Assembly (NCBI GenBank): GCA_020536535.1
Contig: JAHLWZ010000797.1
Coordinates: 89,623 to 153,622 of the forward strand
Source of the DNA: Pelomyxa schiedti
Lineage: Eukaryota > Protista > Evosea
DNA: 64,000 nt
Direction of reading: 5' to 3'
The position numbers and the translations under genes were made by a program. The notes beneath the pieces were generated by a model. It saw only the letters and a list, made by a program, of their open reading frames with translations. It did no database searches and had not been told where the DNA came from. Positions within the stretch are counted from its first letter, which is position 1; each line of letters opens with the position of its first letter. Of the stretch, positions 1-64,000 are shown piece by piece.

Positions 1-543
1 GGCATTGTTGGTACCGCCAGAGCCACTCGCCGCCGATGAAGAGGCAGAGGCAGAGGCAGAAGCGGCAGAAGCAGCCGCAGAACTTGTGGCGGCGGCGGCG
101 AGCTGCTCGCGGGGCAGAGGGAGCGGCCTGGTGACCACAGGCCCGCTGGGGGTGACGCCCCCATTTGGCGGCAGGACCGCGGGAGACAGGGGAGGAGACT
201 TCACGGTCGTTATTGGGGACGGCGGGGGGCTCCTGGCTGTGTGAGGGAGCGGGAGTTTGCGTATCCCGAAGGAGGACGGGAGGGCCGCGGAGGCTGAGGC
301 CGAGGCGGAGGGGGAGGAGGAGGGGGAGGCCTCACCCTTAGAAGAGACGGAGGACGAGGCTGCTGCGGCGGCCGCGGCGGCAGTGAACAGCTTGATGTAC
401 TCGGCCATCTTGGGGGACGTCCCGGGGCTCGCTGTCCTCACTGCGGGGTGGGAACTGGAGGTTGTAGTATTAGATACGGTCGCGCTAGACAGCGACGGCA
501 CCGGCGCCGGCGAGGGCGTGGCTCGCCTCCCACGCGTTGTCAT
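1..543 (-). CDS. 5' part of a gene running off the left edge; Ser/Ala/Pro-rich low-complexity N-terminus (MTTRGRRATPSPAPVPSLSS...), product unknown
   Basis: ATG at 543 (minus) opens a GC-rich frame continuing to the window edge. It is divergent from TELO2 and has the GC-rich first-exon style seen in other genes here. Confidence 0.55.
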   Translation of the reverse strand, partial: MTTRGRRATPSPAPVPSLSSATVSNTTTSSSHPAVRTASPGTSPKMAEYIKLFTAAAAAAAASSSVSSKGEASPSSSPSASASASAALPSSFGIRKLPLPHTARSPPPSPITTVKSPPLSPAVLPPNGGVTPSGPVVTRPLPLPREQLAAAATSSAAASAASASASASSSAASGSGGTNNA

Positions 544-720
544 CGCCAACGAACGAAAGTGTGTTGCTTCTGTTCAATCTCAAAGAGTCATCATGCTCAT
601 GGAAGGTCAGTACTCACTGTGACACCTTTCTAAAGGGGATTTGAGCGCTGATCACTATGCCGTTACTGGGGGGAGCAAACACTCTGAGGGTTGAATCTCA
701 GAAGAATTGAGAACAATAAA

Positions 721-3700
721 ATGGACGACGAGCGGCAGGGTGACGAAGTTCTGAGGGGACTTCTTACGGAATTGAGAACCGAGAGGCAGGTAATTGGTGT
801 CAAGGGGGCGTTGGACAGGTTGGTGCAGTGGTGCGCCGGGCAAAGCGGATCGAAAAATGCGGATCTGTCTGGTGCCGTGTGGAGGTGGACTAAGATTGCC
901 GGAGATGCGACTTGTTGTTTGTTGCATGTGGTGTTGGTTGACTGGAGGGCATGCCTTACTGCAAGAGAGAGGAAGGCGCTCTTTGACGACTTGTTCAATG
1001 TTTGGATGTCACATTTGGGACTGTGGATTGGGTTGAATTCTGCAGCGATCTTGCCTGCGGAATTGACTTGTACAATTTCTTTCTTTTCTTTTTTTTCTCC
1101 GTCTAGAATGACGCACTTCTGTGACAGACAATCAAAGACAAGACATTATGGATTACCTTGTTGAACTTCTTCGTGGCTTCATCGGGGAAGAGAATACTGC
1201 CTCCGGCTCGCGCTTCTGTGGCTTGATTGAAGACCTCTTGACGCTAGACGATGCTGGAAAACTGTCTAAAAATCTGGATTCGGATGCGCTTTGGTCCCAT
1301 GTGTTAATGTGTATTGGCACCATTCCTACAAGGGTCTTTAACGTGATGAGTGAAAGGGCACCCCTCTTTGTTCAGAATAAGTCAGTTTGCCGCGCCTTGT
1401 AATTCCCTATAACTGGATGCAGGGAGTGGACGAGACGGATCAGTTTGCAGTGCTGTCTGCTTCTTAAAAAGTACAGCACCAGCCAAGCAAAGCCACAATT
1501 ATGTGTACTTGTTGGGAAAATACTTGGAAGACTCTGCCGGCTTGGATGCCCAGGCATGTTACCTACCTCTGTTTCTCTGGAGTTGTGAGTCTGGCCTCAT
1601 GTGATGGTGTGGTCTGCTTTTTGTCTTATCCCACTGTGCATGTGACCATTTTCTGAGCACGCACTAACTTGCATCTTCTCCCTTTCAAATGCACTACAAA
1701 GAGTGTGCAGCAGCGCCTATAATCAGTCTCCTTGAATCAAGTACACATAAAATCACTCTTTTGCCAGCAGTGCTGGAGCATGTACCGGACTCTGAGCTGG
1801 AAAACATCACGGGCGCTCTTCTTCTCCAATCACGTGGTAAAAAAAAATAGCAGGAACTTATTTGGGTGTAATTGCATGCAGAAACAACAAATGTGTCACT
1901 CACTGAAGCTCTATCTCAGTTACGGGACCGCAAGCACTTCAAATTCTTGCTTGTCAATAAGTTCACTCTAGTTCGAGTGTTTCCTATCAGTGTGATAAAG
2001 ATATTATGTGGGGTGATTATGAAGTGTGGTTTCATTCCTTTATCTCTGGAGGCTATACTTAAAGCTTGGAGCACATCCACATTTGTAACTCACTGCCCTC
2101 TTGAACAGCATGCTTGTAATCTCCCCCGTCTATCACCCTTCATGACTGTTGACCTTTGTTCAGACATTAATTTCCTTCTCCTTGAAATTATGCAACTTGC
2201 GCTGGAGAGTGAGGTTACAGCGAGAATAGCTTTAATCTTAGAAGGCATACAAGTTCACATGTACAACTCCACTAGTGAAATAAAGATCATGGGTCTGGTG
2301 AGATCCCACCCTTCTCTCGTTTGGTCTAACACAAACAGAAAGTGGCTGAAGCTCTGTCAATCATAATGCATAAGCCAATTACTTTTTCAGAGCTTCACCG
2401 AGAAAAGGAGAGTGCCTCTAAGCCACCCTCCTCTGAGAGCAGCACTGTCAATACTCCTCTTGAACCAACTAATTCACCTGTGAGTAAGCCTTCTGCTGAT
2501 AACCATGAGAAACCCAAGCACAAAAAATGTTCCCTTTCTCTGTTGTAAAATGAAGTAACCAGCAACAAAAGTGATCGAGGTGGACCCAGATGAAGTTGTA
2601 AATCTTAGTGACCCAGGTATCCAATCTCATTTGGACTTTAATTAAACTAAATCAAATTCCAGAGTACGAAAGTGAGGAAGAAGATGGCCCTGCAGAGGAA
2701 GACCAAGGAAAACTGTGTTCAAATGGAGACGAGTTTCAGCCTTACGATCTGACTGATGACAAGTCGGACCTTGCACCTTTCAAGACCCCAAAGTCAGTCT
2801 TTTAGTTCCCCTTTGAAACTTTTGCATGGAAGCGTGCAAAGTAAATGAGCACCCAGGTATATTCGGCAAGCATACGCCCTTCTACAGGAGCACTCTGATG
2901 ACCTTGATGCCACCTTGGCGGCACTCAAATCTATTATTGCAATTTCAAAAGAGAAGCCACACGCACTAGGTTCCTCTGCAAAAACCCAAAGATCCATCAT
3001 TTTAATAATAAATAACCAGTGGAACTTGCTGAGAAGCTCACAATGGCCGTTCTTCACGTTAGTAACAAGTGGAGTTGCCCGGAAATCAAGCCATTGAGAA
3101 ACCAGGCCCTTCTTTCACTTGCTGTAATGTGTCCCGATGTGACTCCTGGGTTTGTTTTGCGTTCACCTTGATCCATCTCACCCCCTACCAGCGTCCTTGT
3201 ATCTCTTTTTTACAACTCGTCAAGCACTAATTATGACCGAGAAATTATTCTCACAACCCTCAGCGACGCTGCTGACCAACTCAGTGGCAGCCAGAAGGTA
3301 CCTTAGGCATCACTCTTTTCCACTCCACCTGAACGTTTTCCAAATAATAGAAAGAGGCGCAATCAGCACCCCAAGCACCGCCTCGCCCATTAATTGAGGA
3401 AGTTGTACATGACAATAAACTCCCCACAGAGATGATAATTGGTCAATCAACACGAAGATGGCACAAGAAGCCATCCACACCTCCTGTTATCATACACAAT
3501 CAGCTCCTGCCTATTGTGCACCAAATTTTCTATCCTATGCTGCAAAATTATGATAAGCATATGTGTGTATACTGTGCCCATTCGTGGCCAAATTTAACTT
3601 CAAAGTAGACCTACATTGGACCTTCTTTCAGAAGGTGCACTTCTATCCCACTTTACCCTAGTAATGGGAAACATCCTTTGCAATTCAGGTTAGTACTTGA

Positions 3701-4139
3701 TTTTTTTTGTTGTCTCCTAAACTATGACCACTAGAAAACTCTCCCAGTTTTGTTCACATGTGCCTGTGTATGCTTGATTTCCTCTATGCTATACACAGGC
3801 ACAAAGAACCTTCTGTAAGACGCTGCATACTTGTTACTCTACACAGGTGGGAAAATTTCAACTTTTATGCTTTTAATTCTTGATGCAGGATTTTGTGCCT
3901 TTGCTCCCCTCGGGTGATTGCCACAGAATTGTCACGTAAACTCGGCCCTTTTGAGCCATGGCTTCAAGGTGGGAAGGGATAAACAAACTGATGGCACTAC
4001 TAATATACACTCAGATGTCACAAATCCAACTACAGGGGACCCTGATCCCGATTGTTGCTTTTTTGCTACCAAAGTTCTTGGTGTATTGGAGGCCAAACTT
4101 CATGTATTAGTGCGAGCACCAGACACTGATTCACTTTGA
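721..4139 (+). CDS. TELO2: Telomere length regulation protein TEL2 homolog (TTT complex), multi-exon
   Basis: Helical-repeat exons. Tel2-typical segments are DPDEVVN, acidic linker + DEFQPYDLTDD...PK-YIRQAYALL, TRRW-K...HNQLLP, and C-terminal DPDPDC. Confidence 0.8.
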
Positions 4140-4254
4140 CCACAGTTTTGGATCCATTTTTCTAATTCATACAATAATTGGCGCCAATCCCCGGCATTTA
4201 CGAACTCTTAGCACCTCAATTCCTATGTACAAATTATAACATAAAATCGAGGAA

Positions 4255-4577
4255 ATGCAGCAGAAGGAAATGGCTGACATTGCAGTGCTGTTGACAGAGC
4301 TTGGTGTGAGACCGAACTTTTTTGAGTTGTGGTTTGTTCTCATCCAACAAAAGAAAAGAAACAATCTCGGTTGTTGCAATGTGAAGAGATGCTTCTACAA
4401 GCAAACAAGGCTCTGGATCTTGGCGTGTCAGTTCTTGTTGCGGCCACTCAAGCCATGTGGGACGAGATTTGCGGTGACAAGCCCAAACCTGATGAAATGG
4501 GAAACCCAGCGATCCAACCAACCAAGGTTGTACCACCTCCCTCATCCTCCAATCTCGCCCAATCCGTGGAAGAGTGA
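4255..4577 (+). CDS. Small hypothetical protein (~95 aa, probably 2 exons)
   Basis: ATG at 4255 (MQQKEMADIAVLLTELG...) and a helical second segment KQSRLLQCEEMLLQANKALDLG...SVEE* in another frame. It fills the gap between TELO2 and the sirtuin. Confidence 0.4.
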
Positions 4578-4717
4578 CATGCCCCACAAACATCCAATAC
4601 CCCGAAAGCCGCCAAACAGGCGGTTTTTTTCATTTCAAATAAACAGCAAACGGCGAACAAGCCAAGGAGGCCACACAAAACATTCGAAACCAAACCAAAC
4701 AAAGTTTCAAATAAACA

Positions 4718-7019
4718 ATGAGTACAGAAGCCCCACCAAGCACCGTTTGTGCTACTTCGACGTGCTCTGCCACAGCAACTAGCGCGTCTGCATCTGCGTC
4801 TGCGTCTGCGTCGGCGTCGGCGTCGGCGACGCACGTTGGTGCTAGTGTTCACGGCGACGCGAGTAGCAACGCGCCGCCACGTCATAGCGCCGATCTGCCA
4901 AAGACACTGAGACGTATTCAACTGCCACCTGGGAAGCCATGCAAGTTGTGTGAGCTGAGGTCACACGAGATTGTACTAATGGAGGTCTGTGGCACGCCCA
5001 CCCAACATTCACTAAAATTGTCTAACTGGCTTTTCCACCTGTTTTTTTTTTTTTTTTTTACCTCTAGAACTGCAAAGACAACAAAATCCTTCTTAGAATG
5101 AATCAAAGGCTGTCAATGATTGTGTTTGTTAATTGCGAGTATGTATTTTAGGAAACCTAATTCCTGTAAACAACACTCTCTTTAGAAATTGTATTGTGAA
5201 ACTTTTGGACTCTGCTCTTTTGACGTCTAGGACTACTCGCCTCATCAATTGCAGAAATTGTGAATTCGTGTTTGAGGGTATGTTCTTATTGTAAGGTCTT
5301 TTCTAACTAGGAAGGTAGATATCGATTCTCGTAAAGTAGAATGTTTTGGGTTACAAGAGAATCGGCTGGTTTTCATTGGTGACACTGTGTTGCTTGAGTC
5401 CCAAGTTGTTATTTTCCGTGATGGTCAGTGAATACAATCCTAGTTGATGACTTAACTCTTTGCTAGGGTGTGTAGGCAACCGGATTGCTACAGCAGAGAT
5501 AACCAGCAACGAGATCATTGATATCACTTATGATGTATCTTCCTTGTGGAGTACTCCAGTACGTAACAAAATACTAGATAGAGAAAGTTGTCGAAGTACC
5601 TCCTAGTGATAGTGACCAGTGGGTTGGTTACCTGGACCAAGCAAGAAATATCAATTTCGTTCGCTTGACCGAGTCTGGAGCCTTTAATCCGGTTGGTGAA
5701 GGTCTATTGTTATGGTCTAACTCAAATTTAGGTGGGTGCAGCTCATATTCAAAAACTCCTACCCTTCATACAAGCATCCCTTCCCGGAGATGATGCATTT
5801 AACCAGCCAACTGCCCGTGTCACAGCACAACAAATTCTTGATGCCCTAGAAGTGGTAGCCAAAGTTCCCAAGGTTGACGAGGAACTAATCAGTATGGCAT
5901 ACGATGCTGAAAGGAGAGAGTATCATGAACCGCTGGAATCTGTGAAAGCCAAAGTCTATATTAAAATATAATTCGCCACTTCTCAATCCTCTCTAGGCAA
6001 AGATTGTAGCTGATATGATACTGGCATCGAAGCATACAGTTGTGTATTCAGGTGCTGGCATAAGTACCAGCTCGGGTGGGTACAAGGCTTCTCAGTTAAC
6101 CATTTAAATGTACTTAAGGAATTGGCGATTTCCGGGGACCGACTGGCCTGTGGACTTGCCAAGATAAGGTAAATGCTTTTTTGTCTCCTTTACTTTATGG
6201 GTTATCAATGACAATCACTAGGGAATTCATGTTAAAAGTAAAACATACAAAGAAGTTGAACCAACGTATGCTCACTACGCCATTACTGCTCTGGCAAAGC
6301 GGCAGCTGGTGCATTTTATCTTCACCACAAATGTTGACGGGTTACATCTTCGCAGGTATCTTCAGTTTCATAGGTTTTATTGTTTTGATAACGTCACAGT
6401 GGTATGCCGATGCATATGGTTGTGGAAATTCATGGCTCTTGCTACAGGGAAGTTTGCAAGAATTGCAAAAAGGTCGAAATTCCAGTAATACTTGGAGACC
6501 TTATTTTCCCAAGGTGTTTATGCGGGACTACGATATCTGGAATGATTCCGTGCAATCTTACACAAACCATTGGACAGGGCGGTACTGCGACTTCTGTGGC
6601 GGCAATCTCCTAGATACCGGCGTTGCCTTCGGAGAAACATACAGAGACCCACTTGATGCAGTCAAATCTACCTACCACGCAAGGAAAGCCACACTGGCAA
6701 TAATTCTTGGCACCTCCATGAACGTCCAGAGCTCCGCATCCTACCCAGAAAAGGTACGTGACATTCTCCCATAACACAGCTCATTTACCAAAAACCACAG
6801 TGCCTTAGGAACAATGGACACATGGTTCTCGTCAACCTCCAGGCCACACCTTATGACGCAGTCATGCAACAAGAGGGCAATGTGCGTGTTTGGGCCCCCA
6901 TTGACCAGTTCCTCAGTCTTGTTGCCGAGCACCTGTCACTGGATGTTCCTATGATAACTGACATAAGACCTCAGTGGCATGAGCCTGAACCCCAGAAGGG
7001 TTGGTGTAACATACTTTAA
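4718..7019 (+). CDS. NAD-dependent deacylase, sirtuin family (class IV, SIRT6/7-like), with N-terminal extension and C-terminal CaaX
   Basis: Spliced motifs [45 protein letters not shown], EIHG (catalytic His), CxxC...CxxC zinc site, LGTSM, VNLQATPYD. The protein ends ...GWCNIL*. Confidence 0.9.
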
Positions 7020-7157
7020 GAGGGAGGGTTCCTACTGTAAACCCTTGATAACCACGGATACAACAGATTGGCCGTAGAACCGCTGTCATTCTAACCTCAC
7101 TCAGACTGAGGCAGGAAAAATACTAAAAGGATGGATTCACACCCAACAGATTTTTTT

Positions 7158-8376
7158 TTATTCTGTTGTCCTTGCTCCATCATGGGCCTTCTCTTCCTGG
7201 GAGGGTGTGGTAGTTGTGGAGATGGGTTCAGATGTGGTTGTGGTTTCACAGTTTGATGTTTGTTTTGTGGGGGATTGGTGTGTATCAGTTTCTGGAATTG
7301 GGAGGTGTTGAGAGTTGTCTTCTTTTTGCCTGGTTCCAACCTTTTTCTGCTTTGGCTTGAGCTTCCTCACTTTTGACAATTGGCCATGTCCTACTTGTAT
7401 ATCAACAAGCAGTCGGAATGGCTTCAAAACCGCATCAACAATGGAAGGGTTTTGGTCCAGTGCCGATACACAGAAGGCAACTGCTTCACATGTGGACAAA
7501 CCATTAGGAATCTCCTTCCGTATTCGATATTCAGATAGCGGTGGCTTGGCAAAGGCAACCTTTTTTTTTTCCTGGTGAGTAACAAATACCATTATGAAAT
7601 ATAGGTGTAAGGACCACACACCCTTCTCAGAGCTTTTAATTCGGGATTAAACCGAAGCAACCTGTCGGTCTGGTACCAAGTGCCATCCAGAACAAACAAA
7701 TTGAAGATGGAACTGTTGCTCACAGTGGTATCAATTATGTTGCCCGTCTCATGCTCTCTCAAGTCTGAATCTGTTGCATGGCAGAGACTCTCGGTGGATT
7801 GTGTTGTGTGATGTGATAGCTGCTGTTCCTCCGGTTGTGAGTTTGGTTGGGGCGGTGAATTTAGTGACAAGGAATCGAACTGCTCTGCGAGGATATTTGG
7901 CTCAATGGCCCCATCACCGGGGTACAAGAGGAGTGCATTTGGTTGTTTCATCAGTTCACAAACATGTGAAGGTAGAGAATGCAGGTGTCTTGTGACAAAT
8001 ACATCGACATATTTGAGTGCAAGTTGTATGAGGAATACTGTGTTTTTGCTGGATTTTGTTTCCACTGGATGCTGTGTAAGGAGTTAAATGGTGTACGAAA
8101 TCAACATTAGATATAGTTTTACACAACTGTTTAGAAAGGTGGTTTTACTTGCAGAATGAAAATATGCGTCCTAGTTTCTAAGGGCTCAGGAGGAAGTGCA
8201 CGACACAAACAAACGCTGATTGCCCGTCTTCATCCCGTTAAAAGAAGAAAGAATACAAAACAAAAGGGTTTTGTGTACTTGCACTTCCCACAAGTAGGTC
8301 TTTTGGGCTTGGGGGTGCTCGCGGCAGTGGTGGGCTCCGGCAGCGGGAGAGGGAGCTCAGGAGTTTCGTCTCCCAT
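7158..8376 (-). CDS. DTWD2: DTW domain protein, tRNA-uridine aminocarboxypropyltransferase (DTWD2/TapT-like)
   Basis: N-terminal CxxC..CLC, ILQHPVE, LLYPG, VLDGTW, YRIRKE...LSTCEAV motifs across 4 exons. Confidence 0.88.
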
Positions 8377-8432
8377 CACGATCAAACGGGCAAGTTTCTC
8401 TCGATTTTTTCTTATTAAATTGTTGTCTGGGC
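8377..8432. promoter_or_regulatory. Putative bidirectional promoter between divergent DTWD2 and HAT1
   Basis: Only 56 bp separate the two inferred start codons. Confidence 0.45.
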
Positions 8433-10225
8433 ATGGCCGACGGCGGGCTTGGGGCGATGTCGTTGTCGACAGCGTCGTGCACTACGACTACGCGGAGAGA
8501 CCCTTTTACTTGTGTGGCCAACGATGTCATTCACATGAAATTCGGTGTGTTGGCTGAGCGAGGATCGGATCCGGCTGTTTTTTTTTTTTCTTTTAACTTG
8601 CAATCTTGCATTGTGCAGTCAGAAGGAGGGAGGATATTGATGACGAGTCAACTACTTTCCACCCCGAGTACACACATCAAATTGTGAGCGAGGATCAGCA
8701 GATCAGAGGGTACAGTGACCTAAAAGTTTTGTTGTATTACACGCCGTCGGCTAGCACATGTTATTTTGCCGTGTCTTTTAGAGAGCGCACTTCTGGTTTT
8801 TTTTTTTCTTTTTTCTCCCCTCTCGCTTCTCACAGAATTTAGATGCGGTGGATATCTGGAACTTGATACGCCAAATAATGCCTGAAACTGCTCGTCTTGC
8901 CGGCAGTGTAGACGAATTTTTAGCAGTACCTTTCTTCTTTTGGAGTGTCACGTCACTTTTCCTCAGGCTGTAGAACAAGAGCAGATGGGTGGCAAATTCA
9001 AACCCCCAGGACACCAAGTCCACGAATACACATTTGCAAGAAATTCCACCCCCTTGACAACTTCTGATTCCTCCCACCAACTACCACCACCATCACCAAC
9101 AAAAATTCCGAGTCCCTCTGACGAAACATTTGCTGTTCATTTTTCATCAATTGCGGATGATCCCAAAGCTGTGGCATATCATAGTATAATTCAACCGTTT
9201 GTGCTCTGGTTTATTGATAATAGTAGCTTCATAAAGACTGAAGAACCCGGGTGGAGACTTTTCACAATGTAACCTTTTCCCTCCCACTAAAACTTCCAAA
9301 CATACTGCAGATTCAAAAAAACAGAGGGTTTAAAAGTTGGGGAATATTCTTATCAAATTATTGGATTTTCCACTGGCTACATGTTTTACCATCCATGGGG
9401 AAAAGCCCGCTTACGTGTAAGGTTGGCCACTAAGTTTTTGCTAATACCTAAAGTGCTGCTTTTCCCACAGCCAGTTCATGATTTTTCCGCCTTTTCAGCG
9501 CTCGGGGCATGCAAGTACCTATGCCGCCCTAAATGGCTGTAGCCTAACACACCACAGCACAGTTACTGCGCGCAATTTACAATGTTGTCAGAGCTGACCC
9601 AACAATTGTAGATGTCACAGTTGAAGGTATTAACAAGTCAATGAAACAAAAAATTGGAGTGGGTTGGGGTAACCACAACTTACACTTTAACCAATTTGAA
9701 GATGCCTCAGATGAGCTCACGTATCTTGTGCCAGTCTCATGTTCTTGTTCTTAATTTTATTTTTTGCAAAGCCGGGTTAGAGATTTACTGGACCTGCACG
9801 ACCTCCAGGAATCTGGCTTCTGGCCCGTACTGCAACAAGCACCAAAGCTTACCCGCGAGGCATATGCCACCCTGAGGGAGCGTTTAAAGCTCTGCTGGGT
9901 ATTCAAATAGTTTAGCATTACACACTAACCCCTTCCAATAAAGATACAAGCAAAGCGCTGTCACACTATCCTCAGACTGAAGTATGCCAAAGAGCAGCAT
10001 GACGAGTCTGTAAGCCGGCAGCTGCGCCTCTACTACAAGACAGTTTTGTACTGGACACTCAAACAACAACACACCAAGGGCAGCTCACAACAGACATCAC
10101 GCCGGTCACAGCAGAACACCGAGGCAACCACTGGTGAGAACTTAAAATTGCAGCTTCACCAAATGTGGCTAGAAGTGGAAAGAGAGTTCAATGAACTATT
10201 GGAAATCGTCCAATCAAAAATGTAG
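8433..10225 (+). CDS. HAT1: Histone acetyltransferase type B catalytic subunit
   Basis: ANDVIHMKF, FHPEYTHQI...IRGYSDLKV, FVLWFIDNSSFI, RLRVSQFMIFPPFQRSGHA (acetyl-CoA motif), DVTVEDAS. Confidence 0.9.
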
Positions 10226-10479
10226 AGGCATCTACAACCAATAGAAAAGTTCTATGTTCTTCGTCCATGGCGTCTTTAAACAACTGTAGCCCACGCTCAG
10301 GTTTTTCTGCCCGGGCCTGTTTACTCAAGCCCCTTTGGCTCCTTTTTCACTGGAACTGCGGAAACATTACCCGCAACTGTGTGCAATCTCCCCTTGGTTC
10401 GACCTGATTTTGAGACCCTGGAGTAGCTTTTTCGGCGGACATAGTTTGACCCCAAAATTGCAGGTGCGGCGCCCCGAAA

Positions 10480-12678
10480 TTGATGGGGTACCAGGCCAGG
10501 GTTGTCTTGGTGTCTAGGGTAGTGTGGGACTGGGTTCTGCCGTGGTTGGTGCCGTGGGGCCGGCTGACGCGAGCGGCGCCCGCCGCGCTCAAGTGCAAGC
10601 ACGCGGCGGCGATGTGCGTGGTGGCCGAGGCCATGTTCCCCCTCGTGCCTCGCGTGTGCTCCTCCCTCCTGGCCCACAACGAAAAACGGCGCCCCGTCCT
10701 TTCCGCCGCCGCCGGGGCCGGCAGCCCCCGTTGCATCAGCTGGGTCCTGAAGCACAACAACAATAACAGCAGCAGCATCACTAATTGCATTGGTGGTGGC
10801 AGTAGTAGTAGTGGTGGCAGCGGCGAGAGTGAGAGTGACATCAGGAGGAGAGGGAACAAAGATTTTATGGAGGTTCTGGAGGGCCTGTGTGCTGGTGGTC
10901 ACCTTGGAATGGCACAGCGGCTGATTGATGGCAATTGGCCCGGGCTTACGTGGTGGAACGAGGGCGGCGCCAGTGGTGCTTCTTCCTCCGACGGGATTGA
11001 GGATTACGTGAGGGACTCACATATTCTCAGGAGAACGTGTGCCTCGGGTCACAGCGATGTGGCCAAGTGGCTGATTGAGAAGTTCAACATCAGGGAGACT
11101 TGGGAGTTTACCGATCCGCTTGTCGGGGCCTTGAAGGGTGGACACTTGGAGTTGGCTCAGTGGCTGACGGCCACGTTTGACTTGGTTACAAAGCTCCGCG
11201 ACTTCGAAACTTACAACTTGGATGTCCACTATGAAGCGTGCAAGACTGGAAAATTGGATGTCCTCAAGTGGTGCTTTGACACCTTCCCTTTACGTGATAA
11301 TAATGGTTCATACCGTTATTTTGCAGCTTGCATGCGGGGAAAAACAAGTAACTACGTGGAAGCCTGCCAGTACGTCCAAGATAAGTTTGATTTTCCTTCT
11401 CCTCCATCAGACACAATCCTTGATAACATACAAAACGTGGATGTACTAAAATGGGTAAAATCGGCATTGCCAGTCTTGGTTACCGGCATCCACAGCACTC
11501 TTTCAAACTGCATTGTAGAGAAGCTTTGCAGAAAGCTAGAAGGGGCTAAGTATATTGTTGAGGCCTGCTCAATCGTCCCGACGCCGATGCTGTTCCGTGC
11601 AGTCTGTCGAAATCCAAAAGGTGATATCCAACCTGTGAAGTGGTTATCAACAAGAGTTACATGCTCGCCAGTGGATTTAGAGGATGCACTCATAGCGGCT
11701 TTGGCCAAAGGTAACATTGCAATTGCTTCGTGGTTGGATGAGACCTTCAACATCTTGAAACTAGTCATTTCTGCATCCGCACCCAAAGTAGAGACAGGTT
11801 CAATGCTTCTAAGAGTGTGTAAAGAAATGGAGGAATTTGAAGCCCGAGTGGAAGGTATAGAGTGGCTTCTGAATCGCCTAGGAACAATAGGAGTGCAAGA
11901 AAGTTTTATCGTCGATTCTGTGGAAGAGCTTCTGTTTCATACCAAGTCAGCAGCCGCTGCCATGTTCCTCATCGACAAGTTCTCCATCAGTGATCCACGG
12001 CGTTCTGAACTTATGTTTCCTCTTCTGAATGAAAGTGTTCAATCTGAGCCTATCTCGCATATCAAAAGAATAATTTCCATGGGGGAGTTCAGCAAAGAAA
12101 CTGTGGCACCGTGCCTTAAGAATCCCATTGGCGTGCAGTCTGCCAAAACTGTAAGGTGGTTGATCACACACTTCCGGCTTGACCGCGAGGATATCACGCA
12201 AGACAATAACTGCCTGCTGTTCCGTATGTTATCATGGAGACAAAAGACCTGTGCTGAATGGCTCATCACGAATTTTCACATCACCTTGGAAGAGGTCCGG
12301 CTTCCCTTCTCCCTCCCATATAGTAATATTGTATTACCTTCAATGTTGGTCTGACCTCACTCACACCCTAACCTATCTGTTTAGGTTTTGAGTTTCACTT
12401 GGGAACCTTCTAATGATTTGGTCGAGATGGACTTATCCACCTGGAAGATGATACTGAGGATGTTCCCAGGTATAACGGCACCAATGATAAAAGAGAAGTT
12501 CCTGTTCCTTGTATGCCAGTCCCCAGTAATTGCACAGTACACAATGAAGCTATTCCCTGAAGTTACTCTTGCTGACCTTGTTGGTTTCTGTGCCGGTTAT
12601 TCGCGCTACGATTTCCCACCGACCACTTGTTGCTGGTTGCAGGAGGCCCACCCTCTAATATGGGACCCGTTCGACTGA
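10480..12678 (+). CDS. Lineage-specific ankyrin-like repeat protein (true start uncertain, possibly ATG 10267)
   Basis: 624-aa ORF with degenerate ankyrin-type repeats (LCAGGHLGMAQRL, CASGHSDVAKWL, ALKGGHLELAQWL, ACKTGKLDVLKW, ALAKGNIAIASWL). An intron at 12295-12384 joins a final exon ending at 12678. Confidence 0.7.
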
Positions 12679-12917
12679 CCTTATCATTCCCAAAACCACG
12701 AAAAGAAAATAGGAAAAACCATTTGATTGGACAGTGCAACGCAGTTGCAGGAATTAAATTTTATCTCTTTTTGTTTTTCGGCTCCGAGGGTGGTGCGCCT
12801 AGCGACATCAGCGTGCGAAACAACGAACGAAAGTAGTCCGCGGTGGGCAACAACAATCGTTTCTTACAAAACCAACATTGTGTGTGAGATCGCGATTATC
12901 GCCGATACATTGACTTG

Positions 12918-14184
12918 ATGGCGGCCGCATCTTCGTCGCTTTTTTTGGACACTGGGTACCTGCAGTGCAACGTAGTGGTTCACCCAGTCGTGATATTCAA
13001 CATTTTGGAGCACCATTCGCGCAGAAAAGTGGAGGAGGCAAACTCGCGTGCCGTGGGCACCTTGCTGGGAACAACCACCGGAAATGTCGTCGAAGTCTAC
13101 GATTGCTTCCCTGTGCCTCACACAGAGGAGGAGGCAGTAAGGCTTCTTTTTCTCTCTCTCCTGTTTTTTTTTTTTTTTTATTTTATTTTTTTTTGTTAAC
13201 ATTAACTAATTGGTGAGTGCATGGCTAATGTACTTTGTGTGTCTGCAGGTAGAGATATTCAAAGATTTTCATTTGGCTATGTTAGAACTTCACAAGAGGG
13301 TGTCCCCTAAGAGGACTGTTGTGGGCTGGTAAATAAATTTCTGGGGATGGGATTTATTACAACCAATTACAAAAAACTTTCTCCTAACCCTTTAGAGGTA
13401 TGCCACTGGGAGAGAAGTTACTGAAACTTCCGTTATGATTCATGATTTCTATTGGCAACAGATGAATGCTGCCCCCATCCACATAACCGTGGACACGGAA
13501 CTGAGACCAAACGAACCTCTTGCTGTAAAGGTTTCTTTATTTTCTTCCATCTTCGATTTCAATTCATAAACCTGCCAGGCGTACGTTAGTGCAGCACTGA
13601 GATTTGACACCAAGCAACTTCTCACTTATTTCTATCCAATTTCTCTGGAGATCAGAGCAACTGAACCTGAAAAAGTTTCACGTTAGTAGTCAAAATTTTT
13701 GGTACCAGAATTCTGAAAGCCCCTACCAGTGTCTTCATTTGCCAAAGCAAAAGAATCAGATGAACCCAGTGATATGCAAGATTTGACTGCAGTACAGGGA
13801 TCACTCGGCTCCCTTATTCAAAAGCTTGACTCTGTCATTGCCTACGTTGATGAAGTGAAGGTTTTCCCCCTGTTACCCCCATCACAATTACTGACTTATT
13901 ATAAGTCCGGGCGCCGCGAGGGAGACACCCGAGTAGGGAAGATGTTAGTCGAAGCACTTAGAAAACTCCCACACCACACACCCGCTTCTCTTGAAAACTC
14001 ATTCGCCGAAAGCACACAAGAACTACTCATGGTGCTGTACCTGTCAAGCCTCACCCGCGCACAAATGGTTCTGTCTGATAAGATCATGATGGCCACACAA
14101 CACCTCCAACCACCAACCCCACTGCCCCCCGCAGTCCCTCCCACACCCACAGCAAGGTCTTCAACACCGTCCCATGGGCTATGA
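12918..14184 (+). CDS. EIF3F: Eukaryotic translation initiation factor 3 subunit F (MPN domain)
   Basis: VHPVVIFNILEHHSRR, RAVGTLLG, VEVYDCFPVPHTE, ETVVGWYATG, IHDFY, PIHITVDT, C-terminal QELLMVLYLSSLTRAQ. Confidence 0.9.
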
Positions 14185-14581
14185 ATTCTTCAATGGATTA
14201 ACCCGTAACTGTTTCCTTTTTGGTTCGGAAAATTTTCGTTCAGTAACCTGACTCAGAATCTTGCTTGGGCTACCGAACTTCCTTGGTTGTTGTACAGCTT
14301 CCGTGTGTCACGTTTGGCGTGGAACAACTTGGCGCTGATGTTGTGTAGCAGCTCCTCTCGCTTGTTGGTGATTCCACTGAAGAATCGCACTGCTCAAACA
14401 AGACGGTTACATGGCTGAATAAAATAATCAACAGACCGGAACGCTGTCATTTTCCTTATCGTCGCTCAGGATCGGCGGTCTGGTGTTTTTTTTATTTCGC
14501 CACATAGTAATTGAAGAGCTCGTTTTTACTTTTAGTTTTACATAAGCCGGAAGCTGTGAACAATAGCAGAGCGAAGGGGTG

Positions 14582-17500
14582 TCATGATCGGGACAGAGAT
14601 TGTGCATCCTGTCGTGGTGAATGAGATAGTCCGGACTGGCTCAGTGAGTGCATCAAAGATGATGCTGACGATGCTGGTCTCGATGGCGGCACCGGTGGAA
14701 GAGGTTTCGCCGTTGGTATATTTGGTGCTGTGGGTTTGAAGGTCTGTTGTTGCGGTTGCGGCTGCGGCTGTGGTTGTGTTTGTGATTGTGGCTGTGGCTG
14801 TGGTTGTGGCTGTGCTTGGTTTGGAGTTGTTGATTTTGGTTCTGGCCCTGGGGATTGAACCTGTGGTTGTGATTGGGGTGGGGTGTGTGAGCAAAATCTC
14901 TCGCTTACCTTGCACCATGCAGTGCAAGTGAACGGGCACCTCGTTAGAAGTATTATGGGCTTGGTGGGGTCAGTGCCTGGGGCTGATGAAGATAGGCTGT
15001 TGTTGTTATTATTATTGCTGGTGCTACTACTGTTGTTGTTGCTTGTACTAGTGTTGGGGTTACTGTTGTTTGCGGTTAATTTGAACCTGGTGGAATCCAG
15101 TTGAGTGATGCTCCATGCGGTGTGTGGAAATGATGCAGGGGGTTCTCCTGGTGTGATGGGCCACTTGAACAGTAGGATTTCTTCTTTGGAATACTCGCAC
15201 CATACCTGCTTGTTCCGAAATTTAGAGGTTTGGGCCAAAAGTCCCTGCATTAGGGGCAGCGGTTGGGGATTGTAGGTGTCAAGTGGCCGGTCGTGGAATT
15301 GGTTATAGAGGTGCTCCAGGAATTCCCTACATAACAACGTTAGCATGACCTAAATTGGTGATTTGGGGAAGTGGTAAGAGATACTTTGGAAAGTCATCCC
15401 CCGAGTTTCCTCCAGTGTTAGTTGCTAACCAGCGTTGGAGGGTAAAGGCCTGCATCCTTATAAGTCGGAATTCCGATTTCGCTAAAGAATTGAAATCATA
15501 CCCCTTGATGATCTGATATATGAGGTTCGGCAATAATGGCAGTCATGGCAAGGCTTACAACCGCGTTCTCGTCTTTGAAAAACTGTGAATCATACTGCTT
15601 ACTCTGCAAATACAATTTTGCGTAACACTTCAATATGTTTCCCTTCTTGTCATTGTTCGGAGGAAGGTAAATCATTCTCCGGAGCATGCGCAATGACATT
15701 TCAAAATCGTAAAGATGTAAGTCCATTTTTCGCAGATAGGCCATCAAAATGGCGTCTTGCTTATCACCACTTCCCAAGTAGTCCCCGAGTAATGGGGGCT
15801 TTAGGGCGGCTCTGTTGTCAATCAGAAATTGTGCCACGGAGGCAGGATCTTTGCCTGGGGCAAGATGGGGAACACCTTTATCAGGACTGTCTGAGGTATT
15901 TTGAAGAAGCACTGGCATTGGCATCGGTAGTGTTGGAGAGGAGGAGACTGGGGGTAACTGGGTGCTTTTTATGACAACAACCTCTTTGGGAGTGTCACTT
16001 GAACTTGATTGTTGTGAAATTGTGCTCACGTCATTGTATTTTGCAGTGGGATTACTGTCAGGGGTTATTGGCCTGACACTGTTTAATAGGTCGGATCTGT
16101 TGCGTGGAGATTTGGTACGAGGTTTCATTTCAAGACTTGGTTGGGACTCCCTTGGCGAATTCGAGGCATCAAGTCCCATCCCGCTTTCTGTTTTCGTAGA
16201 TATTTGGCTGATGGTGCCTCTTGCTTTCACACAAAAATTATGAGTACATTTTTTTTCACACTTCTGGTGCACGAGAGATGAACAATCTATCTTCCATCAA
16301 CTCAAGTGAGTAAAAAAAAGAGGGAACACATACTCCGGCACTTGTATGTGTTGGAGAGGCTGGTAAGTTTATAGCACACTATGCAGATTCCACTTTGAAT
16401 TGGTGACGCGGGCGATAGAGGTTCGAATTGGTGGGTATTCATAGCCGCGGGCCAGATTAATAACCTTTTATCAGAGTGCACTTTTCACTAAATGTTAGAA
16501 CAGCAAACACACTATGTGACAGAAGTGTTTTTTTGTGCGTGGATGTCTTTGTGTAAACCAAATTACCAGTCCATATTGTGCCTCGAGATTCAGCAAGAAC
16601 AAAAATTGCAGCAGTTGGCCGGGGGGAGCTGAAAGGAACAACTTGATGCCCCTCCCGTGTCTAAAAACCTTATTTAGATCTGGTGGAAGACACATGCTGA
16701 TACAAACCTGCGCATCCCAAATCCACACGCCTCCTTGAAGAAAGCCCCAAACAACCCCTCCCAGGAACATGAGTCTTGGGGGGAGTGACACAGGCAATAT
16801 CCCCTTTATATTACCCTGGACAAGTTTGTGAAAAAATAGTTATACTAAAAAAGAGAGTACATTAAGGTCCCATATTGCAAGAGACTGGCTTGTGTGTGAT
16901 GACCAGATTTCAATCATCTCGTTGGATCTTACTGCCACAATAGATTCAACTTGCCCTTTCTGGGGTTTAAGGTCGTTTATTTTTTGGTCCTATGCATTGT
17001 CCGTCAGTACAATAGTGAGGGATACGAGACGTTTTACATGTGCATTCACTGTAGAAATTCCATTTGAAGTGCCCAACCATATTGTTTTACCAATCAACAG
17101 TGCTGATGTTACAGTAAACGATATTGGTATAACTTTTTTGCATTTGAACTTCTAAGAAATGTAAGAAGAGAAAGAGTTCCGCATTACCAAACTGAGGTAT
17201 TCCATATGCGAATTGATCTATCTGAGCCAAATGACCAAATATGTGTACCAACTTCCAATAGAGAAACAACTGGTCCATTTGTGTGGCCCTCCAGTTCTTG
17301 ACTGCAACATGAATGTACCTGAGAAAGTGAGCCAGATTTGAAAAGCCATTGGACACACACAAGATTGAATATTCTTACAACACCATCTTCACACCCCATC
17401 CACAAATGCTGTGTCAATACAATTGATGTCACCGGGGAACGTACTTCGTAGGTGGCACATGGCATGTAATGTGTTGGAGAAATAAGAGTAAGTTTGGGTG

Positions 17501-20500
17501 TATGATTGAAGGGAGAGAAACTCATCATTAGAAAATCTCTGCAAAAATCCACCATCTCCTTTCCTGCCACCTATCCACACCGCCTTTCCAGAAACTTCCA
17601 AGCAGTTTGGAGTTCCGTCAAGGCCAAATATTTTCAGAGGCTTGAGGTCACTGGGAACCGGGCTTATTTCTTCCTGTAAAGAATAAATTTTATCTCAAAG
17701 AGACGTGAATTACCAAACTCTGTTCAGCACTGGGACTTGATGTTTTCAAGGGCGCATCTTTTATGCTGAGCTCACTTTGGAGAGTATTTCCACGTAAAGA
17801 GGAGCTAGCAGAAGGGAATATGATATTGTCTATGGAACCAGTGTGTTCAGAGGTACTGGCTGTGGTATTGGAGCTGGTGAGAGAAGAAGATTCCACTCTA
17901 TCAGGCCCTCGTACACCCTCGTTCCCACTCTGACTTCCACTTCCAAGTTTTTTACTATCACAATTTTGCGCCTCGACTGGTTGTAAGGGAGGCAGTATTT
18001 TCAGTGTTCGAGATGCCAATATCAATCTTTGTGACAATAAGTTGATGGTGTCTTCCCATTCCTTATGGATTTTTCTTTGCATTTCGCACTCGAGATCGGG
18101 AGTATTTGCACTGGCAATCGACGACTGGGGATTTGGTGGCTCAGGTGGTCCAACAAGACGGGCAAAATCGATCCACTTCGCATCTGAGAGACTCTGTAGT
18201 GGTAAGGTATCATTGACGAAGAAGTGCCTTACAGAAATTCTAGACTCGACGGCATTTTGTTCCAGACATATTATCGGATTTGTTGTGTCAGGTTGCCTGA
18301 CTTTTTTTGTTTTTGAAGGTGGGAGAAGGGTTCAATAAAATAGGAAGAGGGGAAGCCAAGGTTACATTGTGGCACCAGAGAATTTCCGACTAAAAGTTTT
18401 AAAATGAGTGAAACAAAATAAGCGGGAGAAGGAAGTTGTACCCTTTAATCTGTTAGGCGCGTCAGCAATTTCAACGTTCAAAATCTGGCCAGAGCTAACT
18501 TGTAACTTGAGATACACTTCTTGACTTCCTACCTGCTGCCAGTAAGGCAAGTTCACAATGCATTTCTTACCATTTGTTTATTTCTGATTTTTTCCAGCTT
18601 TTCCTTAGTTTTAAGGTGGCTCTTGCGTTCTGTTTGTAATTCGGTCTCAAGGGAGCCGCGAGCCTGAATGAATATAAGGTAATGCGAATTGTTGGTTTTT
18701 ATCCACCTCTTCACTCTCACGCATTCGTGTGAAAAGAGACTGCAAATAATTGTTAATCTCTGTATTTCGTGATCTCTCTTCTTGTAATTCCTTTAACATA
18801 GTTAGGTTTAAAAAGGATGTGTGAAAAAAAGCCAGACTTTTTCAATGTTCAGGCGTCTGTGGTATTCCCGTTCCCGAACATCGGAAACTTCTCTGTAACA
18901 TACATAAATATGTTAAAAGTGTTTTCTTATTTCAACCTGCGTAATATGGTAATTTCATTTATAAATTCTGTTGTGACTTTCTTGTATTGTTTGTTTCGGG
19001 TTCTTTCTTTTAAAATTTCTGCCTTCAGTGTTTCAATATCATTTGTGTCTTAGAGGGGTCAATAGCCATATGGAAATATATTCAGGTTGAGGTGTACCTA
19101 GTAATTTATTCATTTCATAGTCACTATCAACAACTAACAGAATGTCAGTTCAGTGTGAGACTGGAGGTAAGAGGTAATACTATTTGATAAGTGTTCAGCT
19201 GATATTTGTTCAGTGTTATTCTTTGGCGAGTGTGCTGGGGGGGGAGGTGGCGGTGGGGGAGGTGGCGGTGGTGGGGGTGGAGTAACGGAGGGGATTGAAG
19301 GAGATAGGGCTGGAGCAAGTGAGAGCGCTGGAGATACGGCTGGTGTAATCGATGGGGAGAGTGTGGTTGCACTTAGGGAAGGTGGGGTTCTTGGTGTGGT
19401 TGCTCTTGTATGGGGAGATGGTGGAGGATGGATATGGCTCTCACTACTGCTGGAGTTAGTCCTGCAATGTGAGCTCTCACTGCTTCCGTGAGAGCCAGAT
19501 ACCTGTGAAGTTTCATGATGGAATTCCACAGTGCCATGGACAGGAACTCTTGGGCTATTTTCCATAGTAGGCATGTCTGAATCATGGCCTATTGTTCTGC
19601 TCCTCATCCTACCAGGAATCTTAGTGGCATCACTAGGAATAGTAGCATCAGGAGACGTGCTGCTGGTTGCACCAGTTGCAGGAGTCGGTGCTACAGAACG
19701 TGAATAGCTGACAGGCAGTGTTGCGAGACCAGCCAAGCGACGTGAAGATGGGTGGTCAGCCGAGCTGCGTATAGTATCTTTATTAGATGCCCGTTCATCT
19801 TTATCAGAACTGGGATTTGCACTCTGGTTGTTAGGAGGGGTGCCACTAACACTGGCACCACTGCCGCTGCCGCTGTTGCTGCCATTATTGCCACAACTGC
19901 TGCTATTACTATTACCACCGGTATTGGCATGGGACAAGTCCTCCGAGGAGTGCTGCAGCGTTTGCTGCTTGAGGGACCGCAGGAATTCCGGGGGAGCGCC
20001 GTGTAGGGTGTGCGCGTGCCGCGCGTAGTTGACCTTCCCCGACGAGTGCGTGGTGCTGCTTACGCCGACGGCGCTGAACCAGTCCGTAGCGGCCGCAACA
20101 ACAGACCTGCTGGTACCTGTGGCAGGCCCGGAGGTGTCGGCCCCCCTTGTGGTGTCAGTTCCGCCGCCGCCGCCGCTGCTGCTGGAGTTGGTGCTCTTGC
20201 TCCCGCCTACGCCTCCGCCGTCGCTGTCACTACCGCTGCTACTGTGACTGTGGCTGTGTGTGTGCGTGTGGCTGTGGGTGTGGGTGTGGCCGTGGCTGTG
20301 CCCCCCGCTGCCTTTGCTCTTGTGGCCCGAGTCGCTGTCCTTGGCGTTGCTGCTTGTGCTGGCGGAACTGCTGCTGGCGTTGTTGGCTATGTTGGTGTTT
20401 ATGATGTTGTTGGTGCTGTTGTGGATGGTGCTTCCCCAGCTGCTCCGTCTCTGTTGCTGCTGGTTTTGCTGCAAAGTAAGAGTCGCCAACATCGACGCCG

Positions 20501-20975
20501 ACGGTGACGCCGCATTAGACGACGACGACGACGACGGCGACGGCGACAGCTGAGCCTGAGAATTCGCCGCCGTGCCGGTGGACGAGCCCGACGACGACGA
20601 CGAGCCCCTCTCGTTTAGGGAGATGACTTCGGTCATGGAGAGCTGCCTGGCGGCCCCGAGCTGGTGTTGCTGCTGCTGCGGCTGCTGGGACTGGGGCTGC
20701 TGCTGCTGCAGGGCCCTGGCGAACGCGCTGTGGGCCGGCGACGCCGCGGCCGTCGGCGAGATGAACACCGAGGACACCGGGGTGCGCAGGAACTTGGACG
20801 CGGTGGCGACCCTGGGCGACTCGGGGGACACGCCGCTGGTGCCCGAGCCACTCGCGGTCGCCGCGGCGCTCGAGCCCGTGCTGGCGCCCGTGCCCGAGGA
20901 GTTGGTTGTGGTGGTGCCGCTGGGCTTGCTGGTTGCCGCGGTGCTCGCGCCCCTGGGGGTGCCGTTGCTGATCAT
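14582..20975 (-). CDS. Large multidomain protein: low-complexity N-terminus, coiled coil, beta-propeller (WD40-like), C1 domain, Sec7 domain, PH-like domain, Q/P-rich tail
   Basis: 613-aa S/G/N/H/Q-rich first exon. Propeller blades (VWIGGRKG, LWMGCEDG, IWSFGSDRSIRIW). C1 signature HQF...CIVC...C..C...VHQKC...C. Sec7 helices VAQFL...LGDYLG...LMAYL...FEMSLRML. A PH-like region follows. Confidence 0.7.
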
Positions 20976-21134
20976 CGGCGCTCGTTGCGTTGTTTGTTTT
21001 GTTTTTTCGCTTCAAAGGGCCGTTCGCCAAAGAGGAAGACTCTTCCGGACATGCTTCCATGTTTGGGCTACGTGAAAGTCCGATTTTGTAGTGCAGTTTT
21101 CGGCGGGGTGGATTCCTTGTTTTGTTTTTGTTTT

Positions 21135-23212
21135 TCAACTGGAGTGTGTTGTGGTGGATGTTGCGGGCGCCTGGGGATTCTCGACCCATAAGCGCGCTCG
21201 GTAGTCATTGGAGCAGGTGACCAGTGTGTTCTCCACTGGCGATGCGGCGATCCACCGTACTATATTGGTGTGCCCGGCTAATCTCTGAACCTGGAATTTG
21301 GGTTAGTGGGAACTTAGGGTTCTATGCAATTGAAGCCAAACCTGTTCTCCTGTCCGTGAATTAAAAACTACAGCGCAGGTAGCTTGCTCGTCTGATCCGA
21401 TTATATAGTCCTCGTTCCAGTTGAAAGTGGCTTGCAGTCTATACTTTTGGGTCTGTGCCAAATGTTATATATGCGGCTTTTTTTTGTTGTGACTGCACAG
21501 TACCTGACCAACCGTTATGGCTGTTAACTGTTGTCCAGTGGTAAGCTCCCATAGTCTGACGGTAGCGTCCTTCCCACTTGAAAGGAGGTACCTCTGATTT
21601 TTAGAGAACTGGATTGAACAAACCTTTCAATTGAATCAATTAGATGAAACTCAATAATTATTTGGAGTCATACTTCGCACCCTGAATGGGCACCCTCTAA
21701 TGTATTTATACAAGCATGCGTAACTCCATCCCAAAGTTTAATGCTGTACATCATAAGAAAGTAAAAAAGGAAATTTATGGGAACAAACCTTCCATCTTTT
21801 GATGAACTTGCAAAGACATTTCCTTGGGGGGCATATCTGACCTGCATTACTTTATTATTGTGTGCAGGGGAAAAGTATGCAATACCATTGTTACTGGCCC
21901 TCGGTGGTGGTGTTGAGGGTTTGGAGAAGTATAACAATTTGCTGTGGTTACATCATAAAGTCTAACAACATTATGGTCCGTTCCTGCTAGAAAGTAGTCA
22001 CCAGTAGGGTGGAATGACACAGACCGAACATTGTGTGTATCCTTCATTGATGTTATTTCACATAAGAGGGAAAATATTCTACTTTTAGGCAGCGGAAGGC
22101 TCTTTTAACTTGGCCCTTTAAATCATAAAACTTGACTGTGCAATCCCGACTCGCACTAATGAGAATTGGCATGGTTGGATGAAAATCTAATTCGTTTATA
22201 GACTGAAGCAATAGTTAGGGAGCACAGAGAAAGGGTGGGAGAAACCTGTGTGTGATCATAAAAGGTTCTTATGACAGGTCTTATTGGGGATGACTCGTCA
22301 GTCATTGAGGAGTCAGATTTACTGGTTTGTGTGAAAGATTTCATTTTTTCAACATCCAGAAGTTTGAGTGATGTGTCAGCAGATCCTGTAGCAACCAATG
22401 TTCCTGTAGTTTGTGAACAACAGATGACGCGGGATGCAAACTACCTTGTGGGTTGAACTTGGCGACTCTGCAAGCATTTTTGTGGGTCGTAACGAATCGA
22501 GTGACAAAGGATGACGGCGGGGCTGGTGCCACAACCCTTGTTCCTAATTACAAGAGCCCAATTAATTCACAAACTGTGAACATACATAGGAAGATTAAAG
22601 AGTGAGGATGTCAACAGGCGAACTCAGGCAGGAGATACAGACAGATAGAGAGACGTACAGCAAAGGTAACACATCAACGAATGCTGGGTATAAACGTAGA
22701 AAATATGAGTGTGTGTACCATTTGCCTCTGCCTGCAAGTCCAAGCACCTTTCGCCATCATCAAACTGGTGAGCTTCAGTGAGAGTGGTTAGGCCAGGAAT
22801 GGATGCAGCCGCATCGAGCTCCTTCTGCTTGGCCTTGCCCAGAGTAACAAGTTGAAGCAGTTGTGAGCCCCGGCCTCCTCGGCCTCCTGGATGGTATATT
22901 TGTGTAGCTTCTGACAACAACGCTGCAGCTTGTGCATATCCATCTGTTTGCAGTTGCCTGATGGTACATTGGTGTTGCCTAGCCAAAAGACAAAAACCCA
23001 AACATTACAAACACAGCAACGTGGTTGACAACACAATCGGTTTTTTTTTTATCCCCTGTTTTGTGGGTTTGGTGAAGATATCGCAGGGAACATACAAACC
23101 CTATTACGAGTTCATAAAGTTCGTGGGGGTCCACAAGCTGTTGATTACTCGGTTGATTCGCCGGCGTGGTAGGAGGCGCCGACGGGGCTGCGGACGCGCT
23201 CGCACCAATCAT
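21135..23212 (-). CDS. CSTF1: Cleavage stimulation factor 50 kDa subunit (WD40)
   Basis: N-terminal dimerisation motif LYELVIRQLQTDGY, FVTTHKNACRVAKF, ATGSADTSLKLLDVEKM, RPVIRTFYDH, SFHPTGDYFLAGTDH, terminal TCSNDYRARLW. Confidence 0.92.
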
Positions 23213-23359
23213 CACTGGCCAATTTAGTGTAGATCTCTCCTTAAGAACCCAAGTTGGTTGAATAGTTACAGTCCCCAGGGCCGCCGTCGGGGGAACTCCT
23301 CTCTCTTTTGGGTTGGCGTCTGGCCTCGATTCCAAGGCCGTAGGAGAGAACAGATTCCG

Positions 23360-24874
23360 ATGTTTTTGAACAAGAAGAAGAAAATCACCAACCGCCCTCT
23401 TCGGTTGCGAGGAGACATGCCAAACGACGGGTACCTGTACGTGACGCCGCGACCCGGGAGCCCCGATATTATCACGGAAGTGTTGGCGTGGAGCTGGAGT
23501 TTCGACTCCATGTCCCACCCCGCCCCGCGCCCTCCCCTCCGCCGCGGGCGCCGCCGCAACCGCCTCGCCCTGGACTACGCCTACGCAGCCGACGAGGGCG
23601 AGTGGGAGGGAGGGGACGAGGACGGGCAGCAAGGGGGCGGGGGCGAGGAGCCGGCGGCGGACCCGATGAGGATGGGGGACGTGAGGGGGTGGAGCGCGGC
23701 CAGGACCGTCGAGTGGCTCGCCGACACCATGCACATGCCCCAGTACGTCAAACCGTTTACCGAGAACATGGCATGTTGATCGATTGATTTGATGGAGTTA
23801 TTACTACTACATATAGACGCGGGGAGATGGAGATGCATTTCACACACACAGATTGTTTGTCATTTCACTTATCTGCCCATTTTATGTATGGAATTCTGAC
23901 TAATGGGAAAGGTGGACGGGGAGGTTCTGCTGGAATTGGATGAAGATGACCTGAAAGAGAGTCTTGGAGTGACAGTTATAGGTCACAGAATCAAGATTCT
24001 CAACGCAATTCGCAAGGCCCGTTATTATCAGAAGCGCCGCAAACCCGCTGTCGCTGAAAATAGGTTCTCTGCCACACTATTTCTGGACGCAGCATCCCAC
24101 AAGACTCTCTTTACGAGCGTGATTGGGGGCACTCCCTTATACAGTGTTGTACTGGTCAACTTCATTGCAAAAAACCGACATAGTGTTGGCGATGATGAAG
24201 ACGACGCTTCTTCCGGGATAAAGCCCGCCGAAGGGCAGCCCGTACATGCACTTGAGATGAGAAATGTATCGTGCAGCTCTATTTCAGCTGGAGGGTCTGG
24301 AGGTGAAGACCGCTTCACCTGCAGCATAGACTTTACCCCAACGAAGTATTTCATTCGAAGAATACCTTAGTAAAACTAATACCCAAATTCCACCAAGTTT
24401 CTCGATCCATTACCTAGGTGTGCATGATTGTTCTAAGCCAGACTTATTGTATAATTACTTCCTCTCGTCACCCGTGGATCCAAGTGTGCTGGAACCAACA
24501 TTCTGTGAGAACCACAACTTGATGGATTATGCACCTGGCATTTCTCTATGTGTTGTTGATGGGAAGCTGGACACTCTCGAATGGGGAAAAGCAATTTCCT
24601 GGTCCCCCAAGAATCACAAGGTTCCTTCTCTGCAACACATTTCCTTAGTTTCACACCCTTTCTCCACAAACCAAACCCCCAGGCGTACCCTAGAGCTTTT
24701 AGGAGCATGGTTTTCCTGCTGCTTCTTATGCATCGCCGTAAAGAATGTCCCTTGCACGTTCTACCTCTTCACGTTCTGTTGAAAGTGTTCACCCTTCTCA
24801 GTACAACCTATCAGGTGAACCCTTTTGATAAATGGCCTCTGCCAGAGCCAGGACTACAAAAAGAACGGGATTAA
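23360..24874 (+). CDS. SAM domain-containing protein
   Basis: SAM domain split by an intron: WSAARTVEWL...QYVKPFTENM|VDGEVLLELDEDDLKESLGVTVIGHRIKILNAIRK. C-terminal WSPKNH|AYPRAFRSMVFLLLL...LPLHVLLKVF. Confidence 0.75.
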
Positions 24875-24925
24875 TTTTCAATTTTTATTGGTAACGCGTT
24901 GGCTTATTTATTATTGGCTGGGGCT

Positions 24926-26028
24926 CTAGTGGTGATCAGGGGAGCGTGTTTCTGTTGGTGGTTGGTCCTCTTTCCCACGGGAGGGTGAGTGGGACTTCTT
25001 GGGCGAGCGGGGGTGGTGGCGGCACCGGGACCGGGACCGGGACCGGGATTTGGACTTGGAGTGTGCTGGGGACTTAGAGCGGGGCCGTGTGCGTGGTGGG
25101 GAGCGAGAGCGGGAATGGGAATGGGAGCGTGAGTGCGAGCGGTGGCGCGAGCGGACAGGGGAGCGGGAGCGGGAGCGAGAACGTGAGCGGGAGCGGGAAC
25201 GAGACCGGGAGCGGCGGGGTGACCGCGAGTATGACGGGGACCTGGACCGGCGTGAGCCACCCCACCTGCCCCCACTTGCGGGTCTCCCAGTACAGTTTCT
25301 GGCTATGTGACCTTCATACCCACAGGTGTAGCACTTGACGGAACTGGCGGGTCCTTTGAGAAGGGTTAAGGTAAAGATGGTGTTTAAGTACCAAGAGAGA
25401 AGGTGCTGCTTATTAGAGTATGATGACCTCTGTCCCATCAGTGCGATGAACACATTGTGTGAAATGATGAACGTGGAACACCAGTGTGAAATGAGAGCGC
25501 AAAACACCAATGTGAATGTGATGATGTGAAACGTGTTCAGTCATTGACGAACTTTTTGGGTGTAAAAATCCACAAACAAAACCGCGCTAGCAAGCAAGGG
25601 AGAGAATTATAGGAGAAAAACATAAGGAAATCAGAAACACAAGTAATGGGGGAAAAAAACAAAAGGGAGAGGATGGAAACCCCTATGACCAGAAGAAGGA
25701 CCTCTTCCGTGAGCCCATTGAACTGTTATTCTGGCTCCGTGTAGAGTAGAACTATCCATGTCATGAATGGCATCCTCGGCACTTCGCTTATCACGAAACT
25801 GTATAAACCCGTAACCTTTTTCGAAGCATTACAAAGAGAACGTAACAGTGAAAACTAGTACCTCGCCCAGTGATAATTACACATTTTTCTATCTCCCCAA
25901 ATTGTCGAAATGCCGACTCCAACTCATCGTTGGATGTGCCGTAATCGAGACGACCTGTTGTTACCTCATAAGACCCACAACCCCACATTATTAACTGAGA
26001 TCCCGCCCGCACCGATAAACAGCGACAT
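24926..26028 (-). CDS. Serine/arginine-rich splicing factor, RRM + CCHC zinc knuckle + RS domain (SRSF7/9G8/RSZ-like)
   Basis: RNP2 LFIGRL, RNP1 [18 protein letters not shown], zinc knuckle [14 protein letters not shown], long RS/RH dipeptide tail. Confidence 0.9.
25392..25586 (-). other. Candidate poison (PTC-containing) cassette exon in the SR gene
   Basis: Preceded by a long pyrimidine tract ending CTAG (AG at 25588-25587) and followed by a GTAC donor (25391). In-frame TGA at 25539-25537. Confidence 0.65.
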
Positions 26029-26129
26029 GTCACCCGGCACACTCAAGTTAGTTTTTTTTTTCTCTTTCTTCTTCTTTACAGATTTTTGATTGCAACTGCC
26101 TCAGGGAATTTTCCCCGACGGAGGCACAC

Positions 26130-29100
26130 TCAGCTGAGGTCGTCGTGAGTGCGAGATTCGAGACTTGGGTTGCTGGTGTTACTATTTTTGCCCCACAGGG
26201 AGGCTATTGAGGCGAGCGTTTGTTGGAGGTGACGTGTGGCCGTGGTGGGTTGTTGTGCAGTGAGTAGTATCCTGTACATATCCTTGAGGGTGTCTACTTT
26301 CTTGGATTTCTTGGTGGCTGCGGCGTCGCTGCGTGCGGGGGTGTTGCTGCTGAGTGCTTCCTTGAGCAAATCGCGGACGGTGAACGAGGCCGAGGTCAGG
26401 GCAATGCGGGTGCTATCGGCATTCACCTCCTTGTTGATTGATTGGATCCCAAGAAGGGTTTGCAAGGCTAGACTGAGATTTTTGCTACGTTTGTCAGAAA
26501 GTGAAGATGTTTGGAGTTTCGCCAGCTCACATGTAATACGAATAAATTCGTCTGGATCGGACTGAAATAGATAAGAACGGTGCTATCTAGTTTATTGTCT
26601 TACCTCTGAAGTATAGAACAATAGGGCTTGCTTGTAGTGATTCGCTGCGAGTTTTTCCTGTCGCTCCAGTACACGAGGTACGTAGTTGCCTGATGCTGTT
26701 TGGGCAGCAATGGCAGAGTATACTCTCCCCAGAGAGAAATGCGCACGGGCCATGTGATTACCGAGCTAAAGCGAGTTTGAGTGATGATCAGTTTCGAGGA
26801 GGAGCTACCTTTAGATCAGTATACATCTTCAAGGCTTTTAACATGAGTTCTGCTGCTTCTTGAAGGCAGTCAGGCCGTCCTTGCATAATTCTCGTTCCAA
26901 GGCTCAAAAAGGTTGTAGCTTCGACTTGTAAAAACAAAATGGCATTCACATAATATACCGAGTTCAGAAGATACTTTATTCCAAATGTCTGTGTATCTGA
27001 GACGAGCAAGTGTCAGATTATCTTTTCAATCAGAGACGCACCCTTGCCCATGTTCAAGAATATCTTGTGCTGATTTGTATATTTGTATGGCCTTAGTATA
27101 ATGTACTTCTTCCTCAGCTCCAAAGGGAACATTGGAGTTCTCATCTGTTGGTGGAATCGGCCCGTTTTCGGTCTGTGGCGCCCCACATGAACCTACCGTT
27201 GTAGATGCAAGTCTAGCACGTTCACACTCAGCGGACAGTCTCATTACATGGCCAAGATTACAGTGGAGTAGTGCTATATTCGCCTTATCTAGAGTGCTTA
27301 ATGAACTCTCCACGATAAGACACGTGAACCATTAATTGAGCGAAAAGTATCAATTCCCAATGTAAAATTCCACGCGGCTTTTGTGGGGCGGTTTATATTT
27401 AAGAAGTACAGTCCAAGTTGATTTTGCACATTTCCAAGTTTCCGGGTTATGGCCCTATTTTTCAAATCAGTGTGAGGTTTGAGGGAAGGAAATATACATA
27501 AACTCAGAGTTTGAAACCTCACGTGTGATCTGATTTTGTGCCCTCATGTAGAAAAGAGCAGCCATTCGGTAGTTGGCTTCGGGATCCAGGGTAATGTCTT
27601 CAATTAGAGAAAGCATCTGTGCGAGACTGGGTTGTTTGCCTCCGGAGACAGGAAAAGCTTTAACAAGTGAACCAGAAGAAAAAGAATAAAGCAACACACA
27701 AGGAGCAGCAAGATTTATTGAGAATTCGTGCTCCAGAGCACAGACATGTGAGTCTGCGCGGTGCTGACTTAGAGATGCTGGAGTCAGGCTACTAGGGATA
27801 GAAATATAAATATCCCCAGCAAGTGCAAGCAGTGAGCCGAAAAGAACCACCTCGTACCGCGAGGGCTGTGTATTTGCGTGACCTGAGGGAATGGAAGTAG
27901 CCGTGACAGAAGCAATTCCCGAGAGTTCAAGGAGTCTTAGGGCACCTCTGACGAAAGTAAGACAGAAAATCGATTCACTTGAAGGCTACCCTAAGTGACC
28001 TTTGGATTTCAAGGAATTTGCTAAGTAGTAGAGGCAGGCAACTAGTTTGATTGCCATTGACCGCAACTTCAAGGAGTGGAAGCGTCTATTTCGGGGTTCT
28101 ATTTTTAAAGCCGCAGACATCATTGTATCAATTCCCTGAGTGGCATGTTATAAAGGAAGGATGGGCTAAGAGGTACTTGAACAAGGTGTTTGGCAGCTTC
28201 ACAATGAGTACGGTCTGACTCAGACAACCGTGTAATTGAGGTGCCAACTGTAACAACAGACAAATTTTTCTCGCTTGGAAGGGTGGCACTCTGAAAGGTG
28301 GAAGGAAGAGGAGGAAGAAAAGGCGAGGCCAGTTGGTATAAGTGAGTATCGGCAATCCGTTCATGAGCATCTGCCCATATTGTTGGGTATCGCTCCTATA
28401 CAGAAGTTACGTTGAAAGAGAAAAACCCATGTACTTTGTCCACTAGCTGAATGGTACCCTGAAAGAGGTCTCTGCTCCTCGCTGGGGAGTCTGGCAAGTC
28501 TGCTTGGAATACTCTTTCTTGTGTAAGTGAACTCTATATTTAGGCGGTACCTGTAACCAGTCCGATAGCACAACATTGCCACAGCATGGGAAAATGGGCG
28601 CTCTAAAAGGCATAACCTTGAAAGTTAAACAAAAACAAGAAATGCAAATAAAAAAACCTGGAGTGCATTCTAAGCTTGCAAATAATTCACAGAAGTTGCT
28701 TATGTCATACACATTTACCGAAGATTCCCCAGAAGGCTGTTTTTCATTTACTTGGAGTTGAGGGACTCACTCATACCTTAAAGAGCCAGTAGGTTCCAGC
28801 AAATTTTGTACAAGTTGAATGGAGAAACTTTATCAAGGAGAGTGCCTGATCTTAAATGTGGTTATCAATAGCTAAGTGTCCAAAGGTATTATTTCCGTAC
28901 TCATAGCGACTTCAGGCTTGAAGTTTAGACTAGGGTCACATTGTATAAACTTTGGTAGTTCTTCTGTTGGAACAACTTGGTACCCCTTTTATTGATATAA
29001 GGTTGACCCTCCCATCAAAAGAACTGAGAGTAACTAAATTAGTTATAGAAATGCCAAACCTGCACAACGCCTTCTTTATGGTAACAAATTGCAACAGCAG

Positions 29101-30448
29101 AAGCATTGCAAAGTACATTTTCCAACCATAAGTCTAACCATGTGGAAGAATCTGGAAGTCCGACACGATCAAGATCTCGGAGACACAAAGATACAAGTGC
29201 GTGATCAGAAGTGCAAAATAGTGGCAGGTCACTTCCATGTATGATTTCCCTTTTTTCCACAATCTCTTATTTCTATTGAAAGAGGGAAATGCCTACTTAT
29301 CACACAACGTGAATCGGTATAAGCGAGTGAATGATTTTGGAGGATCGCTGAGTTCAGGAGGTGGGTTTTTGCTGTAAAGTACTTTCATAAATTCTGTGTG
29401 CGGTCAGTATTAAGCTGGCAAGGGATTTAATCTATACCATCTTTTTCTTTGATGAACTGTTGCGATTCGCCTGAGGTTTTTGTGGTACTGGTAGTGTTTG
29501 ATCTAGTCTCCAACGAGTGATACAGAAACTTGGAAAATAGTGTATTTTGATAAGTATTCTCGGGGTTCTTCTTTTTTGCTGGCCCCTGTGAAGTTCCAGA
29601 GTAGCTTAGGAATTAGAAGGAACATGCTTCTCAAGAGTGTACCAAAGGGATACTGCCGTCTATGACCAGCGATTGGCCAATTCTGTGAATCGCCAAGGAG
29701 ACAGACTCAGAAGTTCCGAATGGCATTTTAAAAACAGATTTCAGATTTTGGGTTGGGGCTGTACTCATTTAATGGGCAGCCAGCAAAAAAAGAGTATTTA
29801 CCTATAATGTCAACAGCATCCCCGAAGTCCGTGAGAGAACTACTGGGAAATTCTTCAAATATGCGGAAAGGATTGGCCTGAAAACCTCCAGATGAACACA
29901 AATATGGCCAGATATCTACACCAAGCTGCACTAATATGAGCCTTCAGTTGGAGAGGTGAAGACAACCCTTTCATCATACGCAAGCCACCAAGGGGGTGTA
30001 ACTTTCAAGTCAGTTCCATTTGGTAGAATTTTCAAAACCTGGATGTTCTTCAGAATGAAGTCCCTCTCCCACATATGACATAGCAAGATAACAGTGTAGA
30101 AAGACAAACTGGGTGTTGTGTGACAGCATCCCTGACGATTTTTACTTTCGTTGCCACTGTGCCAGGCTGCGGAGCTGATGGCACGTCCGAAGTGGGTAGA
30201 TTAACCCCAACTGTAGAATCTGGTAGCGCCGGAGACGTGTTTGATTTGGCATCTGCTGCAACAAGCAGATCTTGGACCCCACCGTCACAACCACATGCAA
30301 TTACTTCGACTTGCGGTCGATCTCCGGGCGAACTTTGTTGTGCCGAGGGAGGTTCCTTCAAAGACAGTGTCGCTATGGGTGTACGTGCCGCCAATCGCAG
30401 CGGATCTGCGTACTGGTCACCAACCACAGACACACTCAGCTGCATCAT
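26130..30448 (-). CDS. EDRF1: Erythroid differentiation-related factor 1 homolog, multi-exon, TPR-like C-terminus
   Basis: VSLAIHRIGQSLVIDG, LFSKFLYHSL, GSDLPLF...VSLCLRD...LDLWLENVLCN...AICYHKEGVVQ, LGNVQNQLG, ALLHCNLGHVMR. Confidence 0.85.
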
Positions 30449-30608
30449 CTCCTCGGTTTTTTTCTCTAATAGGGTTTTCCAAGTAGGAAGTGTTTATTTT
30501 CTCATTGAACGACAAGTCTTCGGCTTTCGGCCGACATTTAGGAAAAATTTCAAACATTTTTTTTCTACTTTACAACACTCAACAAGCACAACCCCATTGG
30601 GGTTGTGT

Positions 30609-33600
30609 TCAGTACTGTGCCTGTTCCACAACAGAACAGTCTGCAGCTGGAATTGTCCATACATCTGGCCTAGATTGATACAGATCTCTCAGTTGTTTGA
30701 TTGCGTCGAGGGCTGTGGTGCTGCTTGGCCGTTTCTCGGGCACGGGATCGACGCAGCGGAGGTACAGGTCGTGGACGGCCTGCGGTACTGCCGCGGGCAT
30801 TGTGGGACGCTTGTGGTATTTGGAGGCCTGGATGAACACTTGGTGGCTGAGGAACAGCTTGTACTCGGCAAATGGGAGTTGCCATCTCTGCGTCACTACG
30901 CAGTTGCACAATTCCCACAGTAGAATTCCGAACGAATATATGTCCGACTTGTCGGTGAAGGACTGGGAGAAATAGAGCTCCGGGGCCGTGTGCGACAAAT
31001 TCCCTCTTGGTTTTCTCAGCGTGTCCATATTTTCTCTACTGCCGAATCGAGCCAATCCAAAATCGCAAAGCTTAATTCTTCCACTGGAAGATACTACACA
31101 ATTGCTTGATTTCAGGTCTCTGATTTTTAGTGTGAGCAAACTCAAAACATTACAAGGGACATCCTACCTATGATACAGAGGAGGGTTCATCGTGTGCATC
31201 GCAGTGAGGCCGGTAAGGATATCTTCAAGATAACCAAGGGCCTCTGACCAACCAATAGGAGCCTTTGCGTCCTGCATCACACTGTAGAGTGAACCTCTGT
31301 TGCACAGCTCCATCACGAGGAGGGGCTTCATAGGCTCTGAAATGCATACACCGTAGAAGGTGACAAGCCATCCAGATTTTACGGTGCTCAGCACTGTGAG
31401 TTCGTGAAGGAAGTCCCGCAGCTGCTCTTCGTTGGTAACTTGGACTCTTTTTGCTGCTGCCATTTTGCTCTCCATGCCACTTGCGTCCAAGAGCTCACAA
31501 GAGAACACTTTTCCAAATGCACCGCTACCAATCTAAAACGAAGTAAGCTGACACTGCTTAAGTTAGGTTGGTAACTACATACAGGTACAAGATTCTTTAG
31601 CCTGGCGGAGTCAATGATAAGTGAGGAATCCACTAATTCAGTGACAGCACTTATTATTCCGCTTGCTTCTATCGGTGCTGGTCTGCATTGAGCGAGACAG
31701 CTGGACTTTGACTTTCGGATAGCCGGAACCGGGCTTCCTACCAGCCGGGGCTGGGATACTGGTGAAGCCAGCATTGAAACGGAATCGGCTGTACAAGGCC
31801 TCCTGAGAGCGGGAGAGCCCAAGTTGAGAGAGCCTGGCCTCATAGTAGGCGAGAATGGACGCAGGACTGGAGAAGTGGGTGCCTGCTGACATTCCCTCTG
31901 AGGGTCTGCTGCTACCTGAGGAAGAGAAATAGAAGCCGGGAGTGACTTGGGAGAGCTGGGGCTCACGGCCGGTGAGGAACAAGAGGATGACAGCAGAGAA
32001 TAATAAGCAGGAGGTGTACTGCAGAGTGGATGGGGACTCTGGATCAACTCTGTCTTGGGGGAATAGCACCGCGGAATAACGGGGCTTGCTGGGCTTTGTG
32101 CCAAAATGCAGGGTGGCGACACGATTTTTACTGGTGAGAGTAAGTATAGGTTGCTATTAGACTGTCTTTTCACAAGAGCCGTCATGTGTAGTAGTTGTAG
32201 TGTTAGTTTGTTGTTGTTATTGTTTTCTTTATTTTTGTGGGAGGGAAGCTGTTCTTTCTCAGCGTATAAAAAGGTTCCCTGTCAGTTACTTGGGACTTCA
32301 TCTACGCAGATTAGTCGGCAGAGAGAGAAACCCGAGCCCTCATTTGCAAAAAAGGAAAGGTGCACAACTGGATCATCCCATTCACTGTCCCAGAAAGGTA
32401 ACCTCGCCAGGGATTTTCACCGGAATTTGGCTATGTCGACGAAAATCCGCAGGAATTTGTGGCAATTATAGACGAGATCTGGCTGAACGAAAACCGTGCC
32501 CCCTAACACGTTCGCGACGATATCACCCCCAACAAAGCCAGTACAACCAGGGGGGACTGACCACCAACTTGCACAATCTGCAATCTGCTGCGCGAAAAAG
32601 GGAAAAAAGAAAAGTTTGGTGTGAATTTGATTCTTCTTGAAGGGCACAAAAAGGGGTGTTATCAAGAGTGTGTGAGGTTGCGTATGGTCGCGTTGGTGGT
32701 TTGTATCTTCTCGGCAAGTTCCTGTAGGTGTTACAATTATGGGAGGCTGGAATTGAAATAGGATTGGGGGTACACACCCTTGCTTTCCTTAGTTTGAGAG
32801 CATGAAGTTTTTCTAGGTTTACAACATCTGGTGGTGGAATTTGCAAGTCTTGTGTGGGATAGTCACCACTATTGGGAGTAAATTGAGAGAATAAGGGAGG
32901 CATGTGGGTACGTGAGAGAGGTGGCATCCATTGATTTGTAGTCAACTTGTGAGCACACAATCAAGTTGGTGATCTCTGGAATGACTGGCCGTAATCTTTT
33001 GTTTGTGAGTCTCTGACATCTGGCCACCCAATCTTTTTACCTGGATGTGGGGCTAGGGGTGACAAGGAATTTGTAGTCTACATTGTAGATAGGACTGCCA
33101 GATGAAGTAAATAATACAAATAGAAGTGGCTGGGAGTCTGCTGTACTCTCAAATCTGAGAAAACATGAGGGTGACGAACTGTAACAAAAAGATGCACATT
33201 TCGTGAAGGGATTTATGAACAGCAGTTTCCCGTAGTGATGGGTGAAGTGAAGTACACTTGCGATACTTCCACCAGCCCAGTATTGTCTGTAGTGTGCATG
33301 ATAAGTGACAAAGTGTAGGCAGAGAGTGCTTTACTTGGTTTTCAGGTGCAAGTTGTAACAGATGGCTCGTGTTTGCGGTACCAGAACTGTCGTAAAAGGA
33401 GAAGGCGGGTGAGGAACTTACAAAGGCAGAAATATCTGCATGAGACAAAAAAGCCGGGGCAAATGGTTAACAAAGAGCAACGATGGAAAAAGAGGGAAGA
33501 AAAAACTGAGTGATATGACTGTGGTTGTTTTGTCGGACATGGAGTCTTCTGTCGTAGACACCACACTACGTGTAACACTCCCCAGGACTGCTCCTTCCTG

Positions 33601-33810
33601 TGCCACCGTTATTTAATTCCGAATCATGCAATACAAAAAAAAAAAAAAGGAATAATCAATAATTTCTAAAGAAAACCAATGCCAGGTGAGCACGACAAAA
33701 AAGAAACGAAAAAAAAAAAAGGGTTGCACCATGTCACCGCCCTCAGCCACGGACAACTCGTACAACGCCGATGCAAACGTAACCCCCGACAGCCTCACGA
33801 CAATACTCAT
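30609..33810 (-). CDS. Tyrosine-kinase-like Ser/Thr protein kinase with long N-terminal region (linkage of 32200-33810 to the kinase is inferred)
   Basis: IGSGAFGKVF, AAAKRV, FLHELTVL, HRDLKSSN, DFGLAR, HTAPE, DIYSFGILLWE, RPS in 30609-31532. S/P-rich linker 31600-32185. Upstream exons start at ATG 33810. Confidence 0.75.
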
Positions 33811-34020
33811 TTTGGCACCTTCTTTTGGTAAGTGATAGTTTCTTCTTGCCTTAAGCCTGAGAGAGGTGATCTGAGCCCACCCACTTCATTCCGCTCTGTT
33901 ATCAAGAGCGTGATATCAATCTCTTCTCGTCTTCATTGCAGACACAGTGTGGTGCTGTACAGGAAACGAACACTTCTTTGGCTAAATTGGTTTTTTTTTC
34001 CGGTTTCACCAAAGACGACG

Positions 34021-36696
34021 ATGAACGGGGGCGCTTTGCGACAACAGATACCGTGGTGTGTATATTGCGCGCAGAGGGTGTCTCCCGACTGCGTAACACT
34101 GTCGTGTACCGCCGGCGGCGTCGCCCACTCCCTGTGCTCCCAGTGTTTCCGCATCCTCTTCGAGTTCTTCCGCACACAGCAGCACCAGGCCCTACCAACT
34201 CCCCCGCCGGCGTCCGCCACCTCGAGGCCTGCGACGCCGACCGGGGAACCGCGCCAGCAGCCCGACGTGGTGGCGATCACGTGCCCGCTGTGCGACTCCG
34301 TGACGACGCTGCCGCTGACCGACGGCTGTCCCACCGGTGGGTCCCCCAAACCCACGAAATCCGACGGTCCAGGGACGACTACTGCTGCGATGGGAGCCAC
34401 TTCCCCCCCACCCACGCCGTCGCCGACGCCGACGCCGGCGCCAGTGGACGACCACGTAGTGTGCGCCGTGTGCTTCGAGGCAATTGCGGTGTCACAGTGC
34501 CTGGGCTGCAAGTATTTCTATTGTGATTCGAAACAGTGCCTACAATTTGCCACGAGGCAGCATGCTGTTGTTGCTCGTCATAAGGTTTGGTTCGCCCAGT
34601 CGACACACACACAAAAAAAAAAAAAAAAAATCCTCACGTATATACAAAAGTTTGAACTAGCACCGTTGGATTCTCCTTCTAAACCATCCCCTAACGTGGA
34701 GGAGAGTACGAGTCTCAGATGCCAAGACCACGGCAAGAAGCTAACATTGTTCTGCCAAGAGGACAAAGTTCCTGTTTGCTCTCACTGCCTTTTGATTGGT
34801 AAACCTTGCCTTCACGAAAAACTACACCATGGGGAGCGGGTCTTTCTCCATTTCAGCCATGTTAAACTTAACTCAATTCAAAGGGTCGCACAAGGAAGGC
34901 GAACGCACACATAAGTGCACGGGAATCAGTGAGGCATCTCCTGCAATTAAACAGAACTTAAAAGCCAATATCAAGAGCCTCGACGACAAGATAAAAGCGA
35001 CGAAATCAACCTGCAATGCTGTTTCAGAGACGTCTTCAAGAGTAAAATTGTCAGCAGATGAAGCAACCAATATGATTGAAAAGACCTTTACTGAATTGTT
35101 TGATGCACTGGCAACCAGAAAGTCCGAGTTGCTGAAATCTTGTGGAGCTCTCTCATTCCAGAAACGTGTGGAACGTAATTACCTATTGTAGTAACGTACT
35201 TGTAGTCTCACTACTGCGGGAGAAGTCAGAATCCCTTGAAGCACAAGTGAAGTGCATCACAGGTTCCATGACAGCCGCTCAGGCATTGTGTGAAACATCG
35301 GATTCACTAAAAGTGTGTGCACTTGGCCCGGCAATGGGCACGTGGAATCACCGTCTTAGCGGAATTCCTTCTGCTCCGATTAATTGCGGATCGAAGATTT
35401 CTTTTTCATCAAGTCTTACGGGGTTGAAAGAAGTAATCCAGTCTTTCGGGTCTGTTTACAGTGGTATCATCTCCTCCTTCAAATGGATTTGTTAACTCAA
35501 CAAACAAAGTTGAAATTTCCCTTGAATCAAGCAGCTTCACATTGTCCGGTTCTATTCCGGATATTGCATTTGTTGGCGACACTGTTGATTTCAGTGTCTC
35601 ACCTGCCTCAATAAAAACGGCCGACAACAATACAATAGGGAGCATCACTGATCTCCGAAACTTATTGCAGGTCAATGTTGTACCTCCCCCCACCACTTCA
35701 GTTGCATCTACCAGGATCCCCTGGACATCAGAAAGGTTCGGACCTGCTTCTTTCAAATTGGAACACGTTGGAAATTACACAGTCTGTGTTGAAAGAGTTT
35801 CTGATGTGAATACCGGCGTCAGTATGACACAAGATAAGAAAGTTCTGTGCACCATTGAGGCATTGGGTCCGCCACCCCCACCACAAAACTTAACAGCCCG
35901 TTCCACAGAACCTGGAGTGATCAGTGTGAGCTGGGACCGTCCCTCTGCAATCCCCCCAAAAGCACAGGTTGGATACAATGTTCTTGCTGCAGTCGGGGCA
36001 TTCAAAGTGGAGCTGAGGCAACACAAGGAAACGCAAGCAATCATCAGGGACATTCCAACTACACAAGGGGACAACGCGCCAATCAAAGTGTCAGTTTCTA
36101 GTGTTTCATTGTGCGCGGCCCGTAGCAGTTCCGGAACTGTGTGTGACACCGTGACTGGAGCCACTTCTGATGTTTATGTTTCTCCCATTCCACCCAACAA
36201 ACTGGATTCTACATGTGCAGGTTCCGTAGTCACAATTGGACTTGCTGGATTGAGTTGCACTGTGCCAGGTACCTGCATTGTGCTCGCTGAGAGAGGGTTC
36301 ATGAGTGGCTCGCACCACTGGGAGTTCACTGTAACAAAGGTAGGCAGCAACTCACACTGTGGCGTTTCCCTCAAGCCTCCTCAATCTTTGGAAAACTGGC
36401 TTGGATCCATGCAGACAGGTTTTGATGTTGTGGGTTACGCAGACGGTACTACTGCCCCCTGCTACCATGCAGGGTCAGGTTATGAAAAGGTGCCGGTGTT
36501 CACAACGGGGGACAAAGTTGGATTCACCCTCCACTGTGACAAGGGCACATTGGATTATTTCCAGAATGGCACACTCGTCGGCACTTGTTTGTTTGGCGGC
36601 AAACTCAAGGAATTTTGTGGTGTCCGGCCCCTTTACCCTGCTTTTGGTTCCAACAGTGCTCCAGCAGAATACACAAATATTTACTTTGCCTCCTGA
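34021..36696 (+). CDS. TRIM-like E3 ligase: RING, B-box1, B-box2, coiled coil, FN3, SPRY/B30.2
   Basis: RING CVYC..C..HSLCSQC...CPLC; B-box CAVC..CLGC..YC; B-box CQDH..LFCQED..VCSHC..H; heptad region; FN3 PPPPQNLTA...VSWDRP; SPRY GFMSGSHHWEF...GDKVGFTL...TLDYFQNG. Confidence 0.85.
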
Positions 36697-36906
36697 TAAA
36701 GTGGAAAAACAAAGCTGTTCCTGCATAACGTTACCCCAAGTTGTTTCCAGACTTGTTCTCAGACTTCTCTTTTTGCCAGAAACATCAACGTCCCCATAAC
36801 TGGAAAAGGCAGGTGTTGTCAACTGTCTTTTCCTGAGAAAAACTCCGTCAACCCTTCAAAAGCCAGTGGGCAACCAAAAACTCGAAGAGAAAAACAAGAA
36901 AAGAAA

Positions 36907-39900
36907 ATGAGCACCACGGTGAGGGCTCGTTACCGCCCCTTACGTTTTTTGGTGTTCTGAGAGAGATGGTTAATGTTTAATTTCCCCTGACAGGAACCAA
37001 TCACGGTCGAATCTGTTGTGTCACGTCTCCGATTTGATCCCAGCAAGAGAGACGACACATCAAAAGCATTGTTGGAATTGATTGACGCTGAAAAAGAATA
37101 CCCAAAGGAATGGACACTCAAGTACGAGGCCTGATGCTGCACATCTCATTTTTTTGTTTTTTTTCGGCAAGCTTAGCTTTAACAAAGGTTCTTGGCACTC
37201 GGAGGTGTAAGAATTTTAATTGACTTTGTTAACTCTCTGGCTACAACCGAGTTCGTTCCCCCCCCAAGTATTTAGTTGTTATAACATAAATGACAATACA
37301 GTAAACCTGATGAAGACGTGAAAATGGCCGGTTATGCAGTTGCAGCAATCAAGACTCTACTGCGCCATTCACCTGAAGGCCAACATGCCGTTTTGGGCTC
37401 ACACGATATTGTTACACACCTCTTTGCATGGCTGAGAGCAATCCCAGGGGCAAGTGACCGGAATCCCCTAATTTCTGAAGTAATGTCGTTACTACTGGCT
37501 GCTCTAGTACTTCCACCGCCATCCGGTGACGCTCCATGCAAAGGGTAAGTGTTCTTTTCTTAGACTTTCTTTTTTACTTGAATAATATTTTTCAGGAACA
37601 TTTTAAAAGCACTCACATCTACGAAGCCCATGTTTGCAATTGTTAAGGAGCTACTGGAGTTACCATTCTCTTCACGAACTAAGACTAAAGTGCTGTCTTT
37701 GATGAACACTTTACTGTCACAAGCAGATAGGGAAACTAAGCAAGCATGGGTACAGGAGCTCTGTCAGTTGGAAATCGTCCGAGTCTTGAGATTTGTGGTG
37801 CGACTCCCTCCCCTCCCCACATACGTGCTGACTTTGTCTAGATCACTGGTGGTAGTGATTATGGATTCTTGATTGATCACGTCCTCAGATTGAATTCTCA
37901 TATTCAGGAATTTACCTCTCCTCTCAAAACTGTCAGAGAAACAAAACCCACTCCTTCAAAAGTCTCCACAAGTCCGAAGGTTGTCCAGTCTCCTTCAACA
38001 CCCCCTCCTCCTTTCCTAGGTGGCCCACCACCACCACCGCCATGTGGATGCCCACCACCACCACCACCACCACCACCGTGTGGATGCCCACCCCCACCAC
38101 CCCCAACTCCGAAGACTGCAGCTATAGAGCCTACTTACACCATACCTCCCCAACTATTAAGTCAACCCAAGCCTACCCACTCCCTAACCACCCCTGTCTG
38201 GACCCCTATGTTAAAGAACGTCATCCCCAAGACGGTAACCGCCTATCTTTGAAAGGCTGTTAACCTCCCACAGATCTTTTCCACACTGCCACAATTAGAG
38301 TTTGTTCCCTCATACGAGGAAATGGAAAGAAATTTCATGAAAATAAAGCTCCTGGACCCTCCAAAGTGGGTTCCCCCAGCCACTCATCATTTCGAGACAA
38401 TGGCAGTCTACAACGTTGGTACGTATCTAAGTTTCATCATCTATCATAATCTCCTCCAGCCGTTGTGTTGCACAGCTTCTTTCCAACTACACCAGCTGCG
38501 GAGATACTTCGCGCTATTGATACAGTGAATGAGTCATTTTTTTCTGATGAAACTCCCCTCAAAACTCTAAGTCATACCCTTGAGAAATTTGGGCTACCTG
38601 AGGTTGAAAAATTAATCTATTACTCAGTACAAAGGCTAACATTGAGTTAGCCTGGCTCTCTTGAAGGGCTATCTCTTGAACCACAAGAACAATTCTTCTT
38701 GGAGGTAGGATCGTATTTTAAACTTAGATAACATCGTACAGCTATCTCATATTCCAAATGTTGCTCTGAAACTAAAATCTCTGATTTTTAAGAAATCCTT
38801 CCTGGCAACTCTCCAAGAAATCAACAAGGTTTAAATAAACATACTAATTTTTCCCTAACCGTACGGTGCAGACAATTTCTGATGCCGAAAAAATGTGCGG
38901 TGCTATGATGTCAAGCCAGAAGTTGAAGAAATTTCTTGCTTTACTTGCATTGGTTGGAAATTTCTTGAATGGCGACAGGCCTGCTTTATTAACAGCAGGT
39001 TTTAATTTGAGCGCTCTACAGCAGGCATCGTCTGTTACACTGATTTGTTTGTTGACGTTTTCTCAGCTAGATGAGGTACGAGGGGCTACCACAAATCTAT
39101 CTGCAGTCATTTGTCATATCATTTGCACAACGGAAACCCTTTCTGATCTTGAAAACCTTGCAGATGACTTTCCCATGCTCCCTGATATAAAAGATACTTT
39201 CTTTGGTATAAAAAAAATCCCTCCACTATTCAATCACAGTTCACTTGAAGATTCCGTAAGCAAGCAGCTCTCTTCTTTAAAGAAGGAGCTAGATTCATTC
39301 CAGGATCTTGTGGATCTGGTACAGAAATTTTTTTGTGCTTGTCCCCTTCTCATTCATACTCAGTCCACAATAAACCCCGAAATCGTTAGAGCTACTGAAA
39401 GTTACCACCGCACCCAGTCCCTCATTGAAAATACTGCACTCTTCTTTGGTGAACAATCTGTAACCACCACCCAGGGATTCTTTTTACCACTGGTGCAATT
39501 TCTACCCAATTTTGCGGTATGTACATTTGTTTTCACTTTCTCTTCACTCACTGGCACAAGGTACAAATAAAACTGCGAAAGACTCATCCACTATCGTATG
39601 GACCTACACTTTTGTCTGTGGCACACTAACCCCCTCTACGCACAGAATACCTGTGCTCAATAAAGCGGCTCTTGTACTTAACAATGCGTCTTTGTTTACA
39701 GTGCCAGCCCCTACACCAGCAACGCCAATGCCGTCTCCAGCCTCATCCACTGGAGTACCACTTCCACCGCCTCCCCCTACCAAGAATACCCGCTTGCTGA
39801 AGAACGATATTCCCTCCAATTCTCCTCTTAGAGCCCAACAAAAATCAGTTTACAAGCTCAGAAATTGGTTCTGGCATGGCTTCAACCAGTCTCTTCTTCC

Positions 39901-41529
39901 AAAGACGGTTTGGCCTACCTTTTTTGAGTCACCCTAACATAACTATTAAGATCTTTTCTCAAATGGATAAAGAGCTTCTTGAGGTCAAGGTTCCTTATGA
40001 TCTTCTAGAAGCATTCTTTGCTATTACCAAACCCAATGCAACCTCTGCCCTTGAGCAAACTCCTGCCTCCACTACCACTCTTGAAGAAGCACCCGATAAG
40101 CATAGGAAGATTATCAATGCAATAAAGAAAAAGACGTACGTGTCTGTGCTTGGCAACAGGGTAGCAATGGCGGCAGGTTTTCAGCACTATCACTCTTCAA
40201 AGTCTATGGTTAAATGGAGTTCATAGATGTGATGCTTCACCTGTGGAATGGAACTCCAGATACACTCTTGCGAGCCATCACTGAAATGGACACAACAAAT
40301 TTCAAGGACTCTGTGCAAATAGACTTTTTGGTGGAACACTGTAGGTGCTTCGAAACTATTCCGGAGTCCCCTTCACTTTTATCTCCACCAGAACAATTCC
40401 TACTTAAGGTATAACTTCATGAAATTAGATCTACAAATGAAAAATCTTCAGGTTTGCCAACTCCCCGATGTTGAGAGCAAGTTACTTTTCATGAAGTTAA
40501 AGATCGATTTCCAAATTGTTGTAGATGATATCACACAAGTATCTGATTCACTTAGAATGAAGCTAATTAGGTGTCCAAATACAGAGTCAACAAATCTTAG
40601 ACAGTGCCTGCAAAGCGCTCCTTCAAAGTGAGAAACTTCGCAAACTACTTTCTCTGTTGTTACTAGTTGGAAATTTCTTGATTTCCAGCACTCGACGAAA
40701 GATTCATTTTGCCTATGATCTGAGCCTGCTTTCTTCAGTTGAGATTTTCGATTTTTCGTTGCATCTGCTGACAATCCTTCCTCAAGCTTCGGGAGACAAA
40801 ACAGCGTGACGGAAAGACTTTGATGCATTACATCTGCCAACTCATTAAATCAAAAGAAGGGCTTCATGATCTGCAAACTCTCAAGCAAGAGTTGAAATCA
40901 GTCCTCGACTTACCACTGAGTACAATTACACATTTCCTCTTTGTGGGTTACTTAAGTTTAACGTCCTTCTAGTGCTCATACAAAGTGGCGAAGGGTGGTT
41001 CTTGGAATCCATTATTCGCAGACTTGACACCAAGAGTGACTTCCTCACAGCTCTTCCTTTGAAAGACCAAGTTGCCTTCTGCATCTCATTTTTTTTTTTA
41101 ACTTCCACAAAGACGTTCTTCAACGAAGCAAAGAACACAATGCAGGGCTTGCAAACAAAACAAAACACCCTTAGAGACCTCCATCAACAAACACTCAGCT
41201 TCCTGGGCTTACTTCCCAAGAACATAAGTTCAGTCAACCCACTGTTACCACCACCTGCAGAACTCGGTTACCTGTTTGTCTCATTCTTCCGTGATATGGA
41301 GGTACTCCTCTACCGTTCCGAACCTCACACCCATACTTCTAAAGAGATGTGTGAAAGAAGAAGCCGAAGAAGAACGCCAACTGGAGGAACAAGCAAAGGA
41401 ATCCGCGGTACTTTTTTCTTTTTATTTGGCATTTCAACCTCCCCACCACAATAAGTGTTCTCTTCTAACATCCCATAGAAAGATGTTGCGGAGGGTGTTG
41501 TGTGGAGCCTTATTACTGCCAAATTGTAG
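36907..41529 (+). CDS. Formin with GBD/FH3-like N-terminus and two tandem FH1-FH2 modules
   Basis: Poly-Pro FH1 at ~38001-38107, then FH2 #1 (W..W-type lasso, EQFFLE, LVGNFLNG...GFNLSALQQL). Second Pro tract at ~39700-39790, then FH2 #2 (KLRNWFW, PEQFLL, LVGNFL...YDLSLLSSLRETK...TLMHYI). DAD-like end GVVWSLITAKL*. Confidence 0.8.
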
Positions 41530-41705
41530 GGAAAAAAGAAAGAAAACAACAAAAAAAAAACATTTTTCTACAAGAGAGTTATGGACAGACTTTCTACAAG
41601 ATGATTTTTGATGATGGTGTCTTTCCTTTGGGGGTTCCTATCCCACAAAGGGTCTATGGTAGCAGTCAAAATGGGGATGTTGCCGGGTCCCCTCCGCTTG
41701 TTTGT

Positions 41706-42626
41706 TTAGCTGGAGCTTTCTGCAGTGGCACTGGTGGTAGTAATCGGTGGAGTCTTGGAAGCCGACGGGGGCGTTTTGCCCAGCACGTTGCCGAGAATTC
41801 CCAGAAGAAAGGCCGTGTGTTGTAGAAGTGGAGTCAAGTCCTTTGCTTCATGGTCCAATTCCATTCCCGCCGGCGAGCTGCCGTTGGGTGGTGGGGATGG
41901 ATCAGTTTGGCGGGAGGACTCTACTGATGATATAAGGTGAGCCATCCTTTCTTTGAGTGTGTCGAGCAAACTGGTGGTTTCTTTCATGCAAGATACTGTA
42001 CATAGTGTAAGAACGCGAAAAAACGGGCGAAGTAGTAGTAGCAGTAGTAGAAAGAAAGGAATTTACCGAGGTCGTCGTTTCCACACACAGCTGGCGACAC
42101 ATCGCTCTGTGCCAGATTCACAACGCTTGTGCTCAGAGGAATCGGGGTGGAGGACACGCAAGTCGATACGGAGCACAAAACGGCGGGGCTACCATCGTCT
42201 CCCCCGCCGGATGGCGCCGCCGGAACAACTTCCTGCACAAGCACCCGCAGCCGCTCGGCTGGAATCACCCTCCTCTCCTTCGTCGCGAACATTGTGACGC
42301 CGACCGCTGCGCGCCGAACCGGCGCTTGTTTGTAGACGAGATAAACCGGCGCCTCGTCCGCCAGTTGCGGCGCCACTTCGTGTAGGACTCCCTCTTTCAA
42401 AACGCGACCACACCACACTAGTCTTTGAGACTCTGGTGGATAGCCAAGCCTGCATTAAAAAAAAAAAGTGTTACTAGTTGCGATGGAAGAAAGGGGGGAA
42501 AAAAAAAAGCGGAACGTACTTGTCGTAAAGAATCACCTTGAGGTCTGAAACGGAACTAGATTGCGACACCGACACGCACGCTTCCTCTTTGTTTTGTCGT
42601 CCGTGGAACACGCGCAGGTGATACAT
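41706..42626 (-). CDS. Ubiquitin-like domain-containing protein
   Basis: Spliced N-terminal Ubl signature SVSDLKVILYDKLGYPPESQRLVWCGRVLKE...VYLV; helical C-terminus. Confidence 0.7.
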
Positions 42627-42986
42627 ACGAAAGACCGTTTGTCGATTTTATTATCTTTTTACATGTTTCATTTGACTTTTCCGCTTAAAAAGGCCGGAAG
42701 TTTCTTCATTTCTTCGTTGATCTCTTTCGTGTTTTTTAAATAGGGTTGACAGCCTGAAGATTTGATCAACAGATGTTTTGATCACCTACCCCCATAGGGA
42801 CACTTGAAAGGGCGTTGTCCCATCTCTTTATGTGCAACTTCTTTGTTTTACGGGGGGAGTTTCTTTTTTAAGGAACAAACTATTATTTACAAAACAACGT
42901 AAAATGTGCATAAATGCTTCCTTGTTTGTAACTGCTCAAGGATCCGAGACATTCGCTCCCCTTGAAACAGTTGGATTTGGCAAAGT

Positions 42987-45900
42987 TCAAGGATTTTTAG
43001 CCTTCATGGGAATTAGGGTGGGTGAACAGTATTTGGACCCACAAAAGTGACACCCACAAAAACTGCCACCACACCATTCGCAAGAACAATCATTGGTGCT
43101 GGGATAGTTCTCCGGATCTGGAGGTATTGGCTCCAGATCGAGTTCATCCAAAGTGGGCTTGATATAGTCCAAAAATGGAGCAGAGAGAACGGTGCCGAGG
43201 CACGTCATGGAATCCTGGTCATTGGAATTCAACCGCGAAAAAATCCTGCTCGCTCCCTTCTTTTGCTCCTCGGAAATGGCCTTGACTGCCGCGATGAACG
43301 TGGGTGCACTGGAGAAATGGCACGACCACTTGAGAATGTTTCCCAACAGGACAAACTGCATCTTCGGAAGCGCTGTCAGCATCGTGAGCAGAACCTGCTG
43401 CTCGCTCTCCGGTGATAATTTGAAGAGTTCGAAAATGAGCGATTTCGCACCGACGAAGTAACTGTGCACGTTATCGCCAACCAGATATTCGGTGATAAGC
43501 TTTTTGCAGTACCTGGCAGCGAACTGGTGGTGGGTCTTGGCCACCATGCACACCATTCCCGCCCACCCCTCCAAGAATTTATCCATGTGTATCGACGCAT
43601 CCGGTCCGAAAGGAGAGAAGTGCTCACAGAGATTTATCAGAAAATCGATGTCTCTCGTTGGATGTGCGCGGCACTCTGTGTTTGGTGGGTGGCTCGCTGA
43701 AAAAATGGCACCAAGGGCAGACAACAGGTGTTCACTCTCTTCATCCCCTCGTTGTAGGGCAGTGGTCGCACTGAGGTTTATATCATTCTCCAGCCTTGGA
43801 GAATAGAAAACGCTGTGGTGCTGAATCAGCTTGGAAATGAGGAGCACATGTCCGATTTCCAATGGACCTGAACAGTGTTGTTCCATGAACCGTGGAATTT
43901 GTCCAGTGGAGTGCAGGATTTTGGCCAACAGGTTTGCTGCGTGGCGGCGGTTGGACCCCCTTCCTTGCGTTATCACCCTTGTAATTGGTACCACCCATTC
44001 TGGGGAAGGAGCTCTGTCAAGTTTTTCAAGTACCTTCAACTGTTCCCCCAGAGTTTCATCAGCAATCCGGTCAAAAGGCGCAATTTTGGCGCTATCCACC
44101 AGGTTGGTCCGAGACAGTTCAGTTTTTGCTGTGTTCATCTCTACAATCTCAGATGCCAGCCCAATCGAGACTGTCCTCACATCCTCAATGACAGAGGCAA
44201 TCGTTTCATTGGGAACTATTTGCTTGATGTTCTCATTCATCGAACACCTGCCCATTACCACCACGATCGTGTTGCAGATGCTCAGTTTTGTACTTCTATC
44301 TTTCCCCTTCATGCAGTCCAGAAGGAAACCGAAAATCTTTGAAATGAGAGTTGGGGAACAGCACAGGCGAATAATCTCTGCCAGAACCCATTGCACGGTT
44401 GTCACTGAACTTGACTTTGTGTGAGGACGAGTCCACAGTGCGCTCCCTGGTGTTGGGTTGGTGAAAATCTTCGCCAAGATTCCCTCGGCACCCGCGGTTC
44501 TAATGCCTGGCCACAACTCGAGAACCCTTATGGTCGTGACGCACAACTTTCGCGTGACGACGTCGTCTGGAGCAATCGGCCCATGAAGGATTCCAATCGT
44601 TTCAAGAAGCGAGGGAGGTGTGGCTGCTGGTTCGGAAGAAGCCGCCCTTATCGACGACATGGCAGCAGCTCCAAACAGTTGGACTGCCCTGGCTCGAACC
44701 TTGGCTGACGGGTCCCTCCAGAGGATGTTTATGTCCTCCCTGGAGAGTGAATTGCTGCTGCTGCTGTGAACAAGGAGCGAGGCTGCATTGTATCGCACAC
44801 TTTCGTTGGAGTCACTCAAGAGTCCCCGAAGTTCCTGCAACATTTCAGCGGTGAACAAGTGCCGGTTGTTCCTCAGGAGATGACCCAGAGCTTTGGGAAG
44901 CGCGGGGTGCCTGTACTCCTTCCTGAGGGTTGTGACAAACTTTTGCAAATCAGTGGCCGGAATGACTGCAGGATGAGCGAGCACGACCGTTTTCCAAAAG
45001 AGCAACCCAATCGTCCCCAGTGCGTCGGATTTTTTGACGTGCTCCAGACAACAGCGCAGAAAGGGCTGGATCAGAGGCAAAATGAACTGGTACTTCAGTG
45101 TGACATCGTCCAATCTTTTCCAAGCTTTCGGAGTGACGATTTTGTGCTCGAGCTGTTGAACCATCGATGCCTGATTGAAATCCTGGCCCACAGTGCCCGC
45201 CAATTTGCGCTTGTATCTCTCTTGCCAGAACTCTGAGTTGTTGACTTGGAAGTGCCTCAAGACCGCACCGTTGAATTGGGGAATGAAACACTCTGGAATA
45301 TCCAGTTTATGACACTCTTTGATTTCGAAAACTTCAAAATCTCCAACGTCCGCTGCTGCGTCGTTGTTTTCCTTGATTTGCAACTTGAATTCCACCAGGG
45401 ATTCGCATTGAATGACGTGGACGCACTTGAGCAGTCTCCCTGACGTTATTTTCAGAGCCACCATTCCGGTGCACTCTTTGATGACGAGCACACGAAGCAT
45501 CGGAAATTTCCCTGTTATTTGTTGAATGTCGTTGCACCGCAGAATGTGAAGACTTTCGAGAGACAAGAAGAAGTCCGGCAAAGAATCCAAGGGGCACGAA
45601 TCAATCCTCAAGTGCACGAGTTTCTTCCACGATTGTTCCAAAAGATTCGCGAGAGAAGTTTTGCAATTGCCTGGAACACCAACGAGAGACAACTCGGTGA
45701 ATTGGTCCCCCTTTTCCATGCAATGTTGAAACAATGAAGGTGCCGCTTCGACAGCAGCACGGCCTGAAAATTTGGTGGTGTTCAGCAGGTTTTGCCTCTT
45801 CCACGCGATCCTAAGTCCACAAAAACCTTCGGTGACACCTTTTTCAAACTCTTTGAGGATTTGAAAAGCCTCCAAAAAATCTGAACAGATGTCGGTGATG

Positions 45901-48900
45901 GGGTAAGTGCCCAACTGTTCGAAGTTGTAAAGTTCATCGTCCTCCTGACTGTGTGTGTGAAACGGAGGCAACTGCTTGCTTGAAAGGCATGACCTGACGA
46001 TCGGAATTCTTTGAAACGAAGTCGAGCAGTCTACAGTCCACTCACCAGTGGCCACCGTGTAACACTTCCCCATCGCCGGGTCGAAGGCGTTCAACATATC
46101 TCTGTGAGTCCAGTCTTTCGTCTCGCTGCTGCTGCTCCTCAGGAGGTGTTGCAAGAACTGGAGCCGCTTCGCCAAGTTCGGCAGGTTGGAGATTTGCAGG
46201 AGAGATGTCATCTTGTGCTGTTCCATCAATGCTGGGAACCCTCCAAACAGTTCCTTGATCTTTCTGTCGTGGACCTGTATTTGCTCCCACCAATGTTGCA
46301 GAAGACGAGGCGGCTCCAGTTCCAAGAACGCGGAGATCACGTGTGGGTGCACCTTGAAGTTGCCGTCGAACATCTTGGGGAGACAAAAGATGTGGCTCCT
46401 CAATTGGCAAACCCCATCGCGGATCAGAGGGGTTGGCATGAAGGAATCCGTCAACTGTGACACGAGCCACCCGTCTTGTATCGACATATTCTCGGCAGAG
46501 TCCTTCTGTGGCTGAAGCAACAGTGTTTCGATCACCTTCCAAGAGAATGCCTTTGGGTGGAGAGTGCTCACCAATCGATCCGCGGATCCCCCCGTGTTGA
46601 CGGGGTCGCCTTTGGTGGGCATGAATAAAAACACAGGATATGGCTCTCGCGGGCGGTTTGGATGAACGATTCTTGCGAATATTGCTACGGTTCCGTGTCC
46701 ACTCAGCAGATACGTCAACTCGGCAGCCGCAAGTTGCCGCAATGGAAATGTGGGGTAAAACTTGATATGTGCTATCGGTTGCCCGTCGCTCTTTTGAATG
46801 AGCCTTGTCAGGGAGGAGGGGTTTCCTCGAATTGATCCATCTTCCTCAAACAACATAGCAGTATACTCGTCTTTCAAGTGAGTGGTTACACTCGTTCCCC
46901 TTGCGTTAATCCATGTGATCACTGCTTTGGTCGTGTCCAGTGGGGGTGGAGCAACAAGCTCAGACAGATGAGATTGGAGCAATGCTTTGGTAATATCCGT
47001 GGAGAGATGATACCCAATCGAATTGAGAGGCACGGACTCAAACCAGTTCTTGATTCGCGGAAATCTTCTGTGATCATAGAAGTGCTCGCTCAGTTTTCGG
47101 CGGTCTTCACAACTCAGTTTCCAATAATATTCCTCGAACTCCTCCAATTCGATCTCCTCATTGCAGAGCAGTTGGCAACAATCCCGCAGAATTTGCTCAA
47201 TGCACCGTGGATTGTTGCAGAAGGGACTTCGTTCGACGAGAGCCTTCAAGTTGATGCGAGTGTATTCAAGTTGGCTCATGAACGGCTGAGCCAGCACAAG
47301 GATTCCAGGATCGATCCGGATCGCATTCGAGAAGAGCGACACAAATGAATCCGTGTCTCGGCAATGACGGTATTTGGCAACGGCCAGATTGAGATCGAAC
47401 TCCGCGTCTTGATCATCGAAAGAGTCCGCAACCAGGGCCATTGCATAGTGCGCCACCGCATTTCCCCATTTCTGGACAAAAAGGAAGCTGTCCCCGCGAC
47501 TTTTGAGCAGGATGTACATGGGGAACGGAGAGGAGTCGGCGGCGCAAGAAGTGATGGAGGACCACTCTTCCGCTATTTTCAGTTGAAGCTGTTGAATGGC
47601 AACTTCGACTTGCTGAGTGCACTGCTGCTGCGTGTCCAACAGTGCTTTGTCGCACACGTGTTGAAGCCTGTAAAGCAGTTCCCTTCGCCTCGTTATGTCA
47701 TCGGAATATGCCAGCACGCGATAGTAATATTTCAGTTCCTGCGTGATCGAATCCGGCGCCCCGGAGACGGTTGTCACCCAGGCACTTGGCCGCGGGATGT
47801 GGGTGCTCACGTTTTGTGCGGACACGTCGCAATCGAACAGCGACTGGTTGTCGCGGTAAAACACGCAGAATTCTGGATAAACCTGCTCTTCAGGAACGCA
47901 GAACTCGTTCGAATCGAAGCAACTCTCGGGATCGAAGGCACCATTGGGCCCCCATGATGAATGGAATCCCCTTTCAGGCCCTTCCGCAAATTTGCGGCCT
48001 TTGTTTCTGTCGACATAGATATTCCCCAGTGTCACCCTGCAAATAAAAACAGCTTTCAAGTGGTTGCAGTTGTTTTCTGTGCAACTCTCGCACTTTGCGT
48101 AAGTCGCCACCTTCGCAAACGAATCTGACAAGTAAATTCCCCTGCCCAGCGCTCCATACCCCACTCCCGCTTTTCGTGTTGCAAACTTGGAGCTGAACCC
48201 TCCCATTGTGATTTTCTTCATCGTCGATTGTGATGTCCCGTGGAAGAGCCAACATTCTCCAACCGCCCGATTGAGCACGGGGAGGCCACCTTCGAGTTTA
48301 GCCTGCCAGCGTATCTGTGATGCTTGGGACTGTATTGTTCTTGCTCGCAAAGAGACGGAAATATCCCCCTTTTTCTCTTGGTACTGCTGCCATAATCTGG
48401 GGTTGTTCATCACCTTTATTTCGTGGATGGTGATGCTCTCGGCTTGCCCCAAGTGTGTCGGGGGCTGCCTTGTCTCCTCCTGCAAGAAATGGAGCAGGTT
48501 TCCTCCCTCGGCAGCTTTCTTGAGCCGGGAGAATTCAAAGTAAGTCGATTTATAAGTCTCTGTGTCACTTGTGCCGTGTATCAGATAAACCAGAACCTGC
48601 CAGAGCTTTTCACTGTTGGCGATGCTGCATACCGTTCCTAATGGAGGAAGCCAATTGGAATCTGTCACCCAGGTGCCTGGTGGGGGAGGCCACAAAGGTG
48701 AAAAGCTGCCTCCAGAGGCAATAACTTCATTGTAAAGGAATTCAGCAATCCAGGTTCTGTCCACCCTCACTGTCTCCGGAAAAGAGAAACCCAACTGAGT
48801 CCTCAGAGCCTCAAGAGACTCACCTTGCAAAATTTCAAGAGACCGGGGCACGGTCGCGGCCCTGATTGATCTGCACAAGCACAACTGGGAGCTTGTGAGT

Positions 48901-50074
48901 CCTTGAGTGTCTTCGAAATTGGAGTCGCAGAGTTCACTGTTGTTCAGAATGCTGCTTGTCAAGGTTGCAGCCTGCATGGATGCCCCAGAAAGCACGGCAC
49001 GTGAGAAATCCACACCAGAGAGGCAGGCGTAGCGGAACAGAGGGTTTTTCGCATTGAACATGGACATGTCAGCTTGGCTCAAGTTGGCCCAGTCAAATAT
49101 CACTTGATTTCCCTTGCCCCCTTGGAAGCTCGAGTTCATAAGTGAAGTCCCTGTGAAATCAGAGTGGTTGATCGTGCACCGACAGAAGTTTGTGTGATCC
49201 ATGCAACATCCAGAAAACTTCAACCACTTCAATTGTCTGTGGCCAGCAAAAGAAGTTCCGAAAAACGAGAGTCCGCTGAAAACGATGGGCCCGTGAGTGT
49301 TCCTCAGAGGCACCCCAGAGAAATTGCAGAAGGTGAAGTCGATGTGGACGCACTCACGCAGGGACCGGAAGTTGCTCAATCTCAAGGGGACGTCGTCAGA
49401 CTGAGGGTCCCTCCAAGAGCCCTGCCCCAAAATGTCGCAGGTGAAGTGGGCCCACGTGTCGTTGGGATCCCGCAGCGCGAGCGTGATGAGCAAGCTCAGG
49501 GCGTACTCCGACGTCGCCGCCAGGTCCGTCAGCCTGCCCCGCTCGTCTGGCGTCAGCTCCGAAATCGAGATGTGCTGCTTCTTGTTGTTGTTGTTGGCGG
49601 GGCCTCCTCCTCCGCCGCCCCACGTTGGAATCAGAGGAAGGGACACCCTCGAGATCAGGCCCGCGAGGAACAGATTGTCCTCGTATGACGATGCCGACGC
49701 GTTGGCGGGGCTGCTCGAGTCAGAGCGGGGGCGTCCCGGCGGCGTCGTCGGAGTCGCGGCGGCTGCTGCTGCCCCAACCGAAACTGACCTCGGGACAGAC
49801 GGAGACGGAGGGGGAGTGCCACTGGAAGGAGGCGGGGGCATCAGGCACTCGCGCAACTTGGTTTCGAAATTGAGCTTCCTCAGCGCCTTGATTCGGTACT
49901 GCCACAGCGGTTGGCCCTCATGCCTCAGGTTGCCCAACGCGAACGCGTTCAGCGGTTTGAAAAATTCGGCAAGCAACCTGCCAAGCTGGGAAAAACCGTA
50001 GGTAAGCGTATTTGTGTTGGTAAAAAAGCACGGTAGGGCGCGGGAAAAGGCCTCACCCTGATGGCGTTGTCCAT
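42987..50074 (-). CDS. ~2,340-aa multidomain protein: pentapeptide repeats, PARP (ART) catalytic domain, TPR, PI4K/HipA-like kinase-like domain, LRR, HEAT/ARM repeats, Cys-rich tail
   Basis: A single 7-kb open frame. Likely start MDNAIR (ATG 50074) with one intron at 49986-50056. Pentapeptides (ANLSQADMS, ACLSGVDFSRAVLSGASM). PARP LFHGT/GRGIYLS/ATY/FICRVTLG/NEF/QVYPEF. TPR KSRGDSFL...AVAHYAMAL. LRR LESLHILRC/LRVLVIKEC. HEAT LLSDSNESVRYNAASLL. Confidence 0.85.
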
Positions 50075-50175
50075 TTCGATCGCGTCTTCTCACTTGGTTT
50101 CTTAACTTTTTGAGTTGGTTTTAAGTTTTTTTTGATGTTAAGAGAACGAGCTCCTTAGCAAAAAAGAAGGTGGTT

Positions 50176-53100
50176 TCAGTGCGAAAGTATTTCCATTTCT
50201 ACGGTACAGGAAGAGGTAGTGGAGGGGACGGGGCTCGGGGGTGGTGGGGGCTCTATCGTCGAGTGCTGTTGTTGTGGCAGCGGGGGCGGCGGGGGCAGGG
50301 ACTCGGCTGGTAGCTGTGGTGGTGGAATCGGAATGGAATCTGTGTAGTCAGGAGGGGGCGAGAGTGGGAGTGGTATTGGTTGCTGTTGTGGTAACAGCGG
50401 CGGTTCCGGTTGTACACTGGGGAATGGAATCGGTTGGATGCTGGCGAGTGACTGAGGTAGTGGGGGTGGTATGTCTTGGGGGATGGGGATTTCTGATGGA
50501 GGTGGCGGCGGGGGTGTCTGGAAGTCTTGCGGAGGCGGAATGTCTGGTGGCGGAGGCGGTGCAATGTCCTGTGGGGGTGGGGGAAGTAGAATTTCTTTCG
50601 GCGGTGGCGGTGGTGGTATGAGGAGTTCCTGTGGTGGAGGTGAGGGTGGAATTGCTATGTCCTGCCGATTTGGAAGCAGTATTACTACATCTGGAGGTGG
50701 GGGTGGAGCTGGTGTTTCTTGTGGAGGAAGGGGTACTGTGATGGTTTGTGCTGACCCTTGAAGTGCTCCGAGGTCTTGTGGAGGTGGTGACACACTGATT
50801 TGTGGAGGTGGAGGTACTGCAATTTCTTGTGGAGGTGGCACAATAATTTCCTGCGGAGGTGGTGTTGTGATTTCTGGTTGTGGTGGAACGGTTATTTCTT
50901 GTAGTGGGGGCGGCACTATTATCTCTTGCGATGAGGGTGGAACAGGAATTTCTTGTGGAGGTGGTTGTATACCTTGTGATGGTGGTCCAATTTCTTGGGG
51001 CGGTGGAATTTCTTGTGGTGGTGGGATGAACTGGCCTGGAGGTGGAGGAATTTCTTGTGGTGATGGAATATTTGAGGTGCTCACAGGTGGTGGAATCTGG
51101 ACAGCGGAAGAAGGCGGTTTTTGAATGTCATTTGCTGGAGGAGGTATATCAAAATTGTCATAAACAGATCCCTGCATTACGGTTAATTCGCTGTTGACTT
51201 GCAATTACTGTTTTTCGGTACCACAAGTCCATCCAGAGAATTTGAGCGCGGTTTGTGGTGTATAACAGGTAATTCCTGTGCTACTGGAGAGTGGCTAGGT
51301 AGCTTTACATATTGTTACCGGTAGAAAAAAAGGGATAACGCACTGTTCGTTGTTGTCCCAGTCTGGAAGGGCTCGGGCTTAATGAGGTACTGGACTTATA
51401 CCAATTGCATGAGGTATCACAGAGTTTGCCTGGGTTGTGTATATGTGGAGTGGATGAAGTTGTAGTGGCAGAAGTGTGTAATAGATGAGTAGGTGACTGT
51501 GCTTGCGGATGCAATGGTTTGAAGGATGTACATTTAGCTGGTAAGTTGGATGATGTGGTGGTTGCTTCCTGTTGTCAAATTAAACTAACGCACTTAACAG
51601 GGATTCGTACTAATTGTATTTTACCAACACGAAAGCACAACATTGAACAGTGATCCATTTTTCCTGAAGAAAGATTACATTGCTGGAAATTCCTGACTCG
51701 CTCGTACCAGGGTAAAGTTGGTAGTTTGAGGGAAGCCGGTCCCCAGTTTTTTGTTCCATAAATTGTCTGCTACTTGTTGTAGTCTCGAAACAGTGTTGGC
51801 GCAGGATATTACAGAGATCCTGAGGACAAGTTGACTTATTGAAACATTGCTGCAGATACTGGAGTGAATAATTCATCTGTAAAATGTGAGTATTGGTAAA
51901 ACTGAATAACTACTTTAATTTGCGTGATATCCTCTGGTGTATAGTCATCCCAGGAGGTTTTAGACGGGTCTGGGCCCCCAGCGTTCTGAAGATTATTTTT
52001 GATTGTGTTGGGTCAAGCTTTGGGTTTTACCTGTGGTTGCAATCCTAAAATTTGGGGATCGAGGTTGTCATGTATCCCATCGGATACCATTAGAATCCAG
52101 TCGTCCTCAACGCAAGGAATACAAAACACCTTGGGAAAATGAACGAAATATAAGTAGATTAAAATCCAACTGCAAGATTTCGGGTATCAGGGAGTCCATT
52201 TTTATAAGGGCCCAGCCTTCCACCACAATCTCCTGCAGCAAGGGTATTGAGGCGGTGTTTACGTGTCACATCAACGACAGTATTGCCGTTACTTGTTTGA
52301 ATACAGAAAACCTGAATATGGTTGATAAGAGTGCCGGGATATGACGTAAGTAACTTTACAGTCTCCTATAGCACAGCAAACAAATTGAAAGGGATGCTTC
52401 TCCTCTTTGTTTTCCACAAGAATTCCCCCCAGGATGGTAGTAGTCCCAGCCTCCCACCACGCATCCCCAAAGCCCTCTAAAATCTAACAAGATTCCATCG
52501 GCAACGGGATTCATTTAGAGCAGATCAAACCTTGTAATGAGCAGCAGAAAAAGCATTCAACATTAAAAACCCTAGTTCACGGGTATTGTCGACTGTCCCT
52601 TGGTGCTCATCTACATATTTCAAAAAAGTTTCACATGCATGATGAGCAGCGTTTCGTGAAGGGACGCCCCAATTGCCTATTTGAGAAAGTAAACGTAAAA
52701 TTAGACCACAGAGATAAAGCATACAGCCATCTGCCACACACGCAACAGTTCTGTTTTGGTAAAACTGAAGACCAATGCAATCACACACTGGGTCACCATA
52801 CCGGGTCGAATCCTAGAATATGAAAGAAAAATTGAGGCCAAAGACAGAAAGCAAATAATGCTCACAGGCAATATTGGATATGTGCTGAATATTTGAGTTG
52901 CAAGTGTTCCTTGAATGTAAAAACAGTTATCAACGTCGCTTTCAACAGTTGGAAGTAGCAAAGACAACACTGGATCGCCACTTGGGTGGCGAAGTGTATA
53001 CCTAATTGGTGTAAATTAGCTCAACGCACATCGCGAGTGAAAATAACCGTGGAAATTTGCTGGTAAACTCTTTAAGAAGTACATTATCAGGAGAATAATA

Positions 53101-53552
53101 TAAATCCCGTTGGCCATGCTTTTTTGAGACTGTCATTTGGTGGGTAATAGACAAACAAGGGAAAGACTGACACACATAAGTGGACATGGCGCAAACTCCA
53201 AACTCTGTTGTGAAACAATAAATATGGGAAAGGTCAGGTACTTCAAGAGGAACACTAACTTTTTTTTGTCATCATCAGAACGCCCTCTGGTTCTAGCGAG
53301 ACACGACGAGGATGTGCTCGACGAGTGACGGTGACCCAGTGTTCTGGACGCGGAAAGCGACAGAGTGGGTAACGCACTAGCGGATCTTGGTGGTATCTTG
53401 TTACTTGTGCGCGGTTTTTCGCTATGTTCACTCCCACTTGTACTGTGGCCACTGCCACTTGTGCTCTTGTTGTTGCCGTCGGCGCCATGGTTGTCGGCGT
53501 TTTCGTCAGTGCTTTTAGTGTCGCCTTTACCGCTGTTGTTGGTAGTACTCAT
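50176..53552 (-). CDS. PP2C-like (PPM-type) domain protein with Pro-rich repeat tail
   Basis: STYP..GDPMCD, ACVADGCNWG..AA, AGTTTILGG, IGDCK, DCGGRLGP motifs match the divergent PP2C-like family (Drosophila CG9801-type). The last exon is a 342-aa Pro-rich ORF. Confidence 0.75.
50230..51130 (-). repeat. Coding tandem repeat of PPPQEI/PPPQDI units
   Basis: Many imperfect P(2-5)Q[ED][IL] units in ORF 50176..51204, with repeated ATTTCTTGTGGAGGTGG on the plus strand. Confidence 0.8.
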
Positions 53553-53926
53553 GGTAGCCACGAATTAGCAAATCCAAATGAGATCTGTCGTAGTAGTGGC
53601 CGTCCCCCGTTTGTCGTCACAAGATCTTGCGTTCCACTGCAAACCGCCTTTGCGTTCGTACGCCAACTTAAATAAACAAAGGCAAAGCTGTTTTGATGGT
53701 CATCAATTGTATGCAGTTCCCGTAACCAGATTGACATCCCGTAACACCAAAAACAAAAAAAAAAAAAAATAATTCACGTACGCGAATGTACCTCGTTGAG
53801 AAAGTTTTTTTTTTGGGTAGAGTTCACGTGTTCAATGCTTCGGTGGATGAATGTATGTGTTTGTTGCGTGAATGTTCTTTTGATTGAATGAGTGATTGAT
53901 TGGGGTGGTGTGAGTGATATCTACAA

Positions 53927-55174
53927 TCACCAGGAGCTGCCATGCCCACCTCCACCATAACTACCTCCACCACCAAAGGAACTTGAAGAACCACTGCTGG
54001 CGGGTGCGTTTATGGCTTGGAATACTCTGTGAGAAATGTTACTTATTTGGTGAGTTTGTTGGTTGTTTGTTTGCGATTGGGAACGAGAAGGGCATACGGG
54101 TCTGTGGTGAATGATGCTCTTGGGTTTGTAGTCCATGTGTTGAGTAGGGCCTGTTCCACAGGGTGAATTGAAATCTAAATTGAGGGAAAAAGGTACAGTG
54201 TTGATAATTCTTGGGTACCGCATGTGAATAGAATTCAATCTGAAAGCCACTTCTTGATCCACCATATGCTCTGCTTCGCCTGATTTGAGTTTTAGACTCT
54301 TGTTCCCTTCTTTCTTCTTGCTACTTACTCTTGGTATTAGGAGCCTCACCAGTATTAACATCAGTTCTACATATTGGGCATCCACGGTTGGTTTGGGTCC
54401 AACGTGTAATGCAAGACTAAAAGGAAAAATGTAACCACAAAAAGGATGCAACCAGTGGTACTTTGCAAAACTTGTGTCCGCATATAAGGATTTCAGACTG
54501 CGATGTTGGTTTGAAATCTTCGAGGCATATAGGGCAAGACGTTGCAGCAAATCGTTCCGCTTTTTTCAGTGCAGTCTCTCTATCCCGTTCTAGGCGTTCC
54601 AAGTGCCGGTGGCATCGGCTATAGTCAGATGGCATGAAGAATCTGTTGGTGAATGTGTCAGTCAAACAGTAACTTTTGCATAACAATACTTTATAAGAGC
54701 AATAACAACAAAGAAACCAATGATCACCCAGCCCCACTTATCAAAGAAATTGGATTTTCCTTTCAACAGAATTTCATGTATTTTCCATGCTGCCACCTTG
54801 CAAGATATTTTTAGGGGATGCCTAAGTTACTATTATGTTACCGCAACCGCTTCATCATATTTCTCAGCTTTCAGGAGGGGTCTGGCGAGTTCGAAGACTG
54901 CATCGATTGCATTCTCGGTCATTACCTTTTTTGCACCAGCACCTGTGAAATGAGAAAAGACCTCCACCGTGTGATTATACACTAACCTGTCGAAATGTGG
55001 ATAACCCTGTCTTGGATAGATACAAACAGAAGAACACCGTTGTTGCAATCTTTGTTTCCCACACCCCACTTATCCATAATTCTATTTGATACCAATGCCG
55101 CTTGCTCGATAGCATTCCTAGGAGCAGGTTCCATCGCAGAAACAACCAGGACACCAAGTTCATAGCCAGCTTTC

Positions 55175-55213
<39 letters not shown>

Positions 55214-55622
55214 TTCACAAGGCAGTATGTGCATGAAATTACAAACATACAGAACCACAGTTGCTCATAACTTCGGTTTGTATTTTCTCTGCCCATGCGT
55301 TCACAGCATCAATTCCAATTCCACTCAACACAGCGTGAGGGTTACATACATGAGAACCTGCCAACAAACACCCCAAAATAAATATGCTGTAGTGAAGAGA
55401 CCAACAACGACAACAAAAAACCCCAACCCACAATTTATTGTAGAGAGAGCAGAAAGCGAATAACAACGCACCTTGGGGTACGTGACAGGCATCTGGTTCC
55501 ATCCAAGGACTCGGTGTGTCCTCCGTTGTTCGCGTTTCAACTGACCCCGACGCAACCATAACGTTTCCCATAATCACCAACACCACCGCGTAGCCAACCC
55601 ACAACATCCACCGCGTTGCCAT
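53927..55622 (-). CDS. Signal peptide + TPM (MOLO1/YgcG-like) domain + TM helix + RING finger + Gly-rich Trp-terminal tail
   Basis: Hydrophobic N-terminus; VCNPHAVLS; WGVGNKDCNNGVLLFVSIQDRVIHISTGAG; TM WGWVIIGFFVVIALI; RING CPICLEDF...CGHKFCKSC...W...CPICR; ends SFGGGGSYGGGGHGSSW*. Confidence 0.85.
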
Positions 55623-55846
55623 GTATCGTAGCCTTGATTTTTGTTTGCGTTGCTTCACGCCACGTGTGCGTCCGTTGGTGTACAACCCCCGGGCCAAGTT
55701 GGAATTCTGTGACTCACTGAAAAGAGTGGAGTCTTGTCTTCATTCTGAAGGGAGCTGCCCGGTAGGTATGCGTTCCCCGTTCCTTGTCTTCCACAGTCCT
55801 CCAGACCTTGTCTGGTACAGAAGCATAAGATCTGTAAACAAAAAAA

Positions 55847-57402
55847 ATGGGAGATGAAGAAGGCGACTACGCCGGCGGCGTGACGATGGAGGAGGAAGAG
55901 GAGACCCTTCCGCCCGACCAAGACCACGACGCACCCTCCCGCACCTCCTCCACCATCTCGCAGCCCGACGAGGACTTCGACGGCGACACCGACGCCCCGC
56001 GGCGGCCCCCCACGCCGCCCCCTGCCGCTACCTCGTCCGCCGCCACAACTGCCACCACGTCCACGTCATCGTCTGCATCTGCCACCCCGGAGCCAGCCGC
56101 AGCCAAGGCCGTTGACAACTCCCTGCCGAAATCCAGATCAGGCATCGGCGAGGCCGACCCCGCGGCCCCGACGTGCCCCGCGAAGGAGAAACCCGCCGCG
56201 GTGTGCGGGCCCGTGAGGCCGCCGGCTGGCCCCGCCCGAACCAGGTCCCAGTCCAGCGACGACGCAGCGGCGAGTGAGCAGCCGGCCGTAGCAGTTGCTG
56301 TCAAGAAGGAAGCGGTGCCTAAGGCTGAGACGGAGACTGGGACTGGGACTGGGACTGGGACTGCTGCGAACGAGAAGGCAAAGGCAACGGCGCCTGAGCC
56401 AGCCGCCCCTGCTCCATCGACATCGGCACCAACTCCAACACCAACACCGACGCCCATTGTTGGGCCACCTAGGCCACCGGCGCAGGCTGCTGTTGAAGTT
56501 TCCAAGGCGAGTGACGAGGGAAGCTCCGCCGCAATTGTGGGACCCCCTAGGCCCAAGCCCCTCGCTGCTTCTCCCACAATGGCGCCGAAGGAAGCGGTTG
56601 TGGAGCAGCGCGTTGTTGGACCCGCGAGACCTACTGAAAAGAAGCCTGAGGCCCCCCAAGTTGAGATATCCAAGCCCCCGGCTGCAGCTGTTGTCGGTGA
56701 CCAGCAAGTCAAACGCGTTGTAGGACCTGTGAGGCCTTCAAGTGCTAGTGCGAGTGTAAATGCAAACTCAAATTCCAATTCTGCAGCAAAACCACCTACT
56801 GACGAGGACTCTTTCTTGGTGGGCCCACCGCGGCCTCCCAATGTGGTCAGAGATGAAGAGGAGGTCATGCCTGGTCCGCCCAGGCCACCTACATCGGCGG
56901 CAGCAGAACGCTTTACGAAGGGTGGAAGCATTGTTGGGCCAGTGAGCCCTAGTTCCAGATTTGTGGGTCCCCCAAGGCCCCTTCCAAGTGAGGGTGACAG
57001 TGATGATGATGATGAAAATCCAGCTGCTAGGCAACCCCCCGAGGTCCCGCAGAAACGAGCGTATGCACTATACCACTTCAAAAATAAATCCTGATGATAT
57101 AAACACCCTAGAAACACAAATCCAAATAGCTGATTGTTCTCCCTCCCAGCAATTTAAGTGCCCCGCTAGCTCAGGCTCCGGCTCCCAAGAAAGCAGCGCC
57201 CGTATCTGCTCAGCAGAGGTACGGCAGGATTGTTAGGAAAGGCAAGTTCAATTTCAAGTCCTCTAAAACGTAAGTCAACCTCCCAAATCACCCAGTACTC
57301 AAATAGTTCACAGGGAAGAAGCCACAGAGGAAACAGACGAATCAGCATCCAACATGCTCGACAAACGTTGCAAGAAGAAATCCGACCGTTTATGCAACTA
57401 AC
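55847..57402 (+). CDS. Ala/Pro-rich disordered protein with repeated [VI]GP[PVA]RP motifs (3' end approximate)
   Basis: 415-aa first exon from ATG 55847 with about 9 GPxRP motifs, followed by short downstream exons. Confidence 0.6.
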
Positions 57403-57559
57403 CCAAACTCTCAACGACAACACAACAAACAACACCAACAACTCCCCTCCCTCAAAGATCTCACCACTTTTTCTGATACTTTTCTTCCCCTAAAAGACCG
57501 TTTTTTTTCAAAACAAACAGCGAATTACCAAAACCCAATCGAAACCGAAACGAAAGGGG

Positions 57560-60500
57560 ATGTTTTCCCGCGGGCCGCAGCTTCCGGGGCTGCTGTCGAG
57601 CGTGGCGCTGTACAACGTGAGGAGGGTGGCGCTGTGCACGAGCCACGACTGCGACCTGGTGGCCTACGCGACGCGGGAGGTCGACCTGCTGTGCGGCGGG
57701 TGGACGGACGACGTGGAGGTCATGATGGCGTGCGACGCGACGCGGGGGGCCGCCGCGGCCGTGGACTTCGCGACGGTGGTGAGGCGCATGGACAGGCCCA
57801 GGTGCGGGGCCGTGGCGCTGTCGCGGGACGGCGCGGCGCTGGCCTGCGTGTGCCCCGAGCACGCCGAGCCCACGGTGCAGGTGCACGCAGTGGTGAAGTG
57901 TATGTGCCCTTTTCGGTTCCGTTTTTCATCAAGTGGGTGGGGATGAGATATCGGGTGGTTTTTTTTTCTTTTTCCTTTTTGGAGTTGTCTCTGAAAATCT
58001 CACCTTTTTTTTTTTTTTTTTTTGTTGCTTGTTGTTGTTGCAGCACCAACACGGCGTATAACTGTTCAGCCTGGCAAGACTCTCGCTCCTCCAAATTCGT
58101 CGGAAATTCACCACTGTTCTTTTGCTACAGCACGTGGCAATCTGCTTGCTGTTTGTTCTTCTTTGCGCAGAGATGTGTCTTTGCATGGGGGGATGTTAAC
58201 CTTGTGGGACATTGGCCCTAATGTTACTACACCAATTCAAAAAGAACTTCCTTCCCGCTGGCCAGTTCTGTGGTGTGATACAACGTACCAACATCTTGTT
58301 TCACTTTCCTGTGGATCAACATCCCCCCAAGGAATAACTATGTCACTGCAACTTCGTGATTTATGCAACAATAGTGCCGAGATATGGTCTCATGAGCACA
58401 CACTCGACAGCCGAGAATGTTCCATAACGTTGTCAAGTTCATCATTCTGCTGCAAGTTTGTTCCTCAACTCTGTCACTCTGATTTGATATCAGTCGGCGA
58501 TCCACAGCACGTTCTTATTTATGATATTCGCCAGCCAGGAGCAATGCCTCCTGTTCTCAATTTCTCTCATCTCGATGGAGGTTGCCGCCGTCAAGAGTGC
58601 CAAGTGAATTGTTTCAGTGCCTTATCCACTGAGTGGTCATCTTTTTCTGGAAGTGCCTCTAGTGATCAATTGAAGTTTGTGACTGGCTGCTCAAAGGGGC
58701 TCACACTATGGGATGGTCGTAAACCAACAGTTCCAGCTTCAGTTCTTAATTTAGGAGGGCCAGTGGTATGCTGCGATGCTGATGGAACAAAGTTGGCAGT
58801 AGCAACTGCAAGTGACATTAAGAGATTCGACAGTGACTGTGAGTATTCCCTTCATTTTTTTTTTTTTTCAACTTAGTTGTTCCCACATCAAGACTTGGAG
58901 ACTATTATTTATGGTATCCCTGATCCCACAAATCCAACACATGCAAGTTGGAAGCAAGGTATAAGTCCATGTCCATTTTCGCAATTAAACCTCAGCATTA
59001 GTTGTTCATGCCCTGTGGCGGGATATACAGGTCAAACTACCAACTGATAAACTCTGGTGGACAAGCCATTGTAACGTCTTCCTATTGTCTTCAGACATAC
59101 AAATCCGGGATATTCGAAATGGTATTATTGATATTATTAAGCTCTCTGATATTGAAAAACGTTCATTAAGGTCGCTCATCACCAAAATTTTTTTTTTATT
59201 CAATGTGTTTAGGATCGAGCAAAGTGTTTTACTGTTTGAAACCAAGAAAGGCAAATTGTATAAATTCCGTACCCTAGCAAAAGTGGAAGAGGCGTTAGCA
59301 TTGTTTGAGAAGGTTCTCGACGATCTGGCATCATTTGGATCAAATATTTTGAGGCAGTTTTCAGAATCCGACTTCCAAAAAATTGGAACTGTATGTCCCC
59401 ATTATTTCTATATTTCACTCACGAGTGTTTAGAACCCTATTGGAACAGGCAAACTTCTACATTCATTGTAAGGTATTTCTTATCCTTTCCAAGGTACTTT
59501 TGGGAGTGTATGGCAGGCAGAATGCAAACCAACAAAATTGGTCTATGCCCTTAAGTATTTGAATGGAAACGACCGCAACGAAATGTCTGAAATCCACATG
59601 CTATCTCAAATACATCATAAATTTATTCTGAAATGCTTGGGATTTTTCCAGGTTGCTACCCCACAAAACAAATAGAAAATATGAACTATTCCATAGACAC
59701 ATGAACGGAAATTGTGTATTATAACAGAGTTTATAGAGGGAGGTAATTTGGAGAACTATCTTTACGAAAGCACAAAGTACCATTTGGCTGTCCGGCAAAT
59801 GGCTGAGCTTGCATGCAACGTACTTGTTCAGGCTCCCAACAGCCTTACTCACAGTTCATTTCTCAGATTTCAGAGGGAATGAGATATTTGCATGAACAGA
59901 ACATGCTCCACAGGTGAAGTTGTTTCTTTCCTCTATCCTCTCTAACTGTTCACAGAGACCTTAAGGTTTAGCAAACATTTCCTTTTTTCTTGTTTAGGCA
60001 CTGTTTAGCCATCGAATATTTTAATTCAAAAGTGGCATAGCTACATTAAAATATGTAGTCCCACAGAGGGATTTCGAAGGAATAACTCAAGCTCCAGGTG
60101 ACTTTGGACAGGCTCGAATCCTTTTACCAGACCAGTCAAATGGTCGAATGACAATGGGTGTTGGAACACAAGTGTACGATTCCTGTTCATTCATTTCTTA
60201 CAGTCACATTAAGGTACAATGCCCCTGAAATTACCACTGCCCATTACGATTTTTCTGTTGATGTGTACTCCTTTGGTAAAGAAATTTCTTGGGTTATGTT
60301 ACGTAACTAAAGGATAGGGCTAATGTTGTGGGAAATTCACACACGGACACGAGTATGGTCTGGATTTGAGGACTCTGCTTCCATGTTGAGTAGCCAAAAA
60401 CCAACTGTACAACTGACGCCCTTCTCAGAAGAGACCAAAGACCCCCAATTCAAGGTAACATGAACCCAGTCCTTACGAGCATAATGCAAGAGTGTTGGAA

Positions 60501-61131
60501 TGCCAATCCATTACTGAGACCAACATTCGCGAACATCGTGGAGCGCCTCACTGCCCTAATATCCGGCGATGGAGCGAAACCAACTGCGGTTTTTTCAACC
60601 TTTGACTATCCCTGGTCCAACTGGCTAATTTCGCTCCCATAATGCAGGATCTTTCTGGTGTCCCGCCACCAAGCACTGGCAACAATCCCACACCGCACGT
60701 TGATGCTAGCAAATTCAGGTACGAGGCCAAAATTTGTTTGTTGTTGTGAGCTCCCTCTCACTATTTCCTTCCAGGACGACGCCTATCCCGAAACCTGGTG
60801 TGTCTGGTGGCCCAATTGGGACGCCTGGTGGTGAGCCAGACCAAATGACAACGAATTGCACATCCACGACAGCATCTGTCGTTGTGCTACCATCCGAGGC
60901 GGCGTCTGTGTTCAAGACCAACTCGAATCCCTTGCCTCTCCCACAAGCAAGTTCCACCAACAGCAACCCACCAGGCCCAAAGTGCCCGAATTCGGAATGT
61001 CAAAACGTACCCCCGCTCGGCAGCAAGGTACTCTCAACTCATACCTGTTGCTGTACTTGTCATCTCATTCTTTTCAGTTCTGCAACATCTGTGGGACTCT
61101 CATACCTCCGCCTGTTGCTTCTAAAATGTAA
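57560..61131 (+). CDS. WD40-like + PH-like + TKL-type protein kinase + C-terminal zinc ribbon (could be two genes)
   Basis: Propeller-like blades (LTLWDIG, VLIYDIR, LTLWDGR). Kinase GTFGSVW, YALK, HRDLKPSN, DFG, APE, DVYSFG, CW..P..RPTF. Terminal CPNSEC...KFCNICG. Confidence 0.7.
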
Positions 61132-61282
61132 AAATGTCCCCACCGCACCGTCTCACCTGCTGTAAGAGTACAACACTATTCCAAACCATAATCCACCCCA
61201 AACCCCAGCCTCTCCGCCGGGTATTTATAGATCGAGGTAATCAAAGACGGAAAAAAACCAAAAAAAAAAAAAACCAAGAAAC

Positions 61283-62674
61283 ATGAAGTCGTTTGTGGCA
61301 GTTCTTGCCTTGGTTGGCGTAGTGTGTTGTGTGCTTACGCAGGAGGACGTCGACAAGATCAACCGCGAGTCGTCGTGGACAGCGTCTCTGGACGCACCCA
61401 AGGCGAAAATGACCACCAAGGAGGCGAGGGAGTTCCTGGGCCTGGACCTCGAGGCCAGGGGCGGACTCAGATCTGTAGCCTACGGGGTGTCGGCGGACGC
61501 TCTCCCAGCCTCGTTCGACGCTAGAGATAACTGGCCTGACTGCCAATCGATTAAAATGGTGTGTAAAGACATGCCAGCCCTCGGAATCGTCGTTTTATTT
61601 TCCCTTTGATGAACGCTGTGACGACTAACTTTTTTTTCCCCCTCAGATCCGCGACCAAAGTGATTGTGGGAGCTGGTTTGGGCCCTCTCTTTGTGATAGA
61701 GATAAATTTCGATATTAAATTAAATGACAATGATACTTTATAAAGTATAATATACTGATGCTATGTGGCAGCTGGGCTTTTGGAGCTGTGGAATCCATGT
61801 CTGACCGTGAATGTAACAGGTTTTTGAATTCTCTGTCTTCATTAACTGTGTCCCGCAGGCATTATTAACAAACAAGATATTATTTTGTCTGCCGAAGATA
61901 TGAACTCTTGCAGTGTTGGGTCTAAGGGCCAAGATTGCGGTTCCTGCAATGGTGGCCAAGATGCTTGTGCATGGCAATACTTCGCAACAAAGGGTGTGGT
62001 AACAGAAGATTGTTACCCTTACTCGTATGTATTTCTGTCTCACATCCTTTCTCTAATTCACTTTCTTTATTCCCCTTTTGGAACTCACAGACTCCCTGGT
62101 ATCTTTCCCCACCTTCACTTTTCATCTAATTCATTGCAGGATGTGATCATCACATTGAGAACTCCACAAATCCCTGCCCTGATAGGATGTATAAGACACC
62201 TACCTGCCAAACAGGTTGCTCAGTTCAAGGAGAGTCATGGAACAAGTACTACGGTGAAACACCCTATGCTGTTCATAATGAGGCCGGTAATGTTTTGTAA
62301 GAAGTCTCCCAACTACTCACTCTACCACAGACATAATGAATGAAATTTACACCAACGGACCTTGTGAAACTGGGTTCACTGTTTATGAAGACTTCCTAAC
62401 CTATACCGGAGGAATTTATAAGCACGTTACTGGAGCCTCTGATGGTGGCCATGCAGTTAAGTTTATAGGATGGGGCGAGGAGAACGGTGAGAAGTACTGG
62501 CTTGTAGCAAACTCCTGGAATGAGTGAGTCCATTTCCTTCTCACTTTTGCAAATGGTTACTCAACTCCCTACTTTAGACACTGGGGAGAGAAAGGGTTCT
62601 TCAGGATCCTCCGCGGAACCAACGAGTGTGGCATTGAGGACACTTGCAACTGTGGTATCCCCAAACAACTTTGA
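61283..62674 (+). CDS. CTSB: Cathepsin B-like cysteine protease (papain family C1A)
   Basis: Signal peptide, [28 protein letters not shown], occluding loop [39 protein letters not shown]. Confidence 0.95.
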
Positions 62675-62865
62675 AAACAACACAGCTAAAAAAAAAATTA
62701 CTTCAACCCTCTTACGGATACAACCAACTCGAAAACCAGTTAAACAAACTCTAAAAGAGTCCTGAAAAAACTTAAACTCGTTTTCGGGGAGCTGTGGGCA
62801 AACATTGGCAATAGTTTCTGACATCATCATTTTTATAGGAAAACGGGTCGATTTATGTGCTGCAA

Positions 62866-63560
62866 TGGTGACGAACAGCGGCGATTGGGTGGCGAATGAA
62901 GTGGAGGGTGACCCAGAAGCACAGCAACGAATAATGACAAAACTTGCATGTTGTGGCTGTGAATCAAGTGCAAACAACACTGTACGGCACCGATTGTGGC
63001 AGAAAACAAGTCACCGAAGAAAGTGAAAAGCTACATGTTATAAAGGCACCAACTGTTGCCTCTAACTCATTCAAGTAATTTGTTCTTAGCCTGCACAAAA
63101 ACACTTTCTGTTGGGCTTATTCATGGCACACAACCAACCCACCAAACGTAGAAACCCTTACTGCTGCTCAAAGTGTGGTTTCTTTGCAGATCACATCAAG
63201 TCCACACATGATGAACGGCTTGATGCATATGCCAACTTGGTCCATAATAATAGTGTGTAATTTTTTACTCACTCTCATTTGATCATTTGACTGTGTGGTA
63301 GGACATCTCTAAGGGAAACTCTAATATCGAAAATGGAAGAAAAAAACCACTCACGCTGTGACATTGAAGTTGCTTTGAGTGTCCCTATTGGAGAGACTGT
63401 TGTTCCCACCTTGCCTGCAAACTGTTCAGCAAACCGGGTTGCTGCTTATTTGAAAAGTCCTGGTAGCTCTCCCTGTGCCTCTTTCGTTTTGATTTAAGTT
63501 CATTCCAGGGATGAATTTATATTCTATTACTGCTGCAATACAGTGACAACATTATAAACA
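62866..63560 (+). pseudogene. Fragmentary gene-like or possibly degenerate sequence (CxxC-containing)
   Basis: Exon-like blocks separated by GT/GC-AG intron-like segments (e.g. PYCCSKCGFFADH), but no clean full frame could be reconstructed. Confidence 0.25.
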
Positions 63561-63582
63561 ATCGTGTGCCATGGACTCAGGT

Positions 63583-63788
63583 AGATTAACTGACTTGCCC
63601 TTCCTAATTATTATTATGCAAGTATGGGTGAGTTGGGAGGGGAAAAAGAATTGGAGCTGGAAGATAAAGAATTAGAGCCGGAAGGCAAAGAATTGGAGCC
63701 AGAAGGGGAATAAGAGCCGGGAGAGGCTGAGAAAGAGTTGGGAGATTAACTGACTTGCCCTTCCTAATTATTATTATGCAGGTATGGG
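63583..63788 (+). repeat. 46-bp direct repeat (63583-63628 and 63743-63788, one mismatch) flanking AAGAATTGGAGCCGGAAG-like short repeats
   Basis: AGATTAACTGACTTGCCCTTCCTAATTATTATTATGCA[A/G]GTATGGG occurs twice, 160 bp apart. Confidence 0.9.
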
Positions 63789-64000
63789 AGGGATCCAGAA
63801 GGGGTGGTTGATAGCTTGTAGGTTTGTTTTGAGAGGAGCCTGACTGATGCTTTGCAAACTGGGAGGAGCTGGCACAATATCTCCTACTGCTTATTTCAGT
63901 CCGGCTCCATACACCCCTTTTCCTCTTGGCGTTTCCCCAAGCTACATCCCAGCCTCTCCTCGCTCCTTCCTGGCACCTCCCAACTCTTTCTCAGCCTCTC
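63721..64000. repeat. Perfect inverted repeat of at least 24 bp (63721-63744 vs 63977-64000; may extend past the window)
   Basis: GAGAGGCTGAGAAAGAGTTGGGAG and its exact reverse complement CTCCCAACTCTTTCTCAGCCTCTC. Confidence 0.9.

Follow-up and report, generated by a model that had tools for sequence, protein, structure and literature searches.

Gene structure, expression and selection

How a free-living amoeba came to encode a giant protein in which a PARP-like ADP-ribosyltransferase (ART) domain is joined to a kinase-like fold and several kinds of repeats, and what such a protein may do, is the question raised by a locus on the minus strand of a 64,000-nucleotide stretch of Pelomyxa schiedti DNA (the window). 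A stop-free frame of 2377 codons was found at 42987–50120, the next longest in the window having 634. The gene had been described as running in a single frame from position 50074. This holds for exon 2 (42987–49985), which forms one uninterrupted block through the stop codon, but the ATG at 50074 lies in another frame than the main ORF and requires an intron. Splicing of an 18-nt exon 1 of six codons (50057–50074) across a predicted 71-nt GT-AG intron (49986–50056) yields a protein of 2338 aa, equal in length and 100% identical to the annotated Pelo_10512.

RNA contigs from one sample matched parts of the gene in a patchy manner, none spanning it; exon 1 and the 5′ intron were missed in this sample. 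A frame split by RNA-seq, named in the preliminary description as evidence against its reading, was not seen in any contig, and no RNA contig had a joint within exon 2. Neither assembly X3 nor X4 showed an indel in this exon; X4 lacks 1 nt at 50022, a position inside the predicted intron. Allele differences were synonymous in 26 and non-synonymous in 8 cases (n = 34; pN/pS about 0.09), which indicates that the frame is under strong purifying selection. The 7-kb gene has one predicted intron, compared to 7.43 introns per gene genome-wide; the genes flanking it on both sides are densely spliced and are unrelated host genes, e.g., those for a formin and a B-box/SPRY protein.

A link of Pelo_10512 with a Pro-rich ORF located upstream (50176–51204) was considered but abandoned: the ORF ends in a stop codon of its own, indels in X3 break the frame within the spacer, and the two are not connected by any RNA contig, although the spacer region has no RNA cover.

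Domain architecture

The order pentapeptide-ART-TPR-kinase-like-LRR-HEAT-Cys-rich tail proposed from the sequence was borne out by Pfam and AlphaFold models, and all sequence motifs listed earlier were found in their places. The literature searched describes no such PARP subfamily or architecture, and no paper in it deals with an ADP-ribosyltransferase of Pelomyxa.

The protein starts with a domain of no known family (aa 7–215; 49359–49985, minus strand as for all features below) that is common to the bacterial relatives. It has a low-complexity insert at about aa 55–108 and a motif present in all 14 proteins examined; when a bacterial copy was compared with the Atlas, no match exceeded 0.9. 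Pentapeptide repeats (aa about 217–385; 48849–49355; PF00805, E 2e-13) and the ART/PARP domain (aa about 448–720; 47844–48662; E 6e-14) both scored above the Pfam cut-offs in Pelo_10512. After a four-helix bundle follow TPR-like helical repeats (aa 824–968; 47100–47534), whose model gave a Z of about 11, a value that helical repeats can attain through a shared arrangement; a weak Pfam TPR_16 match was obtained in a paralogue only. The kinase-like domain (aa 1003–1309; 46077–46997) is followed by leucine-rich repeats (aa 1366–1567; 45303–45908), for which the AlphaFold model gave a Z of 14.3 (13–14 to LRR proteins). The HEAT repeats scored just below the Pfam cut-off in Pelo_10512 (21.6 bits, cut-off 23.5) and above it in the paralogue Pelo_10683; support is confined to about aa 1704–1778 (44670–44894), and the flanking parts of aa 1600–2300, a region outside the AlphaFold models, are presumed to be helical. 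The Cys-rich tail (43023–43091) is shared with Pelo_10683 only, among the four paralogues.

The four-helix bundle (aa 735–822; 47538–47801) was structurally similar to toxin membrane-localisation domains. Compared to the N-terminal bundle of TcdA it showed a Z of 12.5 and an rmsd of 1.6 over 82 residues, which is below the Z of 13 that the tool advises for helical bundles; further structural matches were RID, C. novyi alpha-toxin and TcdB. In the large clostridial toxins, MARTX RID and PMT, this membrane-localisation bundle (4HBM) adjoins the catalytic domain, and the Pelo_10512 bundle has a similar fold and a similar place. However, it gave no sequence-level match in Pfam or PDB sequence searches, and the basic-hydrophobic loop 1 and Ser-Arg loop 3 features of the published 4HBM consensus were not evident by eye.

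A tankyrase-like ART and a predicted pseudokinase

Modelling as an ART fold had been set beforehand as the test for the region at 47850–48430, and the model was shown to be a PARP fold closest to tankyrase 2 (Z 22.1, rmsd 1.9 over 198 residues). Alignment to tankyrase 2 placed the triad at H588, Y624 and E700. The H-Y-E triad reported earlier is thus kept, except that its tyrosine is that of the GIY motif (Y624) and not that of ATY (Y635), both tyrosines being present. Across a family set of 38 rows, which includes G239 and from which three redundant rows were dropped, the triad was invariant or nearly so. The Cys/His insertion (C638, C641, C646, H648) was confirmed by alignment to lie at the tankyrase zinc position, and the three cysteines of this putative zinc cluster were present in 37/38 rows. 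Tankyrases 1 and 2 (PARP5a/b) are the best structural and profile match (E 3e-8) and share the H-Y-E triad and the position of the Cys cluster. They differ from the Pelo_10512 ART in the spacing of the cysteines and in an overall identity of about 23%. Besides, tankyrases carry ankyrin clusters and a SAM domain, whereas neither was found in Pelo_10512 with Pfam; its PARP domain is internal, not C-terminal, and is embedded in an effector-like chassis.

The model of the kinase-like domain showed a PI4K-II/actin-fragmin-kinase-like fold (Z 15.6 to PI4K II alpha and 11.7 to actin-fragmin kinase). It had no Pfam match, and its Atlas neighbours included LepB_N and PI3_PI4_kinase clusters at 0.92. 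The same atypical fold occurs in LepB, AnkK and MavQ, which are PI-kinase effectors of Legionella with published effector roles, but the domain of Pelo_10512 shows only 9% identity and the Pelomyxa copies have lost catalytic residues. The catalytic-loop Asp was retained in 0/4 Pelomyxa copies compared to 54/57 non-Pelomyxa domains, and the metal-binding Asp in 1/4 compared to 56/57 (this set excludes domains of less than 170 aa as well as 17 ids that were near-duplicates or fragments). Both are replaced in Pelo_10512, and the ATP-site Lys1081 is Met in assembly X4. From these residues the Pelomyxa domain is predicted to be a pseudokinase.

Paralogues and relatives in bacteria and metagenomes

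Pelomyxa schiedti contains at least four paralogues. Pelo_10683 is 60% identical to Pelo_10512, and the other two show about 30–34% identity in the kinase-LRR region. Collinear proteins were found to be encoded by two Gammaproteobacteria genomes with Dot/Icm genes, their tails (WD40 or ankyrin) being swappable. The bacterial chassis comprises the N-terminal domain, pentapeptide repeats, ART, four-helix bundle, TPR, an intact PI-kinase-like domain and LRR; the tail that follows is exchangeable and may be WD40, ankyrin plus GTPase, or HEAT plus F-box plus OTU. DotI/IcmL was present in all five ART-family genomes tested and in none of 14 controls, and DotA was found in two of the five. In one genome (G001), DotA lies on the same contig as three ART copies, which adjoin cydA and an AAA ATPase gene. 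Another (G403) has a 2980-aa version amid aminopeptidase, Fic and transporter genes, and eight giant ORFs with the same kinase domain. Related chassis with a DUF294/SidM-like nucleotidyltransferase in place of the ART were seen in a scan that covered 28 of 67 matches. The bacterial zinc-cluster ART occurs by itself, in fusion with a SidE-type phosphodiesterase, or within giant kinase-LRR proteins.

The two nearest relatives, P0004 and L001, come from metagenomes, which weakens the case for a bacterial donor. P0004 shares an F-box-like tail with Pelo_16630 (E 4e-11). L001 has a bacterial look on the sole grounds of a Shine-Dalgarno-like motif and two long ORFs that lack introns; a macrodomain suspected in the first part of the neighbouring gene had no Pfam match. 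No match was obtained in a first GTDB scan with whole-protein patterns or in a scan of viral sequences, a fold search of viral models returned generic PARPs only, and a plasmid search gave three distant Vibrio matches lacking annotation.

The four Pelomyxa paralogues formed one clade (support 89/93) nested among bacterial and metagenomic relatives, with P0004 as sister (99/97) and then L001 (99/99), under a root chosen by us. In the kinase tree the Pelomyxa clade (96) lay inside a group with a support of 99, and 42 more distant rows, including named bacterial records, fell outside it. The ART trees are quick trees, and the backbone of the ART-only tree was unresolved, with a long-branch warning. 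These data support the option of a domesticated toxin named in the preliminary description, since collinear homologues occur in DotI/IcmL-bearing bacterial genomes and surround the Pelomyxa copies in the trees.

Origin and role of Pelo_10512

We give a probability of roughly 55% to the following reading: Pelo_10512 is a nuclear gene, likely derived by a single acquisition from an intracellular bacterium with Dot/Icm genes, in which it would have encoded a secreted effector. Its product is a predicted active ADP-ribosyltransferase, joined to a predicted scaffold of pseudokinase, LRR and HEAT repeats, whose likely task is to modify proteins in encounters with intracellular microbes. We infer that transfer ran from bacterium to amoeba and that the bacterial forms are secreted as large effectors. 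After transfer, the gene would have gained one intron near its start, become duplicated and lost the kinase catalytic residues, with the ART triad kept under purifying selection. The ART would take ADP-ribose from NAD+ and attach it, as one unit or a few, to protein targets chosen by the LRR/HEAT repeats, and the dead kinase fold would act in binding or allosteric control. Placement of the enzyme at a membrane may fall to the four-helix bundle, although membrane-binding motifs are not evident in it. As the ART is kept while the kinase is predicted to be dead, the amoeba may have turned a weapon of bacteria to its own use.

A gene of the same bacterial origin could instead have an ordinary role in cell regulation, such as membrane traffic, cytoskeleton or signalling, rather than in defence or symbiont control. 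Strong purifying selection across the frame is what is expected of a housekeeping gene, only four paralogues were found, and the neighbours are unrelated host genes. However, the paralogues are very diverged, and the cytosol of Pelomyxa schiedti houses numerous prokaryotic endosymbionts; both are compatible with a role in conflict. We regard ordinary regulation as rather unlikely.

The enzyme had also been proposed to be poly(ADP-ribosyl)ating. Evidence in line with this was the H-Y-E triad, Lys631 (the acceptor Lys, kept in 37/38 rows) and His517 (present in 14/38 rows, Pelo_10512 included), which by its position is probably the equivalent of PARP1 His826; a matching Lys and a His have been tied to chain elongation in published work, and tankyrase, the closest fold, is itself a polymerase. 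However, the acceptor-site Met of PARP1 and tankyrase is replaced by Ala618, and PARP4 is an H-Y-E enzyme yet a mono-transferase. Because this Met is absent in all 38 family members, Pelo_10512 can be called a candidate polymerase at most. A fuller version, in which a true polymerase or NAD-depleting cell-death enzyme is triggered by LRR/HEAT pathogen sensing and the pseudokinase is a decoy for bacterial effectors, appears quite improbable: no SAM or other oligomerising module was seen, and the LRR/HEAT repeats were inherited from the bacterial chassis and therefore need not have evolved as sensors.

Bacterial PARPs are usually interpreted as borrowed from eukaryotes, and the ART is nearest to eukaryotic tankyrase while LRR, HEAT, F-box and OTU are eukaryote-like; the chassis might thus be of amoebal or other eukaryotic origin, captured by Dot/Icm bacteria, with the Pelomyxa copy native. 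An AT-rich clade of relatives, one of whose proteins is joined to an effector-caspase-like domain, may be eukaryotic, and eukaryotes may therefore hold more family members. Against such an origin, the Pelomyxa copies are nested and not basal, their grouping with the AT-rich clade was rejected (AU p 1.8e-6), the kinase is degenerate inside Pelomyxa and intact outside, the gene is nearly intronless, and no named eukaryote besides Pelomyxa occurred among 30 matches looked up by name and 11 ART matches. We consider it very unlikely.

Since the frame is long, without introns and of bacterial type, and the host, sequenced as a single cell, is rich in symbionts, one might suspect an insertion in decay or DNA of an endosymbiont placed in a host contig through misassembly. 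This is highly improbable given one X4 contig that spans 41500–51500 in one piece, overlapping X3 pieces across the region, spliced neighbours on both sides, synonymous changes in 26 of the 34 differences, and four paralogue records with four different longest-contig sizes.

Comparison with known systems and significance

With Tox-ART-PARP and the related LDG_5757 of Legionella drancourtii, Pelo_10512 shares a PARP-like H-Y-E toxin domain and a link to intracellular parasites of amoebae (PMC3482391). Compared by description only, these differ in that the passages of that source dealing with them give neither a Pelo_10512-like architecture nor a eukaryotic recipient. The giant repeat-rich effectors of amoebal endosymbionts described there, with OTU or other enzyme tails, likewise join modular repeats to an enzyme, and pierisin and Tox-REase-8 are given as domesticated bacterial toxins transferred from symbiont to eukaryotic host (PMC3482391), as proposed for Pelo_10512. 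Unlike those effectors and toxins, Pelomyxa kept a whole multi-enzyme chassis, of whose two enzymes one was preserved and one lost.

The giant ART-kinase effectors of Dot/Icm bacteria may form an undescribed family that eukaryotes domesticated at least twice, in Pelomyxa as a pseudokinase with a tankyrase-like ART and independently in an animal lineage, where an effector-type caspase is joined to one copy; this extension is tentative, and we hold it at well below even odds. If true, a tankyrase-type PARP would have moved from eukaryote to bacterium and back, and would now be a captured immune or symbiont-control enzyme. Pelo_10512 looks like such a return trip, a whole multi-enzyme effector retained by a free-living amoeba with prokaryotic endosymbionts. 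The bacterial zinc-cluster ART family has been little noticed until now, and the Pelo_10512 family offers a test case for whether an H-Y-E enzyme lacking the acceptor Met can polymerise. It also provides a natural experiment on one chassis: bacteria have an intact kinase, the four host copies all have a degenerate one, and the ART is intact in both.

Gene Structure, Integrity and Transcription

The minus strand at 42987-50120 was found to contain 2377 codons without a stop, the next longest frame in the window being of at most 634 codons. Starting at the ATG at 50074 and removing a predicted 71-nt GT-AG intron after an 18-nt exon yielded a 2338-aa protein that showed 100% identity and equal length to the annotated Pelomyxa schiedti protein Pelo_10512, and this bore out the preliminary description of a single long frame encoding a multidomain protein. 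The genes on both sides are spliced, and a genome mean of 7.43 introns per gene has been reported (PMC8887013). Neighbors of host type were present at 33832-40226, 15496-16296 and 10450-12354 (B-box and SPRY exons, a formin FH2 exon, a Sec7 exon and an ankyrin-repeat ORF). The upstream gene has a proline-rich exon (50176-51204, minus strand), the length of which differs by 24 nt, in frame, in X4, one of two other assemblies compared (X3 and X4); this exon gave no Pfam match.

Neither X3 nor X4 showed indels in exon 2, and X4 had a 1-nt deletion within the predicted intron. Among 40 listed of 51 assembly differences, 34 were located in exon 2 (26 synonymous and 8 non-synonymous), with a pN/pS of approximately 0.09 (expected synonymous share 0.23; binomial p 5e-11 for the 34 listed differences). 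Pelo_10512 is an intact gene under purifying selection; a housekeeping role, with which such selection would be compatible, is considered unlikely. In two RNA runs from one sample, contigs covered parts of the gene and showed no joints inside it, and the spacer at 42502-42835 had no RNA cover. Since no contig in these runs extended across the whole gene or across the intron, transcription is supported in part only.

Domains of Pelo_10512

Pfam matches over the cut-off were obtained for pentapeptide and PARP, and structure models covered aa 402-968 (mean pLDDT 78.9) and aa 968-1567 (pLDDT 82.0). The first model showed tankyrases as the top structural match (Z 22.1, rmsd 1.9, 198 residues), in agreement with the ART fold proposed earlier. 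Regarding the repeats, the pentapeptides were recovered and TPR-like helices were seen in the model, but HEAT fell slightly under the Pfam cut-off. In a profile alignment to tankyrase 2, the Cys cluster lies where tankyrase has its zinc site, as had been suggested for a Cys/His insertion, and the triad is H588, Y624 and E700; the H-Y-E residues are kept, but the tyrosine of the ATY motif first assigned to the triad is the second, stacking tyrosine.

Among 38 ART-family rows, the His was present in all and the triad Tyr, the Lys, the Glu and three Cys in 37, and none had Met at the acceptor position. Pelo_10512 shares the ART fold, H-Y-E and the position of the Cys cluster with tankyrase but differs by Ala618 in place of the acceptor Met, and it belongs to the PARP fold without being a tankyrase. 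PMC10711553 links chain elongation to the acceptor Met together with a Lys and a His, and it describes an H-Y-E enzyme that can act as a mono-transferase; therefore, H-Y-E does not settle chain synthesis. That the protein is a true polymerase or a suicide sensor, as the kept triad would allow, seems improbable.

Between the ART and the TPR-like helices, the model of aa 402-968 contained a helical bundle (aa 735-822), for which the best matches were the N-terminal four-helix bundles of TcdA, C. novyi alpha-toxin, TcdB and MARTX RID (Z 10.9-12.5), a type of toxin bundle described as a membrane localisation domain (PMC3417404). The structures are alike, whereas the membrane-binding loop motifs of the toxins were not evident in Pelo_10512; as sequence searches gave no support either, the match is a structural lead.

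In the model of aa 968-1567, the kinase-like fold first described resembled PI4K II (Z 15.6; actin-fragmin kinase Z 11.7), and the LRRs were confirmed (Z 14.3). Atlas neighbors of the kinase-like domain included LepB_N and PI3_PI4_kinase clusters; Legionella PI-kinase effectors have been described (PMC9758233). The catalytic-loop Asp was present in 54 of 57 non-Pelomyxa kinase domains (Glu in the other three) and in none of the four from Pelomyxa, and the metal-binding Asp in 56/57 compared to 1/4. Besides, Met takes the place of the ATP-site Lys in both Pelo_10683 and the X4 allele of Pelo_10512. Pelo_10512 combines an ART with catalytic residues kept and a kinase fold with catalytic residues lost, and the Pelomyxa kinase-like domain is predicted from sequence to be a pseudokinase.

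Relatives in Pelomyxa and Bacteria

The ART-to-LRR layout was common to Pelo_10512, Pelo_10683, Pelo_16630 and Pelo_4303, and was also found in metagenomic proteins such as those of P0004, with C-terminal F-box-like and OTU domains, and of the locus L001, with C-terminal ankyrins. Pelo_16630 retains an F-box-like tail resembling that of P0004. In L001, the ART gene adjoins an LRR protein (8257-11640) with an N-terminus that appeared macrodomain-like by eye; a macrodomain had no Pfam support there.

The whole arrangement (N-domain, pentapeptide, ART, four-helix bundle, TPR, kinase-like, LRR and exchangeable tail), here called the chassis, is also bacterial, which is settled because two Gammaproteobacteria genomes, G001 and G403, encode versions of it. 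G001, a MAG, contained three ART copies on one contig, along with cydA and DotA, and with WD40 tails wherever the downstream part was present; two copies (L002, L003) are fragmented in the assembly. A 2980-aa version, with ankyrins and a Ras-like domain as its tail, was present in G403, where its neighbors were ordinary bacterial genes. Eight G403 ORFs of approximately 2200-3360 aa (L027, L032-L037) had the same kinase-like domain, only one with an ART, and others had N-terminal WD40 or Sel1 repeats or no Pfam match.

Of the 203 genomes scored in the order of G001, 12 had the ART family, as did 4 of 401 genomes sampled from the class of G001. Outside G001 and G403, the ART was stand-alone or located after a SidE-type phosphodiesterase, a domain that Pfam placed ahead of the Cys-cluster ART in both proteins tested. 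Loci from 11 other genomes of the order and from genome G209 (L010-L020, L022, L029) had a Cys-cluster ART without pentapeptide or kinase parts, and a stand-alone 376-aa family ART in genome G239 (L028, 10948-12078, minus strand) adjoins a protein-kinase gene. DotI/IcmL was found in 5/5 ART-family genomes tested compared to 0/14 controls, and DotA in two of the five; from these Dot/Icm markers the order is inferred to be Legionella-like.

A wider set of kinase relatives, including named Chlamydiae, Gammaproteobacteria and Verrucomicrobia records, showed a DUF294/SidM-like nucleotidyltransferase in place of the ART. This sister chassis, with the nucleotidyltransferase N-terminal to the kinase-like domain, was seen in P0013, P0017, P0021-P0024, P0026, P0030, P0035 and P0037. 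Tails were ankyrin, Ras, LRR, TPR or protein-kinase, and one member was from Ca. Neptunochlamydia.

Phylogeny and Probable Direction of Transfer

In a 15-row ART-to-kinase tree, rooted by our choice on the long branch of G403, the four Pelomyxa proteins grouped together (89/93), to which first P0004 (99/97) and next L001 (99/99) were sister, and forcing the Pelomyxa proteins together with the AT-rich clade of chassis relatives was rejected (AU p 1.8e-6). A 61-row kinase tree, from a quick search with a midpoint root, showed the same nesting (96 and 96) within a group supported at 99; the 42 rows outside this group were more distant. The ART tree set the family apart from 27 other PARP domains (100) and grouped Pelomyxa (90), with the backbone left open.

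Within the AT-rich clade, P0101 (JGI, 2045 aa) has an effector-caspase-like N-terminus (best PDB match E 4e-29), after which come the N-domain, pentapeptide, kinase-like, LRR and WD40 parts of the chassis; the ART is missing. Because of this N-terminus, P0101 suggests that the chassis is also present in eukaryotes other than Pelomyxa, and it hints at a second eukaryotic acquisition. Since P0004 and L001 are metagenomic and P0101 carries the caspase-like fusion, the direction of transfer is not firm. We infer, with a probability of about 0.75, that Pelomyxa acquired the chassis in a single event, from an effector secreted by a Dot/Icm bacterium. A eukaryotic origin, with which P0101 could be reconciled, is very unlikely. 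An artefact is extremely improbable, as a single X4 contig covers 41500-51500 unbroken and overlapping X3 pieces cover the same region.

Proposed Role and Novelty

Effector domestication is an already known kind of event. Toxins of the PARP type are on record, one of them from Legionella drancourtii, as are giant repeat-containing effectors in symbionts of amoebae and cases of toxins transferred to eukaryotes (PMC3482391), and bacterial PARPs have been regarded as sporadic acquisitions, mostly PARP1-like (PMC4245714). The portions of PMC5966428 and PMC9503650 consulted contained nothing on the chassis architecture, nor was it described in the literature searched, which included few subscription papers; the supplements of PMC3482391 and PMC9758233 may list relatives. 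No earlier description of the ART-kinase chassis, or of its fate in Pelomyxa, appears to exist.

Under the bacterial origin favored here, a single acquisition of the secreted effector would have been followed by duplication. The LRR and HEAT repeats would select the target proteins, to which the ART would add single ADP-ribose units or a few of them; the pseudokinase would serve in binding or regulation, and the four-helix bundle would perhaps position the protein at a membrane. Taken together, from origin to setting, this account is given slightly better than even odds. The likeliest setting would be the control of intracellular microbes, or defense against them, in a host that harbors many endosymbionts.
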